Counted from the first letter of the stretch, positions 1 through 48,090 are shown. The stretch: 48,090 nt of DNA from Bryobacteraceae bacterium (GCA_035524535.1 DATKOS010000288.1:1-48090), one strand, 5' to 3'. Numbers and translations are program-made. Notes: a model not told the origin generated them from the letters alone.

Positions 1-824
1 AGCCGCGTGTGCACCATGAAGTCCAGGCTGCGGAAGCTCTCGCCCGCCTCGTAGGTGCGGTGCACCAGATCCAGCATCTCCAGCGAGAAGTCGATCAGAA
101 ACGTATAGAAGAGATACTTCGCGATGGCGTCCACGCACGCCATGTCGATGGGCCGCTTCTTCATCTTCATCGTAATCATGTAGAGCAGGAGCACCCCGGC
201 GATGCCGGACGCCATCGCGGAAAACAAGAACACCACCGGCATCAGCGGCGTGGACCACCAGGGGTTCGCCTTCACCGAGCCGAAGATGAAGCCCACATAC
301 CCGTGCAGCAGGAACGCCGACGGAATGCCGATCACCGTCACCGCATATCCCACCTTGTCATCGATCCGCCGCGCCCCCTCGCTCACGTTCATCGAACCCA
401 GCGTGAGCGCCTTGTACGCCAGACCGCGCCATCCCGAGGAGGCCTGCGCCAGATGCACAATGTCAGTCCGGTACTCCAGCCAGATCTCCAACAGCAGAAC
501 CGCCATCAGGTACCACAGGTAGACGAACCCAAACATCGCCATCGCCGAAGAGCGATGCGGCGTCAGATACATTTCGATGGACCGCTCCGGATGCCCCAGG
601 TGCAGTTGCAGCGGCAGCGGCGCCACCAGCAGAAAGGCCAGCGCCGTCAGCAGCGCCAGACGGTAAGTGGGCCGCACGGCGTCTACCTTGAACACCCGCT
701 CCAGCGACGCTAGAATGAACGCGCCCGCCACCAGGCCGGTGATGTACGGGTAGAGCACAATCAGCAGACTCCATTGCAGCTCCACCTCGTTCGGATACAT
801 GAAGCCTTCCACGCCGGGTATCAT
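1..824 (-). CDS. NrfD/PsrC-family polytopic membrane (quinol-interacting) subunit; partial, 3' end runs off the window
   Basis: Absent from the ORF track because it has no in-window stop. My own minus-strand translation from ATG 824..822 reads MIPGVEGFMYPNEVELQWSLLIVLYPYITGLVAGAFILASLERVF...SLDFMVHTR. It stays open to position 1 and is strongly hydrophobic with multiple TM segments. It starts 9 nt after the stop of the NrfC-like gene. Confidence 0.75.
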   Translation of the reverse strand, partial: MIPGVEGFMYPNEVELQWSLLIVLYPYITGLVAGAFILASLERVFKVDAVRPTYRLALLTALAFLLVAPLPLQLHLGHPERSIEMYLTPHRSSAMAMFGFVYLWYLMAVLLLEIWLEYRTDIVHLAQASSGWRGLAYKALTLGSMNVSEGARRIDDKVGYAVTVIGIPSAFLLHGYVGFIFGSVKANPWWSTPLMPVVFLFSAMASGIAGVLLLYMITMKMKKRPIDMACVDAIAKYLFYTFLIDFSLEMLDLVHRTYEAGESFRSLDFMVHTR

Positions 825-833
825 CGCTCGCTC

Positions 834-1574
834 CTATCGCACGGACCCGTCTAGGTCCTTGTAGTAGACCTTCGCTCCGGTCGCCATGTATGGCTTGAGC
901 ACCTGCACCTTGTTGTGGCGCAAGAACTCGTGGATCGGGTCCTTGGGGTTCTTGAAGTCCACCAGTTGCCGTGCGCCGGTGGGACAGTTCTCGCAGCACG
1001 CCGTGGTCAGCCCCTGCGTGATGCGGTGGTAGCACAGCGTGCACTTGTCGGCCGTGTGCGTTTCCGGGTGCAGATAGCGGCATCCGTAGGGGCAGGCCTG
1101 GATGCAGTAGCGGCAGCCCAGGCAGTAGGTCTTATCCACCAGCACCACTCCGTCCGGGCTCACGAACGTCGCGCCCACCGGACACACCTGCACGCACGGC
1201 GAATCCGCGCAGTGGTTGCAAAGCTTCGGCACGAAGAAGCTCTTCAGCTCCGCGCTCGTGTCCGCGGGGAAACCGTTGATGTCGCCGTCCGGCGAATCCA
1301 CGTGCGGCTGCTGATCGTCGCCCACCTGATAGCGCTCCACCCAGGTGCGGAAGTACCCCTTGGGAACCTGATTCTCGTTGGAGCACGCCCGCACGCAATT
1401 GCCGCAGCCGATACACTTGTCGATGTCCACCAGCATGCCCCACCAGTGCTCGGCCTCGCGGTAAGTTTCGCTCGCCGGCGCCGCGCCGGTAATTTCCTCG
1501 AGCGTGGCCCCCACGGAGGCCAGGAGCAGCAACTTGCCGCCGGCCGCGAATAGATCTCGCCGGGTCATTTCCAT
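834..1574 (-). CDS. Tat-exported four-cluster 4Fe-4S ferredoxin subunit (NrfC/PsrB/HybA/DmsB family)
   Basis: Twin-arginine leader MEMTRRDLFAAGG. Four Cys clusters: CIGCGNCVRAC, CNHCADSPCVQVCP, CLGCRYCIQACP and CTLC...CCENCP. It lies 10 nt downstream of the cytochrome gene. Confidence 0.88.
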   Translation of the reverse strand: MEMTRRDLFAAGGKLLLLASVGATLEEITGAAPASETYREAEHWWGMLVDIDKCIGCGNCVRACSNENQVPKGYFRTWVERYQVGDDQQPHVDSPDGDINGFPADTSAELKSFFVPKLCNHCADSPCVQVCPVGATFVSPDGVVLVDKTYCLGCRYCIQACPYGCRYLHPETHTADKCTLCYHRITQGLTTACCENCPTGARQLVDFKNPKDPIHEFLRHNKVQVLKPYMATGAKVYYKDLDGSVR

Positions 1575-1584
1575 GATTCGCTCC

Positions 1585-2106
1585 TCATAAGTGCGGGTTG
1601 TGGGGTTTGTGGCATTCCGTGCACAGCGCGCCCCCGGAGTGCTCGGCGGTCGCTACCTGCGGGAACCAGGAAGGCTTGGCCGCGTCCTTTTCATGGCAGC
1701 GCCGGCACAGGTTGGCTACGTCCGGAAGCGCCGGCTTGTGCGCGGCCGGGTCGTCCGCGTTGGCATGCGCCGCTTGCGGCCCATGGCACGCTTCGCAGGA
1801 AACGTGCGCATGTTTGCCTGACGCGCGGGCCTCCGCCTCGTCGGCATGGCACATCACGCAGGCATCCTGCCCGGCATAGGAAATCGGGTGTTGGCGGATC
1901 GTCAGGAGCGCCGCGGCGTTGTAGTGGCCGTATTTGCCGAACGCCTTGGGGACCAGCGCGGAGCGGATCACCAGAAAAATGGCCAGTCCCGCCAGCAGAA
2001 CCACGGCGGGGCGGATCAGATGACCCGAGTCACGGAGAAACTGACGCAAAGGCTCCTCCTTGCTTTGGACAAAATGCTTGCCATGACCCAGCAAAATAGA
2101 TTCCAA
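1585..2106 (-). CDS. Membrane-anchored tetraheme c-type cytochrome
   Basis: Four CxxCH motifs (CVMCH, CEACH, CRRCH, CTECH) follow one N-terminal TM helix (IRPAVVLLAGLAIFLVIRSALV). The start in the track is a TTG, so the exact start is uncertain. Confidence 0.8.
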   Translation of the reverse strand: MESILLGHGKHFVQSKEEPLRQFLRDSGHLIRPAVVLLAGLAIFLVIRSALVPKAFGKYGHYNAAALLTIRQHPISYAGQDACVMCHADEAEARASGKHAHVSCEACHGPQAAHANADDPAAHKPALPDVANLCRRCHEKDAAKPSWFPQVATAEHSGGALCTECHKPHNPHL

Positions 2107-2151
2107 AAGGTCTTATTATCGAAAAACCCAACAAATCAGTAGGCTTTGTGG

Positions 2152-2160
2152 ATTTTATCA
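2152..2160 (-). promoter_or_regulatory. Candidate extended -10 box (TGaTAAAAT on the minus strand) for the cytochrome/NrfC/NrfD operon
   Basis: The reverse complement of attttatca gives TGATAAAAT in an AT-rich patch about 45 nt upstream of the start at 2106. Confidence 0.3.
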
Positions 2161-2397
2161 ACAGTCAAAATAGAGTGGATTGCCCAAATACGCACCCAAA
2201 GTGGGTTAAATCACCGCGCCACGGGGGGCTCGGTTGGCAGGACGCGTGCATCGAATCGCCCGTCGTCCTCGGGCGTCCACCTAACTCTCATGTCATCAGG
2301 GCCTTCGCCATCCGGTTTCGAATGGGAGCGTGCCGCTGGCTCACACCGGTGTGGCCCCCCTGCGCCACTCAAGTTGCGTGGCTGGTTCGTCCGCACT

Positions 2398-2406
2398 TGC
2401 TATAAT
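2398..2406 (+). promoter_or_regulatory. Candidate extended -10 box TGcTATAAT for the NHL-repeat gene
   Basis: Perfect TATAAT at 2401-2406, preceded by TGc, 45 nt upstream of ATG 2451. Confidence 0.35.
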
Positions 2407-2450
2407 TGGGGTTCATTTTGTTCCTAGGTACGTCATTTTCCATTTTCCGC

Positions 2451-5351
2451 ATGAAGGGTCTTTGCGTTTTTCTGCTGGTGGCGGCGGGCGCCGCCGCCCA
2501 AACGTTCGCCAATGGACAGGCAGCCCGGCTGGTAATCGGCCAGAGCACCTTTACCGACCAGAATCCGAACTCGAGCGACACCGTGCTGGGCGCCGCGAGC
2601 GGCATTGCCTACGCCGCGGACACCCTATTTGTCGCCGACTCCAACCGGATGCAGGCCACGCCTTCCAACAACCGCGTGGTGTTGTACCAGAATCTCTCCA
2701 GCCAGCTTCCTCTCCCCACCGACGAGCTCTCCTACACCACCAATTGCCCGGTCTGCGTGGGCAAGGCAACAGTGGTTTTAGGCCAGCCCAACTTCACTGC
2801 CAGCAACTTGAATTACGGCAGCACCTCGAACGACCTGCGCACGCCCACCGCGATCGCGTCCGATGGCGTCCATCTGGTGGTGGCGGACACCGATCATAAC
2901 CGCGTATTGATTTGGAACCACATTCCGGCCACCAACAACACGCCCGCCGACGTGGTGATCGGCCAGCCGAACTTCACTGCCGATATCGTTCCGGCCAATA
3001 ACGTTCCCTCGGCATCATCCCTGCTGGGCCCGCAAGGCGTGTGGATTCAGAACGGTAAGCTATGGGTGGCCGACACGCAGAACAACCGCGTCCTCGGCTG
3101 GAATCAAATCCCCACCAAGAACGGCCAGGCTGCCGACATCGTTCTCGGGCAGCCCAACTTCACCACCTACGTACAAATCGATATCACGCAGCAAACCTAC
3201 TCCGCCACGGCGCAGAACATGCTCAACCCCGTGGCTGTGACCTCCGACGGCCAGCGCCTCTTCGTCGCGGACCTCGCCAACAACCGCGTCCTGATCTGGA
3301 ACGCCATTCCGACCGCTAACGACGCTCCCGCCGACGTCGCCCTGGGCCAGCCCAGCCTGAACACTTCCCTGCCGAACAACGCCTATAGCGTCGATCTCAC
3401 CAGTTCAGCCTGCGAGGCGACTCCCATCCAGCCCGCCTGCATGGAAGTCCCCGTGCTCTGCCCCACCGCCGACGGCGTGGATGTAAACAACAATCCCGTC
3501 TACCCGAACGTCTGCAACGCAACTCTAAACTTTCCCCGGTTCGTTCTGGCCGCCGGCAACCGCCTCTTCGTGGCGGATGGCGGCAACGACCGCGTGCTGG
3601 TCTACGAACACATACCTACCAGCAGCGGCGCCATGGCGGACGAGGTGTTAGGCCAAATCGGCCAGGTGCTGGAAGTGGGCCCAGGAGAAGTCGGGCCGCA
3701 GACCGTCAATCAGGCCACCACCGCCGCCGATTCCATGACTTGCCCAACCTCTCTCGCCTGGGACGGCGCAAACCTCTATGTGGCCGATCCATTCAACCGG
3801 CGCATCACGGTTTACACCATCGAGCCCAATGCGCTTCCCTACCAGGGCGTGCGCAACGGCGCGTCGTACACCATCAACGCCAGCGGTTGGGTCGCCTTCA
3901 CCGGCGCCATACGCGCCGCGGATACCGTAACTCTCACCATCTCGCTCGACAACGCGGGCACCACCACCACCAATACCTATACCTACACCATCCAATCGAA
4001 CGATACCCTGGATTCGGTAATCAACAACTTCATGGCGCAGATCAACAACGCCAATAACGGAGCCGGGGATGCATTTGTAACCGCAGCCCCGGACTACGTG
4101 GATTTGTATCTTCTGCTCTACGCGAGGTCCCCGGGCCCCAACGGCAATGATGTGGCCTATTCGGTGACTACCTCCAGCGCCGCGCTGATCGCCGCGCAAA
4201 CCGAAAGCACCTATCTGCAGTACGGCGGCGATGCCTCCCAGATCGCTCCCGGTACGCTGGTATCGATTTTCCCCAATCCGGGCATGTCGCTTTCCTACGC
4301 GACGGCGTCGGCGGACACCAGCCAGAGTCAATTGCCTACGCAGATGGCCGGCGTGGAAGTCTATCTGAACGGTATTCGCGCCCCTCTGCTTTATGTTTCG
4401 CCCACGCAGATTAACGCCCAGGTTCCATGGGAGCTTTCCGATACCACCAGCGTGAACGTCTACGTGCGCACCGTGGCTAGCGACGGAACCGTCACCGTAA
4501 CCGCGCCCGTAGCCATGACTGTTGTCCCCGCCGCTCCCGGGATCTTCACGTATTTGAATGGCGCGAACCCCGCGCAGGCCATCATGCTTCACGGGTCGGA
4601 CTACGCCACCGGCGTTGTTTCCGTGGATGGCGGCGCCAACGCCGGTGACTACGGAACCATCACCATCAATGGCCGCAACTACAGCTACACGGTGCAGAGT
4701 ACCGATACCCTGGCTACCGTCCGTGACGCATTCGTCTCGCTGATCAACGCCAGCGATCCGGAAGTCACCGCCATCGCCACCAAGGAGTTCACGCGCATCA
4801 TCTTGCAGGCCAAGGTTCAGGGTCCGGATGGCGAAGGCATTTCTTACGGCGTCAACACCTTGCCGGCCCCAACGGTGACCGGTGGCGAACTGGTGCTCAC
4901 GGCCTTCACCAACAACCTGTGCTGCTCCAATATCGCCGGAACGTTCGTCACCCAGGCCAATCCCGCGCAGGGTGGCGAGTTTGTCTTGATCTACGCCACG
5001 GGCATCGGCCTGCCCATTGTCAGTCCGGCCACTGCGAGCGTGTTCCAGACCGGCGTAAAGTTCCCGGCCGGCACGCCCATCACCGCTCCCGCGCAAGCCG
5101 TGGCAGCCGCCACGCAAGGGCTCACCGCGCAGGTGCTTCAGGTTTCCGCTATCCCGGGGACCTTCGGGCTGTATCAGGTGCTGATGCAACTGCAGACCGA
5201 CCTGAATACCAACCCGGCCTCACGCCTGACCATCAACCAGAACGCGTTGTTGAGCAACCTGACGGTCTTCCCGGTGGTCAACCCGCTTCAGGCTTTAGTC
5301 CAGCCGAGTGCGGAGAAGAAGCCTTCGCCAGGTCAGCGGTCCGGCAAGTAA
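2451..5351 (+). CDS. Secreted NHL-repeat beta-propeller protein with Solibacter-type (TIGR03437-like) C-terminal domains
   Basis: Signal peptide MKGLCVFLLVAAGAAAQ from the internal ATG at 2451; the track's TTG at 2406 is less likely. About six blades repeat NNRVL(I/G)WN...AD(V/I)V(I/L)GQPNFT. The C-terminal segment GVEVYLNGIRAPLLYVSPTQINAQVPWEL is the signature I associate with TIGR03437. Confidence 0.8.
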   Translation: MKGLCVFLLVAAGAAAQTFANGQAARLVIGQSTFTDQNPNSSDTVLGAASGIAYAADTLFVADSNRMQATPSNNRVVLYQNLSSQLPLPTDELSYTTNCPVCVGKATVVLGQPNFTASNLNYGSTSNDLRTPTAIASDGVHLVVADTDHNRVLIWNHIPATNNTPADVVIGQPNFTADIVPANNVPSASSLLGPQGVWIQNGKLWVADTQNNRVLGWNQIPTKNGQAADIVLGQPNFTTYVQIDITQQTYSATAQNMLNPVAVTSDGQRLFVADLANNRVLIWNAIPTANDAPADVALGQPSLNTSLPNNAYSVDLTSSACEATPIQPACMEVPVLCPTADGVDVNNNPVYPNVCNATLNFPRFVLAAGNRLFVADGGNDRVLVYEHIPTSSGAMADEVLGQIGQVLEVGPGEVGPQTVNQATTAADSMTCPTSLAWDGANLYVADPFNRRITVYTIEPNALPYQGVRNGASYTINASGWVAFTGAIRAADTVTLTISLDNAGTTTTNTYTYTIQSNDTLDSVINNFMAQINNANNGAGDAFVTAAPDYVDLYLLLYARSPGPNGNDVAYSVTTSSAALIAAQTESTYLQYGGDASQIAPGTLVSIFPNPGMSLSYATASADTSQSQLPTQMAGVEVYLNGIRAPLLYVSPTQINAQVPWELSDTTSVNVYVRTVASDGTVTVTAPVAMTVVPAAPGIFTYLNGANPAQAIMLHGSDYATGVVSVDGGANAGDYGTITINGRNYSYTVQSTDTLATVRDAFVSLINASDPEVTAIATKEFTRIILQAKVQGPDGEGISYGVNTLPAPTVTGGELVLTAFTNNLCCSNIAGTFVTQANPAQGGEFVLIYATGIGLPIVSPATASVFQTGVKFPAGTPITAPAQAVAAATQGLTAQVLQVSAIPGTFGLYQVLMQLQTDLNTNPASRLTINQNALLSNLTVFPVVNPLQALVQPSAEKKPSPGQRSGK

Positions 5352-5382
5352 CGCCGGCGCCAAACTCGCGCCGCATCGCGCA

Positions 5383-5985
5383 TCACCGCGAGTAGATTCG
5401 GTTCACGCTTTCCCAGATTGCGGCCGGAGTCATGTGCCGCCAGGGTTCGCCCGCCACAACCCTTCGCCGGATTTCGGTAGCCGAGAAGGCGTCGAACTCC
5501 TCGGGCATCTCCAACGCCTGGACCCGATCCGTCACACGAGATTGCGGCTCGAAACTCCCGCCGCGGGCCGCCACCAGCAAGTCAAAACCGCGCGACAACT
5601 GGGCAAAGCCGTCCGGCTGTCCGTAATCCCAATTCACCACACGCTCGGCCGCGTCCCGGCCGCACAGGAAGGAAAGGCGCACGCCGGAGCCATAATCGGC
5701 CGCGCACTCTTCCGCGATTTCCGCAAACAGGCCGCCCCGGCTGGACGCTAAAGAGAGCCTGGGCGCGTTTCCCATGGCTTCCGCCAGCATCGCCATCCGC
5801 TCGTCAAACGTAGCCCCCGCGTACGCCTTGTGCGGGAACTCGCGCGGCAGCACAAACACAACTTCATCCGCCACTCCCAGCGCGGCCGTGGCCAGCGCCA
5901 TGTGAGCCGCCGTAACCGGGTTGAACGTGCCGGGGAAAACCGCCAGACGCCTCGGCGAACCGCCGGCCCGCCGAACAAACTCCAT
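5383..5985 (-). CDS. Cytidylyltransferase-superfamily nucleotidyltransferase (NadD/NMNAT-like)
   Basis: N-terminal LAVFPGTFNPVTAAHMAL matches the (T/H)xGH nucleotidyltransferase motif. The ~200-aa size fits nicotinate/nicotinamide-nucleotide adenylyltransferases. Confidence 0.6.
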   Translation of the reverse strand: MEFVRRAGGSPRRLAVFPGTFNPVTAAHMALATAALGVADEVVFVLPREFPHKAYAGATFDERMAMLAEAMGNAPRLSLASSRGGLFAEIAEECAADYGSGVRLSFLCGRDAAERVVNWDYGQPDGFAQLSRGFDLLVAARGGSFEPQSRVTDRVQALEMPEEFDAFSATEIRRRVVAGEPWRHMTPAAIWESVNRIYSR

Positions 5986-6089
5986 AAGCTCAGCTTCCCA
6001 CAGCCCGCTCGGCGGCGCCCGTGTTTCCAGGGTTCACGCGAAGACAGCAAGGGCGCGAGATTTCTCCCGCGCCCTCGGTCCAGCCGGTA

Positions 6090-6476
6090 TTAGGCTGCGT
6101 TCAGGAGTTCCTCTAGCGAATCGCTGCCATCTGCCTCGAACTCGTGACGGTCGGCGGCCTCCTGGCAGCGGATGCAATACTTCGTCCACGGCACTGCGTC
6201 CAACCGCTTCGGCTTGATGTCTTCCTCGCAGTGCATGCAGACGCCGTAGCTGCCATCGGCGACTCGGGCCAGCGCGCCTCTCACATCGTGAAGCAGGTTC
6301 GACCCGCGGTCGAGGTTGCGGATCGCAAGTTCACGCTCCCCCGCAAGCTGTACCTCATCCAGGGCATCCGGTGTTTTTTCGATAGCGATGTCTTCCCGGT
6401 TTCGGAGTCCGGCGGACAACTCGTTCCGCTTCGCCTCCAGCATCGCCTTGTATTTCTCTAAGTCGGTTCTGTTCAT
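6090..6476 (-). CDS. DksA/TraR-family C4 zinc-finger transcription factor
   Basis: 128 aa with a coiled-coil N-terminal part and an acidic tip (PDALDEV). The C4 finger is CMHCEEDIKPKRLDAVPWTKYCIRCQ. Confidence 0.85.
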   Translation of the reverse strand: MNRTDLEKYKAMLEAKRNELSAGLRNREDIAIEKTPDALDEVQLAGERELAIRNLDRGSNLLHDVRGALARVADGSYGVCMHCEEDIKPKRLDAVPWTKYCIRCQEAADRHEFEADGSDSLEELLNAA

Positions 6477-6939
6477 TTTGGTCCACCCCCTCCGGCGCTA
6501 CGGCCGGTTCATTCCTTTTTCAAGGCTTCTATTTCAACCTCCGCAAGACTATAGACGACTAAGCTGAGAGCAAAAGTTTCAGCTCGCAACCCATCTAGTC
6601 GAAAGAGCTACCGCAATCGATTGGCTCTCTCTCTGGCGCTCGCTTGCACTTTCGGAGCAATTCTGGCGCCAGAATAAATACTACCACTTTCGGCAACCCC
6701 TCTTCACGGTGGTGCCCGAATGATGCCTTACCCAAGCTTCCATCGCTCCCCCCTCTTATCGGCGGAAACAGGAATTTTTCCTAGGTTCTTGATCTCCGAA
6801 CCACCTATATATAGACGTTGGAGCCGCCCTTCCGTGGCAATTACAGCCTCGCTACCGACTCAAATCTACCAGACCATCGTGCGGCGCAGCCCGTTTCTAG
6901 CCACCATCGAAGCCTCAAGGAAAATGCAAAGGCTTTTAT

Positions 6940-6967
6940 TTGCAATAGTTTGAAATGATGCTAAATT
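6940..6967 (+). promoter_or_regulatory. Weak sigma70-like candidate (TTGCAA-16 nt-TAAATT) inside the long low-GC intergenic region
   Basis: ttgcaa at 6940-6945 and taaatt at 6962-6967. An imperfect palindrome, tcacgatcattgtga, lies immediately downstream. Confidence 0.2.
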
Positions 6968-7342
6968 AATCACGATCATTGTGACCGGCCCCCGCGGCCG
7001 AGCTCCGGGCAACCCGGCCCGAAGCGCTTCCGGCGCGCCGCCCCGTCCACCGGTCTGGAAAAAGCACCCGGCGGCCCACGAGCGCCGGATCGCGCCACAA
7101 ACTCACAAACCGCACGCCGCACGATGCCGCTCACCAGTGGTTTTCCCGATCCTGTGTGGGCAATTCCACCACCCCGAAGACGCACTCGGGTTAAGAAACT
7201 CACGCGTACCCTCTTCCTGAAGGCGCGATAATGGCTAGAGCAGCCGCAAGCCTGCTTTGGCTTCCACGTTTTTCGGGTTCTCTCGTCATCTTCTATAGAG
7301 ATAGGAACCTGAGGAACCTTGGAAACTGCCGTCTGCTGGCGC

Positions 7343-7867
7343 ATGAGTGACCTGACCGAGCCCGGCCTGGAGTTGCTGGAGCAGCAGAACCGCTTCATCT
7401 CGGACAACCTGCGCCGCATTTTCATCCAGATCTACCGGATTGTCGGCAGCGTCGCGGACGCGCAAGACCTTACTCAGGAAGCCTTTATCAAGGCGCTCCA
7501 GCGCCAGGATCAGGTTAAGGACGAGCAGAAAGCGGCGCACTGGCTCTCGCGCATCGCCACCAACACGGCCATCGACTTCCTGCGCCGCAGTGGGCGTGCC
7601 ACGTTTTGCGATCTGGATGAGGCGCCCATGAGCCACACGGAGAGCCCGGAGCAGATTTTGCTGCGGTCCGAGCACCGCGATTATTTGGAGGACGGACTGC
7701 GGCTCCTTTCGCCCCGCGAACGGGCCGCCCTGATGTTGCGCGACGTGGAGGGCTTGCCGGCCGACGAGGTGGCCAAGCGCCTGAATTGCTCCAAGGCGAC
7801 CGTGCGTTCGCACATCGCCAACGCGCGCATCAAGTTCCGAAGGTACGTGGAGAACAGGAAGCGGTAG
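7343..7867 (+). CDS. ECF-type RNA polymerase sigma factor (sigma-70 family, group 4)
   Basis: Region 2 reads DAQDLTQEAFIKAL...HWLSRIATNTAIDFLR. Region 4 reads LSPRERAALMLRDVEGLPADEVAKRLNCSKATVRSHIANARIKFRRY. ATG 7343 is preferred over the TTG at 7319. Confidence 0.85.
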   Translation: MSDLTEPGLELLEQQNRFISDNLRRIFIQIYRIVGSVADAQDLTQEAFIKALQRQDQVKDEQKAAHWLSRIATNTAIDFLRRSGRATFCDLDEAPMSHTESPEQILLRSEHRDYLEDGLRLLSPRERAALMLRDVEGLPADEVAKRLNCSKATVRSHIANARIKFRRYVENRKR

Positions 7868-7871
7868 GACG

Positions 7872-8432
7872 ATGAGACATCCAAACCGAGCGACATTGGC
7901 GCTGCACGCCGGGGGCGACCTCGGCGCGTGGGCAAACTGGCGAACCGATCGCCACGTGGCCCGCTGCGCCGAATGCCGCCAGGAAATCGCCGCGTTCCGG
8001 GCGGCGCGCCGCGAACTCCCGGATGCCGCCGAAATACCCGGCGTTGCCTGGAATCGCCTGGCCGCGCAAATGAAAGCCAACATCCGCCTGGGCCTTACGC
8101 TCGGCGAACTGGAAGAGCCCGCCCCGCGCGAAGCCGGACCGTCGGCTTGGGCCCGCCCCGCCGCGGTTTTCGCCGGCCTCGCAACGCTGCTTGCGGCCGG
8201 GTTTATCCTGCAACACAACGGACCTCACCCGATCCGCGCCTCCCAGGACGTGGAAGTGGAAACCACGGCCAACGGGATTCAGGTCCGCCAGGGCGCCGGA
8301 GCGCTGGGATTGCTGCATCGCGGCGCTTCGGACATCGACGTCAATTACACGCCGGGCGCGCAAGGCGCCATGTCCGCCCAAAACGTGGATGACACGGGAC
8401 ATGTGACGGTGACGAATGTCTATGCGAACTAG
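7872..8432 (+). CDS. Membrane-spanning anti-sigma factor with a ZAS (HxxxCxxC) motif
   Basis: It starts 4 nt after the sigma gene stop. HVARCAEC matches H-x3-C-x2-C. There is one TM helix (AAVFAGLATLLAAGFIL). Confidence 0.7.
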   Translation: MRHPNRATLALHAGGDLGAWANWRTDRHVARCAECRQEIAAFRAARRELPDAAEIPGVAWNRLAAQMKANIRLGLTLGELEEPAPREAGPSAWARPAAVFAGLATLLAAGFILQHNGPHPIRASQDVEVETTANGIQVRQGAGALGLLHRGASDIDVNYTPGAQGAMSAQNVDDTGHVTVTNVYAN

Positions 8433-9573
8433 AGATGCGGCGCGCTGGGTTGTTCTGGCGCTGCTCGCCGCCCCCGCGCTCCTGGCGCAGGATTATCCGC
8501 TTCCGGCCGGCTCCATCAACGTCAGCTTCCCCGGCGATTCGCCCGTTCTGTTTTCAGGCCTCACGGACCAATCCCGCGGCACGGCGCGCGGCTCGGCCAT
8601 GGTCATTGACCTCCGTGTCTCCATGGTGCTCCGCAACGTCAGCGCCAACCGCCAGATTCACGGCGTCACCCTGCGCGTGGTTTCCCAGGAAGTCGCCGTC
8701 GGCGGCAAAGGCTCGGTGACGTATCCCAGTCTGCATGTCGGCCCCGGCGAATCCTTCCCCGTGCGCATCGAAATGCAGCTCATGCGGCCCACGCAGGCTG
8801 TCAACGGGCCGCTCGTCCAGGTCAGCCTGGATGGCGTGCTCTTCGGCGACCTTACCTTCTACGGCGACAACCGCCTCAATTCCAAGCGCATCATGACCGC
8901 CGAGGAATTGGAAGCCCGCCGCGACCGTGAGTACTACAAACGCGTTCTCCAGGAAACCGGCGTCAACGGGTTGCGTTCCGCGGTTCTCGAGAGCCTGGTG
9001 CGCCAGTCCGAACGGCCCCGCTTGGATGCGCGCGTCACGCGCGGCGGCCCGTCGGTGGCCTCCAGCGCTGCTCCTGTGCAGTCTGGCGCGGAGAATTTCG
9101 CCTTCCTCAAGTTCCCGGATTCGCCCGTCGCCCCCGTCGGAGGCTCCGCGCAAGTCTCCGGCAATGAAGCCCGCGACCCGCGCGTCGAGGTCCGGAACAA
9201 CTCCTCCAAGGACGTCCGCTACTTCGAATTGAGCTGGCTGGTCAGCGACGCCAACGGCCAGCAGTACTTGGCCGCGTCGCTGCCCGCCTCGGACCCTGCC
9301 CTGCTCCTGAAGCCTTCCCGCACCGCCCAGGCAGCGCAAGACACCGCGCTGCGCTTCACGCGCAACGGCGAGCCCCTAAACGTGGGGCGCATGACCGGCT
9401 TCGTCAGCCAGGTGGAATTCGCCGACGGCCAGATGTGGATTCCCAGCCGCCAGGCGCTGGAGAACGCCTCTCTCATGCGCCTCATCGCCCCCTCCGCCGA
9501 GGAGCAGCGCTTGACAGACCTTTACCGGCGTAGCGGAATGAATGCGCTGGTGGAAGACTTGAAGAAGTATTAG
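8416..9573 (+). CDS. Exported protein of unknown function, co-transcribed with the ECF sigma/anti-sigma pair
   Basis: Signal peptide MSMRTRDAARWVVLALLAAPALLAQ. It overlaps the anti-sigma stop by 17 nt. The amino-acid composition is normal and I recognise no family. Confidence 0.6.
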   Translation: MSMRTRDAARWVVLALLAAPALLAQDYPLPAGSINVSFPGDSPVLFSGLTDQSRGTARGSAMVIDLRVSMVLRNVSANRQIHGVTLRVVSQEVAVGGKGSVTYPSLHVGPGESFPVRIEMQLMRPTQAVNGPLVQVSLDGVLFGDLTFYGDNRLNSKRIMTAEELEARRDREYYKRVLQETGVNGLRSAVLESLVRQSERPRLDARVTRGGPSVASSAAPVQSGAENFAFLKFPDSPVAPVGGSAQVSGNEARDPRVEVRNNSSKDVRYFELSWLVSDANGQQYLAASLPASDPALLLKPSRTAQAAQDTALRFTRNGEPLNVGRMTGFVSQVEFADGQMWIPSRQALENASLMRLIAPSAEEQRLTDLYRRSGMNALVEDLKKY

Positions 9574-9601
9574 CCGGCGCGCCGCCCGCCCACGCGCAGC
9601 C

Positions 9602-10459
9602 CTACCTGCGCTCCAGGGTCGCCTGAACCAGGTCTCCCAGTTGCTCCGCGCTGAATTCGTTCCCGTCCAGATCCCCCGCCAACCTTCCCTGGCGGTCAAT
9701 TACCACCGTGCGCAGGGAGTGCGTCAGCAGGCCTTCATCCTGCCAGAAGTTCAAGCCGAACTCGGCGCACACCGCCTTGACCTCGGTGAGCGAGCCGGTC
9801 AAGAAGTGCCACGTGTTCGCATCCGCCTTCCACGTCTTGCTGTATTTCGCCAGCACCTCCGGAGTATCCGTTCCCGGGTCGAACGAGACGCTCAGCAGGA
9901 TCAGGTCGCGGCCCATCTTGGCGGCGAAACGCCTGTTGAGCTGGCCGAAGTTGTTGGACATCCGGAAGCAGTAGTCCGGCAGGGGACAGCTCGTGTAGAG
10001 GAACGTGATGGCCACCACTTTTCCCGCGAATTGCGAAAGCGAAATCCGCTTGCGGGTCTGGTCGGTCAGGGTGAAATCGGCGATGGGCTGGCCCAGCTTC
10101 AGGGGGCTGACCCCGGCGTTCGGATCGAGCAGCGCCAATCGGCGCGCGCGGAACGCTTCGTCCGTCACGCTCTGAAAGCGGTGCTCGCGAAGGCTCTCCG
10201 CGTAAGAGCGGCCGCCATCCACCACCAGAGTGAAATCGATCTGCATGCCCGGCTGCACGCCGTCGAGCGCCTTCTCCTCGCGCACCGAATACGGCATGGC
10301 CATGGCGGCCATGTACCCCGGAATGGCTGCGCAAGACGCCACGAAGCTCTTGTTCGGCCGGTCCACCTTCAGCAGGATGCCCGTAACCTCGTATTGCTTC
10401 GCGCACCACGCCGGAGCCAAACACAGGCAAGCCGCCGCCGCGCAGGCCGCCGCTCTCAC
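9602..10459 (-). CDS. SCO1/SenC-family thiol-disulfide/copper chaperone with an N-terminal Met-rich CusF-like domain
   Basis: The thioredoxin-fold SCO core contains VVAITFLYTSCPLPDYCFRMS (CxxxC-type). The N-terminal domain reads YEVTGILLKVD...IPGYMAAMAMPYSV. I prefer the GTG start at 10459, which forms a GTGA overlap with the upstream stop; the track start at 10594 would overlap by 138 nt. Confidence 0.75.
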   Translation of the reverse strand: MRAAACAAAACLCLAPAWCAKQYEVTGILLKVDRPNKSFVASCAAIPGYMAAMAMPYSVREEKALDGVQPGMQIDFTLVVDGGRSYAESLREHRFQSVTDEAFRARRLALLDPNAGVSPLKLGQPIADFTLTDQTRKRISLSQFAGKVVAITFLYTSCPLPDYCFRMSNNFGQLNRRFAAKMGRDLILLSVSFDPGTDTPEVLAKYSKTWKADANTWHFLTGSLTEVKAVCAEFGLNFWQDEGLLTHSLRTVVIDRQGRLAGDLDGNEFSAEQLGDLVQATLERR

Positions 10460-13047
10460 CGGGCCTCCTTTCCGCCCAGGCGAACCTTCGTCCGCGGGAG
10501 CGTCTTGAATTCTGCGCTGCCCTCCTGGATCTGAATCACATGGTCCTTGGGCACGCCGCGGAATACCTGCGGCGGGCTGGAATTGCCGGGCCACTGCGCT
10601 TCCACGCTCTCAATGCGCGCCCCGGCGCCAAGGCCGAAATGCTGTTCGAGCGGCGAAGCGCCGAACGACCCTCCGCTGTTCACCCAGCCATAAATCGAGC
10701 GCGCCGGCTGGCCTCCATTCGTTACCGTCACCTTGATCCGCGCCCCAATGGCCAGCCGGTTCGCTTTCACGCCCAGGAGTCGCACGCCCAGCCAGTCGTT
10801 GCCGTTGCCGGGATTCTCAAACAAGCGCATCATATGGGCGTCGCCGCGCACCGCGCCGCCGATGATGGTCACAATGTCCTCATCGCCGTCGCCATCCATG
10901 TCCGCAAACGCGATCCCGTGCCCCTTGTGCAGCTCGCCCGTGCCCGAGGACGCCGTGATATCCACAAATCGCTTGCCACCGTCATTGCGCAGCAGCACAT
11001 GCGGAACTTCCGCGCCGAATGTCGGGTCGCCGTTGCCCAGGTAGATATCCGGGTAGCCGTCGTTATCCACGTCGCCGAAGTTCAGGCCCATCGGCATGAA
11101 GGATTTCGCCAGGCCTGCCTCCGCCGTCACATCGCGGAACGCGCCGTTCCCCAGGTTCTCGTAGAGCGTCAGCGTGGCCGCGCTGTGCGGCAACCCCAGG
11201 TACGTCCGCACGGTCTCGTCCACGGACATGTAGTAGCTGGTGACGAACAGATCGGGCCAGCCGTCGTTGTTGTAGTCGAAGAAGAAGGCCCCGAATCCAT
11301 GGCCGCTGCCCAACACGCCCGCCTGTTTCGCCACGTCCGTGAACGTCCCGTCGTGGTTGTTCCGCAGAAGCTCATTGTCGCCCCGATAGTTCGACACGTA
11401 GAAGTCCACCCATCCGTCGCCGTCGTAGTCCGCCGCCGACACCGCTTTTACCCAGCCGAGATCGCCTACCCCGGCGGCTTCGGAGACGTCCTGGAAGGTT
11501 CCGTCGCCCTTGTTGAGGAACAGGTGGCTGGGAGCGTTCTCCGCGCCCACGAAAAGATCCAGCAGCCCGTCGTTGTTGATATCCGCCCAGGCAGTGGCCT
11601 GCGTGGCGAAGGCCGTATTCGCCAGACCCGCCGCTTTGGTGACATCCGTAAACGTTCCGTTGCAGTTGTTGCGCAGCAGCGAGAGCCTCTGCGGAATTTC
11701 CCAGCCCCCGCGCATCACCAGAATGTCCGGGCACCCGTCGTTGTTGTAATCCGCCTGATTGTTGTTCAACCCGCCGAGCTGCGCCGATAAGCCGGCTTTC
11801 TCGCTGCGGTCGGAAAAGGTGCCGTCGCCGTTGTTGTGGAAGAAGTGCATGGCCGCGCACTGGTCCATGCTGGAGGTCACCACGTCGAACAGGCCGTCGC
11901 CATCGAAGTCGTCCACGGCGATGCCGCCCGCCATGGAGAGCAGCTTCAGCCCCGCCCGCGGCGCCACGTCCTGGAACCGCCCGATGTTCTGCTCGGAAGT
12001 GAAAATCGCGGGCGGCAGCAGGTATTGCTTCGCTACGCCGTCCGGATACTTCCCCGCCGTCATGTACGCCAGATTCAGGTTCCACCGCACTTCCAGATCG
12101 TTCGGCTGGCTTTCGGCGACCTTCAGCAGGTGTGCAATGGCCTTCTCGGAATCGTCCGTCTTCGCGTAGTGGAACCCCGGCGCCATCGGGAAGATGCAGC
12201 GGTCGCCCGGCGCCCCGAAAATGCCGTTGTCCATCTCGGACCGCCGCAGATAAGCCAGCCCCAGCAGTTCATCCAGGTAGGAAACCGCGCGCGGAAGCTC
12301 CGTGGTGGCGCGCCGATACGCCGTTTCCCATTCGGTGATCGCATCGTCCATTTCCCCCTGGTAGGCATGCAATTGCCCCAGGGCCTCAAGCGCCGCTAGT
12401 TCGTCGAACGGCTGGCGGCCCTTGTCCGCCGCCTTGGCCGCGGGGCTCAAGTACTGCTCAATCCTCTGCCGCGCCGCGGCCCGCGAATCCTCGCGCAGCT
12501 TGCAGACCCCGTTCAGGTCCTCGTACCAGTCCGCCGGCTTGGGCAAGGTCGCCAGCGCCGCCTCCACCTCATTCAGGCCGGAGATATCGAAAGAGTAGCG
12601 CACGCTGCCGATAGCGCTGATGGCGAACTGGCGCTCCTTTTCGGCTTCGTCGAGCTGTGGAATCTCCCCCGGGGGCAGCACCTTCAGAATGGCGAAACCG
12701 GATGGCAGCTTGACCAGCGGCGAGAGCTGCCCGGGGCCCATGCCACCTAGCGCGTCACGGAGCTCCGGGCGCAGCGTCGCCGGGTCTATGACGCCCATAT
12801 ACCCGCCGTCCACGGAGGTGGGGTCTGTGGATTTCTCGCGCGCCAGCACCGCGAAATCCGCACCCTTCTGGAGCCGCTCCAGGATGTCGCGCGCCTCCGC
12901 CTCCGAACCGGTAATGATCACCCTGACGGGAACCGCATTTGGCGCCGCCGCATGGCCAACACCCGGGCGGAAGAACAGCAGGCACATCCCAGCCGCCGCG
13001 GCAGCCGCGAAACAGCCGGCCGCGCGCAACGCCCCAGCCCCTCTCAT
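10456..13047 (-). CDS. CRTAC1-like FG-GAP/VCBS repeat + ASPIC/UnbV protein with an N-terminal parvulin (PpiC)-like domain and a TPR-like linker
   Basis: Repeated DxDGDG/NNDG Ca-binding FG-GAP motifs: DFDGDGLFDV, DYNNDGCPDI, DINNDGLLDL, DYDGDGWVDF, DYNNDGWPDL, DVDNDGYPDI and DMDGDGDEDI. The C-terminal segment NDWLGVRLLGVKANRLAIGARIKV is UnbV/ASPIC-like. The N-terminal segment AEARDILERLQKGADFAVLAREKSTDP...GFAILKV is parvulin-like. ATG 13047 (MRGAGALRAAG...) is preferred; 13098 is an alternative start. Confidence 0.8.
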   Translation of the reverse strand: MRGAGALRAAGCFAAAAAAGMCLLFFRPGVGHAAAPNAVPVRVIITGSEAEARDILERLQKGADFAVLAREKSTDPTSVDGGYMGVIDPATLRPELRDALGGMGPGQLSPLVKLPSGFAILKVLPPGEIPQLDEAEKERQFAISAIGSVRYSFDISGLNEVEAALATLPKPADWYEDLNGVCKLREDSRAAARQRIEQYLSPAAKAADKGRQPFDELAALEALGQLHAYQGEMDDAITEWETAYRRATTELPRAVSYLDELLGLAYLRRSEMDNGIFGAPGDRCIFPMAPGFHYAKTDDSEKAIAHLLKVAESQPNDLEVRWNLNLAYMTAGKYPDGVAKQYLLPPAIFTSEQNIGRFQDVAPRAGLKLLSMAGGIAVDDFDGDGLFDVVTSSMDQCAAMHFFHNNGDGTFSDRSEKAGLSAQLGGLNNNQADYNNDGCPDILVMRGGWEIPQRLSLLRNNCNGTFTDVTKAAGLANTAFATQATAWADINNDGLLDLFVGAENAPSHLFLNKGDGTFQDVSEAAGVGDLGWVKAVSAADYDGDGWVDFYVSNYRGDNELLRNNHDGTFTDVAKQAGVLGSGHGFGAFFFDYNNDGWPDLFVTSYYMSVDETVRTYLGLPHSAATLTLYENLGNGAFRDVTAEAGLAKSFMPMGLNFGDVDNDGYPDIYLGNGDPTFGAEVPHVLLRNDGGKRFVDITASSGTGELHKGHGIAFADMDGDGDEDIVTIIGGAVRGDAHMMRLFENPGNGNDWLGVRLLGVKANRLAIGARIKVTVTNGGQPARSIYGWVNSGGSFGASPLEQHFGLGAGARIESVEAQWPGNSSPPQVFRGVPKDHVIQIQEGSAEFKTLPRTKVRLGGKEAR

Positions 13048-13090
13048 GCGTACTATCGTATCGAAAACGACAGTCGCTGGTTCGCCGAAC

Positions 13091-13099
13091 TGGTACAAT
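13091..13099 (+). promoter_or_regulatory. Candidate extended -10 box TGgTACAAT for the AAA+ ATPase gene
   Basis: It lies 18 nt upstream of ATG 13118, and the strong SD aagaGGGGGAG sits between them. Confidence 0.4.
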
Positions 13100-13117
13100 C
13101 GCCATCAAGAGGGGGAG

Positions 13118-14614
13118 ATGCCGCCCAAACTCGCAGATACGCCCCGTACGCTCGGCGCTTTGCGCAGTAGCTCTTACTCCGAAGCCCGAATCGGCGCGCG
13201 CACCGTCAAGGACGAACTCCGAAATAACCTGATCTGCAAGCTGCAGCGCGGAGAGACGCTGTTCCCCGGTATTGTCGGCTACGAGGATACCGTGGCGCCG
13301 CAGATCGTCAACGCCCTGCTCTCGCGCCACAATTTCATCTTGCTCGGATTGCGCGGGCAGGCCAAGACCCGCCTCATCCGCATGCTCACCGGGCTGCTCG
13401 ACGAGCAACTCCCCTACGTCGAAGGCTGCGAAATCCACGACAATCCCTATCGGCCCATCTGCCGCCGCTGCCGCGATCTGATCGCCGAGCGCGGCGATGA
13501 TACTCCCATCGCCTGGCTCAACCGCGACCACCGCTACGTGGAGAAGCTCGCCACGCCGGATGTCACCATCGCCGACATGATCGGCGATATCGACCCCATC
13601 AAAGCCGCCCGCCGCGGGCAGGACATTTCCGACGAGCTCACCGTCCACTACGGCCTTCTGCCCCGCTCCAACCGTGGCATCTTCGCCATCAATGAGCTGC
13701 CCGACCTCGCCGGCAAAATCCAGGTCGGCCTTTTCAACATCATGCAGGAAGGCGACGTGCAGATTAAGGGCTACCCCATTCGCATGCCTCTGGACCTCGC
13801 CCTCGTGTTCACCGCCAACCCCGAGGACTACACCGCGCGCGGCAAGATTGTCACGCCCCTCAAGGACCGCATCGGCAGTGAGATCCGCACGCACTACCCG
13901 CCCACGCTCGATCACGGCATTGCCATCACCGGACAGGAAGCCTGGCTGGAGCGCCCCTCGCCCGTTGAGGTGCGCGTGCCGGACTATATCCGCCGCACCG
14001 TGGAGCAACTGGCGTTTCTCGCCCGCGAGGACAAGCGCGTCGATAAGCGCTCCGGCGTCTCGCAGCGCCTGCCCATCTCGGCCCTCGAAAATGTGGTCTC
14101 CAACGCCGAGCGGCGCGCGCTCAAAGCCAAGGAGGATGTCGCCGCGCCGCGCATCGTGGATCTCTATTCCGCCCTGCCCGCCATTACCGGCAAGCTCGAA
14201 CTCGAATACGAAGGCGAACTCAAAGGCGGTGACACCGTCGCCCGCGAGCTCATCCGCTCCGCCGTGGGACGCGTCTACAGCTCCTACTTCGAGGGCGCCA
14301 ACGTCTCGCAGATCACCCAGTGGTTCGAGATGGGCGGCGCGCTCAAGCTCGATGAGAATGCCGGCTCCGCCGACATGGTGCGCCAGCTCGGCGGCATCCA
14401 GGGTCTGATGGAAAAGACCAAGGCCCTGGGACTCTCCGCCAATGAGCCGGATGCCCTCCGCGCTTCGGCCGCCGAGTTTATTCTGGAAGGCCTCTACGCC
14501 CACCGGCGCATTAGCCGCAGTGAGGAACGCGGCTTTACCGCCGAGGAAAAGAGGCGCGAGGCCGCAAGCGAGGCGCGGCCCGAACGCCCCAACGCGCGCC
14601 GGCAATACAACTAG
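13118..14614 (+). CDS. AAA+ ATPase of the Mg-chelatase ChlI/MoxR-like type
   Basis: Walker A-like GLRGQAKT and Walker B-like GIFAINELPDL, followed by VFTANPEDYTARGKIVTPLKDRIGSEI. The true start is ATG 13118 with a strong SD. The upstream 166 codons of track ORF 12620 are antisense to the neighbouring gene. Confidence 0.75.
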   Translation: MPPKLADTPRTLGALRSSSYSEARIGARTVKDELRNNLICKLQRGETLFPGIVGYEDTVAPQIVNALLSRHNFILLGLRGQAKTRLIRMLTGLLDEQLPYVEGCEIHDNPYRPICRRCRDLIAERGDDTPIAWLNRDHRYVEKLATPDVTIADMIGDIDPIKAARRGQDISDELTVHYGLLPRSNRGIFAINELPDLAGKIQVGLFNIMQEGDVQIKGYPIRMPLDLALVFTANPEDYTARGKIVTPLKDRIGSEIRTHYPPTLDHGIAITGQEAWLERPSPVEVRVPDYIRRTVEQLAFLAREDKRVDKRSGVSQRLPISALENVVSNAERRALKAKEDVAAPRIVDLYSALPAITGKLELEYEGELKGGDTVARELIRSAVGRVYSSYFEGANVSQITQWFEMGGALKLDENAGSADMVRQLGGIQGLMEKTKALGLSANEPDALRASAAEFILEGLYAHRRISRSEERGFTAEEKRREAASEARPERPNARRQYN

Positions 14615-14650
14615 AAGTCGTGCGCCCGTCCGCGGCGCCGTGCTGGAACG

Positions 14651-17600
14651 CTAGGCCCAGCCGCAGAGCTCCTCCACATACGCCGCGGATCCGTCCCGCA
14701 GCCAGGCGTCGAGTTGCGCGGGCTCCTTCAATTGCCGCCCGCGCACCCGCGGGACCAGTGCGAAGCGGCACTTCCATTCCGGCAGCGCGGTCATATCTCC
14801 CCACAGCTTCTCGAACTGCACCACCGGGAACACGTCTTCCTGGCCCTTGCCCCAGCGCTTCTTGACGTCCTTCAACGTGACGTACGTCGGCATGCGCGCG
14901 GCGAGATTGCGTACGGCCGCCGTCACTTTCGCGGAATCTCGCAGTTCGCCGCGGCCAAGGCCGAAGAGAGCCAGAAGTTGGTCAATATCGATCCAATACG
15001 TCGCGCTGTTGTAATAGCGGAGCCGCGATTCGATTTCCTCGTTGGGCAGCGCCAGCCCTTCCACCAGCCGCGGCCGTCCGTCCACCATCGCGAGTCCGCC
15101 GCCGCGATCCTCAATGTGCCGCTCGATCACCTCGGCCGTCATGGCCGCGCCCTCTTCCATGTGATACCCCAGCAGCGCCGCATCCAGATCCGCGCCGGTG
15201 GTGTCCACGTTGTGCAGCATCAGGTGCCGGAGCTTCGGCCTCTCCTCCAGCAGCGCCGCCAGCGTCCCGTTCCGCAGCATGTTGGGGACCTCGTACCAGT
15301 GCCCTACCGGGTGCAGGCATTGCATCGGCAGATTGTCCGTGTAGCTGCCGCCCTCGCCCATCTGCTTGGCCCACGCGATCAGCGTGGCGTGCAGGCTCTC
15401 GCGCACCTTCTGCGCCTGCTCATCCAGCATCTGCTGCGGCAGTTCCTCCCACGCGAAGCGCAGCGTACGCTCCATCGGCACCAATCTCAATCCAATGGCC
15501 GCGCCCGCCGAAAGGCGCAGCGCTCCCGGGTATCCGTAGTTCCCTTCCTCGCGCAGGTAGCCCGCTATCGCCTCGTGGGTCAGATAGCTGGTGGTAATCA
15601 CGTGCGGCGGCAGAACGCCGGTTTCGCGACCTATCCGCAGGCTCTTCGCCAGGTGAACTTCCAGGAAGCTCCGCCGCCGCCCGCCCAGGCGGCAGAACGG
15701 GCTCAGCGCTTTCACCACGCCCGCGCCCTTGGTCCACCGGCTCCCCACGCCGCCCGCTAGCGTGACCACAGCCGCCATTCCTTCGGCCAGCGCCGCCCGT
15801 CCCGCCTCCGCGTAGTGGCTCGGCAGGCCGCCCGTGGCGTCGAATAGGACGCCTGGCGGCGGATCTTCAATGTTGCTGTTCGCCGGCAGCCGGTTCTGCA
15901 TCAGCCCGATCCGGCCTGCGCGAAAGTCCGTCTGGATGCGCTGGTGGTGGACCGCGTCGAACCCGTGCTCCGCCAACAGGCGCTCCAGGCTCTCGCCGGA
16001 GCCGTCGCCGTGCTCCCGCGGCCGCGGCAGCATGTGGTCGAACAGGCTCTGCACCATGCCCGCGAACTCCGGAGCCACCCGGCATGCGGCGCTAAAGCGG
16101 TCCAGCTCCGCGCGGCTCCCCGGGGAAAGCAGCAGGGAGTCCGTCCGCAGCAGCGCCGGAACCGCCATCGTGTAATACTCGGCCGGCATCAGCGCACCCT
16201 CGCTCTTCAGCAGTTCCGCTTGCGTCCCCCGCTCGTTGATCGCGAAGTCATAGACCACAGGCTCCATGGCGAAAGGCGCCGCGCTCTGCAAACGGCGCTT
16301 GGTCTCGCGCATGATGTTCGCCATCCGATCCTGCGCCTCTGCCTTGCGCTCCGGCGCCACCAGAAAACCCATGCCGCCGCCGGACATGCCGCCCAGCATC
16401 CAGAAGCCCCAAAAATCGGTCCCCATTTCCTCGCGCACCCGCCCGATCAGCATGTCCGTATAAAGGTTCCCCGCCCACGGAATGATCGTCTGGATCGGGC
16501 CGTCGAAGTTGCGTTGCGTCATCTGGCCGACGCCCCGGATGTCGTTCCGGCGCAACCGCCCCAGCACTTCGTCCAGTATCCCGATGGCCTCCCTGCGCCC
16601 TTGCCATTCCGCTTCCGACCGCAGCAGATACTCCTCCGTTACCATCTCCAGAATCGGGCCGACGTCCTGCGCCATGCCGCCGTGCACAAGCACCAGGCTG
16701 TTCTGAAGCCCTTCCCGCGCGACCTGCGAAACCTCTTCCACCCCCAGAACTCGGTGATCGGGCAGTAGGCGCCCGCGGCTCACGCCGAACTCCGGATCGC
16801 CTTCCACGGCGCGCACCCCATGAATGAGCTTGATGCCAGGCCAGACGCCCCCTGAATCCTGCCAGCCGCCGCCGGAACCGCCCAGCCATTCGCCGAGAAT
16901 CGCCCGCGCCGCCACCAGGCGCCGCTCCGGCTCGGTCAGGCCGCCCTCCAGCGCGCGGATCTGCCCCGTGGCGCGCATGCACGCCGCAATCAGGCACGCC
17001 AGCAGATTCGTGGATACCGCCAGCCGCGAACCCTTCGGAATATCGTTCACCTTGCTGACGATTTCAATGCCGTGCCCCTCCAGCCCCGTAAGCGCGGCCA
17101 TCACCTCCGCCAGGGGCCGCGTGGATCCTTCCATGCCCGAGGGCACAAGCCCGGAGGCGATCGCCGCCGCCTTCAACAATCCCAGGTAGTCGCGCGCGAA
17201 ATCGAATACCTCCGCGACGGTGGAGATCTCCGCGCTCGCCCGCAAATCCACGCTCGCCAGGCGCAGCACGGGACGGTCAATCACGCGGAAGTACGCTTCC
17301 ACCGGCGGCCGCGGCGCGCCGGAGTCCGAACCCCGCACCGCCAGATCCACGGAAATGTTGAGCACCCGCGCCCCTTCCGGGAAGTCCATTCCCAGAAAGA
17401 AAATGTCGCTCCATCCGCTGTGCGTCAGGTCCATGCGCACCGGGGTGGTCTCGCGCAGAATTGGATACAGCGGGTCCCCCGCGCGCCGCGCCAGCATCTC
17501 CGGCCGGATGCGCAGAGGATAATCCGCCGGATGCCCCACCCGGAACATCCACTGGTTGCCGCTCACGGAACGCACGCTGCGGCGCACCTGGTCGGCCAGC

Positions 17601-17980
17601 GTTTGAAACGCCAGGGCGTGATACCCCTCCGCCAGCGCGCTGGATATCGCGGCGCCCGGACCCGCTTCGGCTTGCGCCTGCAGAAACAGCTCCAGCGCTT
17701 CCTCGAAGCGCCGTTCCAGCAGGGCAGCGTATCCCGCGTACGGAATCGCCGCGCCGGCTCCCGATCCCAGGCGCGTGGGAATGTGGAATCGGTGAATGGC
17801 GTGGAGAAAGAAGAGCGCCCGTACCCGCTCGTAAAGATTGTCCGCCTCGCGCCGGAACGAATCGAGCTCCGCGCATTCCCCCAGCAGCTCGCCGAGCGAC
17901 GCCCCGCGGCACACCGAATCGAGCGAGCGGTCGCGAACGGCCGAGTCCCGGGCGGTAATCACGCCCGTAAGCTGGCTCAC
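14651..17980 (-). CDS. 1109-aa multidomain protein: unknown N-domain + fucokinase-like GHMP kinase core + C-terminal UDPGP-type NDP-sugar pyrophosphorylase
   Basis: GHMP-like motifs are [16 protein letters not shown] (a degenerate PxGSGLGSS), [20 protein letters not shown] (the fucokinase-type GGGWQD..GG..PGIK motif) and [14 protein letters not shown]. The C-terminal part carries [22 protein letters not shown] and [14 protein letters not shown], which resemble the UDPGP LNGGLGT and NxDNLG motifs. Confidence 0.65.
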
Positions 17981-18843
17981 CGCGCGCCCCCGCCGGAGTC
18001 TCCCATCTCACGCGCCGCCAGCAGTTCCACAAGCTGCGCCAAAACCTCCGCGCGGTCCCGTCCCCCGAGCGCCAGCGCCAGTTGGGCCGTCAGCAGCCCG
18101 TAGCGCGCGCCGATGTCGTATCGCTGGACCTGTTCCTCCAGCGCCAGGTATTTTTCCCGCCGCGCCAGCTCGTCCAGCGCCGGCGAAAGGGAAACCCGCG
18201 AGTCCGGCGCTTCCGCCAGCCGCTTCTCAAGCAAATCCATCACCGCGGGCGTCAGCGCATGCATGCCGAAAAAGCAGAGGTAATGCCCGGCCCGCAGGCC
18301 CGGCGTGGTCAGCCGCTGCTCCGCCTCCGTCGGCGTCGGCTTCTCAAGCACCGCATCGATGCGGTAGAGCCCTTGCCGCCCCGCCAAACGTCGCGCGCCC
18401 ACCGCCCCGTAGCGCGGCAGCAGGCTCTCGCGCGTCACCTGGACAGCCGAAACGGAGCACTTCTCGGCGCCCGCCAGCGCCAAAAGCTGGCGCGCGCCCG
18501 CCGGATCCGCCCCCGTGGACCAGAGGTGATCTCCCACCAGATGTAGGAATGGCTCATCCGCCAGAAATTCCCGCGCGCAGTACACCGCGTGGCCGTAGCC
18601 CAACGGCTGCGGTTGCGGTACGAAGCGAACATGCCCCAGGTGCCGCGCCGCCGCCTGCCCGTAGCGCGCCTCGTCCCCCGGCCATATCACCACGCACACT
18701 TCCTCGATATGCGCCGCTAGAGCCAGCTCAATCAGGATTCCGAGGACGGACTTCTCCTCGCCGTCCGTATCCACCAGCGTCTGCAGCGGCAGCAAACGCT
18801 GCTTCTCGCCCGCCGCGGTGATCACTGCCTTCTTGATTTTCAC
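17977..18843 (-). CDS. GalU-like sugar-phosphate nucleotidyltransferase with a divergent G-loop
   Basis: [20 protein letters not shown] compares with the canonical KAVIPxAGLGTRxLP. The [14 protein letters not shown] segment is GalU-like (VEKP). A 4-nt overlap (17977-17980) links it to the downstream 1109-aa gene. Confidence 0.7.
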
Positions 18844-18992
18844 GCCAGCGCTCCTATGCCAGTGTAACGGAGAGACAGACTGGCGCGGACGAATCCGTTC
18901 GAGGCCGCTTCGTTCGCCGCTCTCCGCGCCGCGCCCGCTTCAGCGCGCCCCGTTGGGCATCCCGCTTTCCTCGCGGCCGCGGACAGCGCCAT

Positions 18993-19589
18993 TCATCCTT
19001 CCGCGCGCTTTAGCAGCCGCTCCAGCTTGCTGTCCAGTTCCTCCATCCGCCGCACGATTTCCTGGAACTGCGTTTCTTCTACCGGCGGGACTTTGCGGCT
19101 TACATAGAACACCCCGCCCGGTTCCAGTACGCATTTATCCACTTCGTCGAGTCCGGAAAAGCTCTGCCGGTGCAGCACCGTGATCAGCTCGGACCGCGAA
19201 AGCATCTCGCGCGCCAAAGCCTTTTCCACAATCTCTCCGTTCTCTACTAACACCGTCGGCCGCCCTTCCAGAATTTCGTCAAGCCGCCGATGTTTGAACA
19301 GGAACCGTACTACGAGGTAATTCACCGCCAGCAGCGTGAACGCGCCAATCAGCCCGCCGGTCAATGAGTTGTCGTTGCCGATAATGGCGTTCTGAACGGT
19401 ATTCGAAAGCGAGAGCAGCACCACCAGATCGAAGGGGTTGAGCTGCGCCAGTTCGCGTTTCCCGAACACGCGCAAAAGCAAAACCAGAAAGAAATATACG
19501 ATCACCGGCCGCAGGACCTTTTCCACAACCGGCGCTCCCACGCCGAAAATGGAGAGCCACACGTCATGCGAAAACAGCCACTGGGGCAT
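18993..19589 (-). CDS. DUF421 (YetF-like) membrane protein
   Basis: N-terminal TM helices are followed by RVFGKRELAQLNPFDLVVLLSLSNTVQNAIIG and then GRPTVLVENGEIVEKALAREMLS, as in the YetF/DUF421 family. Confidence 0.8.
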   Translation of the reverse strand: MPQWLFSHDVWLSIFGVGAPVVEKVLRPVIVYFFLVLLLRVFGKRELAQLNPFDLVVLLSLSNTVQNAIIGNDNSLTGGLIGAFTLLAVNYLVVRFLFKHRRLDEILEGRPTVLVENGEIVEKALAREMLSRSELITVLHRQSFSGLDEVDKCVLEPGGVFYVSRKVPPVEETQFQEIVRRMEELDSKLERLLKRAEG

Positions 19590-19652
19590 CTGTCCGTCCT
19601 CCTCGCGCCGCCGGCAAAATCCCGCTGCGCAAAGCGGGCATCGGGGCTAAAC

Positions 19653-19658
19653 TAGGAT
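19653..19658 (+). promoter_or_regulatory. Candidate -10 (TAGGAT) placed so that dnaB would be leaderless
   Basis: The hexamer ends 6 nt before ATG 19665, and there is no SD in between. Confidence 0.25.
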
Positions 19659-19664
19659 AGCGCC

Positions 19665-21029
19665 ATGACCCCAACCGACGGCAATGATAAGGGCCTTCCG
19701 ACCAACGTGGACGCTGAGCGGCTCGTGCTCGGCTCCATCATGCTCGACGACGGCCTCTACATTCAGGCCGCCGGCTCGCTCGAGAGCGACGACTTTAGCC
19801 TCGAAAAGCATCGCCGCATCTTCAAGCGCATGGGCGATCTCTACGAGCACGGCGAAAAGATCGACCGCATCACCATCGCCAACGAGCTCATGAAGTACGG
19901 CGAGCTCGAAGCCTGCGACGGCCTCAGCTACCTGGTCTCGCTCGATGACGGCCTGCCGCGCGTCTCCAACCTGGAGAGCTACCTCCGCATCGTCAAGGAC
20001 AAGTCGATCCTCCGCCGTATCATCTTCGCCTCGCAGCATATGATGAACCGCTGCCTGATGGGCGAGGACGCGCCGGACCAGATCCTCGCCGGCGCCGAGG
20101 AAACGCTCCTCAAGCTCGGCGAATCGCGCCTCCAAGCCGGCTTGCAGCAGGCCGGCGACATCCTGGAGCGCTATGAGGGCGGCCTGAGCGCCTTCCTCGA
20201 CCCCAGCAAGCGCATCAAGGGCATCAGCACCGGCTTCTCCAAGTTCGACGAGATGACCGGCGGGATGCACGGCGGTGACCTCATCATCCTCGCTGCGCGC
20301 CCGTCCATGGGAAAGACCGCGCTGGCGTTGAACATCGCCCAGCACGTGGCCCTGAAGCTCAGACAGACGGTGGCCATTTTCTCGCTCGAAATGTCCAAGG
20401 AGTCGCTCCTCACCCGCATGCTGTGCGCGGTAGCGCGCGTGGATAGCCAGAAGTTTCGCGGCGGGTATCTAAGCCAGGAAGAACGCCGCAGGCTCGGACA
20501 TGCCCTCAACGAAATCGCCGAGGCCCCGCTCTACATCGACGATACTGCCGGCTTGCACCTGATGGACATGCACGCCAAGCTGCGGCGTCTCCAATCGGAA
20601 AAGCGCGAGCCCCGCCTCGTCATCGTGGACTACCTGCAGCTCATGGAAGGCCGCGGGCGCTTTGAGAACCGCGTCCAGGAGGTCAGCGCCCTTTCCCGAG
20701 GACTGAAGCTGTTGGGCAAGGAGCTGAACATTCCGATGATGGTGCTCTCCCAGTTGAGCCGCGCCACGGAAACACGCCAGGGCGACCACCGCCCGCAGTT
20801 GAGCGACCTTCGCGAATCCGGCGCCATCGAGCAGGACGCGGACGTGGTGGGCTTCATCTTTCGCGAGGAAGTCTATCAGCGCGACCGCGAAGACCTGCGC
20901 GGCCTGGCCGAGTTGATCATCGGCAAGCAGCGCAACGGACCCACCGGCACCGTGAACCTCGTCTTCCTCCACGCCCAAACCAAGTTCGAGAACCGCGCCG
21001 AAGACACCGGAGACCTGCCCGAAGAATAG
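19665..21029 (+). CDS. dnaB: Replicative DNA helicase DnaB
   Basis: Full-length 454 aa. The N-terminal part reads ERLVLGSIMLDD. Walker A is AARPSMGKTA, Walker B is LVIVDYLQLM, followed by LSQLSRATE and RESGAIEQDAD. There is no intein insertion. Confidence 0.95.
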   Translation: MTPTDGNDKGLPTNVDAERLVLGSIMLDDGLYIQAAGSLESDDFSLEKHRRIFKRMGDLYEHGEKIDRITIANELMKYGELEACDGLSYLVSLDDGLPRVSNLESYLRIVKDKSILRRIIFASQHMMNRCLMGEDAPDQILAGAEETLLKLGESRLQAGLQQAGDILERYEGGLSAFLDPSKRIKGISTGFSKFDEMTGGMHGGDLIILAARPSMGKTALALNIAQHVALKLRQTVAIFSLEMSKESLLTRMLCAVARVDSQKFRGGYLSQEERRRLGHALNEIAEAPLYIDDTAGLHLMDMHAKLRRLQSEKREPRLVIVDYLQLMEGRGRFENRVQEVSALSRGLKLLGKELNIPMMVLSQLSRATETRQGDHRPQLSDLRESGAIEQDADVVGFIFREEVYQRDREDLRGLAELIIGKQRNGPTGTVNLVFLHAQTKFENRAEDTGDLPEE

Positions 21030-21035
21030 TGGAGC

Positions 21036-21041
21036 TATAAT
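21036..21041 (+). promoter_or_regulatory. Candidate -10 TATAAT for TIGR03435 paralog 1
   Basis: It lies 17 nt upstream of GTG 21059 with the SD GAGGTG in between. The equivalent TATAGT sits at the same distance from paralog 2. Confidence 0.35.
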
Positions 21042-21058
21042 CCCGCATGAGGTGACTC

Positions 21059-21796
21059 GTGCGGCTGACTCTGGCTCTCCTCCTCGCTTTCGCCGCCCAG
21101 GCCCAGCAACCGCCGCCCGCGCGGCCGGAGTTCGAAGTGGTCTCTGTGAAACCAGGCGATCCGGCCAGACTCGCATCCGGCATGACTTTGCAGCCCGGCC
21201 GTCTGATCCTCCACAACGCTACCTTGAAGACCCTGATCCTGCAAGCCTTCCGCATTAGCGAATACCAGATCGCCGGCGGTCCCAACTGGACCGGCGCCGC
21301 GAAATTCGATATCGTCGCCAAGCTGCCCGCCGGCGCGCCGATGAACCAGTCCCCGGCCATGATGCAGACCATGCTGGAGGATCGCTTTCGGCTCAGGACG
21401 CACCGCGAGACCCGCCAGGTGCGCGAATACGCCCTTGTGCTCGCGCCGGGCGGCCCGAAATTCGAGAGCCTCGATGAGAACGACCACCAAGGAGCCGGAA
21501 GCATGACGAGTTTCGGCGGCGGAGCCGGCGAGATCCTGGGCCGCGGCAAGACCGCCCCGGAGCTTGCCGCCATGCTGGTTGACGCCGTCGAGGCGCCTGT
21601 GGTCGACCGCACCGGACTCACCGGCAAGTACGATTTCCACCTGAAGTACGCGCCGGTCTCCACTTCACCCGACGCCGACCCGGCTGTGCTTACCATCTTC
21701 GGCGCCGTTCAGAAGTTGGGCCTGAAGCTGAACGCCATCAAAGGCCCGGTGGAAGTTCTGGTGATCGACCACGCCGAAATGCCCTCTGTGAATTAG
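21059..21796 (+). CDS. TIGR03435-family (Solibacter-type) exported protein, paralog 1
   Basis: Signal peptide MRLTLALLLAFAAQAQQ. The motif PEFEVVSVKP is followed by DRTGLTGKYDFHLKYAP and VEVLVIDHAEMPS, as I recall for this acidobacterial family. Confidence 0.8.
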   Translation: MRLTLALLLAFAAQAQQPPPARPEFEVVSVKPGDPARLASGMTLQPGRLILHNATLKTLILQAFRISEYQIAGGPNWTGAAKFDIVAKLPAGAPMNQSPAMMQTMLEDRFRLRTHRETRQVREYALVLAPGGPKFESLDENDHQGAGSMTSFGGGAGEILGRGKTAPELAAMLVDAVEAPVVDRTGLTGKYDFHLKYAPVSTSPDADPAVLTIFGAVQKLGLKLNAIKGPVEVLVIDHAEMPSVN

Positions 21797-21798
21797 TC

Positions 21799-21828
21799 GG
21801 GTAGGCCTCCGGGCCGGGATGCCTACCC
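21799..21828 (+). terminator. Hairpin (GGGTAGGC-14 nt-GCCTACCC) just after paralog 1; weak terminator candidate
   Basis: An 8-bp perfect stem starts 3 nt after the stop. There is no T-tract, so intrinsic-terminator function is doubtful. Confidence 0.3.
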
Positions 21829-21843
21829 TGCTCTCACCGCCGG

Positions 21844-21933
21844 CAGCTCCGCCCGCGTGAACGCCGCCCCGCGAATCTGCTCCCGCAGCGTCGAGTATTT
21901 CAGCGCCGAGGACGCCGCCCTCAGTTTCTCAAC
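21844..21933 (-). pseudogene. Relic copy of the 3' end of gene 22747..23340, carried along by the tandem duplication
   Basis: The core 21844-21908 matches 22765-22829 at 63 of 65 nt by my alignment. On the minus strand it translates to ...EVEKLRAASSALKYSTLREQIRGAAFTRAEL. The C-terminus of the real gene reads VEADGVRAAAAALKYSTLREQIRGAAFTRAEL. An in-frame TGA lies upstream and there is no start codon. Confidence 0.65.
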
Positions 21934-21978
21934 TTCTGTTTCTCAGCCTCCGCCGCGGCTGTCTGGTGAGTGATAAAG

Positions 21979-21984
21979 TATAGT
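21979..21984 (+). promoter_or_regulatory. Candidate -10 TATAGT for TIGR03435 paralog 2
   Basis: It lies 17 nt upstream of ATG 22002, the same geometry as for paralog 1. Confidence 0.3.
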
Positions 21985-22001
21985 ACCGCCTGAGTTGACT
22001 C

Positions 22002-22727
22002 ATGCGCTTCCTGCTCCTCACGCTCTTCGCCCTCGGCGCCCAGGCCCAGCAACCGCCCGCCGGGCTGCCACGGTTCGAAGTGGTTTCGGTAAAGCCCAGC
22101 AACGCGCCCCGCGCGAGCTGGAGCTGGGGCACGCCGCCCGGCCGGGTCGTCATGCGGAACGTCACGCTCCAATTCCTGGTGACATACGCATACCACTTGA
22201 ACGACTATCAGCTCGATGGCGGCCCTAAGTGGCTGGATTCGGCGAGGTTCGATATCGACGCCAAGCTTCCCGACGGCGTGCCGATGAGCCAAGCTCCGGC
22301 TATGTTGCAGGCGATGTTGGAGGACCGGTTCCAGGTCAAAGCGCATCGCGAAACACGGGACGTCCGCGAATATTCGCTGGTCGTGGCCCAGGGCGGCCCC
22401 AGGTTCGTGGATCTCGATAAGAACGATAACGCCGGCGCAACCAGCTACACCGGCCCGAACGAAATCCTGGGCCGAGCCAAGACAGCTCCCGAGATCGCGG
22501 CAATGTTGATTGGTCCGGTCGGCGCCCCGGTCATCGACCGGACTGGCTTAACCGGGCAGTACGACTTCCACTTGAAATACGCACCGCTCTCAGTCTCGGC
22601 CGAAGCGGACCAGGGCTTGCCCACCATCTTCGGCGCTGTCCTGAAACTCGGCCTCAAGCTTGAATCCACCAAAGGCCCGGTGGAAGTAATGGTTATCGAC
22701 CGCGCGGAAATGCCCTCGGCCAACTGA
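22002..22727 (+). CDS. TIGR03435-family exported protein, paralog 2
   Basis: It aligns along its full length with 21059..21796 (PRFEVVSVKP, DRTGLTGQYDFHLKYAP, VEVMVIDRAEMPS). Confidence 0.8.
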   Translation: MRFLLLTLFALGAQAQQPPAGLPRFEVVSVKPSNAPRASWSWGTPPGRVVMRNVTLQFLVTYAYHLNDYQLDGGPKWLDSARFDIDAKLPDGVPMSQAPAMLQAMLEDRFQVKAHRETRDVREYSLVVAQGGPRFVDLDKNDNAGATSYTGPNEILGRAKTAPEIAAMLIGPVGAPVIDRTGLTGQYDFHLKYAPLSVSAEADQGLPTIFGAVLKLGLKLESTKGPVEVMVIDRAEMPSAN

Positions 22728-22746
22728 ACGAGCCCCGGCTTGCCCC

Positions 22747-23340
22747 CTACCGCCTCGCCGCCAGCAGCTCCGCCCGCGTGAACGCCGCCCCTCGAATCTG
22801 CTCCCGCAGCGTCGAGTACTTCAGCGCCGCCGCAGCCGCCCGCACGCCATCCGCTTCCACTACCGTGAACTCGCGCGCGTACCGGTCCGCCCGGTCCCGG
22901 TACGAATACCCCTCATAAGCCGCGCCGCTCGCCACAACACGCATCAGCGCATCCCAGAAGGACGCGCGCGCGAAGATCCCCTTCCGTTCTCCCGCTTCGC
23001 GCGGGATCTCAATCACGGCGCGCCCGCCGCGCAGCACGGCATGCACGCAGCGCGCCGGCGCGAACGCAATGCTCGGGTCCGGATCGGGAAACGCCGCCAG
23101 CGCTTCGCGCAGGTCTTCCGCTTCCGCCCGAAGACCCTCCCACCGGAACCGCGAAGCGCCGCTCACCAGCGTTCCGCGCAGTAGAATCTCCCGGATGCGC
23201 GCCTCGTCTTTGCCGGCCAGCGCGAGCACTTGCTCGATCAGCTCGCGCATGCCCAGCTCCTGCACCACCACCTGCGTGAGCGAAATCGCGCCGGCGGCCT
23301 CCGAGCTCAGTTTCACGCGGATCTTCTCCGGCAGCGCCAT
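22747..23340 (-). CDS. Hypothetical protein
   Basis: 198 codons from ATG 23340 (MALPEKIRVKL...). The composition looks coding and I recognise no family. The track start at 23397 would overlap the divergent gene. Confidence 0.55.
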   Translation of the reverse strand: MALPEKIRVKLSSEAAGAISLTQVVVQELGMRELIEQVLALAGKDEARIREILLRGTLVSGASRFRWEGLRAEAEDLREALAAFPDPDPSIAFAPARCVHAVLRGGRAVIEIPREAGERKGIFARASFWDALMRVVASGAAYEGYSYRDRADRYAREFTVVEADGVRAAAAALKYSTLREQIRGAAFTRAELLAARR

Positions 23341-23363
23341 CGATTTCACGCTAGCATAGGTCC

Positions 23364-23669
23364 GTGACGTCCCTCGAAAAGGTGCTGGCCGAAACACGCC
23401 GCTATGAGCACGCGCTGCTGGCCTTCTCCGCGCGGGAGCGCCACGGCGCCGTGGAACTGGTCATTTCCCTCAAGCAGACCGCCCCCGCGCTCCACACCTA
23501 TTACGCCCCGGTCCACGAACGCGACATCGAGAACCCGCAGTTCCCCTGGACCTTCCAGCGCTACCTCTACGACTGCATGCACGATTATCTGGTCGAACTC
23601 TTCGTCCGCACGCCGCAAACCCGCGAAGCGCCCGCAAGCGCCGGGCGGAACGAGCGCCCCTCGTCATGA
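23364..23669 (+). CDS. Small hypothetical protein (101 aa), translationally coupled to the MidA-like methyltransferase
   Basis: GTG start and balanced composition (MTSLEKVLAETRRYEHALLAF...FPWTFQRYLYDCMHDYLVELF). An ATGA overlap with the downstream gene lies at 23666-23669. Confidence 0.5.
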   Translation: MTSLEKVLAETRRYEHALLAFSARERHGAVELVISLKQTAPALHTYYAPVHERDIENPQFPWTFQRYLYDCMHDYLVELFVRTPQTREAPASAGRNERPSS

Positions 23670-24631
23670 CGCCGCTCGGCGAACTTCTGGCCGAAGAGAT
23701 CCGCGCGCTAGGTTCCATCCCCTTCCGCCGCTTCATGGACGCCGCGCTCTACCACCCCGTTCACGGCTATTACCGCCGCGCCCACGACCCCTTCGGCAAA
23801 CACGGAGACTTCTTCACCGCCGAACAGATTCAGCCGGTCTTCGGCATTCTGATGGCCGCACGCATCCGCCAGTTGTTCCTTCAGATGGGCAGCCCGGCCG
23901 ATTTCACCGTGGCGGAACTCGGTGCCGGCCGCCGGGAAATGGCGGAGGCGTTTTCGGAATGGCGCTACGTCGGCGTGGACCTCGATTCCGGCGCCCTACC
24001 CCAATCCTTCACCGGCGTGGTATTCACCAACGAGTTCTTCGACGCCCTGCCGGTGGACGTCGCCATCTGGCGCGATGGCGCCTTCCACGAACAGCGCGTC
24101 ACGCTGCGGGACGGCCGCTTCCAGTGGCAGACCGGCCCCGCCGCGCCGCCCGAGGTCGCCGCGCATCTCCACGCCGCCTTTCCCGAACCGGAGGAAGGCC
24201 GCTGGTACGAAGCGAACCTCGATGCCGCGCGATGGATGGAGCGCATTGCCGCGGCGCTCGAGCGCGGATTCGTCCTCACCGTCGATTACGGCTACACGCG
24301 TTCCGAGTACGTGCGCTTCCCCGAGGGCACCCTGATGGGATACCGCCGCCACACCGCGCGCCAAGATGTGCTCGAAGCTCCCGGAGAGCGCGATATCACC
24401 GCACACGTCAACTTCACCGCGCTCCAGGAAGCCGGCGCCGCCTGCGGACTGGCCGTGGAATGTTTCGAAACTCTCGCGCGGACGCTTTTGGCGGCCGGAG
24501 AACCCAGCCAGTTCGCCGCCGCTCTCGCCTCCGGCGATGCTCGTGAGCAGTTCCGCCGCCGCATGCAGCTCAAGACCCTGCTCTTCGGAATGGGCGAAAC
24601 CTTCCGCACGCTCCTCCAGCGAAAACCGTAG
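23666..24631 (+). CDS. Class I SAM-dependent methyltransferase, MidA/NDUFAF7 (DUF185) family
   Basis: IPFRRFMDAALYHPVHGYYRR...DFFTAEQIQPVFG...VELGAGRREMA...FTNEFFDALPV is the DUF185 pattern as I recall it. Confidence 0.8.
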   Translation: MTPLGELLAEEIRALGSIPFRRFMDAALYHPVHGYYRRAHDPFGKHGDFFTAEQIQPVFGILMAARIRQLFLQMGSPADFTVAELGAGRREMAEAFSEWRYVGVDLDSGALPQSFTGVVFTNEFFDALPVDVAIWRDGAFHEQRVTLRDGRFQWQTGPAAPPEVAAHLHAAFPEPEEGRWYEANLDAARWMERIAAALERGFVLTVDYGYTRSEYVRFPEGTLMGYRRHTARQDVLEAPGERDITAHVNFTALQEAGAACGLAVECFETLARTLLAAGEPSQFAAALASGDAREQFRRRMQLKTLLFGMGETFRTLLQRKP

Positions 24632-24740
24632 CGCGCCGCGCCGGCCCCGAGGAAACGCCTCCGGAACGCCACTCCAAGGAACGCCGAAAATGTTTTGGGG
24701 ATCTTCTCGGAAGGCCCGTAAAATCGAGGGGAAATGAAAA

Positions 24741-24762
24741 AGGCCCCGGAAATCCGGGGCCT
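24741..24762 (-). terminator. Rho-independent terminator (minus strand)
   Basis: On the minus strand AGGCCCCGG-ATTT-CCGGGGCCT is followed by TTTTCATTT, about 45 nt downstream of the small lysine-rich ORF. Confidence 0.6.
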
Positions 24763-24804
24763 CAAAATGGAACCTGTTTTAGCCCTTCTTCAGGGCGCGC
24801 CCGA

Positions 24805-24867
24805 CTACTTCTTCTTCTTCGGAGCAGCCTTTTTCTTCGGGGCGGCTTTCTTGGTTGCGCTCTTCAT
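24805..24867 (-). CDS. Unannotated 20-codon lysine-rich small ORF (MKSATKKAAPKKKAAPKKKK)
   Basis: My own translation. The SD GGGAGA lies 7 nt upstream of ATG 24867, the stop is TAG at 24805, and a strong terminator follows. The ORF is below the track's size cutoff. Confidence 0.35.
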   Translation of the reverse strand: MKSATKKAAPKKKAAPKKKK

Positions 24868-24893
24868 CGTTGATTCTCCCTAAACATCAAATT

Positions 24894-24915
24894 TTGCGAC
24901 TTGGAAAAATCGCAA
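24894..24915. promoter_or_regulatory. Palindrome TTGCGA-10 nt-TCGCAA in the AT-rich divergent region (possible operator or hairpin)
   Basis: ttgcgacttggaaaaatcgcaa, adjacent to a TATATA tract at about 24924. Confidence 0.25.
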
Positions 24916-25082
24916 TGTGATTCATATATAAGGTGGTTCACGAAGAAAGTCAAGAGAAAAATGCATGGAGCCCTTCCGCGGCGCCCTCTCGCGCCTCCAT
25001 GCGCCGTCTTCCCTCGCTCGAATTTTCGCCGCGCATTGTCACGCGAACCGCGGTGGGCGCGAGGCGCGGCGCAATTCGGCGC

Positions 25083-25088
25083 TACAAT
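25083..25088 (+). promoter_or_regulatory. Candidate -10 TACAAT giving a (near-)leaderless FAH-family transcript
   Basis: The hexamer ends 9 nt before ATG 25098 and there is no SD. Confidence 0.3.
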
Positions 25089-25097
25089 ACCTTCACA

Positions 25098-25853
25098 ATG
25101 ACCTCGTACATCCGCTATCTTTCCGCCGCCGGCATTTCGTATGGAACGCTCGACGGCGATCTGGTGCACGAAATCCGCGGCGGCCTCTTCGGCCAGCGGT
25201 CTCCCACCGGCGTCGTCGCGAAACGCTCGGAGGTCACCCTGCTTCATCCCTGCCAGCCCGGCAAGATCCTCGCCGTCGGCCTGAACTACGGCAGCCACCT
25301 CGGTGATCGCCCCCGTCCGCAACATCCGGAGATCTTCTACAAGCCCGTCACGGCGCTGCAGGACCCCGAAAGCCCCATCGTCATGCCCGAAGGCGCCACC
25401 GATCTGCACTACGAGGGCGAGATGGTGGTGGTCATCGGCAAGCAGGTGCGCAACGTGGACCGCGAAGGCGCGCGCGAAGCCATCTTCGGCGTCACCTGTG
25501 GCGACGACGTCAGCGAGCGCGCCTGGCAGCAGACCGATCTGCAATGGTGGCGCGCCAAGGGTAGCGATACCTTCGCGCCGGTCGGCCCCGCCATCGTCAC
25601 CGGCCTCGACTACGGCAACCTGCTCCTGCAAACGCGCCTGAACGGCGAAGTGGTGCAGCGGCAATATACCGCGGACTTGATCTTCGATTGCCCCGCGATC
25701 GTGAGCTGGATCAGCCGCTGGGTCACGCTCATGCCCGGCGACCTGATCTACACCGGCACCCCCGGTTCCACGCGGAAGCTCTCCCCTGGCGACGTGGTCG
25801 AAGTGGAGATCGAGGGCATCGGCGTCCTGCGCAACCCCGTGGTCGCCGCCTAG
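25098..25853 (+). CDS. Fumarylacetoacetate hydrolase (FAH) family protein
   Basis: KILAVGLNYGSH, HYEGEMVVVIGK, GVTCGDDVSER and PGDLIYTGTPGS. ATG 25098 (MTSYIRYL) is preferred over the track's upstream extension. Confidence 0.85.
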   Translation: MTSYIRYLSAAGISYGTLDGDLVHEIRGGLFGQRSPTGVVAKRSEVTLLHPCQPGKILAVGLNYGSHLGDRPRPQHPEIFYKPVTALQDPESPIVMPEGATDLHYEGEMVVVIGKQVRNVDREGAREAIFGVTCGDDVSERAWQQTDLQWWRAKGSDTFAPVGPAIVTGLDYGNLLLQTRLNGEVVQRQYTADLIFDCPAIVSWISRWVTLMPGDLIYTGTPGSTRKLSPGDVVEVEIEGIGVLRNPVVAA

Positions 25854-25878
25854 CGCGGCGCCGCGGGCAATAAAACAA

Positions 25879-25892
25879 AACCCTAAAGGGTT
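25879..25892. terminator. Short hairpin AACCC-TAAA-GGGTT in the convergent gap; better as a minus-strand terminator
   Basis: The minus-strand reading is followed by TTGTTTTATT. The stem is only 5 bp plus imperfect extensions. Confidence 0.35.
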
Positions 25893-25895
25893 GTT

Positions 25896-26246
25896 TCAGA
25901 GCCACGAAGTCCCCAGGCTGTAGAGCAGCGCCGCCAGCACGGCCAGCGTCACCAGCGTATAGGTCCTGTCGCGCCGCATCGCGAACACCGCCAGCGTCAG
26001 CGCCACGCGCGCCACCGGCGTGGCGATGAGCAGCAGCAGGCCCGCCATCACGGCCGCTTCCGGCCCCGCAAGCGCGCCCATCGAGCGAAGCCCGGTGACC
26101 CGCGCCACGAACTTCCCGTAATGCGGCGCCGCGCCCCCGCTGGCCGCCAACAGCCACGCGCCTCCGGCTAGCGCCACCGCCGCGGCCGCCGTCACGCCGC
26201 CGCGCAGCAACCGCCCGATCACCGCGTCCAGCCTCTCGTCCGTCAA
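25896..26246 (-). CDS. DUF1634-like small membrane protein
   Basis: 116 aa with several TM helices and a 4-nt overlap with the upstream TauE gene. This pairing is typical as I recall. Confidence 0.6.
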   Translation of the reverse strand: MTDERLDAVIGRLLRGGVTAAAAVALAGGAWLLAASGGAAPHYGKFVARVTGLRSMGALAGPEAAVMAGLLLLIATPVARVALTLAVFAMRRDRTYTLVTLAVLAALLYSLGTSWL

Positions 26247-27079
26247 CGCACCCCTCCCGAGAACCCGCTGTAGATCATCTCCACCGCCAGCGCGCCCACC
26301 ACGGCGGCGAACAGCATCCGCAGGGCCCGCGTCCTCGCCCCGGTTAGATGCCGCGCGCCCGCCAGCGATCCGCTCAGCACGCCCAGCATCACCGGCATGG
26401 CAAGCCCCGGCTCAATGTACCCTCGGCTTAGATAAATCCCCGCGCTCGCCGCCGCCGTCACCCCGATCATGAAGTTGCTGGTCGTCGTCGAGACTTTGAA
26501 CGGGATGCGCATCACGCGGTCCATCGCCAGTACCTTCATGGCCCCCGAGCCGATGCCCAGCAGCCCGGAGAGCAGCCCCGCCACGAACATCAGGCTGAAC
26601 CCACCCTTCACATGACGCACGCGGTACCGCACCGGCCCCTCCGGCCCCGGATACGCGCCATCCAGGGCTAGCCTGCTGGCAAGCGCGTCCGCTTCCTCCG
26701 CTGCAGCTTCTCGCGGCCCGCGCAGGGAAATGGCCGCGGAGTAGAGCAGCGCCGCGCCGAATACCACCGCCAAAGAGGAAAGCGGAATGACGGTGACCAG
26801 GTGCGCGCCCACGATCGCGCCCAGCGTCGTGGCCACCTCCAGGAACATCCCCACGCGAATGTTCGAGAACCCTTCCTTCACGTACGCCGCCGCGGCGCCC
26901 GAGGAAGTGGCGATCACCGAGACCAGCGACGCACCCATCGCGTACCGCATATCGACGCCCAGGAGCAGCGTGAGCGCCGGCGTAACCACCACGCCGCCGC
27001 CCAGCCCCGTCAGCGCGCCCAGGTATCCCGCCGCGGCCGAGATGCCGTACACGATGCCGGAGAACTCGAGCACGTTCAT
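26243..27079 (-). CDS. TauE/SafE (DUF81) family anion exporter
   Basis: 278 aa, polytopic. It carries the duplicated motifs LTGLGGGVVVTP and LLGIGSGAMKV. Confidence 0.85.
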   Translation of the reverse strand: MNVLEFSGIVYGISAAAGYLGALTGLGGGVVVTPALTLLLGVDMRYAMGASLVSVIATSSGAAAAYVKEGFSNIRVGMFLEVATTLGAIVGAHLVTVIPLSSLAVVFGAALLYSAAISLRGPREAAAEEADALASRLALDGAYPGPEGPVRYRVRHVKGGFSLMFVAGLLSGLLGIGSGAMKVLAMDRVMRIPFKVSTTTSNFMIGVTAAASAGIYLSRGYIEPGLAMPVMLGVLSGSLAGARHLTGARTRALRMLFAAVVGALAVEMIYSGFSGGVR

Positions 27080-27229
27080 GAGAAAGCGCGATCCGCTGGA
27101 GTCAAGCCTAACGGAATGTTACTACGCCGCCATGACGGCGCCGGGCGAGCCGCCTGCCCGGGCGTGTGGTTTCTTACGCCGCCCGCCAGGACGCGGGCGC
27201 ATGTGCGGGATTCGCGCGGCGTCGCGCGT

Positions 27230-28333
27230 CTAGAGCGAGTTCAGATAGGCGATCAGGTCCGCCATCTGCTGCGCGTCGAAGCGCGGCCAGGAGATGCTCT
27301 TCTGCTTCATGCTTTGCAGCATCGCCGGCCCGTGCTGCCACAGCGCGGATACCATGGACACGTCCGAGTAAGCGTCCTTGCCCCTCGCCAGGCTGGGGGC
27401 CCCGCTGCCCGGCTGATTGTGGCAGGAGGCGCAGCTCTTCTGCGCGAACACCTTCTTGCCGCGCGCCGCGTCTCCGCTGCCCTGGAAATACTCGCGCTCC
27501 CAAACGTAGCCGAGGATCCGCCGCATCTCATCGGGCGTCAGCGTCGGTGGCGGATTCTTCATGTTCGGCTGGTGATTCCACATATCCGCCGCAATGTCCG
27601 TGAGGCTCTGGTTGCGCAGCTTGGTCTCCAGCGCATTGGCCCCGGTGTGGCAGCCCGCGCACCCCTTCGACACGAACAGGCTTTGGCCGGAATCCGACGC
27701 CGTCAGTTCGAACACCCTCGGCACGCCTCGGGTCTCCGGCAGGTTCTGAAGGTACACCAGCATGTCGCTGAGTTCCTGGCCGGTCAGTTGCGACCACTCC
27801 AGCTTCTTCTGCGCAAACGCTTCCCGCATGCGCGGCCCGTGGTTCCACATCTGGTCGGCCAGCAGGCTGGGGTCGGCCAGCGATTCCCACTTGGCCACCG
27901 GCGGCGCGCCCGGGTAGCTCGAAGTCGTAGTCCCGTGGCACTCCGCGCAATGCCTCGCCGCGAAAGCCCTCTTCCCGCGCGCCGCATCGCCCGGCGCTTC
28001 AAAGTAGTGCGCCGCCACGAAATAGGCGAACAGATCCGCCGATTGCTCCGGCGTCAGCGAAGGCCGCTCAATCCCCTTGGCCTGAATGCCGACCCACATG
28101 TCCGGCGCGTGGTTCCACATCAGGCTTGCCATCGCCGTCGGCGTGTAGTCGCGGTCAATCCGCTTCCCGAGATCCGGCGCCGAGTGCCCGCCTCTGCCGT
28201 TTACGCTGTGGCACGCAACGCATTGCTGCGTTTGAAACAATTGCGACCCGCGCACCGCGTCTCCGGAAGGAATGCCCGCCGCAATTGCTCCTCCAGCCGC
28301 CAGCGCGACGCCTACCAGGCCAAGCTTGAACAT
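27230..28333 (-). CDS. Periplasmic protein made of four tandem class-I (monoheme) cytochrome c domains
   Basis: Signal peptide MFKLGLVGVALAAGGAIAAG from ATG 28333, with the SD GGAGA upstream. Four units of G(D/S)...CxxCH (CVACH, CAECH, CAGCH, CASCH) are each followed by a (M/L)W(N/Q)H(A/G/Q)P motif that supplies a likely axial Met. It starts 8 nt downstream of the porin-like gene. Confidence 0.8.
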   Translation of the reverse strand: MFKLGLVGVALAAGGAIAAGIPSGDAVRGSQLFQTQQCVACHSVNGRGGHSAPDLGKRIDRDYTPTAMASLMWNHAPDMWVGIQAKGIERPSLTPEQSADLFAYFVAAHYFEAPGDAARGKRAFAARHCAECHGTTTSSYPGAPPVAKWESLADPSLLADQMWNHGPRMREAFAQKKLEWSQLTGQELSDMLVYLQNLPETRGVPRVFELTASDSGQSLFVSKGCAGCHTGANALETKLRNQSLTDIAADMWNHQPNMKNPPPTLTPDEMRRILGYVWEREYFQGSGDAARGKKVFAQKSCASCHNQPGSGAPSLARGKDAYSDVSMVSALWQHGPAMLQSMKQKSISWPRFDAQQMADLIAYLNSL

Positions 28334-28341
28334 CGTGTCTC

Positions 28342-30408
28342 CTATCTGGTCAGTTTGACGCCCGTCTGGAACAGGTGCGTCTGGAAGCCCTGGAATAGCA
28401 GCAACTGATCGCTGTAGCCGTACCAGCGCCATTCGGTGTTCCAGTATACGTGCTTCCCGGCCGGTATGGAAAGGCGCGCCAGCGGTTCGTAATACCGCGA
28501 AGCCTCCGTGCCGTTCACGATGGCCATGGACCCGCCCATCGTAAGCTTGGCGGCCACGCCCCGGTACGGCGGCAGATTCACCTGCAGCGCGGATGTGGCG
28601 ATGTGCGCGTTGGCGTTATAAACGGAAACGTCCGGGGTGAGGAACGGCGGCAGCAGGAAGTTAATCGAAGACGACATCGTCGCCCGGTCATACTCCGCCA
28701 GCAGCGCCACGTACTTGCCACCCTTCGGCGTCCAATTAATGGAAGCCGAATTGTCGCGGCTTAGGTAGTCGAACTGCGAAATCTTGATCGGGTCGTGATT
28801 CTCCAGCGCGGCGAAATTCGCCTGGAACGTCAGCGTCGGTTTCACCTGATAGCGCGCCCTGGCGCGCACTCGGGTGTAGTTGTAGAGGCTCGTGGTGAAG
28901 TACGCCTGCGCCGTGGATGCCCCTTCGTAGTCCAGATTCACCGAAAACTTCCGCGCCGGGTGATAGTTGACTCCCGCCAAAGCCACTTGGCGGCTGAGCT
29001 TGCCCGGCTCGTATAGCCCGATCTGGCTCTGCTCGCTGGCCAGCACGGAGGCGTTGCCCCATTCGTTGCGATAGCCCCCGCGCAGCGTCAACTTCTTGCC
29101 GATGTCATAGTACAACTGAGCCTCGGCCCGGTTGTAATTCACCGCCTGCACCGGCGCCAGAATCGTGGTCATGTTCACGTTGGAGGTCTGCGTCAAGAAC
29201 GCCGTCGCCAGGCTGGTGTAGGCGGCATCGTGAAACCGGTCCGTGTTCCATGACGCAGTAATGCGCAAAGCCCGCAACGGGTGCGCGTCAATGCCCGCGT
29301 TGCCGGACACATGCGGCTTGTTGGCCGACCCGGTGGCGATATCCGATTGCCCGCTGTAAACCAGCAATTGGTTCAACAGCACGAAATTCCCCGACGCCGC
29401 GTCCTGATAGTTAATCGTCGTCTTCGGCTGGCTGTACAGGAACTGCGCGTAGAGGTTCAGCCACGGCAGCGGATTGGCCGTCAGCAGTCCGCGGGTGTAG
29501 TAGCTGTGCGCCCGGATGCCGTACGCCTGCAGCAGGCTATTGAGCTGCAGCGTCTGCCCCAGCAGCGGCGTAGTCGCGTCTCCCGGAGTCGGCGTCGCGT
29601 CGTAGGCGGAATCGCTGTCCCGGAATACCGTGCCGCCTTCTTCGAGCGTCACGTGGAAGTTGTGCAGTTCCACCCGTAGCCCGCCCCGGTAGTTGCTGGT
29701 GTGGTCCAGAAGGCTGGAAGCCACGGGGAAGGTGGTCGTGGAACCCATCGGATACGTCGAGATCCCCGTCCCGGAACCGGAATTGCGGTCGAACATCGCG
29801 TAGGGCACAATCCGCTTGTCCGGCCTCAGCGTCAGGCTGATGCTCAGGTTCTTGCGGTATTGGTTGAACCACTGCTGGTTAACGCCCGCCGGAGCTAACG
29901 GATTCGCATAGGCCGGCATGGCGCTGTAGTAGAGAATGTTGCTGTAATCCAGCCGGAAATCGTAGTCGCCCAGTTTCCTGGCGTCCACGTGCGCCGTGTT
30001 GTAAGGATCGCCGCCCCAATTGTTCGCGCTCACGTTCAGCACGTCGAAAAGCTTATGGGTCGGGTCCGTGAAGCTGAAATCCAGCCCGAAGATCCGCAGC
30101 CCCGGGCTGAGATCCACAATGCTCTGATACGCCGGCCCGCTGCCGTTGAGGCTCGTGCGAAACCGGTACCCAATATCCACGCTGCCGTGAAACCACGGCT
30201 CGGCGCTGGGGGCGGGGTTGTCTGCCGCGGCCGCCGCGGCCGGAGCAGCCTCGGTTGTGGATGCCGCGGCCGCTGGGCTTCCCACCGCGGGTGCGGCTGG
30301 AGCGGACGCGGGCGCTTGCGCTGCGCCACCGGCTTGGGCCGTCGGGCTGGCCGGCGCTTGCGCCAGGGCCGCCGCCGAGCCAATCAGGATCGCAATCAGG
30401 GCTTTCAT
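28342..30408 (-). CDS. Large outer-membrane beta-barrel candidate (MtrB/PioB-like by size and context)
   Basis: Signal peptide MKALIAILIGSAAALAQA from ATG 30408, which forms an ATGA overlap with the upstream decaheme gene. A ~55-aa Ala/Pro linker follows, then ~620 aa of alternating amphipathic Y/F/W-rich strands (YDFRLDYSN, LSISLTLRP, YRGGLRVELHNFHVTLE, LTFQANFAAL...). There are no heme motifs. Confidence 0.65.
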   Translation of the reverse strand: MKALIAILIGSAAALAQAPASPTAQAGGAAQAPASAPAAPAVGSPAAAASTTEAAPAAAAAADNPAPSAEPWFHGSVDIGYRFRTSLNGSGPAYQSIVDLSPGLRIFGLDFSFTDPTHKLFDVLNVSANNWGGDPYNTAHVDARKLGDYDFRLDYSNILYYSAMPAYANPLAPAGVNQQWFNQYRKNLSISLTLRPDKRIVPYAMFDRNSGSGTGISTYPMGSTTTFPVASSLLDHTSNYRGGLRVELHNFHVTLEEGGTVFRDSDSAYDATPTPGDATTPLLGQTLQLNSLLQAYGIRAHSYYTRGLLTANPLPWLNLYAQFLYSQPKTTINYQDAASGNFVLLNQLLVYSGQSDIATGSANKPHVSGNAGIDAHPLRALRITASWNTDRFHDAAYTSLATAFLTQTSNVNMTTILAPVQAVNYNRAEAQLYYDIGKKLTLRGGYRNEWGNASVLASEQSQIGLYEPGKLSRQVALAGVNYHPARKFSVNLDYEGASTAQAYFTTSLYNYTRVRARARYQVKPTLTFQANFAALENHDPIKISQFDYLSRDNSASINWTPKGGKYVALLAEYDRATMSSSINFLLPPFLTPDVSVYNANAHIATSALQVNLPPYRGVAAKLTMGGSMAIVNGTEASRYYEPLARLSIPAGKHVYWNTEWRWYGYSDQLLLFQGFQTHLFQTGVKLTR

Positions 30409-31460
30409 CGCAGCAACCCCCGATCCACGTAAGAACCGTGTATTTGCTGGTGGCAGACCGTACAGTTGCGGAACATCGGAGATAACAGATTGTGGAACGC
30501 CGGGGGAACGCTTCCAATCGTGGACGCCGACGCCGCCGTTGGCGTGGGCAGATTCGTATGGCACTCCAGGCACACGAACCGAACGTCGTTCCGGGTCAGC
30601 ATCTTCGTGTTCGGCGATCCGTGCGGCATGTGGCACGCCGTGCACCCGTCCGTTTCCACCGGCGGATGCTCATATACGAACGGCCCCGCCAGGTTGCCAT
30701 GGCACTTCAAGCAGCCCGGCTCGTTGGCGCTCACTGTTTGCAGATTGTGAGGCAGGGAACTGCCGTGCGGATTGTGGCAGTCCACGCAAGACATCGCGCC
30801 TTCCGGCAGCTTGTGCCGGAAAGGCTGCTGGAAACTGGCCCATACGTCGGTGTGGCACGAAGCGCAAAGCTGGTTGATGTCCGCCTTCTTGCGCGCCACC
30901 AGCCCGTTGGGCCCATTCTTGTGCACCGAGTGGCACGCCACGCAGGCTACTTCGTTCTTCGCATGGCTGCCGTTGATCCGTCCTACTTGCGTGGGCTTGT
31001 TCAGGTGACAAACCAGGCAAGTCGCGTCGGCCTCCGCCGGCGGGAGCTTGGCTGGGTTCCGGATGTCCGCCGCGTCCATCGAATCCGCGTGCTTGCTTCC
31101 GGGACCGTGGCAGGATTCGCAGGCCTTCGTGTCGAACTTGTACTTCTTGTCCGCCTCCACCAGGTGGTGCGGATTCTTCTGGAAAGCGTTGTAAATGTCT
31201 TCGTGACACCCCTGGCAGATTTCCGAGCCGACGTATTCCGCCGGTTTGTTGTCCTTGGGGGCGGGAGCGGAGGCAGGAGCGTCCTTGGAAGCAGGAGCGC
31301 CCTTGGAGGCAGGGGCGTCCTTGGAAGCAGGAGCGCCCTTCTGATCCTGGGCGCCCCATAAGGTTGCGGACAGCAGCGTGGCCGTTGCCACTATAACCAG
31401 CCACCGCGCCCTCGAGGGGCGCGGCGGTATTTGCTGGGCGCTTGGCAATGGCCAGTGCAC
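30405..31460 (-). CDS. Periplasmic decaheme c-type cytochrome (MtrA/DmsE/PioA/MtoA-like)
   Basis: 351 aa with ten CxxCH motifs: CQGCH, CESCH, CLVCH, CVACH, CASCH, CVDCH, CLKCH, CTACH, CLECH and CTVCH. The last is followed by QQIHGS. GTG start with GGAG 6 nt upstream. Confidence 0.8.
   Translation of the reverse strand: MHWPLPSAQQIPPRPSRARWLVIVATATLLSATLWGAQDQKGAPASKDAPASKGAPASKDAPASAPAPKDNKPAEYVGSEICQGCHEDIYNAFQKNPHHLVEADKKYKFDTKACESCHGPGSKHADSMDAADIRNPAKLPPAEADATCLVCHLNKPTQVGRINGSHAKNEVACVACHSVHKNGPNGLVARKKADINQLCASCHTDVWASFQQPFRHKLPEGAMSCVDCHNPHGSSLPHNLQTVSANEPGCLKCHGNLAGPFVYEHPPVETDGCTACHMPHGSPNTKMLTRNDVRFVCLECHTNLPTPTAASASTIGSVPPAFHNLLSPMFRNCTVCHQQIHGSYVDRGLLR
31273..31340 (-). repeat. 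In-frame 18-bp tandem repeat (~3.8 copies) encoding (APASKD/APASKG)n in the N-terminal linker of the decaheme
   Basis: gcaggagcgtccttggaa / gcaggagcgcccttggag / gcaggggcgtccttggaa / gcaggagcgccctt... encodes KGAPASKDAPASKGAPASKDAPAS. Confidence 0.85.
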
Positions 31461-31490
31461 GGTGGACTCCTTCTAGTTAGCGTAAGCCGG

Positions 31491-33653
31491 TTACAGACCG
31501 GCGTGGACCGAAGAAGCGCTATAAGCCCCGGACGCGCCGTGGCATACGCTGCACGATTCGCCGAACTTCGGATCCGTGTTCGAACTCGCGTGAGCGTACG
31601 TCGCCGTATCCAGATGGCAGGCCGTGCAGGCCGACGTCGTCGCCGGCGTCGGATTCTCCAGGCCCTGCGGATCCGTCACCGCAAGCTTCCCGATCGGGTC
31701 GTTGTTCTCCGTTCCCGCTGCATGGCACATCTCGCAGATGGTCGTATCGGAGACCCCGCCGGTCGGGCTCATCGCCGGATACAGCGTCCCGGAGAAATCG
31801 TTGACGCTGCCGCCGTGACCCACTACCACATAGGTGGCGTTGTATTGCGCCATGTTCACGCCGCTATGGATCTTGTGAACCATCAGCGCGAAGTTGATCG
31901 CCTGCGGCGGCTGCGACGGATAAGGCGCCGGCGCCGTCGGACGCGTCGTATAGTCCGTGTTGTTCGGGTTGTGGCACACCGGGCAATACGTCACGTCGTT
32001 GCGCAGGGATCCGTGAACTTCCAGGTCCGTGTGGCAGTGGTTGCAATTGGCTTCCAACACCACCGTGCGGCGCGGCGCCACCTTGGAGCCGTCCACCGAG
32101 AAGTTGATCACCGAATTGTGCGCGCTGTAGGTAGCTGCGGTCGCCGCCGTGGTACCTGGCAGCAAGGTCGTGCTTAGCCGCGCTTCCACCCCGATCGTGT
32201 AGGTTCCCGTCGCGTTGGCCGGAATCCCATGCGTGAAGGTGTAGGTGCAAACCCCCGCGCTGCTGCACGTCGCGCCCGTGGCGCTTTCCGTCACGTAGCC
32301 CGGCGTCGAGGTCAAATCGGAACCGAAGCTGACGTTGCCGTAATCGGTCGTCGGACCCGTCATCGTCAGCGACAGCGAACCGCTGTTCGCCTTCAAATAG
32401 GTCATGGTCACCGGCTGGCCCGCATTGTTGGTCGCCGTGAACGTGACGGTCGGCTTCTGCCCGGCCACGCCATTGGTCACCTGGTTGAGCGTGATGTTGA
32501 TGCCCGGAACCGAGGTCGAGTACTGCGGAATCACGTGCGCTCCCACAATCGACGCGTCAAAATCCAGCTCGCCCTGCGGAATGTGGCAGCCGGCGCACTG
32601 CGTATCGTCGATCTCCGGCAGGTTCACGTGGTTCTGGCCAGTCGCGAAATTGATGTTGGAGTGGCAGCCGCCGCAAGCCGCGCGGTCCGGATGCATCTCC
32701 CAGCGGTTGGTCTGCGCCGCTCCATTCTTCGGGTTGTGGCAGGTCTTCGCGCAGTTGCGAACATCCGGAGGATAAACCACCCCCGTCCAGCTATCCACCG
32801 CATTGCCGAAGCCCACGATGGAGTACGGCGTGGTCGACTGGATCGTCGGGAACGAGCTGCCAATGTGGATCTGGTGCGCTAGTACCGGCATGTCCAGCGT
32901 ATTTCCCGTGTTCGGATCTACCGTCTGCGGGGTATGGCACATGATGCACAGGTCCACGCCTCGGCGGGAACCGCCGTGAAACGCCAGTTGGTAGTGGCAC
33001 GTGTTGCAGTCCGCCGTCCGCACGATGTCGCGTGGCGCCGGGGTCCCGCCCGCAGGCACGAAGTCGTAAGTCGTGGACGCATAGTTGGTACCCAGGTTCC
33101 ACGTGGTAAGGTTGCGGGAACCGTAGATGCCAATGCGATGCGTGGCAGTCGGGTCGAAGCCCGACGGAGCCGTGGTCTTGAACGTGTACGTGTAGGTGCC
33201 GACCGCCACCGTGGCCGTGGTCCCGCCCGAATCGGCCGAGGCCTGGGTCGCCGTCGCCCCTCCCGTTACCGCCGTCGCCGTCCGGGTTACGTAAGAAACA
33301 TACTGCGACTGGCCCTTGGGAATGTAAGCGCAAATCAGACTCGCCGAAATCTTTCCGGGCGTCTGAACCCCGGCCGTGTCAAGGGGCAATCCGGTCGGAT
33401 CGGTCGTGGTGTAGGTCACGCTGATCACGCCGCTGCTCGAAATATTGGCCGAGGTTACCGTGAACACCAGGCCGGGGTTGACGTACTGGATCATGGCGTT
33501 GGATGCATAAGCCGCCGGATCGTGCGCGTCAAACCGCTCCTGGGGAGTAAGCCTGGCCTTATCCGCTCCGCTCAGCAGCAACACCGAGGCAGCCACCACC
33601 AGAACCACCAGGATGTAGCGGCGTATCGCGAGAGCTGAAGAAGAAGTCCGCAT
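31491..33653 (-). CDS. OmcA/MtrC-like decaheme cytochrome (two pentaheme modules alternating with two heme-free beta-type domains)
   Basis: 720 aa. Heme motifs 1-5 (CNTCH, CIMCH, CAKTCH, CGGCH, CAGCH) lie at about aa 215-370. Motifs 6-10 (CNHCH, CPVCH, CEMCH, CTACH, CSVCH) lie at about aa 530-705. Each block is preceded by a ~150-180-aa Thr/Ser/Gly-rich heme-free segment. There is an N-terminal hydrophobic signal or anchor without a lipobox Cys. Confidence 0.7.
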   Translation of the reverse strand: MRTSSSALAIRRYILVVLVVAASVLLLSGADKARLTPQERFDAHDPAAYASNAMIQYVNPGLVFTVTSANISSSGVISVTYTTTDPTGLPLDTAGVQTPGKISASLICAYIPKGQSQYVSYVTRTATAVTGGATATQASADSGGTTATVAVGTYTYTFKTTAPSGFDPTATHRIGIYGSRNLTTWNLGTNYASTTYDFVPAGGTPAPRDIVRTADCNTCHYQLAFHGGSRRGVDLCIMCHTPQTVDPNTGNTLDMPVLAHQIHIGSSFPTIQSTTPYSIVGFGNAVDSWTGVVYPPDVRNCAKTCHNPKNGAAQTNRWEMHPDRAACGGCHSNINFATGQNHVNLPEIDDTQCAGCHIPQGELDFDASIVGAHVIPQYSTSVPGINITLNQVTNGVAGQKPTVTFTATNNAGQPVTMTYLKANSGSLSLTMTGPTTDYGNVSFGSDLTSTPGYVTESATGATCSSAGVCTYTFTHGIPANATGTYTIGVEARLSTTLLPGTTAATAATYSAHNSVINFSVDGSKVAPRRTVVLEANCNHCHTDLEVHGSLRNDVTYCPVCHNPNNTDYTTRPTAPAPYPSQPPQAINFALMVHKIHSGVNMAQYNATYVVVGHGGSVNDFSGTLYPAMSPTGGVSDTTICEMCHAAGTENNDPIGKLAVTDPQGLENPTPATTSACTACHLDTATYAHASSNTDPKFGESCSVCHGASGAYSASSVHAGL

Positions 33654-33778
33654 ACCTTTAAATCTCCAATCCTGAAGACTTTCTATTCAAAAAAACGATC
33701 ATGGCCCGAGAGACAACCCGGCGCCGGGGCAAAACGAGCTAGATGTGTATGCAAACCGCCCGCCAAAGGTCCCAGAGG

Positions 33779-33793
33779 ACAAACAAGATGCCA
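33779..33793 (-). promoter_or_regulatory. Weak sigma54-like -24/-12 element (TGGCAT-N5-TTGT) upstream of the MtrC-like gene
   Basis: The minus strand reads TGGCATCTTGTTTGT about 125 nt upstream of ATG 33653. The -12 GC is GT, and no enhancer-binding protein gene is in the window. Confidence 0.2.
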
Positions 33794-33860
33794 AAATCTT
33801 TTGTTATCAGCAACGTTGGAAAATCCCTCATCGTGTCCGGTTTCTCCACATTAGTCGTAA

Positions 33861-33892
33861 ATGGGTGAAAGCCCAGGAGGGCATGGGTGAAA
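33861..33892. promoter_or_regulatory. Perfect 10-bp direct repeat ATGGGTGAAA x2 with 22-bp spacing (candidate regulator binding site)
   Basis: Copies at 33861-33870 and 33883-33892 lie in the 540-bp divergent intergenic region, about 210-240 bp upstream of the MtrC-like start. Confidence 0.3.
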
Positions 33893-34082
33893 TTCCGCTC
33901 CGCACTGCGGTTCGCCGCCCCACGTCCGCCGCGCAGGCAGCGGCCCCCTGGTGGCGCCGGCATGGGAAATCCCCCTTCGCCTTCTATTATTCTTTCTATT
34001 CTAATAAAATTCATTTTAAATTGAAAGCCATCAGCCGTGCCAACGTGCGCGTTCCGACACTCTATCTATCTTGAAATGAAGT

Positions 34083-34091
34083 TGTTACAAT
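34083..34091 (+). promoter_or_regulatory. Candidate extended -10 box TGtTACAAT for the VOC-family gene
   Basis: It lies about 100 nt upstream of ATG 34194, which has a GGAG SD. Confidence 0.3.
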
Positions 34092-34193
34092 CTGCCGACC
34101 GTGGGACGTGGCTGCCCCACGGCCCCACCCGAACAACTTCTTTGTCCTCAGGCCGCCTCGCAATAATATAGGTAGAGAAGGAGACGCCATCTC

Positions 34194-34607
34194 ATGCAGC
34201 TCACCACCTACCTCAACTTCGGCGGCAACTGCGCCCAGGCCCTGAAGTTCTATGAAGAGCACCTCGGCGGCAAGATCACCCAGATGGGCACATTTGGGGA
34301 AATGCCCGCTGGGCCTCCCATCCCGCCGGAACGCAAGGACCAGATCATCCATGCCCGCATCACCATCGCCGGCACGGAGATTATGGCTTCGGATGCGCCC
34401 CCGGAGATCTTCCAGCCCATGCGCAGCGTCTACCTCTCGTTGAGTGTCGGCTCCAACGAAGAAGCCGAGCGCCTCTACGGCATTCTCTCCCCCGGCGGCG
34501 AAATCTTCATGAAGATGGAGGAGACCTTCTTCGCCCACCGCTTCGCCATGCTCCGCGATAGATTCGGCGTGAGCTGGATGATCATCCACGAACGCCCCAC
34601 GCGCTAG
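34194..34607 (+). CDS. VOC/glyoxalase-fold protein (PhnB-like)
   Basis: MQLTTYLNFGGNCAQALKFYEEHLGG...IMASD...FGVSWMI is the PhnB/3-demethylubiquinone-methyltransferase-like pattern. Confidence 0.8.
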   Translation: MQLTTYLNFGGNCAQALKFYEEHLGGKITQMGTFGEMPAGPPIPPERKDQIIHARITIAGTEIMASDAPPEIFQPMRSVYLSLSVGSNEEAERLYGILSPGGEIFMKMEETFFAHRFAMLRDRFGVSWMIIHERPTR

Positions 34608-34664
34608 CGCCCCGCGCACCCTAGGCCGCATCCGCCGCCCCGGCGCGGGTTAGACTGGATCTCT

Positions 34665-35813
34665 GTGAAGATCACGCGCCTCACCACATTCCTCGTCCCG
34701 CCCCGCTGGCTCTTTCTCAAGGTGGATACCGATGATGGCGTCACCGGTTGGGGCGAGCCCGTGGTGGAAGGGCGCGCCCACACCGTGGCCGCCGCCGTGG
34801 AGGAGCTATCCGATTACCTGCTCGGCAAGAACCCCCTCGCCATCGAGGACCACTGGAACGTCCTCTACCGCGGCGGCTTCTACCGTGGCGGCCCCATCCT
34901 CATGAGCGCCCTCGCCGGCATCGATCAGGCTCTCTGGGATATCAAGGGCAAGGCCCTGGGAGTTCCCGTCCACGAACTCCTGGGAGGTCCCTGCCGCCAG
35001 CGAATCCGCGTCTATTCGTGGATTGGCGGCGACCGCCCCGCTGATACCGGACGCGCCGCGAAGGAAATGGCCGCGCGCGGCTTCACCGCCGTCAAGATGA
35101 ACGCCTGCGAGGAAATGCAGTTCGTCGATTCTCGCGCCAAGGTGGACGCCGTGCTCGAGCGCATTGCCGCCGTGCGCGAAGCGGCTGGCCCTCAGATGGC
35201 CATCGCCGTCGATTTCCACGGGCGCGTCCACCGTCCCATGGCCAAAACGCTGGTCCGCGAACTGGCCCCCTTCGGGCTCATGTTCATCGAGGAGCCCGTC
35301 CTCAGTGAGCACACCGAAGCGCTCCGCGAAATCGCCCAGCTCGGCGCCGCCCCCATCGCCTTGGGAGAGCGCCTCTACTCGCGCTGGGATTTCAAGCGCA
35401 TCCTGGCCGAAGGCGGCGTGGACATCCTGCAGCCGGACCCCTCGCACGCCGGCGGCATCACCGAAACGCGCAAGATCGCCGCCATGGCCGAATGCCACGA
35501 CGTCGCCCTGGCGCTGCATTGCCCCCTCGGTCCCATCGCCCTCGCCGCCAACCTCCAACTGGACGCCGTCTGCTACAACGCCTTCATCCAGGAGCAGAGC
35601 CTGGGCATCCATTACAACCAGGGCAGCGATCTGCTGGACTACGTGAAGAACCGCGAAGCCTTCCAATACCAGGACGGCTTCGTCGCCATCCCGTCAGGCC
35701 CCGGCCTCGGCATCGAAGTGGATGAAGCCGTCGTGGAAGAGCGCAGCGAGACCGGCCACCGCTGGCGCAATCCCATCTGGAGACACCCCGACGGCAGCTT
35801 CGCCGAGTGGTAG
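34665..35813 (+). CDS. dgoD: D-galactonate dehydratase (enolase superfamily)
   Basis: The N-terminus (V)[37 protein letters not shown] closely resembles canonical DgoD. The 382-aa length and the metal-ligand region VDFHGR...FIEEP...GER also fit. Confidence 0.88.
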
Positions 35814-35864
35814 ATTTCCACCAACCTAACCACCAAGCCCCGCATCGGCCGCCGAGCCCCCAAG

Positions 35865-35977
35865 CCGAGCCGCGAACCTACGTGAGCGCAAGGCCACAAC
35901 CGGCCGCCTCGCATTACCGGAGCCTGGCATAAGCCCAGCGCCCCGCCCATGTAGGCGGCCCTCCTGGCCTGCCTTCC
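35865..35977. repeat. Intergenic segment carrying two short dispersed-repeat motifs also present at 39757-39963
   Basis: CCGAGCCGCGAAC (35865-35877) is identical to 39934-39946. TCCTGGCCTGC (35962-35972) is identical to 39770-39780, with flanks that also align. The tail CGTGAGCGCAAGGCC recurs as CGTGAGCGGAAGCC at 36021-36034. Confidence 0.5.
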
Positions 35978-36055
35978 AAAAACCCTGCTCCGAAGATCCA
36001 AACCCGCGCCGCCCCGCGAGCGTGAGCGGAAGCCACACCCGTCCGCCCTACCCAC

Positions 36056-37558
36056 TCACTCCCGGCCGCCAACCGCCGCCGCGCTCAGCGCATCCAGAGC
36101 TTTCTGAATCACCGGATCGCGCCGCGCCTGCACCTCATCGCCCTTCTCCACCCCGAACGCTTGGTTGAAGATCTCCGTCAGCAGCCGGTTCGACATGAAA
36201 TCCGTCTCCGCCGTCCATTCCGTTTCGCTCGGCTGTATCCGCCGGTCCAGAAGAAATGTCCGGAAACGGCCCATCAGCGCCGGCGTAATTTCGAAGTCCG
36301 CCGGGATTTTGTTGCCGCTCAGGTACTCCGTGGCGAAATCCGGGAACGCGCCGCTATCTTCCAGCACCGCGCGCAGCCGGTTCATCGCTCTCGGGTACAC
36401 CACAATGTCCGGCTGAATGCCGCCGCCCCCCGTCACCGTCCGTCCCGCGTCCGTGTGAAATTCGGCCTCGCCGTTGGGGTGCGCCGTCGCGTCCCCCAGC
36501 TCGAACTTCGAAGGGTCCAGCGGCTTTTGGATGGAGCGGCCGCTCGGCGTATAGTAAAGCGCCGTGGTCAGCGCCAGCCCGGTGCCTTCGCTCAGCGGAA
36601 ACATGTTCTGCACCAGGCCCTTCCCGAAGCTCGGCTCGCCCAGAACCGTGGCGCGGTCGTGGTCCTGCATCGCGCCGGTCACAATCTCGGAGGCGCTCGC
36701 CGATTTCCCGTCAATCAGAATCGCCATCCGGAACTGGTACGGCTCCGCGATCGTGGGCACCGTCTGCGTCGTCTCCGGCACGTGCCGCCCCCGCAGCGTC
36801 ACCACCTTCGATCCCGGCGGCAAAAACAGCGAGCACGTCTGAACCGCCGCGTCCACCAGTCCGCCCGGATTGCCGCGCAAATCCAGCACCAGCCCCGCAA
36901 GGCCGCTCCCGCCCAGCTTTTCGATGGACTTCTTGATCAGGTCCGCCGTGTCGCCCTCAAAGCTCGTCACGTGAATGTACCCGATCCCCGCCCCCACGAA
37001 AAACGCCCGGTCCACGCTCGGAGCCGATTGGTCCTCCGGAATCAGCGTCAACGCCGCCACCCCAGCCGCGCCGGGATGCCGCACCACCAGGCGCGCCGTG
37101 TTCTGCCGCGACTCGCTCAGCAACTCGGCGATTTGGTCCTGGTCGAGCCGCGCAATCTCATACCCGTTCACGGCCAGCAAATCGTCTCCAGGCGTCAGCC
37201 CCGCCTTCGCCCCCGGCGTCCCTGGCAGCACCTGCAGCACAATCACGCGCGCCGGCAAAATCGAAACCACCGTGCCGAAGCCCTTCTGCGTGGAGCGCTC
37301 CATCCGCTTCATCTGCTGGAAATTGTCCGGATCGAAAAAGATCGAGTGCGGGTCCAGATTCCGCAGCAGGCCGGGAATCGCACCCTGATACAGCGCCTGG
37401 TCCGGCGTAATCGCATCGGCTGCATTCGCTTCCACCAGCGCGTAAGCGTCCGTGATGGTCTTGATTCGCGTTTCCAGCAGGTCCGCCGCCCGCCCCAGGC
37501 AGGCGGTGGCGCAAAGCGCGGCGAGTATCGGGAGCGGACGGGGCATCGAACGTGCCAT
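36056..37558 (-). CDS. S41-family C-terminal processing peptidase with a PDZ domain
   Basis: The PDZ domain reads VLQVLPGTPGAKAGLTPGDDLLAVNG. The catalytic region reads LVLDLRGNPGGL...SASASEIVTGAMQD...GEPSFGKGLVQ. ATG 37558 or 37546 is the likely start (signal MARSMPRPLPILAALCATACLG). Confidence 0.85.
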   Translation of the reverse strand: MARSMPRPLPILAALCATACLGRAADLLETRIKTITDAYALVEANAADAITPDQALYQGAIPGLLRNLDPHSIFFDPDNFQQMKRMERSTQKGFGTVVSILPARVIVLQVLPGTPGAKAGLTPGDDLLAVNGYEIARLDQDQIAELLSESRQNTARLVVRHPGAAGVAALTLIPEDQSAPSVDRAFFVGAGIGYIHVTSFEGDTADLIKKSIEKLGGSGLAGLVLDLRGNPGGLVDAAVQTCSLFLPPGSKVVTLRGRHVPETTQTVPTIAEPYQFRMAILIDGKSASASEIVTGAMQDHDRATVLGEPSFGKGLVQNMFPLSEGTGLALTTALYYTPSGRSIQKPLDPSKFELGDATAHPNGEAEFHTDAGRTVTGGGGIQPDIVVYPRAMNRLRAVLEDSGAFPDFATEYLSGNKIPADFEITPALMGRFRTFLLDRRIQPSETEWTAETDFMSNRLLTEIFNQAFGVEKGDEVQARRDPVIQKALDALSAAAVGGRE

Positions 37559-37658
37559 TGCGGCTAGTTCAATTCTAGCGAACCCCGGCTTTCCGTCCCC
37601 GCTTTTCCCGTGCGTCCCCTCACCCGCGCGCCCGGACTTACCGCACAATGGTAGTGGC

Positions 37659-38348
37659 ATGCGGATTCTTCTTGCCGAGGACGAAGCGCGCGTGGCGGCG
37701 TTTATCGCCAAGGGCCTGCGTGAGCAGTCCTATGCCGTGGATGTCGCCGGCGATGGCCGCCAAGCCGCCTACCTCGCCGGCGTCAACGAGTATGACCTGG
37801 TCATCCTGGACGTCATGCTCCCGCTCAAGGATGGCCACGCCGTCTGCCGCGAATTGCGCGCCGCCGGTCTGCGCACCCCCATTCTCATGCTCACCGCCCG
37901 CGATGCCGTCGACGATCGCGTGGCCGGCCTGGACGCCGGCGCCGACGACTATCTCACCAAGCCCTTCGACTTCAAGGAGCTCCTCGCCCGCCTCCGCGCC
38001 CTCCTCCGCCGCCCCCGCGAGGTTCGCCCCGCCTCCCTTCGCGTGGACGACCTGACGCTCGATACCGCCAGCCATGCCGTCTCCCGCGCCGGCAAGCCCG
38101 TCAATCTCACCGCCAAGGAGTACGCCCTCCTCGAATTCCTCGTCCTCAACCAGGGCCGCGTCATGGGACGCCAGCAGATCGCCGAGCATGTCTGGGATGA
38201 GAGCTTCGACGCGTTCTCCAACGTCATCGATGTCTACGTCAAGCGTCTCCGCGCCAAAATCGAAACCAGCCCCGCCCACCGCCTCATTCGCACCCGCCGC
38301 GGCGAAGGCTACATCCTGAGCGCGGCCCGCGAGGCGGCCGATGATTAG
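37659..38348 (+). CDS. OmpR/PhoB-family response regulator
   Basis: The receiver domain reads MRILLAEDE...DLVILDVMLP...TARD...KPF. The winged-helix domain reads LTAKEYALLEFLVLNQGRVMGRQQIAEHVWD...IDVYVKRLRAKI. Confidence 0.9.
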   Translation: MRILLAEDEARVAAFIAKGLREQSYAVDVAGDGRQAAYLAGVNEYDLVILDVMLPLKDGHAVCRELRAAGLRTPILMLTARDAVDDRVAGLDAGADDYLTKPFDFKELLARLRALLRRPREVRPASLRVDDLTLDTASHAVSRAGKPVNLTAKEYALLEFLVLNQGRVMGRQQIAEHVWDESFDAFSNVIDVYVKRLRAKIETSPAHRLIRTRRGEGYILSAAREAADD

Positions 38349-39735
38349 AAGCCTCCGCGCGCGCCTCACCGCCTGGTATCTGGCGCTCTTCTCGCTCCTC
38401 TTCGTTGCCTTCAGCGTCTTCCTCTACGGCTTGCTGGCCAGCGGCTTGCGTGAGCGCGTGGACAACGGTCTGCGCACCGATACGGACACCGCCGCCGGCA
38501 TGTTCGAGGACGAGTTGGACGAAGCCAAGGGCGATGTCCAAACCGCCGCCTCGGAAACCGCCAAGGGCATGCGCGTGCACGATGCCTTGGTCGCCGTTGT
38601 CGCCGATGGCGTGCTCCTCGCCGCCACGGACCCTCTGCAATTGCGCGGAACCGGCGGCTTGGCCGCCCTCGTGGCCCATCCGCCTCCCGATGGCGAAACC
38701 GGGGAACTGCCGCAATTCGGAGCCTGCGGCGCCCGCGCCGTGGTGCGCCGCGAACTCGTCGGCGCCCGCCAGGTCCTCGTGGTCACCCTGGCGCCGCTCG
38801 ACGCCATCAAGGCCGAGCTACGCGTCACCCGCCGCGTCATCTTCGTCGCCTTGCCCTTGCTGCTGGGCATCGCGGGTCTCGGCGGCTATCTTCTCACCAA
38901 GCGCGGCCTCGCGCCCCTCGCCGTCATGGCCGTGCAAGCCCGCGAAATCGGCGGTTCCAGCCTGGACCGCAGGCTGCGCATCGGTTCCGCGGCCGAAGAG
39001 CTGGAAGCCCTGGCGGCGTCGTTCAATGAGTTGCTCGCCCGCCTCGATCAATCCTTCGGCACCATGCGCCGCTTCGTCGCGGATGCTTCCCACGAGCTGC
39101 GAACCCCCCTCTCCGTCATCCGCGGTGAGGCGGACGTCGCCCTGGCCCAGGATCGCACCGCCGCCTCCTACCGCGAGTCCCTGGCCATCGTCCTCGACGA
39201 AGCCCGCCGGCTCTCCCGCCTCGTGGACGATCTGCTCAACCTCGCGCGCGCCGATAGCGGCCGCGTCAAGCTCCAGACTCAGGACTTCTACCTCGACGAC
39301 CTCCTGGCCGAGTGTTGCCGCTCCGCCCAGGCCATCGCCGGCCCTCGCGGCGTGGAGGTGGAATGCCTCTGCGCCGAAGACGCCCCCTTCCGCGGCGATG
39401 AAGAGCTCCTCCACCGCCTGGTGATGAACCTCCTCGATAACGCCATCCGCTACACCCCGTCCGGGGGCAAAATCACCGCCGCATTGGAAGCCGGAGACGC
39501 CGACTTCCGCATCACCGTGACCGACACCGGAATCGGCATCGCGCCCGAAGCCGCGCCCCACGTCTTCGAGCGCTTCTACCGCGCGGACCAAGCCCGCTCC
39601 CGCAAGGACGGAGGCTTCGGCCTCGGCCTCTCCATCGTCAAATGGGTTGCCGAAGCCCACCGCGGAGGCGTCCAATTGGCCAGTCAGCCCGGAGTTGGAA
39701 CCGCCTTCACCGTAACCCTGCCCCGCCAATCCTGA
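38341..39735 (+). CDS. Sensor histidine kinase (2 TM, HAMP, HisKA, HATPase_c)
   Basis: The H-box is FVADASHELRTPLSVIRGE, the N-box is LLDNAIRYTP, and the G-boxes are DTGIGI and GFGLGLSIV. It overlaps the response-regulator gene by 8 nt. Confidence 0.9.
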   Translation: MIRSLRARLTAWYLALFSLLFVAFSVFLYGLLASGLRERVDNGLRTDTDTAAGMFEDELDEAKGDVQTAASETAKGMRVHDALVAVVADGVLLAATDPLQLRGTGGLAALVAHPPPDGETGELPQFGACGARAVVRRELVGARQVLVVTLAPLDAIKAELRVTRRVIFVALPLLLGIAGLGGYLLTKRGLAPLAVMAVQAREIGGSSLDRRLRIGSAAEELEALAASFNELLARLDQSFGTMRRFVADASHELRTPLSVIRGEADVALAQDRTAASYRESLAIVLDEARRLSRLVDDLLNLARADSGRVKLQTQDFYLDDLLAECCRSAQAIAGPRGVEVECLCAEDAPFRGDEELLHRLVMNLLDNAIRYTPSGGKITAALEAGDADFRITVTDTGIGIAPEAAPHVFERFYRADQARSRKDGGFGLGLSIVKWVAEAHRGGVQLASQPGVGTAFTVTLPRQS

Positions 39736-39756
39736 CGTAAGAGGCGCCAGCCCCCG

Positions 39757-39963
39757 TGTGCGGCGGGCTTCCTGGCCTGCTTTCCGGGCAAACTAACATT
39801 ATCCCGATATCTCCCCAAAACCGCTCCGTGGACCCCGCGCCGATCCACGAACGCGTGCGCGTACCGCGTAACTGAGCGCCAATCCACGCCCGCCCAAACC
39901 AACGCGCCCATTCCAATCTGCGAACCCCCATATCCGAGCCGCGAACGTCAAAGAGCGGGAGCC
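39757..39963. repeat. Intergenic segment carrying the same two short dispersed-repeat motifs as 35865-35977, in opposite order
   Basis: See 35865..35977. It lies in a 467-bp non-coding stretch upstream of the tRNA-Arg gene. Confidence 0.5.
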
Positions 39964-40202
39964 CCATCCCCCGCCGAAAACACCGAAAGCCGCCCCATCC
40001 ACCCCGCCTGAAAATTCTGCGCCGGGAAATGAGACGCCCGGCAAACCCCGCCGCACCTGCTTCGCGCGAACCTCGCCAGTTCTGCCGAGCATCCCAAACA
40101 GCCCCGCGGCGATTTCCCCATGCACCTGTAGTACACTAAGGTGTCGGCCGGCAACGCCGGTCAACGGAAGGTTCGCTAATTCCAGCCAGCCTTACCAAAC
40201 AA

Positions 40203-40279
40203 GCGCCCGTAGCTCAGTTGGATAGAGCGTCTGGCTACGAACCAGAAGGTCGGCAGTTCGAATCTGTCCGGGCGCACCA
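40203..40279 (+). tRNA. tRNA-Arg (anticodon ACG), CCA encoded
   Basis: Cloverleaf folded by hand. Acceptor stem GCGCCCG/CGGGCGC, D-arm GCTC-AGTTGGATA-GAGC, anticodon arm TCTGG-CTACGAA-CCAGA, T-arm GGCAG-TTCGAAT-CTGTC, then A-CCA. It closely resembles E. coli tRNA-Arg(ACG). Confidence 0.92.
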
Positions 40280-40354
40280 CCCCCTAACCATCCCGCACAG
40301 CACTTGGCCCCATAAATTACTCGGCGCGGCGTTGTTGTATCATGAGATTTCCGC

Positions 40355-41200
40355 ATGCGTGCCTTACTCGAAGCGCTCCGGCCCGGGGACAAGGACTGGG
40401 GCCTCGCGCAAGCCATAGATTCGACGCGCCTCCCGGAGCACATCGCGATCATCATGGATGGCAACGGGCGGTGGGCGGCGCGCCGCTTTCTGCCGCGCGT
40501 GGCGGGTCACAAGGCGGGCGTCACGGCGGTGCGATCCGCGGTGGAAACATGCGCGCAGATGGGCGTCAAGGTGCTCACCCTGTACGCCTTCTCCGTGGAG
40601 AATTGGAAGCGGCCCCGCTCCGAGGTGGAAACGCTCTGGCGGCTTCTGCGCTTCTACCTCAAGCAGGAGCTTCCCAACCTGCAGCGCAATGACGTGCGGC
40701 TGCAAGCCATCGGCCGGCTCGACGCGCTCACGCCGCAGGTGCGCAAGGACCTGGATGAAGTGCTCGAATCCACCTCGGCGAACCGTGGGCTTCTTCTCAA
40801 CCTCGCGATCAATTACGGCGGCCGCACGGAAATTGTGGACGCAATCAACGCGATTGTCGATATGGCGCGGGTGGATGGACGGCTGGAGAGCCTGAAGTTC
40901 GACGAGGAACTGATCTCGACGAATCTTTACACCGCATCCTGCCCGGACCCGGACCTGCTGATCCGCACGTCCGGGGAAATGCGCCTGAGCAATTTCCTGC
41001 TGTGGCAAATCGCCTACGCGGAACTCTACGTCACCGAGACGCTCTGGCCGGACTTCTCCCGCACGGACCTTCTGCGCGCCGTCCTCGAATACCAGAAGCG
41101 CGACCGCCGCTACGGCGGATTGAGCGGCGGCAACGGCGCCGCATTCGAGGAACCGCCGGCCGCCGCGCCGAAACTCATCGAAGCGCTCCGCCCGTCATGA
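40355..41200 (+). CDS. uppS: Undecaprenyl-diphosphate synthase (cis-isoprenyl transferase)
   Basis: HIAIIMDGNGRWA, TLYAFSVENWKRP and RTSGEMRLSNFLLWQIAYAELY. Confidence 0.9.
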   Translation: MRALLEALRPGDKDWGLAQAIDSTRLPEHIAIIMDGNGRWAARRFLPRVAGHKAGVTAVRSAVETCAQMGVKVLTLYAFSVENWKRPRSEVETLWRLLRFYLKQELPNLQRNDVRLQAIGRLDALTPQVRKDLDEVLESTSANRGLLLNLAINYGGRTEIVDAINAIVDMARVDGRLESLKFDEELISTNLYTASCPDPDLLIRTSGEMRLSNFLLWQIAYAELYVTETLWPDFSRTDLLRAVLEYQKRDRRYGGLSGGNGAAFEEPPAAAPKLIEALRPS

Positions 41201-41967
41201 AGCGGCTTCTCACGGCCGCCGCGCTGATACCCGTAATCGTTTATGTCGTGCTGTTCGCCGGGGACTGGCTATTCTTCGGCGTGCTGGCCGCGGCCGCCTT
41301 GCTGACGTATCGCGAATACGATGGCTTGGCCGCGGCTTCTGGCTTCGGCGCGCCGGGGCCGCTCGGTTACGGGTTCGGATTGCTGCTGCTCGTATGGGCG
41401 GGGCCGGCATGGCTGGCAGCCGTGGCCGCGGCCGCGGTGGCGCTGGCCATGGCCATGCGGGCGAGCGACCTTTCCAACTCCCTACCGCGCGCGGCGCTGC
41501 TGTCGCTGGGCGTGCTGTACGCCTTCGGCTGCTGGAAGTGCGCGCTGCCGCTGCGCGAGGCGAACCGCCATTGGCTGATGTTCGCGCTGCTTGTGAACTG
41601 GGTGGGCGACGGCGGGGCGTACTACGCCGGCAGAGCCTTCGGCAAGCACAAGATGGCGCCGCGCGTGAGCCCGCAGAAATCGTGGGAGGGCGCGGCGGCC
41701 TCCATGATCTCTTCCATGGCGATTGCGGGCTTCTACCTGGCGCACTTCACGGGGCTGGACATTCCGCGCGCGCTGGTGTTCGCGGCGGCGGCGAATGCAG
41801 CGGGACAAATCGGCGACCTGGCGGAGTCCGCCATCAAGCGCGGCGCCGGCGTCAAGGATAGCGGAACGCTGCTGCCGGGGCACGGCGGGTTTTTGGACCG
41901 GGTGGACAGCACACTGTTCGCTCTTCCGGCCGTCTACGCGCTAGGCCTGTGCTTCAAGCTGATGTAG
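41197..41967 (+). CDS. cdsA: Phosphatidate cytidylyltransferase
   Basis: The ATGA overlap with uppS puts the start at MKRLLTAAALIPV. Signature motifs are SPQKSWEGAAAS and GDLAESAIKRGAGVKDSGTLLPGHGGFLDRVDS. Confidence 0.87.
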   Translation: MKRLLTAAALIPVIVYVVLFAGDWLFFGVLAAAALLTYREYDGLAAASGFGAPGPLGYGFGLLLLVWAGPAWLAAVAAAAVALAMAMRASDLSNSLPRAALLSLGVLYAFGCWKCALPLREANRHWLMFALLVNWVGDGGAYYAGRAFGKHKMAPRVSPQKSWEGAAASMISSMAIAGFYLAHFTGLDIPRALVFAAAANAAGQIGDLAESAIKRGAGVKDSGTLLPGHGGFLDRVDSTLFALPAVYALGLCFKLM

Positions 41968-42017
41968 CGCTTCGCGTGTTCGCGGCTGGCGGCGCCCGGT
42001 TGCTGTTACGCTGAATT

Positions 42018-42845
42018 GTGCGGCTCTTGCTGATGGTTTGCCTTCCCGCGCTGCTGGCGGCGCAGGATGCCCGCGAGATCGTTTCCAGGGCAATCCAGGC
42101 GAACGACGCCAACGAAGCCATCGCGCGCAACTACACCTACCTGGAGCGGGACGACCTGCGCGTGCTGGACGGCGCCGGCCGCGACAAGCAGCGCCGCATC
42201 GAAACCTGGGACGTGACGATGCTGGAAGGCTCGCCTTACCGGCGGCTGGTGGCGCGCAACGACCAGCCGCTGCCGCCCGCCGACGAGCGCAAGGAAGAAG
42301 AGAAGCTCCGCAAGAGCGACGAAGAGCGCGCTCATGAAACCGGGGAGCAGCGCCAGAAGCGCATCGCCGACGCCCAGAAGCGCCGGGACGAGCGCCGCCA
42401 CGAACCGCTGAAGGACCTGATGCAGGCCTTCGACTTCAAGCTGGCCGGCGCTGAGACCTTGGCGGGCCACGACGCCTGGATCATCGACGCCACCCCGCAT
42501 CCCGGCTTCAAGGGAACCACGAGCGTCTCGCGGGCGCTATTCCCGAAGATCCACTGCCGCTTCTGGATTGAGAAGGAAGGCTATCACGCCGAGCGCATCG
42601 AGTTCGATACGCTCGATACGGTGTCGCTGGGGCTGTTTCTCATCCGCATGGCCAAAGGCAGCCGCGTGAACATCGACCTGACGGAAGTGAACCACGAAGT
42701 GTGGCTGCCCTCGCAGGTGGCCGTGACGGCGGGCGCGCGTGTGCTGCTGGTAAAGGGCATGAACGTCGCCATGCGAATCGACTTTAGCGCCTACAAGAAG
42801 TTCCAGGTGGACTCGCGGGTGCTAACGACCGGGGACGGCAAGTAA
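42018..42845 (+). CDS. Exported hypothetical protein (charged coiled segment + C-terminal beta domain)
   Basis: GTG start and signal peptide MRLLLMVCLPALLAAQ. The composition looks coding and I recognise no family with confidence. Confidence 0.55.
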   Translation: MRLLLMVCLPALLAAQDAREIVSRAIQANDANEAIARNYTYLERDDLRVLDGAGRDKQRRIETWDVTMLEGSPYRRLVARNDQPLPPADERKEEEKLRKSDEERAHETGEQRQKRIADAQKRRDERRHEPLKDLMQAFDFKLAGAETLAGHDAWIIDATPHPGFKGTTSVSRALFPKIHCRFWIEKEGYHAERIEFDTLDTVSLGLFLIRMAKGSRVNIDLTEVNHEVWLPSQVAVTAGARVLLVKGMNVAMRIDFSAYKKFQVDSRVLTTGDGK

Positions 42846-42847
42846 CC

Positions 42848-44038
42848 TCAGGTGGCGGCTGGAAGTGGGCTGGGTGCGGAGCAGCGGACTACCGTTTCCA
42901 GGTGGAACGTTTGTGGGAACAAATCGACCAGCGTCATGGCGTCGATGCGGTAGCCCGCTTCGGTGAGCGCCGCTAAGTCACGGGCGAGGGTGGCGGGGTC
43001 GCAGGAAACCAGCGTGAGCAGCTTTGGCCGGAGAGCGATGAGCCTTGCGGTGACGGCCTTGCCCAGCCCCGCGCGCGGCGGGTCGGCCAGCACGAAATCC
43101 GGTGCTTGTTGCAGGCTTTCCAGATAAGATTCAGCCTTGCCTCGATGGGCGTGGACATTGGTGAAGCCGGCGCGTTCGGCGTTGAAGGCCAGATCGGCGG
43201 CAGCGGCCGAGCCGGATTCCACGGCCGTCACGCGGGCGAAGCGGCGCGCCATCTCGATTGAGAAAAGGCCCACGCCGGCGTAGAGATCGAGGGCGGACTC
43301 GCCCGCCGCGCCTTCCAGCGCAAGCAGCACGAGGCGCTCGGCGAGAAAGCGATTCACCTGGAAGAACGAGTTGCGGCTGACGCGGAAGCGCCCCTGATAA
43401 TCGAGCGCGGCCGGCGCGAATCCGGGGATCGACTCCGCGCACCAATCGAAAAAGCGTCGCGCGACCGGGCGGTCCGTTTCGAGCACGTTGACCTGCACCT
43501 GGTGTTCGTCGGTGAAGATTTCGATGGAGCGCGCAAAGCGAGGCCACCGGAGATCGCGCGCCATCACGTTAAGCGCCGCGAGGGCCTGGTTGAGCTTGGG
43601 CGAGGCGATGGGGCAAGTCTCCACGGGGCGCAGCTTGCGCGAGCGCGCCTCGCGATAGCCCACGCGTCCCCCTTCCACGTGGAACTGCGCGCGGTTGCGA
43701 TAGGCCCATGGTTCGGCGGAGACCACAGCGATCTCCGGCGGCTCGATCTTGCCGAGCCGGCGCAATTCCTCCGCGAGAATCCCCCGCTTCGCCGCCAATT
43801 GGAACTCGTACCCGGCATGCTGGTAATGGCATCCGCCGCACTGGCCGAAATACGGGCACGCCGGCGCCACGCGGTCCGGAGAAGGCTCCAGCACCTCTAC
43901 GGTGCGCGCGTGAATCAGGCCGGGCTTTTCGCGTTCGGCCGCGGCGCGGATGCGCTCGCCCGGCAGTGCGAATGGCGCCAGCGTCACGCGGCCGTCCAGG
44001 CGCGCCAGAGCGTCGCCGCCATAGACCAGCTTCTCCAC
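42848..44038 (-). CDS. RumA/TrmA-family 23S rRNA (uracil-5)-methyltransferase with TRAM and Fe-S Cys motif
   Basis: The Fe-S Cys motif is CPYFGQCGGCHYQH. The SAM motif is ALDLYAGVGLFS. The C-terminal catalytic segment reads LLTLVSCDPATLARDL. Confidence 0.85.
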   Translation of the reverse strand: MEKLVYGGDALARLDGRVTLAPFALPGERIRAAAEREKPGLIHARTVEVLEPSPDRVAPACPYFGQCGGCHYQHAGYEFQLAAKRGILAEELRRLGKIEPPEIAVVSAEPWAYRNRAQFHVEGGRVGYREARSRKLRPVETCPIASPKLNQALAALNVMARDLRWPRFARSIEIFTDEHQVQVNVLETDRPVARRFFDWCAESIPGFAPAALDYQGRFRVSRNSFFQVNRFLAERLVLLALEGAAGESALDLYAGVGLFSIEMARRFARVTAVESGSAAAADLAFNAERAGFTNVHAHRGKAESYLESLQQAPDFVLADPPRAGLGKAVTARLIALRPKLLTLVSCDPATLARDLAALTEAGYRIDAMTLVDLFPQTFHLETVVRCSAPSPLPAAT

Positions 44039-44085
44039 GCTTACTTCGAAATTGCTTACGATAGGAATTTACCCCGCCGCTTACC

Positions 44086-45069
44086 ATGAGAACACGAGTC
44101 TTTTCCGGAAGGCAGCCGTCCGGAGACCTTCACATCGGAAATTACCTGGGCGCGCTTCAGAATTGGGTGCGTATTCAGAACGACTACGAGTGCATCTTCT
44201 GCATCGTGGATCTGCACGCGATCACGGTGCAGCAGGACCCGGCCGCGTTGCGCGCCAAGATCCACGAGATCGCCGCGCTCTACCTGGCCGCCGGGATCGA
44301 CCCGAAGACCTGCGCCATCATGGTGCAGTCCGCGGTGCCCGCGCACGCCGAGCTCGCCTGGATGCTGACATGCGTCACGCCTGTCGGCTGGCTGGAGCGC
44401 ATGACGCAATTCAAGGCGAAGGCCGCCAAGCAGGAATCCGTGGGCGACGGCATCCTGCAATACCCCGTGCTGATGGCGGCCGATATCCTGCTGTACCAGG
44501 CCGGGATCGTGCCCGTGGGCGAGGACCAGGCCCAGCACCTCGAACTCACCCGCGACATCGCCCAGCGCTTCAATTCCCTGTACGGCGAAACCTTCGTCGT
44601 CCCCGGAACAAGCCTGCCCGCCGTGGGCGCGCGCATCATGGGCCTGGACGACCCGGCGCAGAAGATGAGCAAGTCCGAATCCGCCGCCGGCCACGCAGTG
44701 GCCCTCCTGGACCCGCCGGACAAGATCCGCAAGACCATCATGCGCGCCACGACGGATTCGAACCCGGCGGTGGATTTCAAAACGGCTGGACCGGGCGTGC
44801 TGAATCTGCTCGCCATCTACCAGGCCTTCTCCGGCGCCACCGAAGCGGAGATGAAGAACCAGTTCACGGGGATGCGCTATGGCGATCTGAAGAAACAAGT
44901 GGCCGCCATGGTGATCGAACACCTGGAGCCCTTCCAAGCCCGCTACAAGAAAATCGTAAGCGAGCCCGGCTACCTGAGCGGAGTTCTAAAGGAAGGCGCC
45001 GAAAGAGTAGCCCCCATAGCCAACGAGACCGTACGCCTGGTGAAAGACAGAATGGGACTACACATTTAA
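44086..45069 (+). CDS. trpS: Tryptophan--tRNA ligase
   Basis: GRQPSGDLHIGNYLGAL is the HIGH-type motif. VPVGEDQAQHLELTRDIAQRFN is present, and KMSKS is present. Confidence 0.95.
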   Translation: MRTRVFSGRQPSGDLHIGNYLGALQNWVRIQNDYECIFCIVDLHAITVQQDPAALRAKIHEIAALYLAAGIDPKTCAIMVQSAVPAHAELAWMLTCVTPVGWLERMTQFKAKAAKQESVGDGILQYPVLMAADILLYQAGIVPVGEDQAQHLELTRDIAQRFNSLYGETFVVPGTSLPAVGARIMGLDDPAQKMSKSESAAGHAVALLDPPDKIRKTIMRATTDSNPAVDFKTAGPGVLNLLAIYQAFSGATEAEMKNQFTGMRYGDLKKQVAAMVIEHLEPFQARYKKIVSEPGYLSGVLKEGAERVAPIANETVRLVKDRMGLHI

Positions 45070-45079
45070 AGGCCGAATA

Positions 45080-45152
45080 GGCCACAGAGGAACGCTGATG
45101 AACACGGATAGCGCTCTTTCCGATCTGCGTTTATCTGTGTTCATCTGTGGCC
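45080..45152. terminator. Long imperfect inverted repeat filling the trpS/uvrB convergent gap (bidirectional terminator or REP-like element)
   Basis: GGCCACAGA (45080-88) pairs with TCTGTGGCC (45144-52), and GATGAACAC (45097-105) pairs with GTGTTCATC (45137-45). The two pairings share 2 nt. Confidence 0.45.
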
Positions 45153-45165
45153 AATATAGTGTTCT

Positions 45166-47139
45166 TTAAATCGCCCGCAACCCCTTCACCCGATCCCTTA
45201 ACTCCGCCGCCTTCTCAAACTCGAATTTCCGGGCCGCCTCCCGCATCTTCTCTTCCAACTCCCCAATGAACCTATTCCGCTCCTCCGGAGTCAACGAATC
45301 CACCTCCGTCTCGTCCTCCAGCGGTACCGTCACATAATCCGCCTCCGCAATCGCCACCAGGCTCATGTCGATCGGCTTGACAATCGATTGCGGCGTGATC
45401 CCATTCCGCTCGTTATATTCCATCTGCACCGCGCGCCGCCGCTCCGTCTCGCCCAGCGCCTGCCGCATCGAATCCGTCATCACGTCCGCGTACAGAATCA
45501 CGTGCCCTTCCACGTGACGCGCCGCGCGTCCCATCGTCTGAATCAGCGACCCCGCCGAACGCAGAAACCCCTCCTTATCCGCGTCCAGAATCGCCACCAG
45601 GGAAACCTCTGGCAAATCCAAACCCTCGCGCAGCAGGTTGATCCCGATCAGCACATCGAACTCCCCGCGCCGCAAATCGCGCAGAATCTTGATCCGGTCG
45701 AGCGTGCTTACCTCCGAATGCAGGTAGCGGCACTTGACGCCGACCTCGGAGTAATACTCCGCCAGGTCTTCCGCCATACGCTTGGTGAGCGTCGTTACCA
45801 GGACGCGCTGGTTCGCGTCCACCCGCTTGCGGATCTCGCCGAGAAGATCGTCCACCTGCCCCTTCACCGGCCGCACTTCCACGGTCGGGTCCACCAGTCC
45901 CGTGGGCCGGATGATCTGCTCCACCACCACTCCGGCCGACTTCGTAAGTTCATACGGCCCTGGCGTCGCCGACACATAAACCAGTTGATTTACGCGATGC
46001 TCGAATTCCTCGAACGTCAGTGGCCGGTTATCCAGCGCGCTCGGCAGCCGGAACCCGTGCGCCACCAGTACCTCTTTCCGCGAGCGGTCGCCATGGTACA
46101 TCCCGTGAAGCTGCGGGATGGTCTGGTGGCTCTCATCGATGAACATGAGCGCATCGTGCGGCAGATAATCCAGCAGCGTCGGCGGCGCCTCCCCGGGCAG
46201 GCGCCCGGAGAAATGGCGGGAGTAGTTCTCGATGCCATGGCAGTATCCGATCTCCTTCATCATTTCGAGATCGAACATGGTGCGCTGAAAGAGCCGCTGC
46301 GCTTCAATCTGCTTGCCCTGCTTCTCGAGTTCCGCGCGCCACCAGGTGAGTTCCTCGCGAATGCTGTCCATGGCGGCGAAGCGGGTTTCCTCGGACATCA
46401 CATAATGCGTCTTGGGATAGATCGGCAGGCGCAGGTAGGTCTGCTTCACCTGCCCGGTGAGCGGGTCGATTTGCGAAAGGCCGTCTACCTCATCGCCGAA
46501 CAGTTCGATGCGAAAGGCGTCGTCGTCGTACGTGGGATAGACTTCGATGGTGTCGCCGCGCACGCGAAACGTTCCGCGGCGAAAATCGATGTCGTTGCGC
46601 TCGTAGAGAATGTCCACCAGCTTGGAGACGATTTGGCCGCGCGAGATTCTCTGGCCTTTCTCCAGCATGAGCAACATGCCGTAGTAGGCCTCCGGGGAGC
46701 CCAGGCCGTAGATGCAGCTCACGCTGGCGATGATCACGCAATCGCGCCGTTCGAAGAGCGACTTGGTGGCCGAGAGGCGCAGCTTGTCCAACTCGTCGTT
46801 GGTGGTGGCCTCCTTCTCGATGTACACGTCGCCCGATGGGATATAGGCTTCCGGCTGGTAGTAATCGTAATAGCTGACGAAGTACTCCACCGCGTTATGC
46901 GGAAAGAACGACTTGAACTCGTTGTAAAGCTGCGCCGCGAGCGTTTTATTGTGCGCCAGAATGAGCGCCGGACGCTCCGAAGCCTCTATGACCTTGGCCA
47001 TGGTGAAGGTCTTGCCGGACCCGGTGACGCCCAGAAGGACCTGGTGCTGCTCGCCTTCGCGCACTCCGCGGGAGAGCTCTTCAATGGCGGCTTCCTGGTC
47101 GCCGCGCGGGCGGTAGTTCACCACCAGACGAAAACTCAT
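45166..47139 (-). CDS. uvrB: Excinuclease ABC subunit B
   Basis: [19 protein letters not shown] and helicase motifs are present. The C-terminal UVR domain reads [24 protein letters not shown]. Length 657 aa. Confidence 0.95.
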
Positions 47140-47148
47140 AGTTGCGAT

Positions 47149-47955
47149 TTATTGGATGTCCACTTTGACGGAGACGACTTCGCCGGTGGGCGAGACTCGG
47201 AAGTTCAGGACCGCGGGCTTCGCCCCTTCGAGCGCCTTGACGGTCACCGTGGTCTTGCTGTTCTCCTTCATGTCGGCGTGCGCGGGCGAGACTTCATAGC
47301 CCGCCGGCGGAGGAACGTCGAGGGTGAAGCTCATGGGCCCGAGCGCGGTATTGCTCAAAACCAAGTCGGCCGATTGGCCCGCCTTGAGCGAGAGCGCCTG
47401 CTTGTCCGCTCTCACTTTGTTCATGGCGACGGACGGGCTGCTGAGCTGTGCGGCGCTCGGAAGCGTCACCGGCGGCGAGGCCTCGGCGGCCTTGGCTCCG
47501 TTCATGGCCGAGATCATGGCGTTCATCACGCCGAAGGGCGAACCGCGCGGGGCCGTGGGATCCACGAACCAGAACCACTTGCCATGCTCCAGCTTCCACT
47601 GGGTTGAGAGGGGATACTTGATTGGAGCGCCGGCGAAACCCTGGATCATGATATTGCGCACGCATTGCATCTCCACGTCGGCGGTATGGAAGTCGGCGCT
47701 GTAGTCGACGCGCTGGAGTTCGCAGCTCTGGTACTGCTCCTTGCGGCCCGAGATGAAGACGTTCTTCGATTCCGGCGCGACCAGCTTCTCCGCGTCCGTG
47801 AAATTGGCGTTTACGAAATCCTCGAAGAATTGGGTCGCGCGGGCGCGCAGTTCGCGGTCGGACTTTGCGGGCGGGGCCTTCGGCGCTTGCTTGGAGTCGG
47901 GCCCGGCGTGCAAAAGCGAGAGCGCGAGGAGCCCCAGGGCAGCGGTGCGGAACAT
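47149..47955 (-). CDS. Exported hypothetical protein, 9 nt upstream of uvrB
   Basis: The internal ATG at 47955 gives the signal peptide MFRTAALGLLALSLLHAG. The composition looks coding and I recognise no family. Confidence 0.55.
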   Translation of the reverse strand: MFRTAALGLLALSLLHAGPDSKQAPKAPPAKSDRELRARATQFFEDFVNANFTDAEKLVAPESKNVFISGRKEQYQSCELQRVDYSADFHTADVEMQCVRNIMIQGFAGAPIKYPLSTQWKLEHGKWFWFVDPTAPRGSPFGVMNAMISAMNGAKAAEASPPVTLPSAAQLSSPSVAMNKVRADKQALSLKAGQSADLVLSNTALGPMSFTLDVPPPAGYEVSPAHADMKENSKTTVTVKALEGAKPAVLNFRVSPTGEVVSVKVDIQ

Positions 47956-48090
47956 CAACTCAATTTTAGCGTAGAGGCCCGCGAAGCCGCCGCGCGGCCC
48001 CGGACGGCGCGGCCGTGCAGGTGCGTTCATACACTAGCTGACGTGGCGAGAGCGCAAAAAGTCTCCCTGGCCGGGAGTGAAAGCCTTGCT

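Follow-up and report, generated by a model that had tools for sequence, protein, structure and literature searches.

Genomic organization of an acidobacterial MtrCAB operon

MtrCAB systems of acidobacteria have been described by Baker et al. (2022; mBio 13:e02904-21, PMC8805035), whose 'Group 5' comprised five genomes of Bryobacterales and unclassified Acidobacteriia. In this group, a gene for a predicted periplasmic tetraheme cytochrome is located immediately downstream of mtrB and no CymA is found nearby, and gene flow was described that connects Group 5 with Group 4, a betaproteobacterial group with iron oxidisers among its members (PMC8805035). Acidobacterial decaheme proteins had been proposed as Fe or humic reducers in arctic peat (Lipson et al., 2013, PMC3669403), and Paludibaculum fermentans, a cultured member of the same order, reduces Fe(III) (PMC8407742). 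In the literature, we found no experimental work on any member of this lineage.

An earlier note, made from the sequence alone, had read four genes in a stretch of 48,090 nucleotides from a Bryobacteraceae bacterium (GCA_035524535.1 DATKOS010000288.1:1-48090, here termed the window) as an mtrCAB-type operon of a Solibacter- or Bryobacter-type host and had implied its novelty. The taxa of related loci show that the host, a Bryobacterales acidobacterium of soil or peat, was guessed correctly. The implied novelty was not borne out, as the exact clade and architecture are contained in Baker et al. (2022, PMC8805035); the operon is a further member of Group 5 MtrCAB, already published in 2022, and not a discovery. 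Its placement in this group is suggested by identities of 41-79% to Bryobacterales orthologues and by the shared architecture.

The four packed and co-directional genes are present with the positions and junctions that had been claimed (Table 1), and they form a single translationally coupled operon of the order mtrC-mtrA-mtrB-cyt(4xc). A 30-nt gap containing GGAG separates the mtrC and mtrA homologues, the latter overlaps with the barrel gene by 4 nt in an ATGA, and 8 nt separate the barrel gene from the tetraheme gene, with a GGAGA overlapping the stop codon. Shine-Dalgarno sequences accompany these junctions (spacings of 30, -4 and 8 nt). Codon-position GC, with GC3 values of 0.77-0.81 in all four open reading frames, identifies them as real genes.

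Table 1. Features of the operon and its upstream region, in window coordinates.
Feature	Position	Strand	Length and start	Assignment
mtrC homologue	31491-33653	minus	720 aa, ATG	surface decaheme cytochrome (predicted)
mtrA homologue	30405-31460	minus	351 aa, GTG	periplasmic, barrel-inserted decaheme (predicted)
mtrB-like gene	28342-30408	minus	688 aa, ATG	divergent mtrB-like outer-membrane beta-barrel (predicted)
Tetraheme gene	27230-28333	minus	367 aa, ATG	clade-specific periplasmic tetraheme cytochrome (predicted)
Non-coding region	33654-34193	minus	~540 nt	5' of mtrC; presumed promoter/regulatory

The non-coding region upstream of mtrC is faced by a divergently transcribed glyoxalase-family gene. 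A scan for the sigma-70 consensus detected no promoter in this region, and a single half-match of FNR/CRP type at 34021-34034 is weak and no more than expected by chance. On the other side, a gene of the TauE/SafE transporter family is located 150 nt downstream of the cassette and recurs near it in 14-15 of 80 loci, and the window contains two DUF3738 paralogues, in line with an acidobacterial host. In the roughly 8 kb that flank the operon on each side, no NapC/NirT-family (CymA-type) gene is present, and the window contains neither an adjoining quinol dehydrogenase gene nor an adjacent mtrC duplicate.

Decaheme cytochromes and outer-membrane barrel

Judged by its sequence, the first protein is a decaheme cytochrome of the OmcA/MtrC family. 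It scores 501.2 bits with the respective model TIGR03507 (curated NCBIfam cut-off 209.3 bits), with residues 72-717 spanning model positions 3-672 of 672. PF22113, which describes domains II/IV of MtrC/MtrF, matches twice, and the solved structures retrieved are MtrF, OmcA and MtrC. The ten heme sites are arranged in two blocks of five (aa 216-357 and aa 537-705), in line with the count and the four-domain plan that had been put forward, except that heme site 3 (aa 301-306, CAKTCH) is of the CxxxCH rather than the CxxCH type, a feature shared by 15 of 67 MtrC orthologues. In Shewanella, MtrC and OmcA typically carry a lipoprotein signal peptide with a lipobox cysteine, a trait of these proteins that lies outside the TIGRFAM definition. 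The signal peptide of the present homologue is of the Sec type and lacks this residue: its first cysteine is found at position 108 and is not conserved, and no cysteine follows the hydrophobic segment in any of the orthologue N-termini inspected. Cys463 and Cys469 constitute a CX5C pair that is invariant across 67 orthologues; a possible counterpart is the conserved, disulfide-forming CX8C pair in domain III of the Shewanella proteins.

The second protein is, by the same kind of evidence, a decaheme of the DmsE/MtrA family. As had been claimed, it contains ten CxxCH motifs at the size of MtrA and DmsE; its 23 histidines include those of a terminal CTVCHQQIHGS, and a low-complexity linker rich in Ala, Pro, Ser and Lys follows the signal peptide. 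It obtains 257.9 bits with TIGR03508 (DmsE family, curated NCBIfam cut-off 192.2 bits), and the best solved-structure match is 6R2Q_A (3e-33, aa 59-348), which is MtrA of the Mtr complex although its depositors labelled it wrongly. The accessions given in the earlier note for the three families (TIGR03507, TIGR03508 and TIGR03509) were correct.

Since Shewanella employs decahemes of the MtrA family for its DMSO reductase as well, the genes could encode a DmsEF- or Pcc-like module for another extracellular or periplasmic terminal reductase acting on DMSO, nitrite or sulfur compounds instead of electron transfer with minerals or humics. The MtrA homologue reaches 227 bits with the GSU2203 decaheme model, and the recurrent TauE/SafE-family gene would likewise be compatible with such a module, but the former value is below the cut-off of 325 bits. 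Scores with the models of reductase partners, a comparison that had been proposed in the earlier note, are far lower than the 258 bits of the DmsE/MtrA family (NrfB 18-26 bits, NrfH 31 bits). Moreover, no catalytic reductase gene is found within 8 kb in 80 loci, where only regulators, TauE/DUF1634 and a pentaheme cytochrome recur as neighbours, and an MtrC-family surface cytochrome is found in the place of a reductase. Wherever the flank is long enough, the homologous clusters are linked to this barrel and not to a soluble reductase, so that a test named in the earlier note speaks for the mtrCAB reading. We consider a module of the other kind very improbable.

The homology of the third protein to MtrB/PioB is indirect, since the family models are matched by orthologues and not by the protein itself. 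It contains a signal peptide, some 55 residues near its N-terminus are disordered and rich in Ala and Pro, and it is devoid of cysteines. No match was obtained in Pfam, including PF11854, even at E<=10, in NCBIfam, including TIGR03509, at E<=0.1, or in sequence searches of the PDB, where MtrB (6R2Q_B) was missed even with a 42-sequence profile. Among 42 orthologues, PF11854 (MtrB_PioB) is matched by 15 and TIGR03509, weakly, by 7. Four orthologues with 49-54% identity, checked against the Pfam cut-off of 23 bits, pass it with 27-34 bits in the N-terminal third only, in register with the same third of the model, and ten more distant family members show no Pfam match. An AlphaFold model (pLDDT 73) contains 27 strand segments that form a barrel of about 26 strands. 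Its top match in Foldseek is 6R2Q_B (E 1.2e-14, TM 0.62/0.66; about 12% of the structurally aligned residues are identical), followed by 22-strand TonB-dependent receptors with TM values around 0.4. Of the proposed assignment to MtrB/PioB, the signal peptide, the absence of hemes and the large barrel, with MtrB as best structural match, were thus recovered, and a match of its own to TIGR03509 or PF11854 was not.

The failure of sequence searches could indicate that an unrelated outer-membrane protein, for example a transporter, happens to be encoded beside two cytochrome genes, with no wire across the membrane. However, the overlap with mtrA is part of an arrangement that is kept across loci, with an MtrA homologue directly upstream of the barrel gene in every locus with flank, and neither a plug domain nor a TonB box family match was detected (Pfam, E<=10). 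Together with the matches of the four orthologues and the gap in TM values between MtrB and the receptors, these features make an unrelated protein scarcely credible.

Tetraheme cytochrome, distribution and probable direction of electron flow

The last gene of the operon encodes a signal peptide and, as had been described, a string of four monoheme class-I cytochrome c domains. Each domain contains a CxxCH and a conserved (M/L)W(N/Q)HxPxM motif (in a domain alignment with 71 orthologues), and Pfam Cytochrom_C and Cytochrome_CBB3 match in three to four stretches. The AlphaFold model (pLDDT 79.5, pTM 0.74) has no whole-chain structural analogue in the PDB, and the nearest sequence neighbours are the cytochrome c subunit QcrC of actinobacterial bc1 complexes, FixP/CcoP and NorC. 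Wherever it is present, the gene is located behind mtrB at a spacing of -3 to +32 nt. Baker et al. refer to the protein as 'c-cyt group 5' (PMC8805035).

Since the five genomes of Baker et al. (2022), the clade has grown considerably: the barrel is carried by 181 species representatives, and a search with its profile yields 1585 representatives at 50% identity. The best 80 loci belong, with one exception, to Bryobacterales, Bryobacteraceae, Solibacteraceae, Terriglobia or Acidobacteriota MAGs, and nearly all of them show the C-A-B-tetraheme order with differing flanks. A cassette kept in dozens of genomes is far beyond chance. In the closest species-representative loci, MtrB is 65-71% identical, and identities of 75-79% are found for both MtrC and the tetraheme protein. 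Certain members of the clade break the generalisations of Baker et al.: mtrC is duplicated in four loci (L031, L034, L037 and L053) and absent from two (L044 and L060), which both retain mtrAB and the tetraheme gene and the second of which shares downstream synteny with the window. As a further deviation, in nine deep-branching relatives a gene for a membrane-anchored NapC/NrfH-like pentaheme protein directly follows the tetraheme gene or, in two of them that lack the latter (L078 and L080), mtrB. Crp/Fnr-family regulators adjoin the cassette in 14 relatives, and the record titles of relatives name peat, bog, fen, palsa and permafrost MAGs as sources.

With the cut-offs passed by the MtrC and MtrA homologues, the MtrB-like barrel model and the conserved linkage, the mtrCAB-type reading of the operon is upheld, and it very likely encodes a porin-cytochrome conduit of this type, irrespective of direction. 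In the mechanism that we favour, the MtrA homologue would be threaded through the MtrB-like barrel of about 26 strands and contact the MtrC homologue at the cell surface, thereby forming a 20-heme chain capable of carrying electrons across the outer membrane. The tetraheme protein would act as periplasmic link between MtrA and the inner-membrane respiratory chain and stand in for the CctA, FccA, PdsA or MtoD of other Mtr lineages. Under anoxic conditions in peat or wet soil, the cell would discharge respiratory electrons outward, to humic substances or to minerals of Fe(III)/Mn(IV), by a conduit that is reversible in principle. Taken as a whole, with its assembly, the role of the tetraheme partner and a mainly outward flow, we hold this account with moderate confidence.

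Outward reduction of Fe(III) or humics appears more likely than inward uptake, which is possible, because a surface cytochrome of the MtrC type is present, because of the peat and permafrost habitats of the relatives, the adjacent Crp/Fnr regulators and the pentaheme gene of the deep-branching relatives, and because P. fermentans reduces Fe(III) (PMC8407742) and acidobacterial decahemes have been tied to Fe/humic reduction (Lipson et al., 2013, PMC3669403). Against this explanation stand the failure of the barrel protein itself in the MtrB/PioB sequence models, the lack of an adjoining quinol dehydrogenase gene in the window, the absence from MtrC of a lipoprotein cysteine that would account for its retention at the surface, and the resemblance of the two loci without mtrC to the MtoAB/PioAB oxidisers.

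The same conduit could instead transfer electrons inward. Drawn from extracellular Fe(II), from reduced humics or from other cells, they would pass via MtrC and MtrA to a high-potential tetraheme protein and from there either reach a terminal oxidase or be driven uphill into the quinone pool, a route that has been proposed for MtoAB-MtoD and PioAB. Many acidobacteria of this type are aerobes or microaerophiles, and class-I cytochrome c domains with a conserved methionine, as in the four domains of the tetraheme protein, usually have positive potentials. Such a partner would be a poor donor to the low-potential bis-His hemes of MtrA, which argues for inward flow, although the sequence does not reveal heme potentials and low values are known for some class-I cytochromes with His/Met ligation. 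Inward flow would also be consistent with the oxidase- and bc1-associated neighbours of the tetraheme protein, the loss of mtrC in two loci, as in Fe oxidisers, the absence of an adjoining CymA-like gene in the window and in Group 5, and the gene flow with Group 4 (PMC8805035). Conversely, almost all loci retain MtrC, deep-branching relatives add a gene resembling quinol dehydrogenases of the NapC/NrfH type, Crp/Fnr regulators are adjacent in 14 loci and the habitats are mostly anoxic peat. We thus consider predominant electron uptake possible but on the whole doubtful. It appears unlikely that, with the conduit wired to a high-potential tetraheme protein, Bryobacterales mainly pass electrons from Fe(II) or reduced humics to oxygen or switch direction with redox state; if they did, the abundant Bryobacterales of peat and soil would constitute a guild of extracellular-electron oxidisers, neutrophilic or acid-tolerant, that has so far escaped recognition. 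In a variant of this reading, the non-lipoprotein MtrC would be released as a diffusible extracellular shuttle.

Comparison with described conduits

With the Pcc of Geobacter (OmbB-OmaB-OmcB) and GSU2203-type clusters, the operon shares the logic of a periplasmic multiheme protein, a barrel and a surface multiheme protein, but its surface cytochrome belongs to the OmcA/MtrC and not the OmcB-like family, and its decaheme scores with the GSU2203 model below both the cut-off and its own DmsE-family value. The Fe(II)-oxidising systems MtoAB-MtoD-CymA(MtoC) of Sideroxydans and PioAB of Rhodopseudomonas have the MtrA/MtrB-type core and a barrel without CXXC in common with the present operon and, in the case of MtoD, an adjacent periplasmic cytochrome c of the class-I type. 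They differ from it in that an MtrC surface cytochrome is present here and a gene for MtoC/CymA is absent from the cluster. MtoD is a monoheme protein with bis-His ligation, whereas the tetraheme protein consists of four fused domains with Met-containing motifs. An N-terminal CXXC has been reported in the MtrB barrels of gammaproteobacterial metal reducers, from which the present cysteine-free barrel is thus distinguished.

The MtrCAB complex of Shewanella (6R2Q, S. baltica; Edwards et al., 2020, PMC7198977) shares the C-A-B gene order, the four-domain plan of the decaheme MtrC, a decaheme MtrA and a large barrel, which is predicted here to have about 26 strands. The low structural-alignment identity of the barrel and its lack of a sequence-model match set the operon apart, as do the missing lipoprotein cysteine, the CX5C pair and the CxxxCH at heme site 3 in MtrC, and a periplasmic class-I tetra-domain partner in place of CctA/FccA with no adjacent CymA gene. 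Finally, Group 5 (PMC8805035) agrees in taxon, in the mtrC-mtrA-mtrB order, in the tetraheme gene after mtrB and in the absence of a nearby CymA-like gene and of an adjacent mtrC duplicate. Nothing essential is different in the present operon, and our analysis makes minor additions to the description of this group, namely the non-lipoprotein nature of MtrC, its invariant CX5C, the CxxxCH site 3 of this subclade and the MtrC duplicates and pentaheme protein of some relatives.

The four-gene operon and its products

The operon described in the earlier note, with four co-directional reading frames encoding homologues of MtrC (g1), MtrA (g2) and MtrB (g3) and a tetraheme cytochrome (g4), is found on the minus strand at exactly the coordinates proposed there and with the same junctions, namely a 30-nt gap with GGAG between g1 and g2, an ATGA overlap between g2 and g3 and a GGAGA followed by an 8-nt gap between g3 and g4. 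The genes are tightly coupled in translation and conserved as a four-gene unit, and their GC content at third (0.77–0.81) and second codon positions (near 0.5), at a genome GC of 62–69%, identifies them as genuine. Scanning for sigma-type promoter consensus sequences was uninformative, with a single promoter-like site located inside g3. A search for FNR/CRP boxes upstream of mtrC yielded one site with two mismatches, which is within chance, and terminator-like sequences were counted at chance level except for a plausible hairpin followed by a T-run after the DUF1634 gene.

Features of the window
Feature	Position	Strand	Description
NrfD/DsrP-like integral membrane protein	1-824	minus	gene cut by window edge
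NrfC/DsrO/TtrB-like 4Fe-4S protein	834-1574	minus	window 5' end
Membrane-anchored tetraheme cytochrome c	1585-2106	minus	window 5' end
CusF-SCO1/SenC ORF	9602-10594	minus	
DUF3738 gene	21059-21796	plus	
DUF3738 gene	22002-22727	plus	
Hairpin and T-run	25879-25892		after DUF1634 gene
DUF1634 gene	25896-26246	minus	
TauE/SafE-family transporter gene	26243-27079	minus	150 nt downstream of g4
g4, tetraheme cytochrome	27230-28333	minus	367 aa
g3, MtrB-like barrel	28342-30408	minus	688 aa
Low-complexity tract of g3	30204-30360	minus	aa 17-68, pLDDT <50
g2, MtrA homologue	30405-31460	minus	351 aa, GTG start
Low-complexity tract of g2	31245-31340	minus	aa 41-72, KDAPAS/KGAPAS repeats
g1, MtrC homologue	31491-33653	minus	720 aa
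CX5C of g1	32247-32267	minus	aa 463-469
Heme site 3 of g1	32736-32753	minus	aa 301-306, CAKTCH
N-terminus of g1	33549-33653	minus	Sec-type signal peptide
OmpR-type two-component pair	37452-39735		

Both decaheme proteins belong to the families to which they had been ascribed. The MtrC homologue matches the OmcA/MtrC model TIGR03507 from end to end (501 bits, cut-off 209), contains two matches to the Pfam MtrC/MtrF domain II/IV and has MtrF, OmcA and MtrC as relatives of known structure. The MtrA homologue scores 258 bits against the DmsE/MtrA model TIGR03508 (cut-off 192), with the A chain of 6R2Q, the Mtr complex, as best solved relative (3e-33), whereas NrfB, NrfH and other models of reductase partners reach 18–31 bits only. 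The possibility raised in the earlier note, that this protein would better fit a periplasmic reductase partner, has thus turned out negative, and readings as NrfB, OTR, HAO or Geobacter Pcc were rejected on their scores. The heme motifs are largely as previously counted, with ten sites in a 5+5 arrangement in g1, ten CxxCH motifs in g2, four in g4 and none in g3, except that the third site of g1 is of the form CxxxCH. This form, as either CAGSCH or CAKTCH, is found in 15 of 67 MtrC orthologues, g1 included, and would point to a variant heme-attachment site specific to a subclade. Cys463 and Cys469, invariant in all 67 orthologues, may be the counterpart of the disulfide in domain III of the Shewanella protein. 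Since none of the inspected N-termini of MtrC orthologues, including g1, contains a lipobox cysteine, this MtrC is not a classical lipoprotein.

The barrel is more divergent. In g3 itself, we found no match to Pfam (E≤10), to NCBIfam or, by phmmer, to the PDB, and a 42-sequence profile did not find MtrB in the PDB either. Pfam MtrB_PioB is matched by 15 of the 42 orthologues, and the four that were compared to its cut-off all pass (27–34 bits versus 23), in register and within the N-terminal third. Seven of the 42 weakly match TIGR03509, and one has been named MtrB/PioB family protein by NCBI. An AlphaFold2 model of g3 built on the orthologues (pLDDT 73) is all-beta, with 27 strand segments following a disordered Ala/Pro-rich region, and is consistent with a 26-strand barrel. 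Its top match in a Foldseek search of the PDB is MtrB (6R2Q_B; E 1.2e-14, TM 0.62/0.66), followed by 22-strand TonB-dependent receptors with TM values of about 0.4. The MtrB/PioB-type barrel of at least 20 strands anticipated in the earlier note is therefore borne out by the model and the expected sequence match to the family is not found in g3 itself. Given the Pfam matches of its orthologues, the modelled barrel and the Foldseek result, we class g3 as a divergent MtrB-like barrel outside the sequence definition of the family, an assignment that proceeds via orthologue transitivity and structure prediction, with direct sequence searches being negative. A profile search shows the family to be large, with E≤1e-3 for 1585 representatives at 50% identity; none of ten distant full-length relatives retrieved from a search of 1.84 billion representatives matches any Pfam family, and no bridge to canonical MtrB emerged. 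In both g2 and g3, the signal peptide is followed by an Ala/Pro/Ser/Lys tract of low complexity; these tracts differ in sequence among orthologues and are probably flexible periplasmic linkers.

The fourth protein consists of a signal peptide and the four tandem class-I cytochrome c domains previously recognized, each carrying a CxxCH motif and, about 45 residues further on, the motif (M/L)W(N/Q)HxPxM, which likely provides the axial methionine. Both motifs are kept in all four domains across 71 orthologues. No other protein of the cassette is so well conserved (63–82% identity among its top matches). AlphaFold predicts the whole chain with confidence (pLDDT 79.5, pTM 0.74), and a Foldseek search against solved structures retrieved no whole-chain analogue, with single class-I domains, resembling NorC or mitochondrial-type cytochromes c, being matched at non-significant E-values. 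The tetraheme cytochrome is the lineage-specific part of the cassette. The scores of both decahemes, the barrel model and the conservation of the four genes support the mtrCAB interpretation, and we regard the identity of g1–g4 as an MtrCAB-type conduit, taken by itself, as highly probable.

Related loci and their neighbourhood

In a scan with one genome per GTDB species, 181 genomes contained a relative of g3, and the best 80 of these loci were examined. Among them, all but one originate from Bryobacterales, Bryobacteraceae, Solibacteraceae, Terriglobia or other Acidobacteriota MAGs, including Sulfopaludibacter and the peat MAG SbA3, and many record titles refer to peat, bog, fen, palsa or permafrost. 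A complete cassette labelled Verrucomicrobiia (L043, DATJYJ010000205.1) and a tetraheme orthologue labelled Verrucomicrobiae (P0170) reflect either a binning error or a transfer outside Acidobacteriota. Wherever the contig is long enough, the genes for MtrC, MtrA, MtrB and the tetraheme protein occur in the same order, the last of them starting between -3 and +32 nt relative to the stop codon of mtrB. At least four of the best 80 loci (L031, L034, L037, L053) encode two full-length tandem mtrC paralogues, and in two others (L044, L060) mtrA, mtrB and the tetraheme gene are found with no mtrC within 7–8 kb upstream.

The flanks of the cassette vary between genomes; in the window they contain housekeeping genes (DnaB, UvrB, TrpRS, UppS, CdsA, an S41 protease and an OmpR-type two-component system). 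In about 33 of the best 80 loci (about 40%), a NarL-type two-component system is located upstream of mtrC. The pair, a HisKA_3 histidine kinase and a NarL/LuxR-type response regulator, resides 3–5 kb upstream (as in L061, 2337-4111), and is often accompanied by a short conserved coiled-coil ORF encoded on the other strand. The window lacks such a pair and has the OmpR-type pair instead. A Crp/Fnr regulator downstream of the cassette, present in 14 of the best 80 loci, is also absent from the window. The TauE/SafE and DUF1634 genes are found near the cassette in 14–15 of these 80 loci, directly adjoining it in L044 and L060, usually alongside the same FAA-hydrolase and methyltransferase genes. 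We considered the pair as a functional part of the conduit and rejected this reading; in view of its limited occurrence and the further housekeeping genes shared by these loci, the adjacency is probably inherited synteny, the simpler explanation.

Two further observations concern the remainder of the window. The family of the two neighbouring paralogous DUF3738 genes is strongly expanded in Solibacter-type Acidobacteria, and their presence would fit the assigned taxon. Since SCO1/SenC proteins supply copper to heme-copper oxidases, the ORF combining a CusF-like copper-binding with a SCO1/SenC domain probably encodes a copper chaperone that serves an oxidase of this type.

Direction of electron flow

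On the model of the Shewanella complex (PMC7198977) and in line with what is known of the family, the MtrA homologue would sit within the barrel, the MtrC homologue would dock at its outer end, and twenty bis-His hemes would span the outer membrane, a ligation that is feasible with the 23 histidines of g2 and the 27 of g1. The tetraheme protein would carry electrons in the periplasm. We consider an outward flow of electrons moderately probable, based on the general retention of mtrC in the relatives, on their habitats, on the Crp/Fnr and NapC/NrfH-like genes in their neighbourhood and on the cultured member of the order Paludibaculum fermentans, an Fe(III) reducer with many multiheme cytochromes (PMC8407742). 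An inward flow appears rather unlikely but would agree with the class-I His/Met domains of the periplasmic partner, with the fact that no quinol dehydrogenase gene adjoins the operon and with the MtoAB-like relatives devoid of mtrC.

Nine deep-branching loci (L069, L072, L073, L075, L076, L077, L078, L080, L083) encode, at about 11.0–12.6 kb in the locus, a pentaheme protein some 475 residues long, whose gene lies directly 3' of the tetraheme gene or, in L078 and L080, where the latter is missing, 3' of mtrB. With its two N-terminal membrane helices and NapC/NrfH-like motif (NrfH model, 9e-15), the protein is a candidate quinol dehydrogenase within the cluster. The gene is absent from the window, whose 5' end contains a cytochrome-NrfC-NrfD module about 25 kb from the operon. 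Modules of this type swap electrons between quinol and periplasmic cytochromes, and SirCD can partly substitute for CymA in Shewanella. The three genes would thus plausibly encode a quinol:cytochrome oxidoreductase, a candidate inner-membrane partner of the conduit that is unlinked to the operon in our data.

Bryobacterales and Solibacteraceae, in the textbook picture aerobic heterotrophs, are among the commonest bacteria of peat, permafrost and wet soils, where reduction of Fe(III) and humics competes with methanogenesis. With a conserved Mtr conduit encoded in no fewer than 181 species-level genomes, its hosts would seem to take a direct part in extracellular redox cycling, a role that runs counter to this picture. 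Expression of the cassette should be readable from existing data in the case of the sulfate-reducing acidobacterium Candidatus Sulfopaludibacter sp. MAG_CO124, which carries it in full (L045, JARLGM010000152.1, about 914-7244). For this MAG, oxic and anoxic metatranscriptomes were published in a text that does not mention Mtr (Dyksma and Pester, 2023, PMC10564751).

Comparison with known systems

The operon was correctly read in the earlier note, whereas the novelty implied there does not hold, as both clade and architecture were described at the genomic level in a survey of MtrCAB across bacteria (Baker et al., 2022, PMC8805035), to whose acidobacterial Group 5 the window adds one more member. 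Acidobacterial MtrA and MtrC homologues from arctic peat metagenomes had already been proposed to act in Fe(III) or humic reduction (Lipson et al., 2013, PMC3669403), so that a role in redox cycling has been argued before from genomes and metagenomes in both studies. A complete mtr operon was found in none of 24 cultured strains (Eichorst et al., 2018), and our literature search retrieved no experimental study of an acidobacterial Mtr conduit. The interest of the system mainly lies in the direction of electron flow, the tetra-domain cytochrome and the ecological importance of its hosts.

Compared to Shewanella, the MtrC of this clade has a Sec-type signal peptide that lacks a lipobox cysteine, the invariant CX5C and, in part of the orthologues, the CxxxCH site, and the barrel is free of cysteines and consequently of an N-terminal CXXC; we found no report of these differences in the searchable literature text. 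With respect to Group 5, for which the survey reported no quinol dehydrogenase, nine of the relatives described here carry a NapC/NrfH-like gene in the cluster, and the tandem mtrC paralogues of four loci and the two loci devoid of mtrC, whose layout resembles MtoAB, extend beyond the published description.
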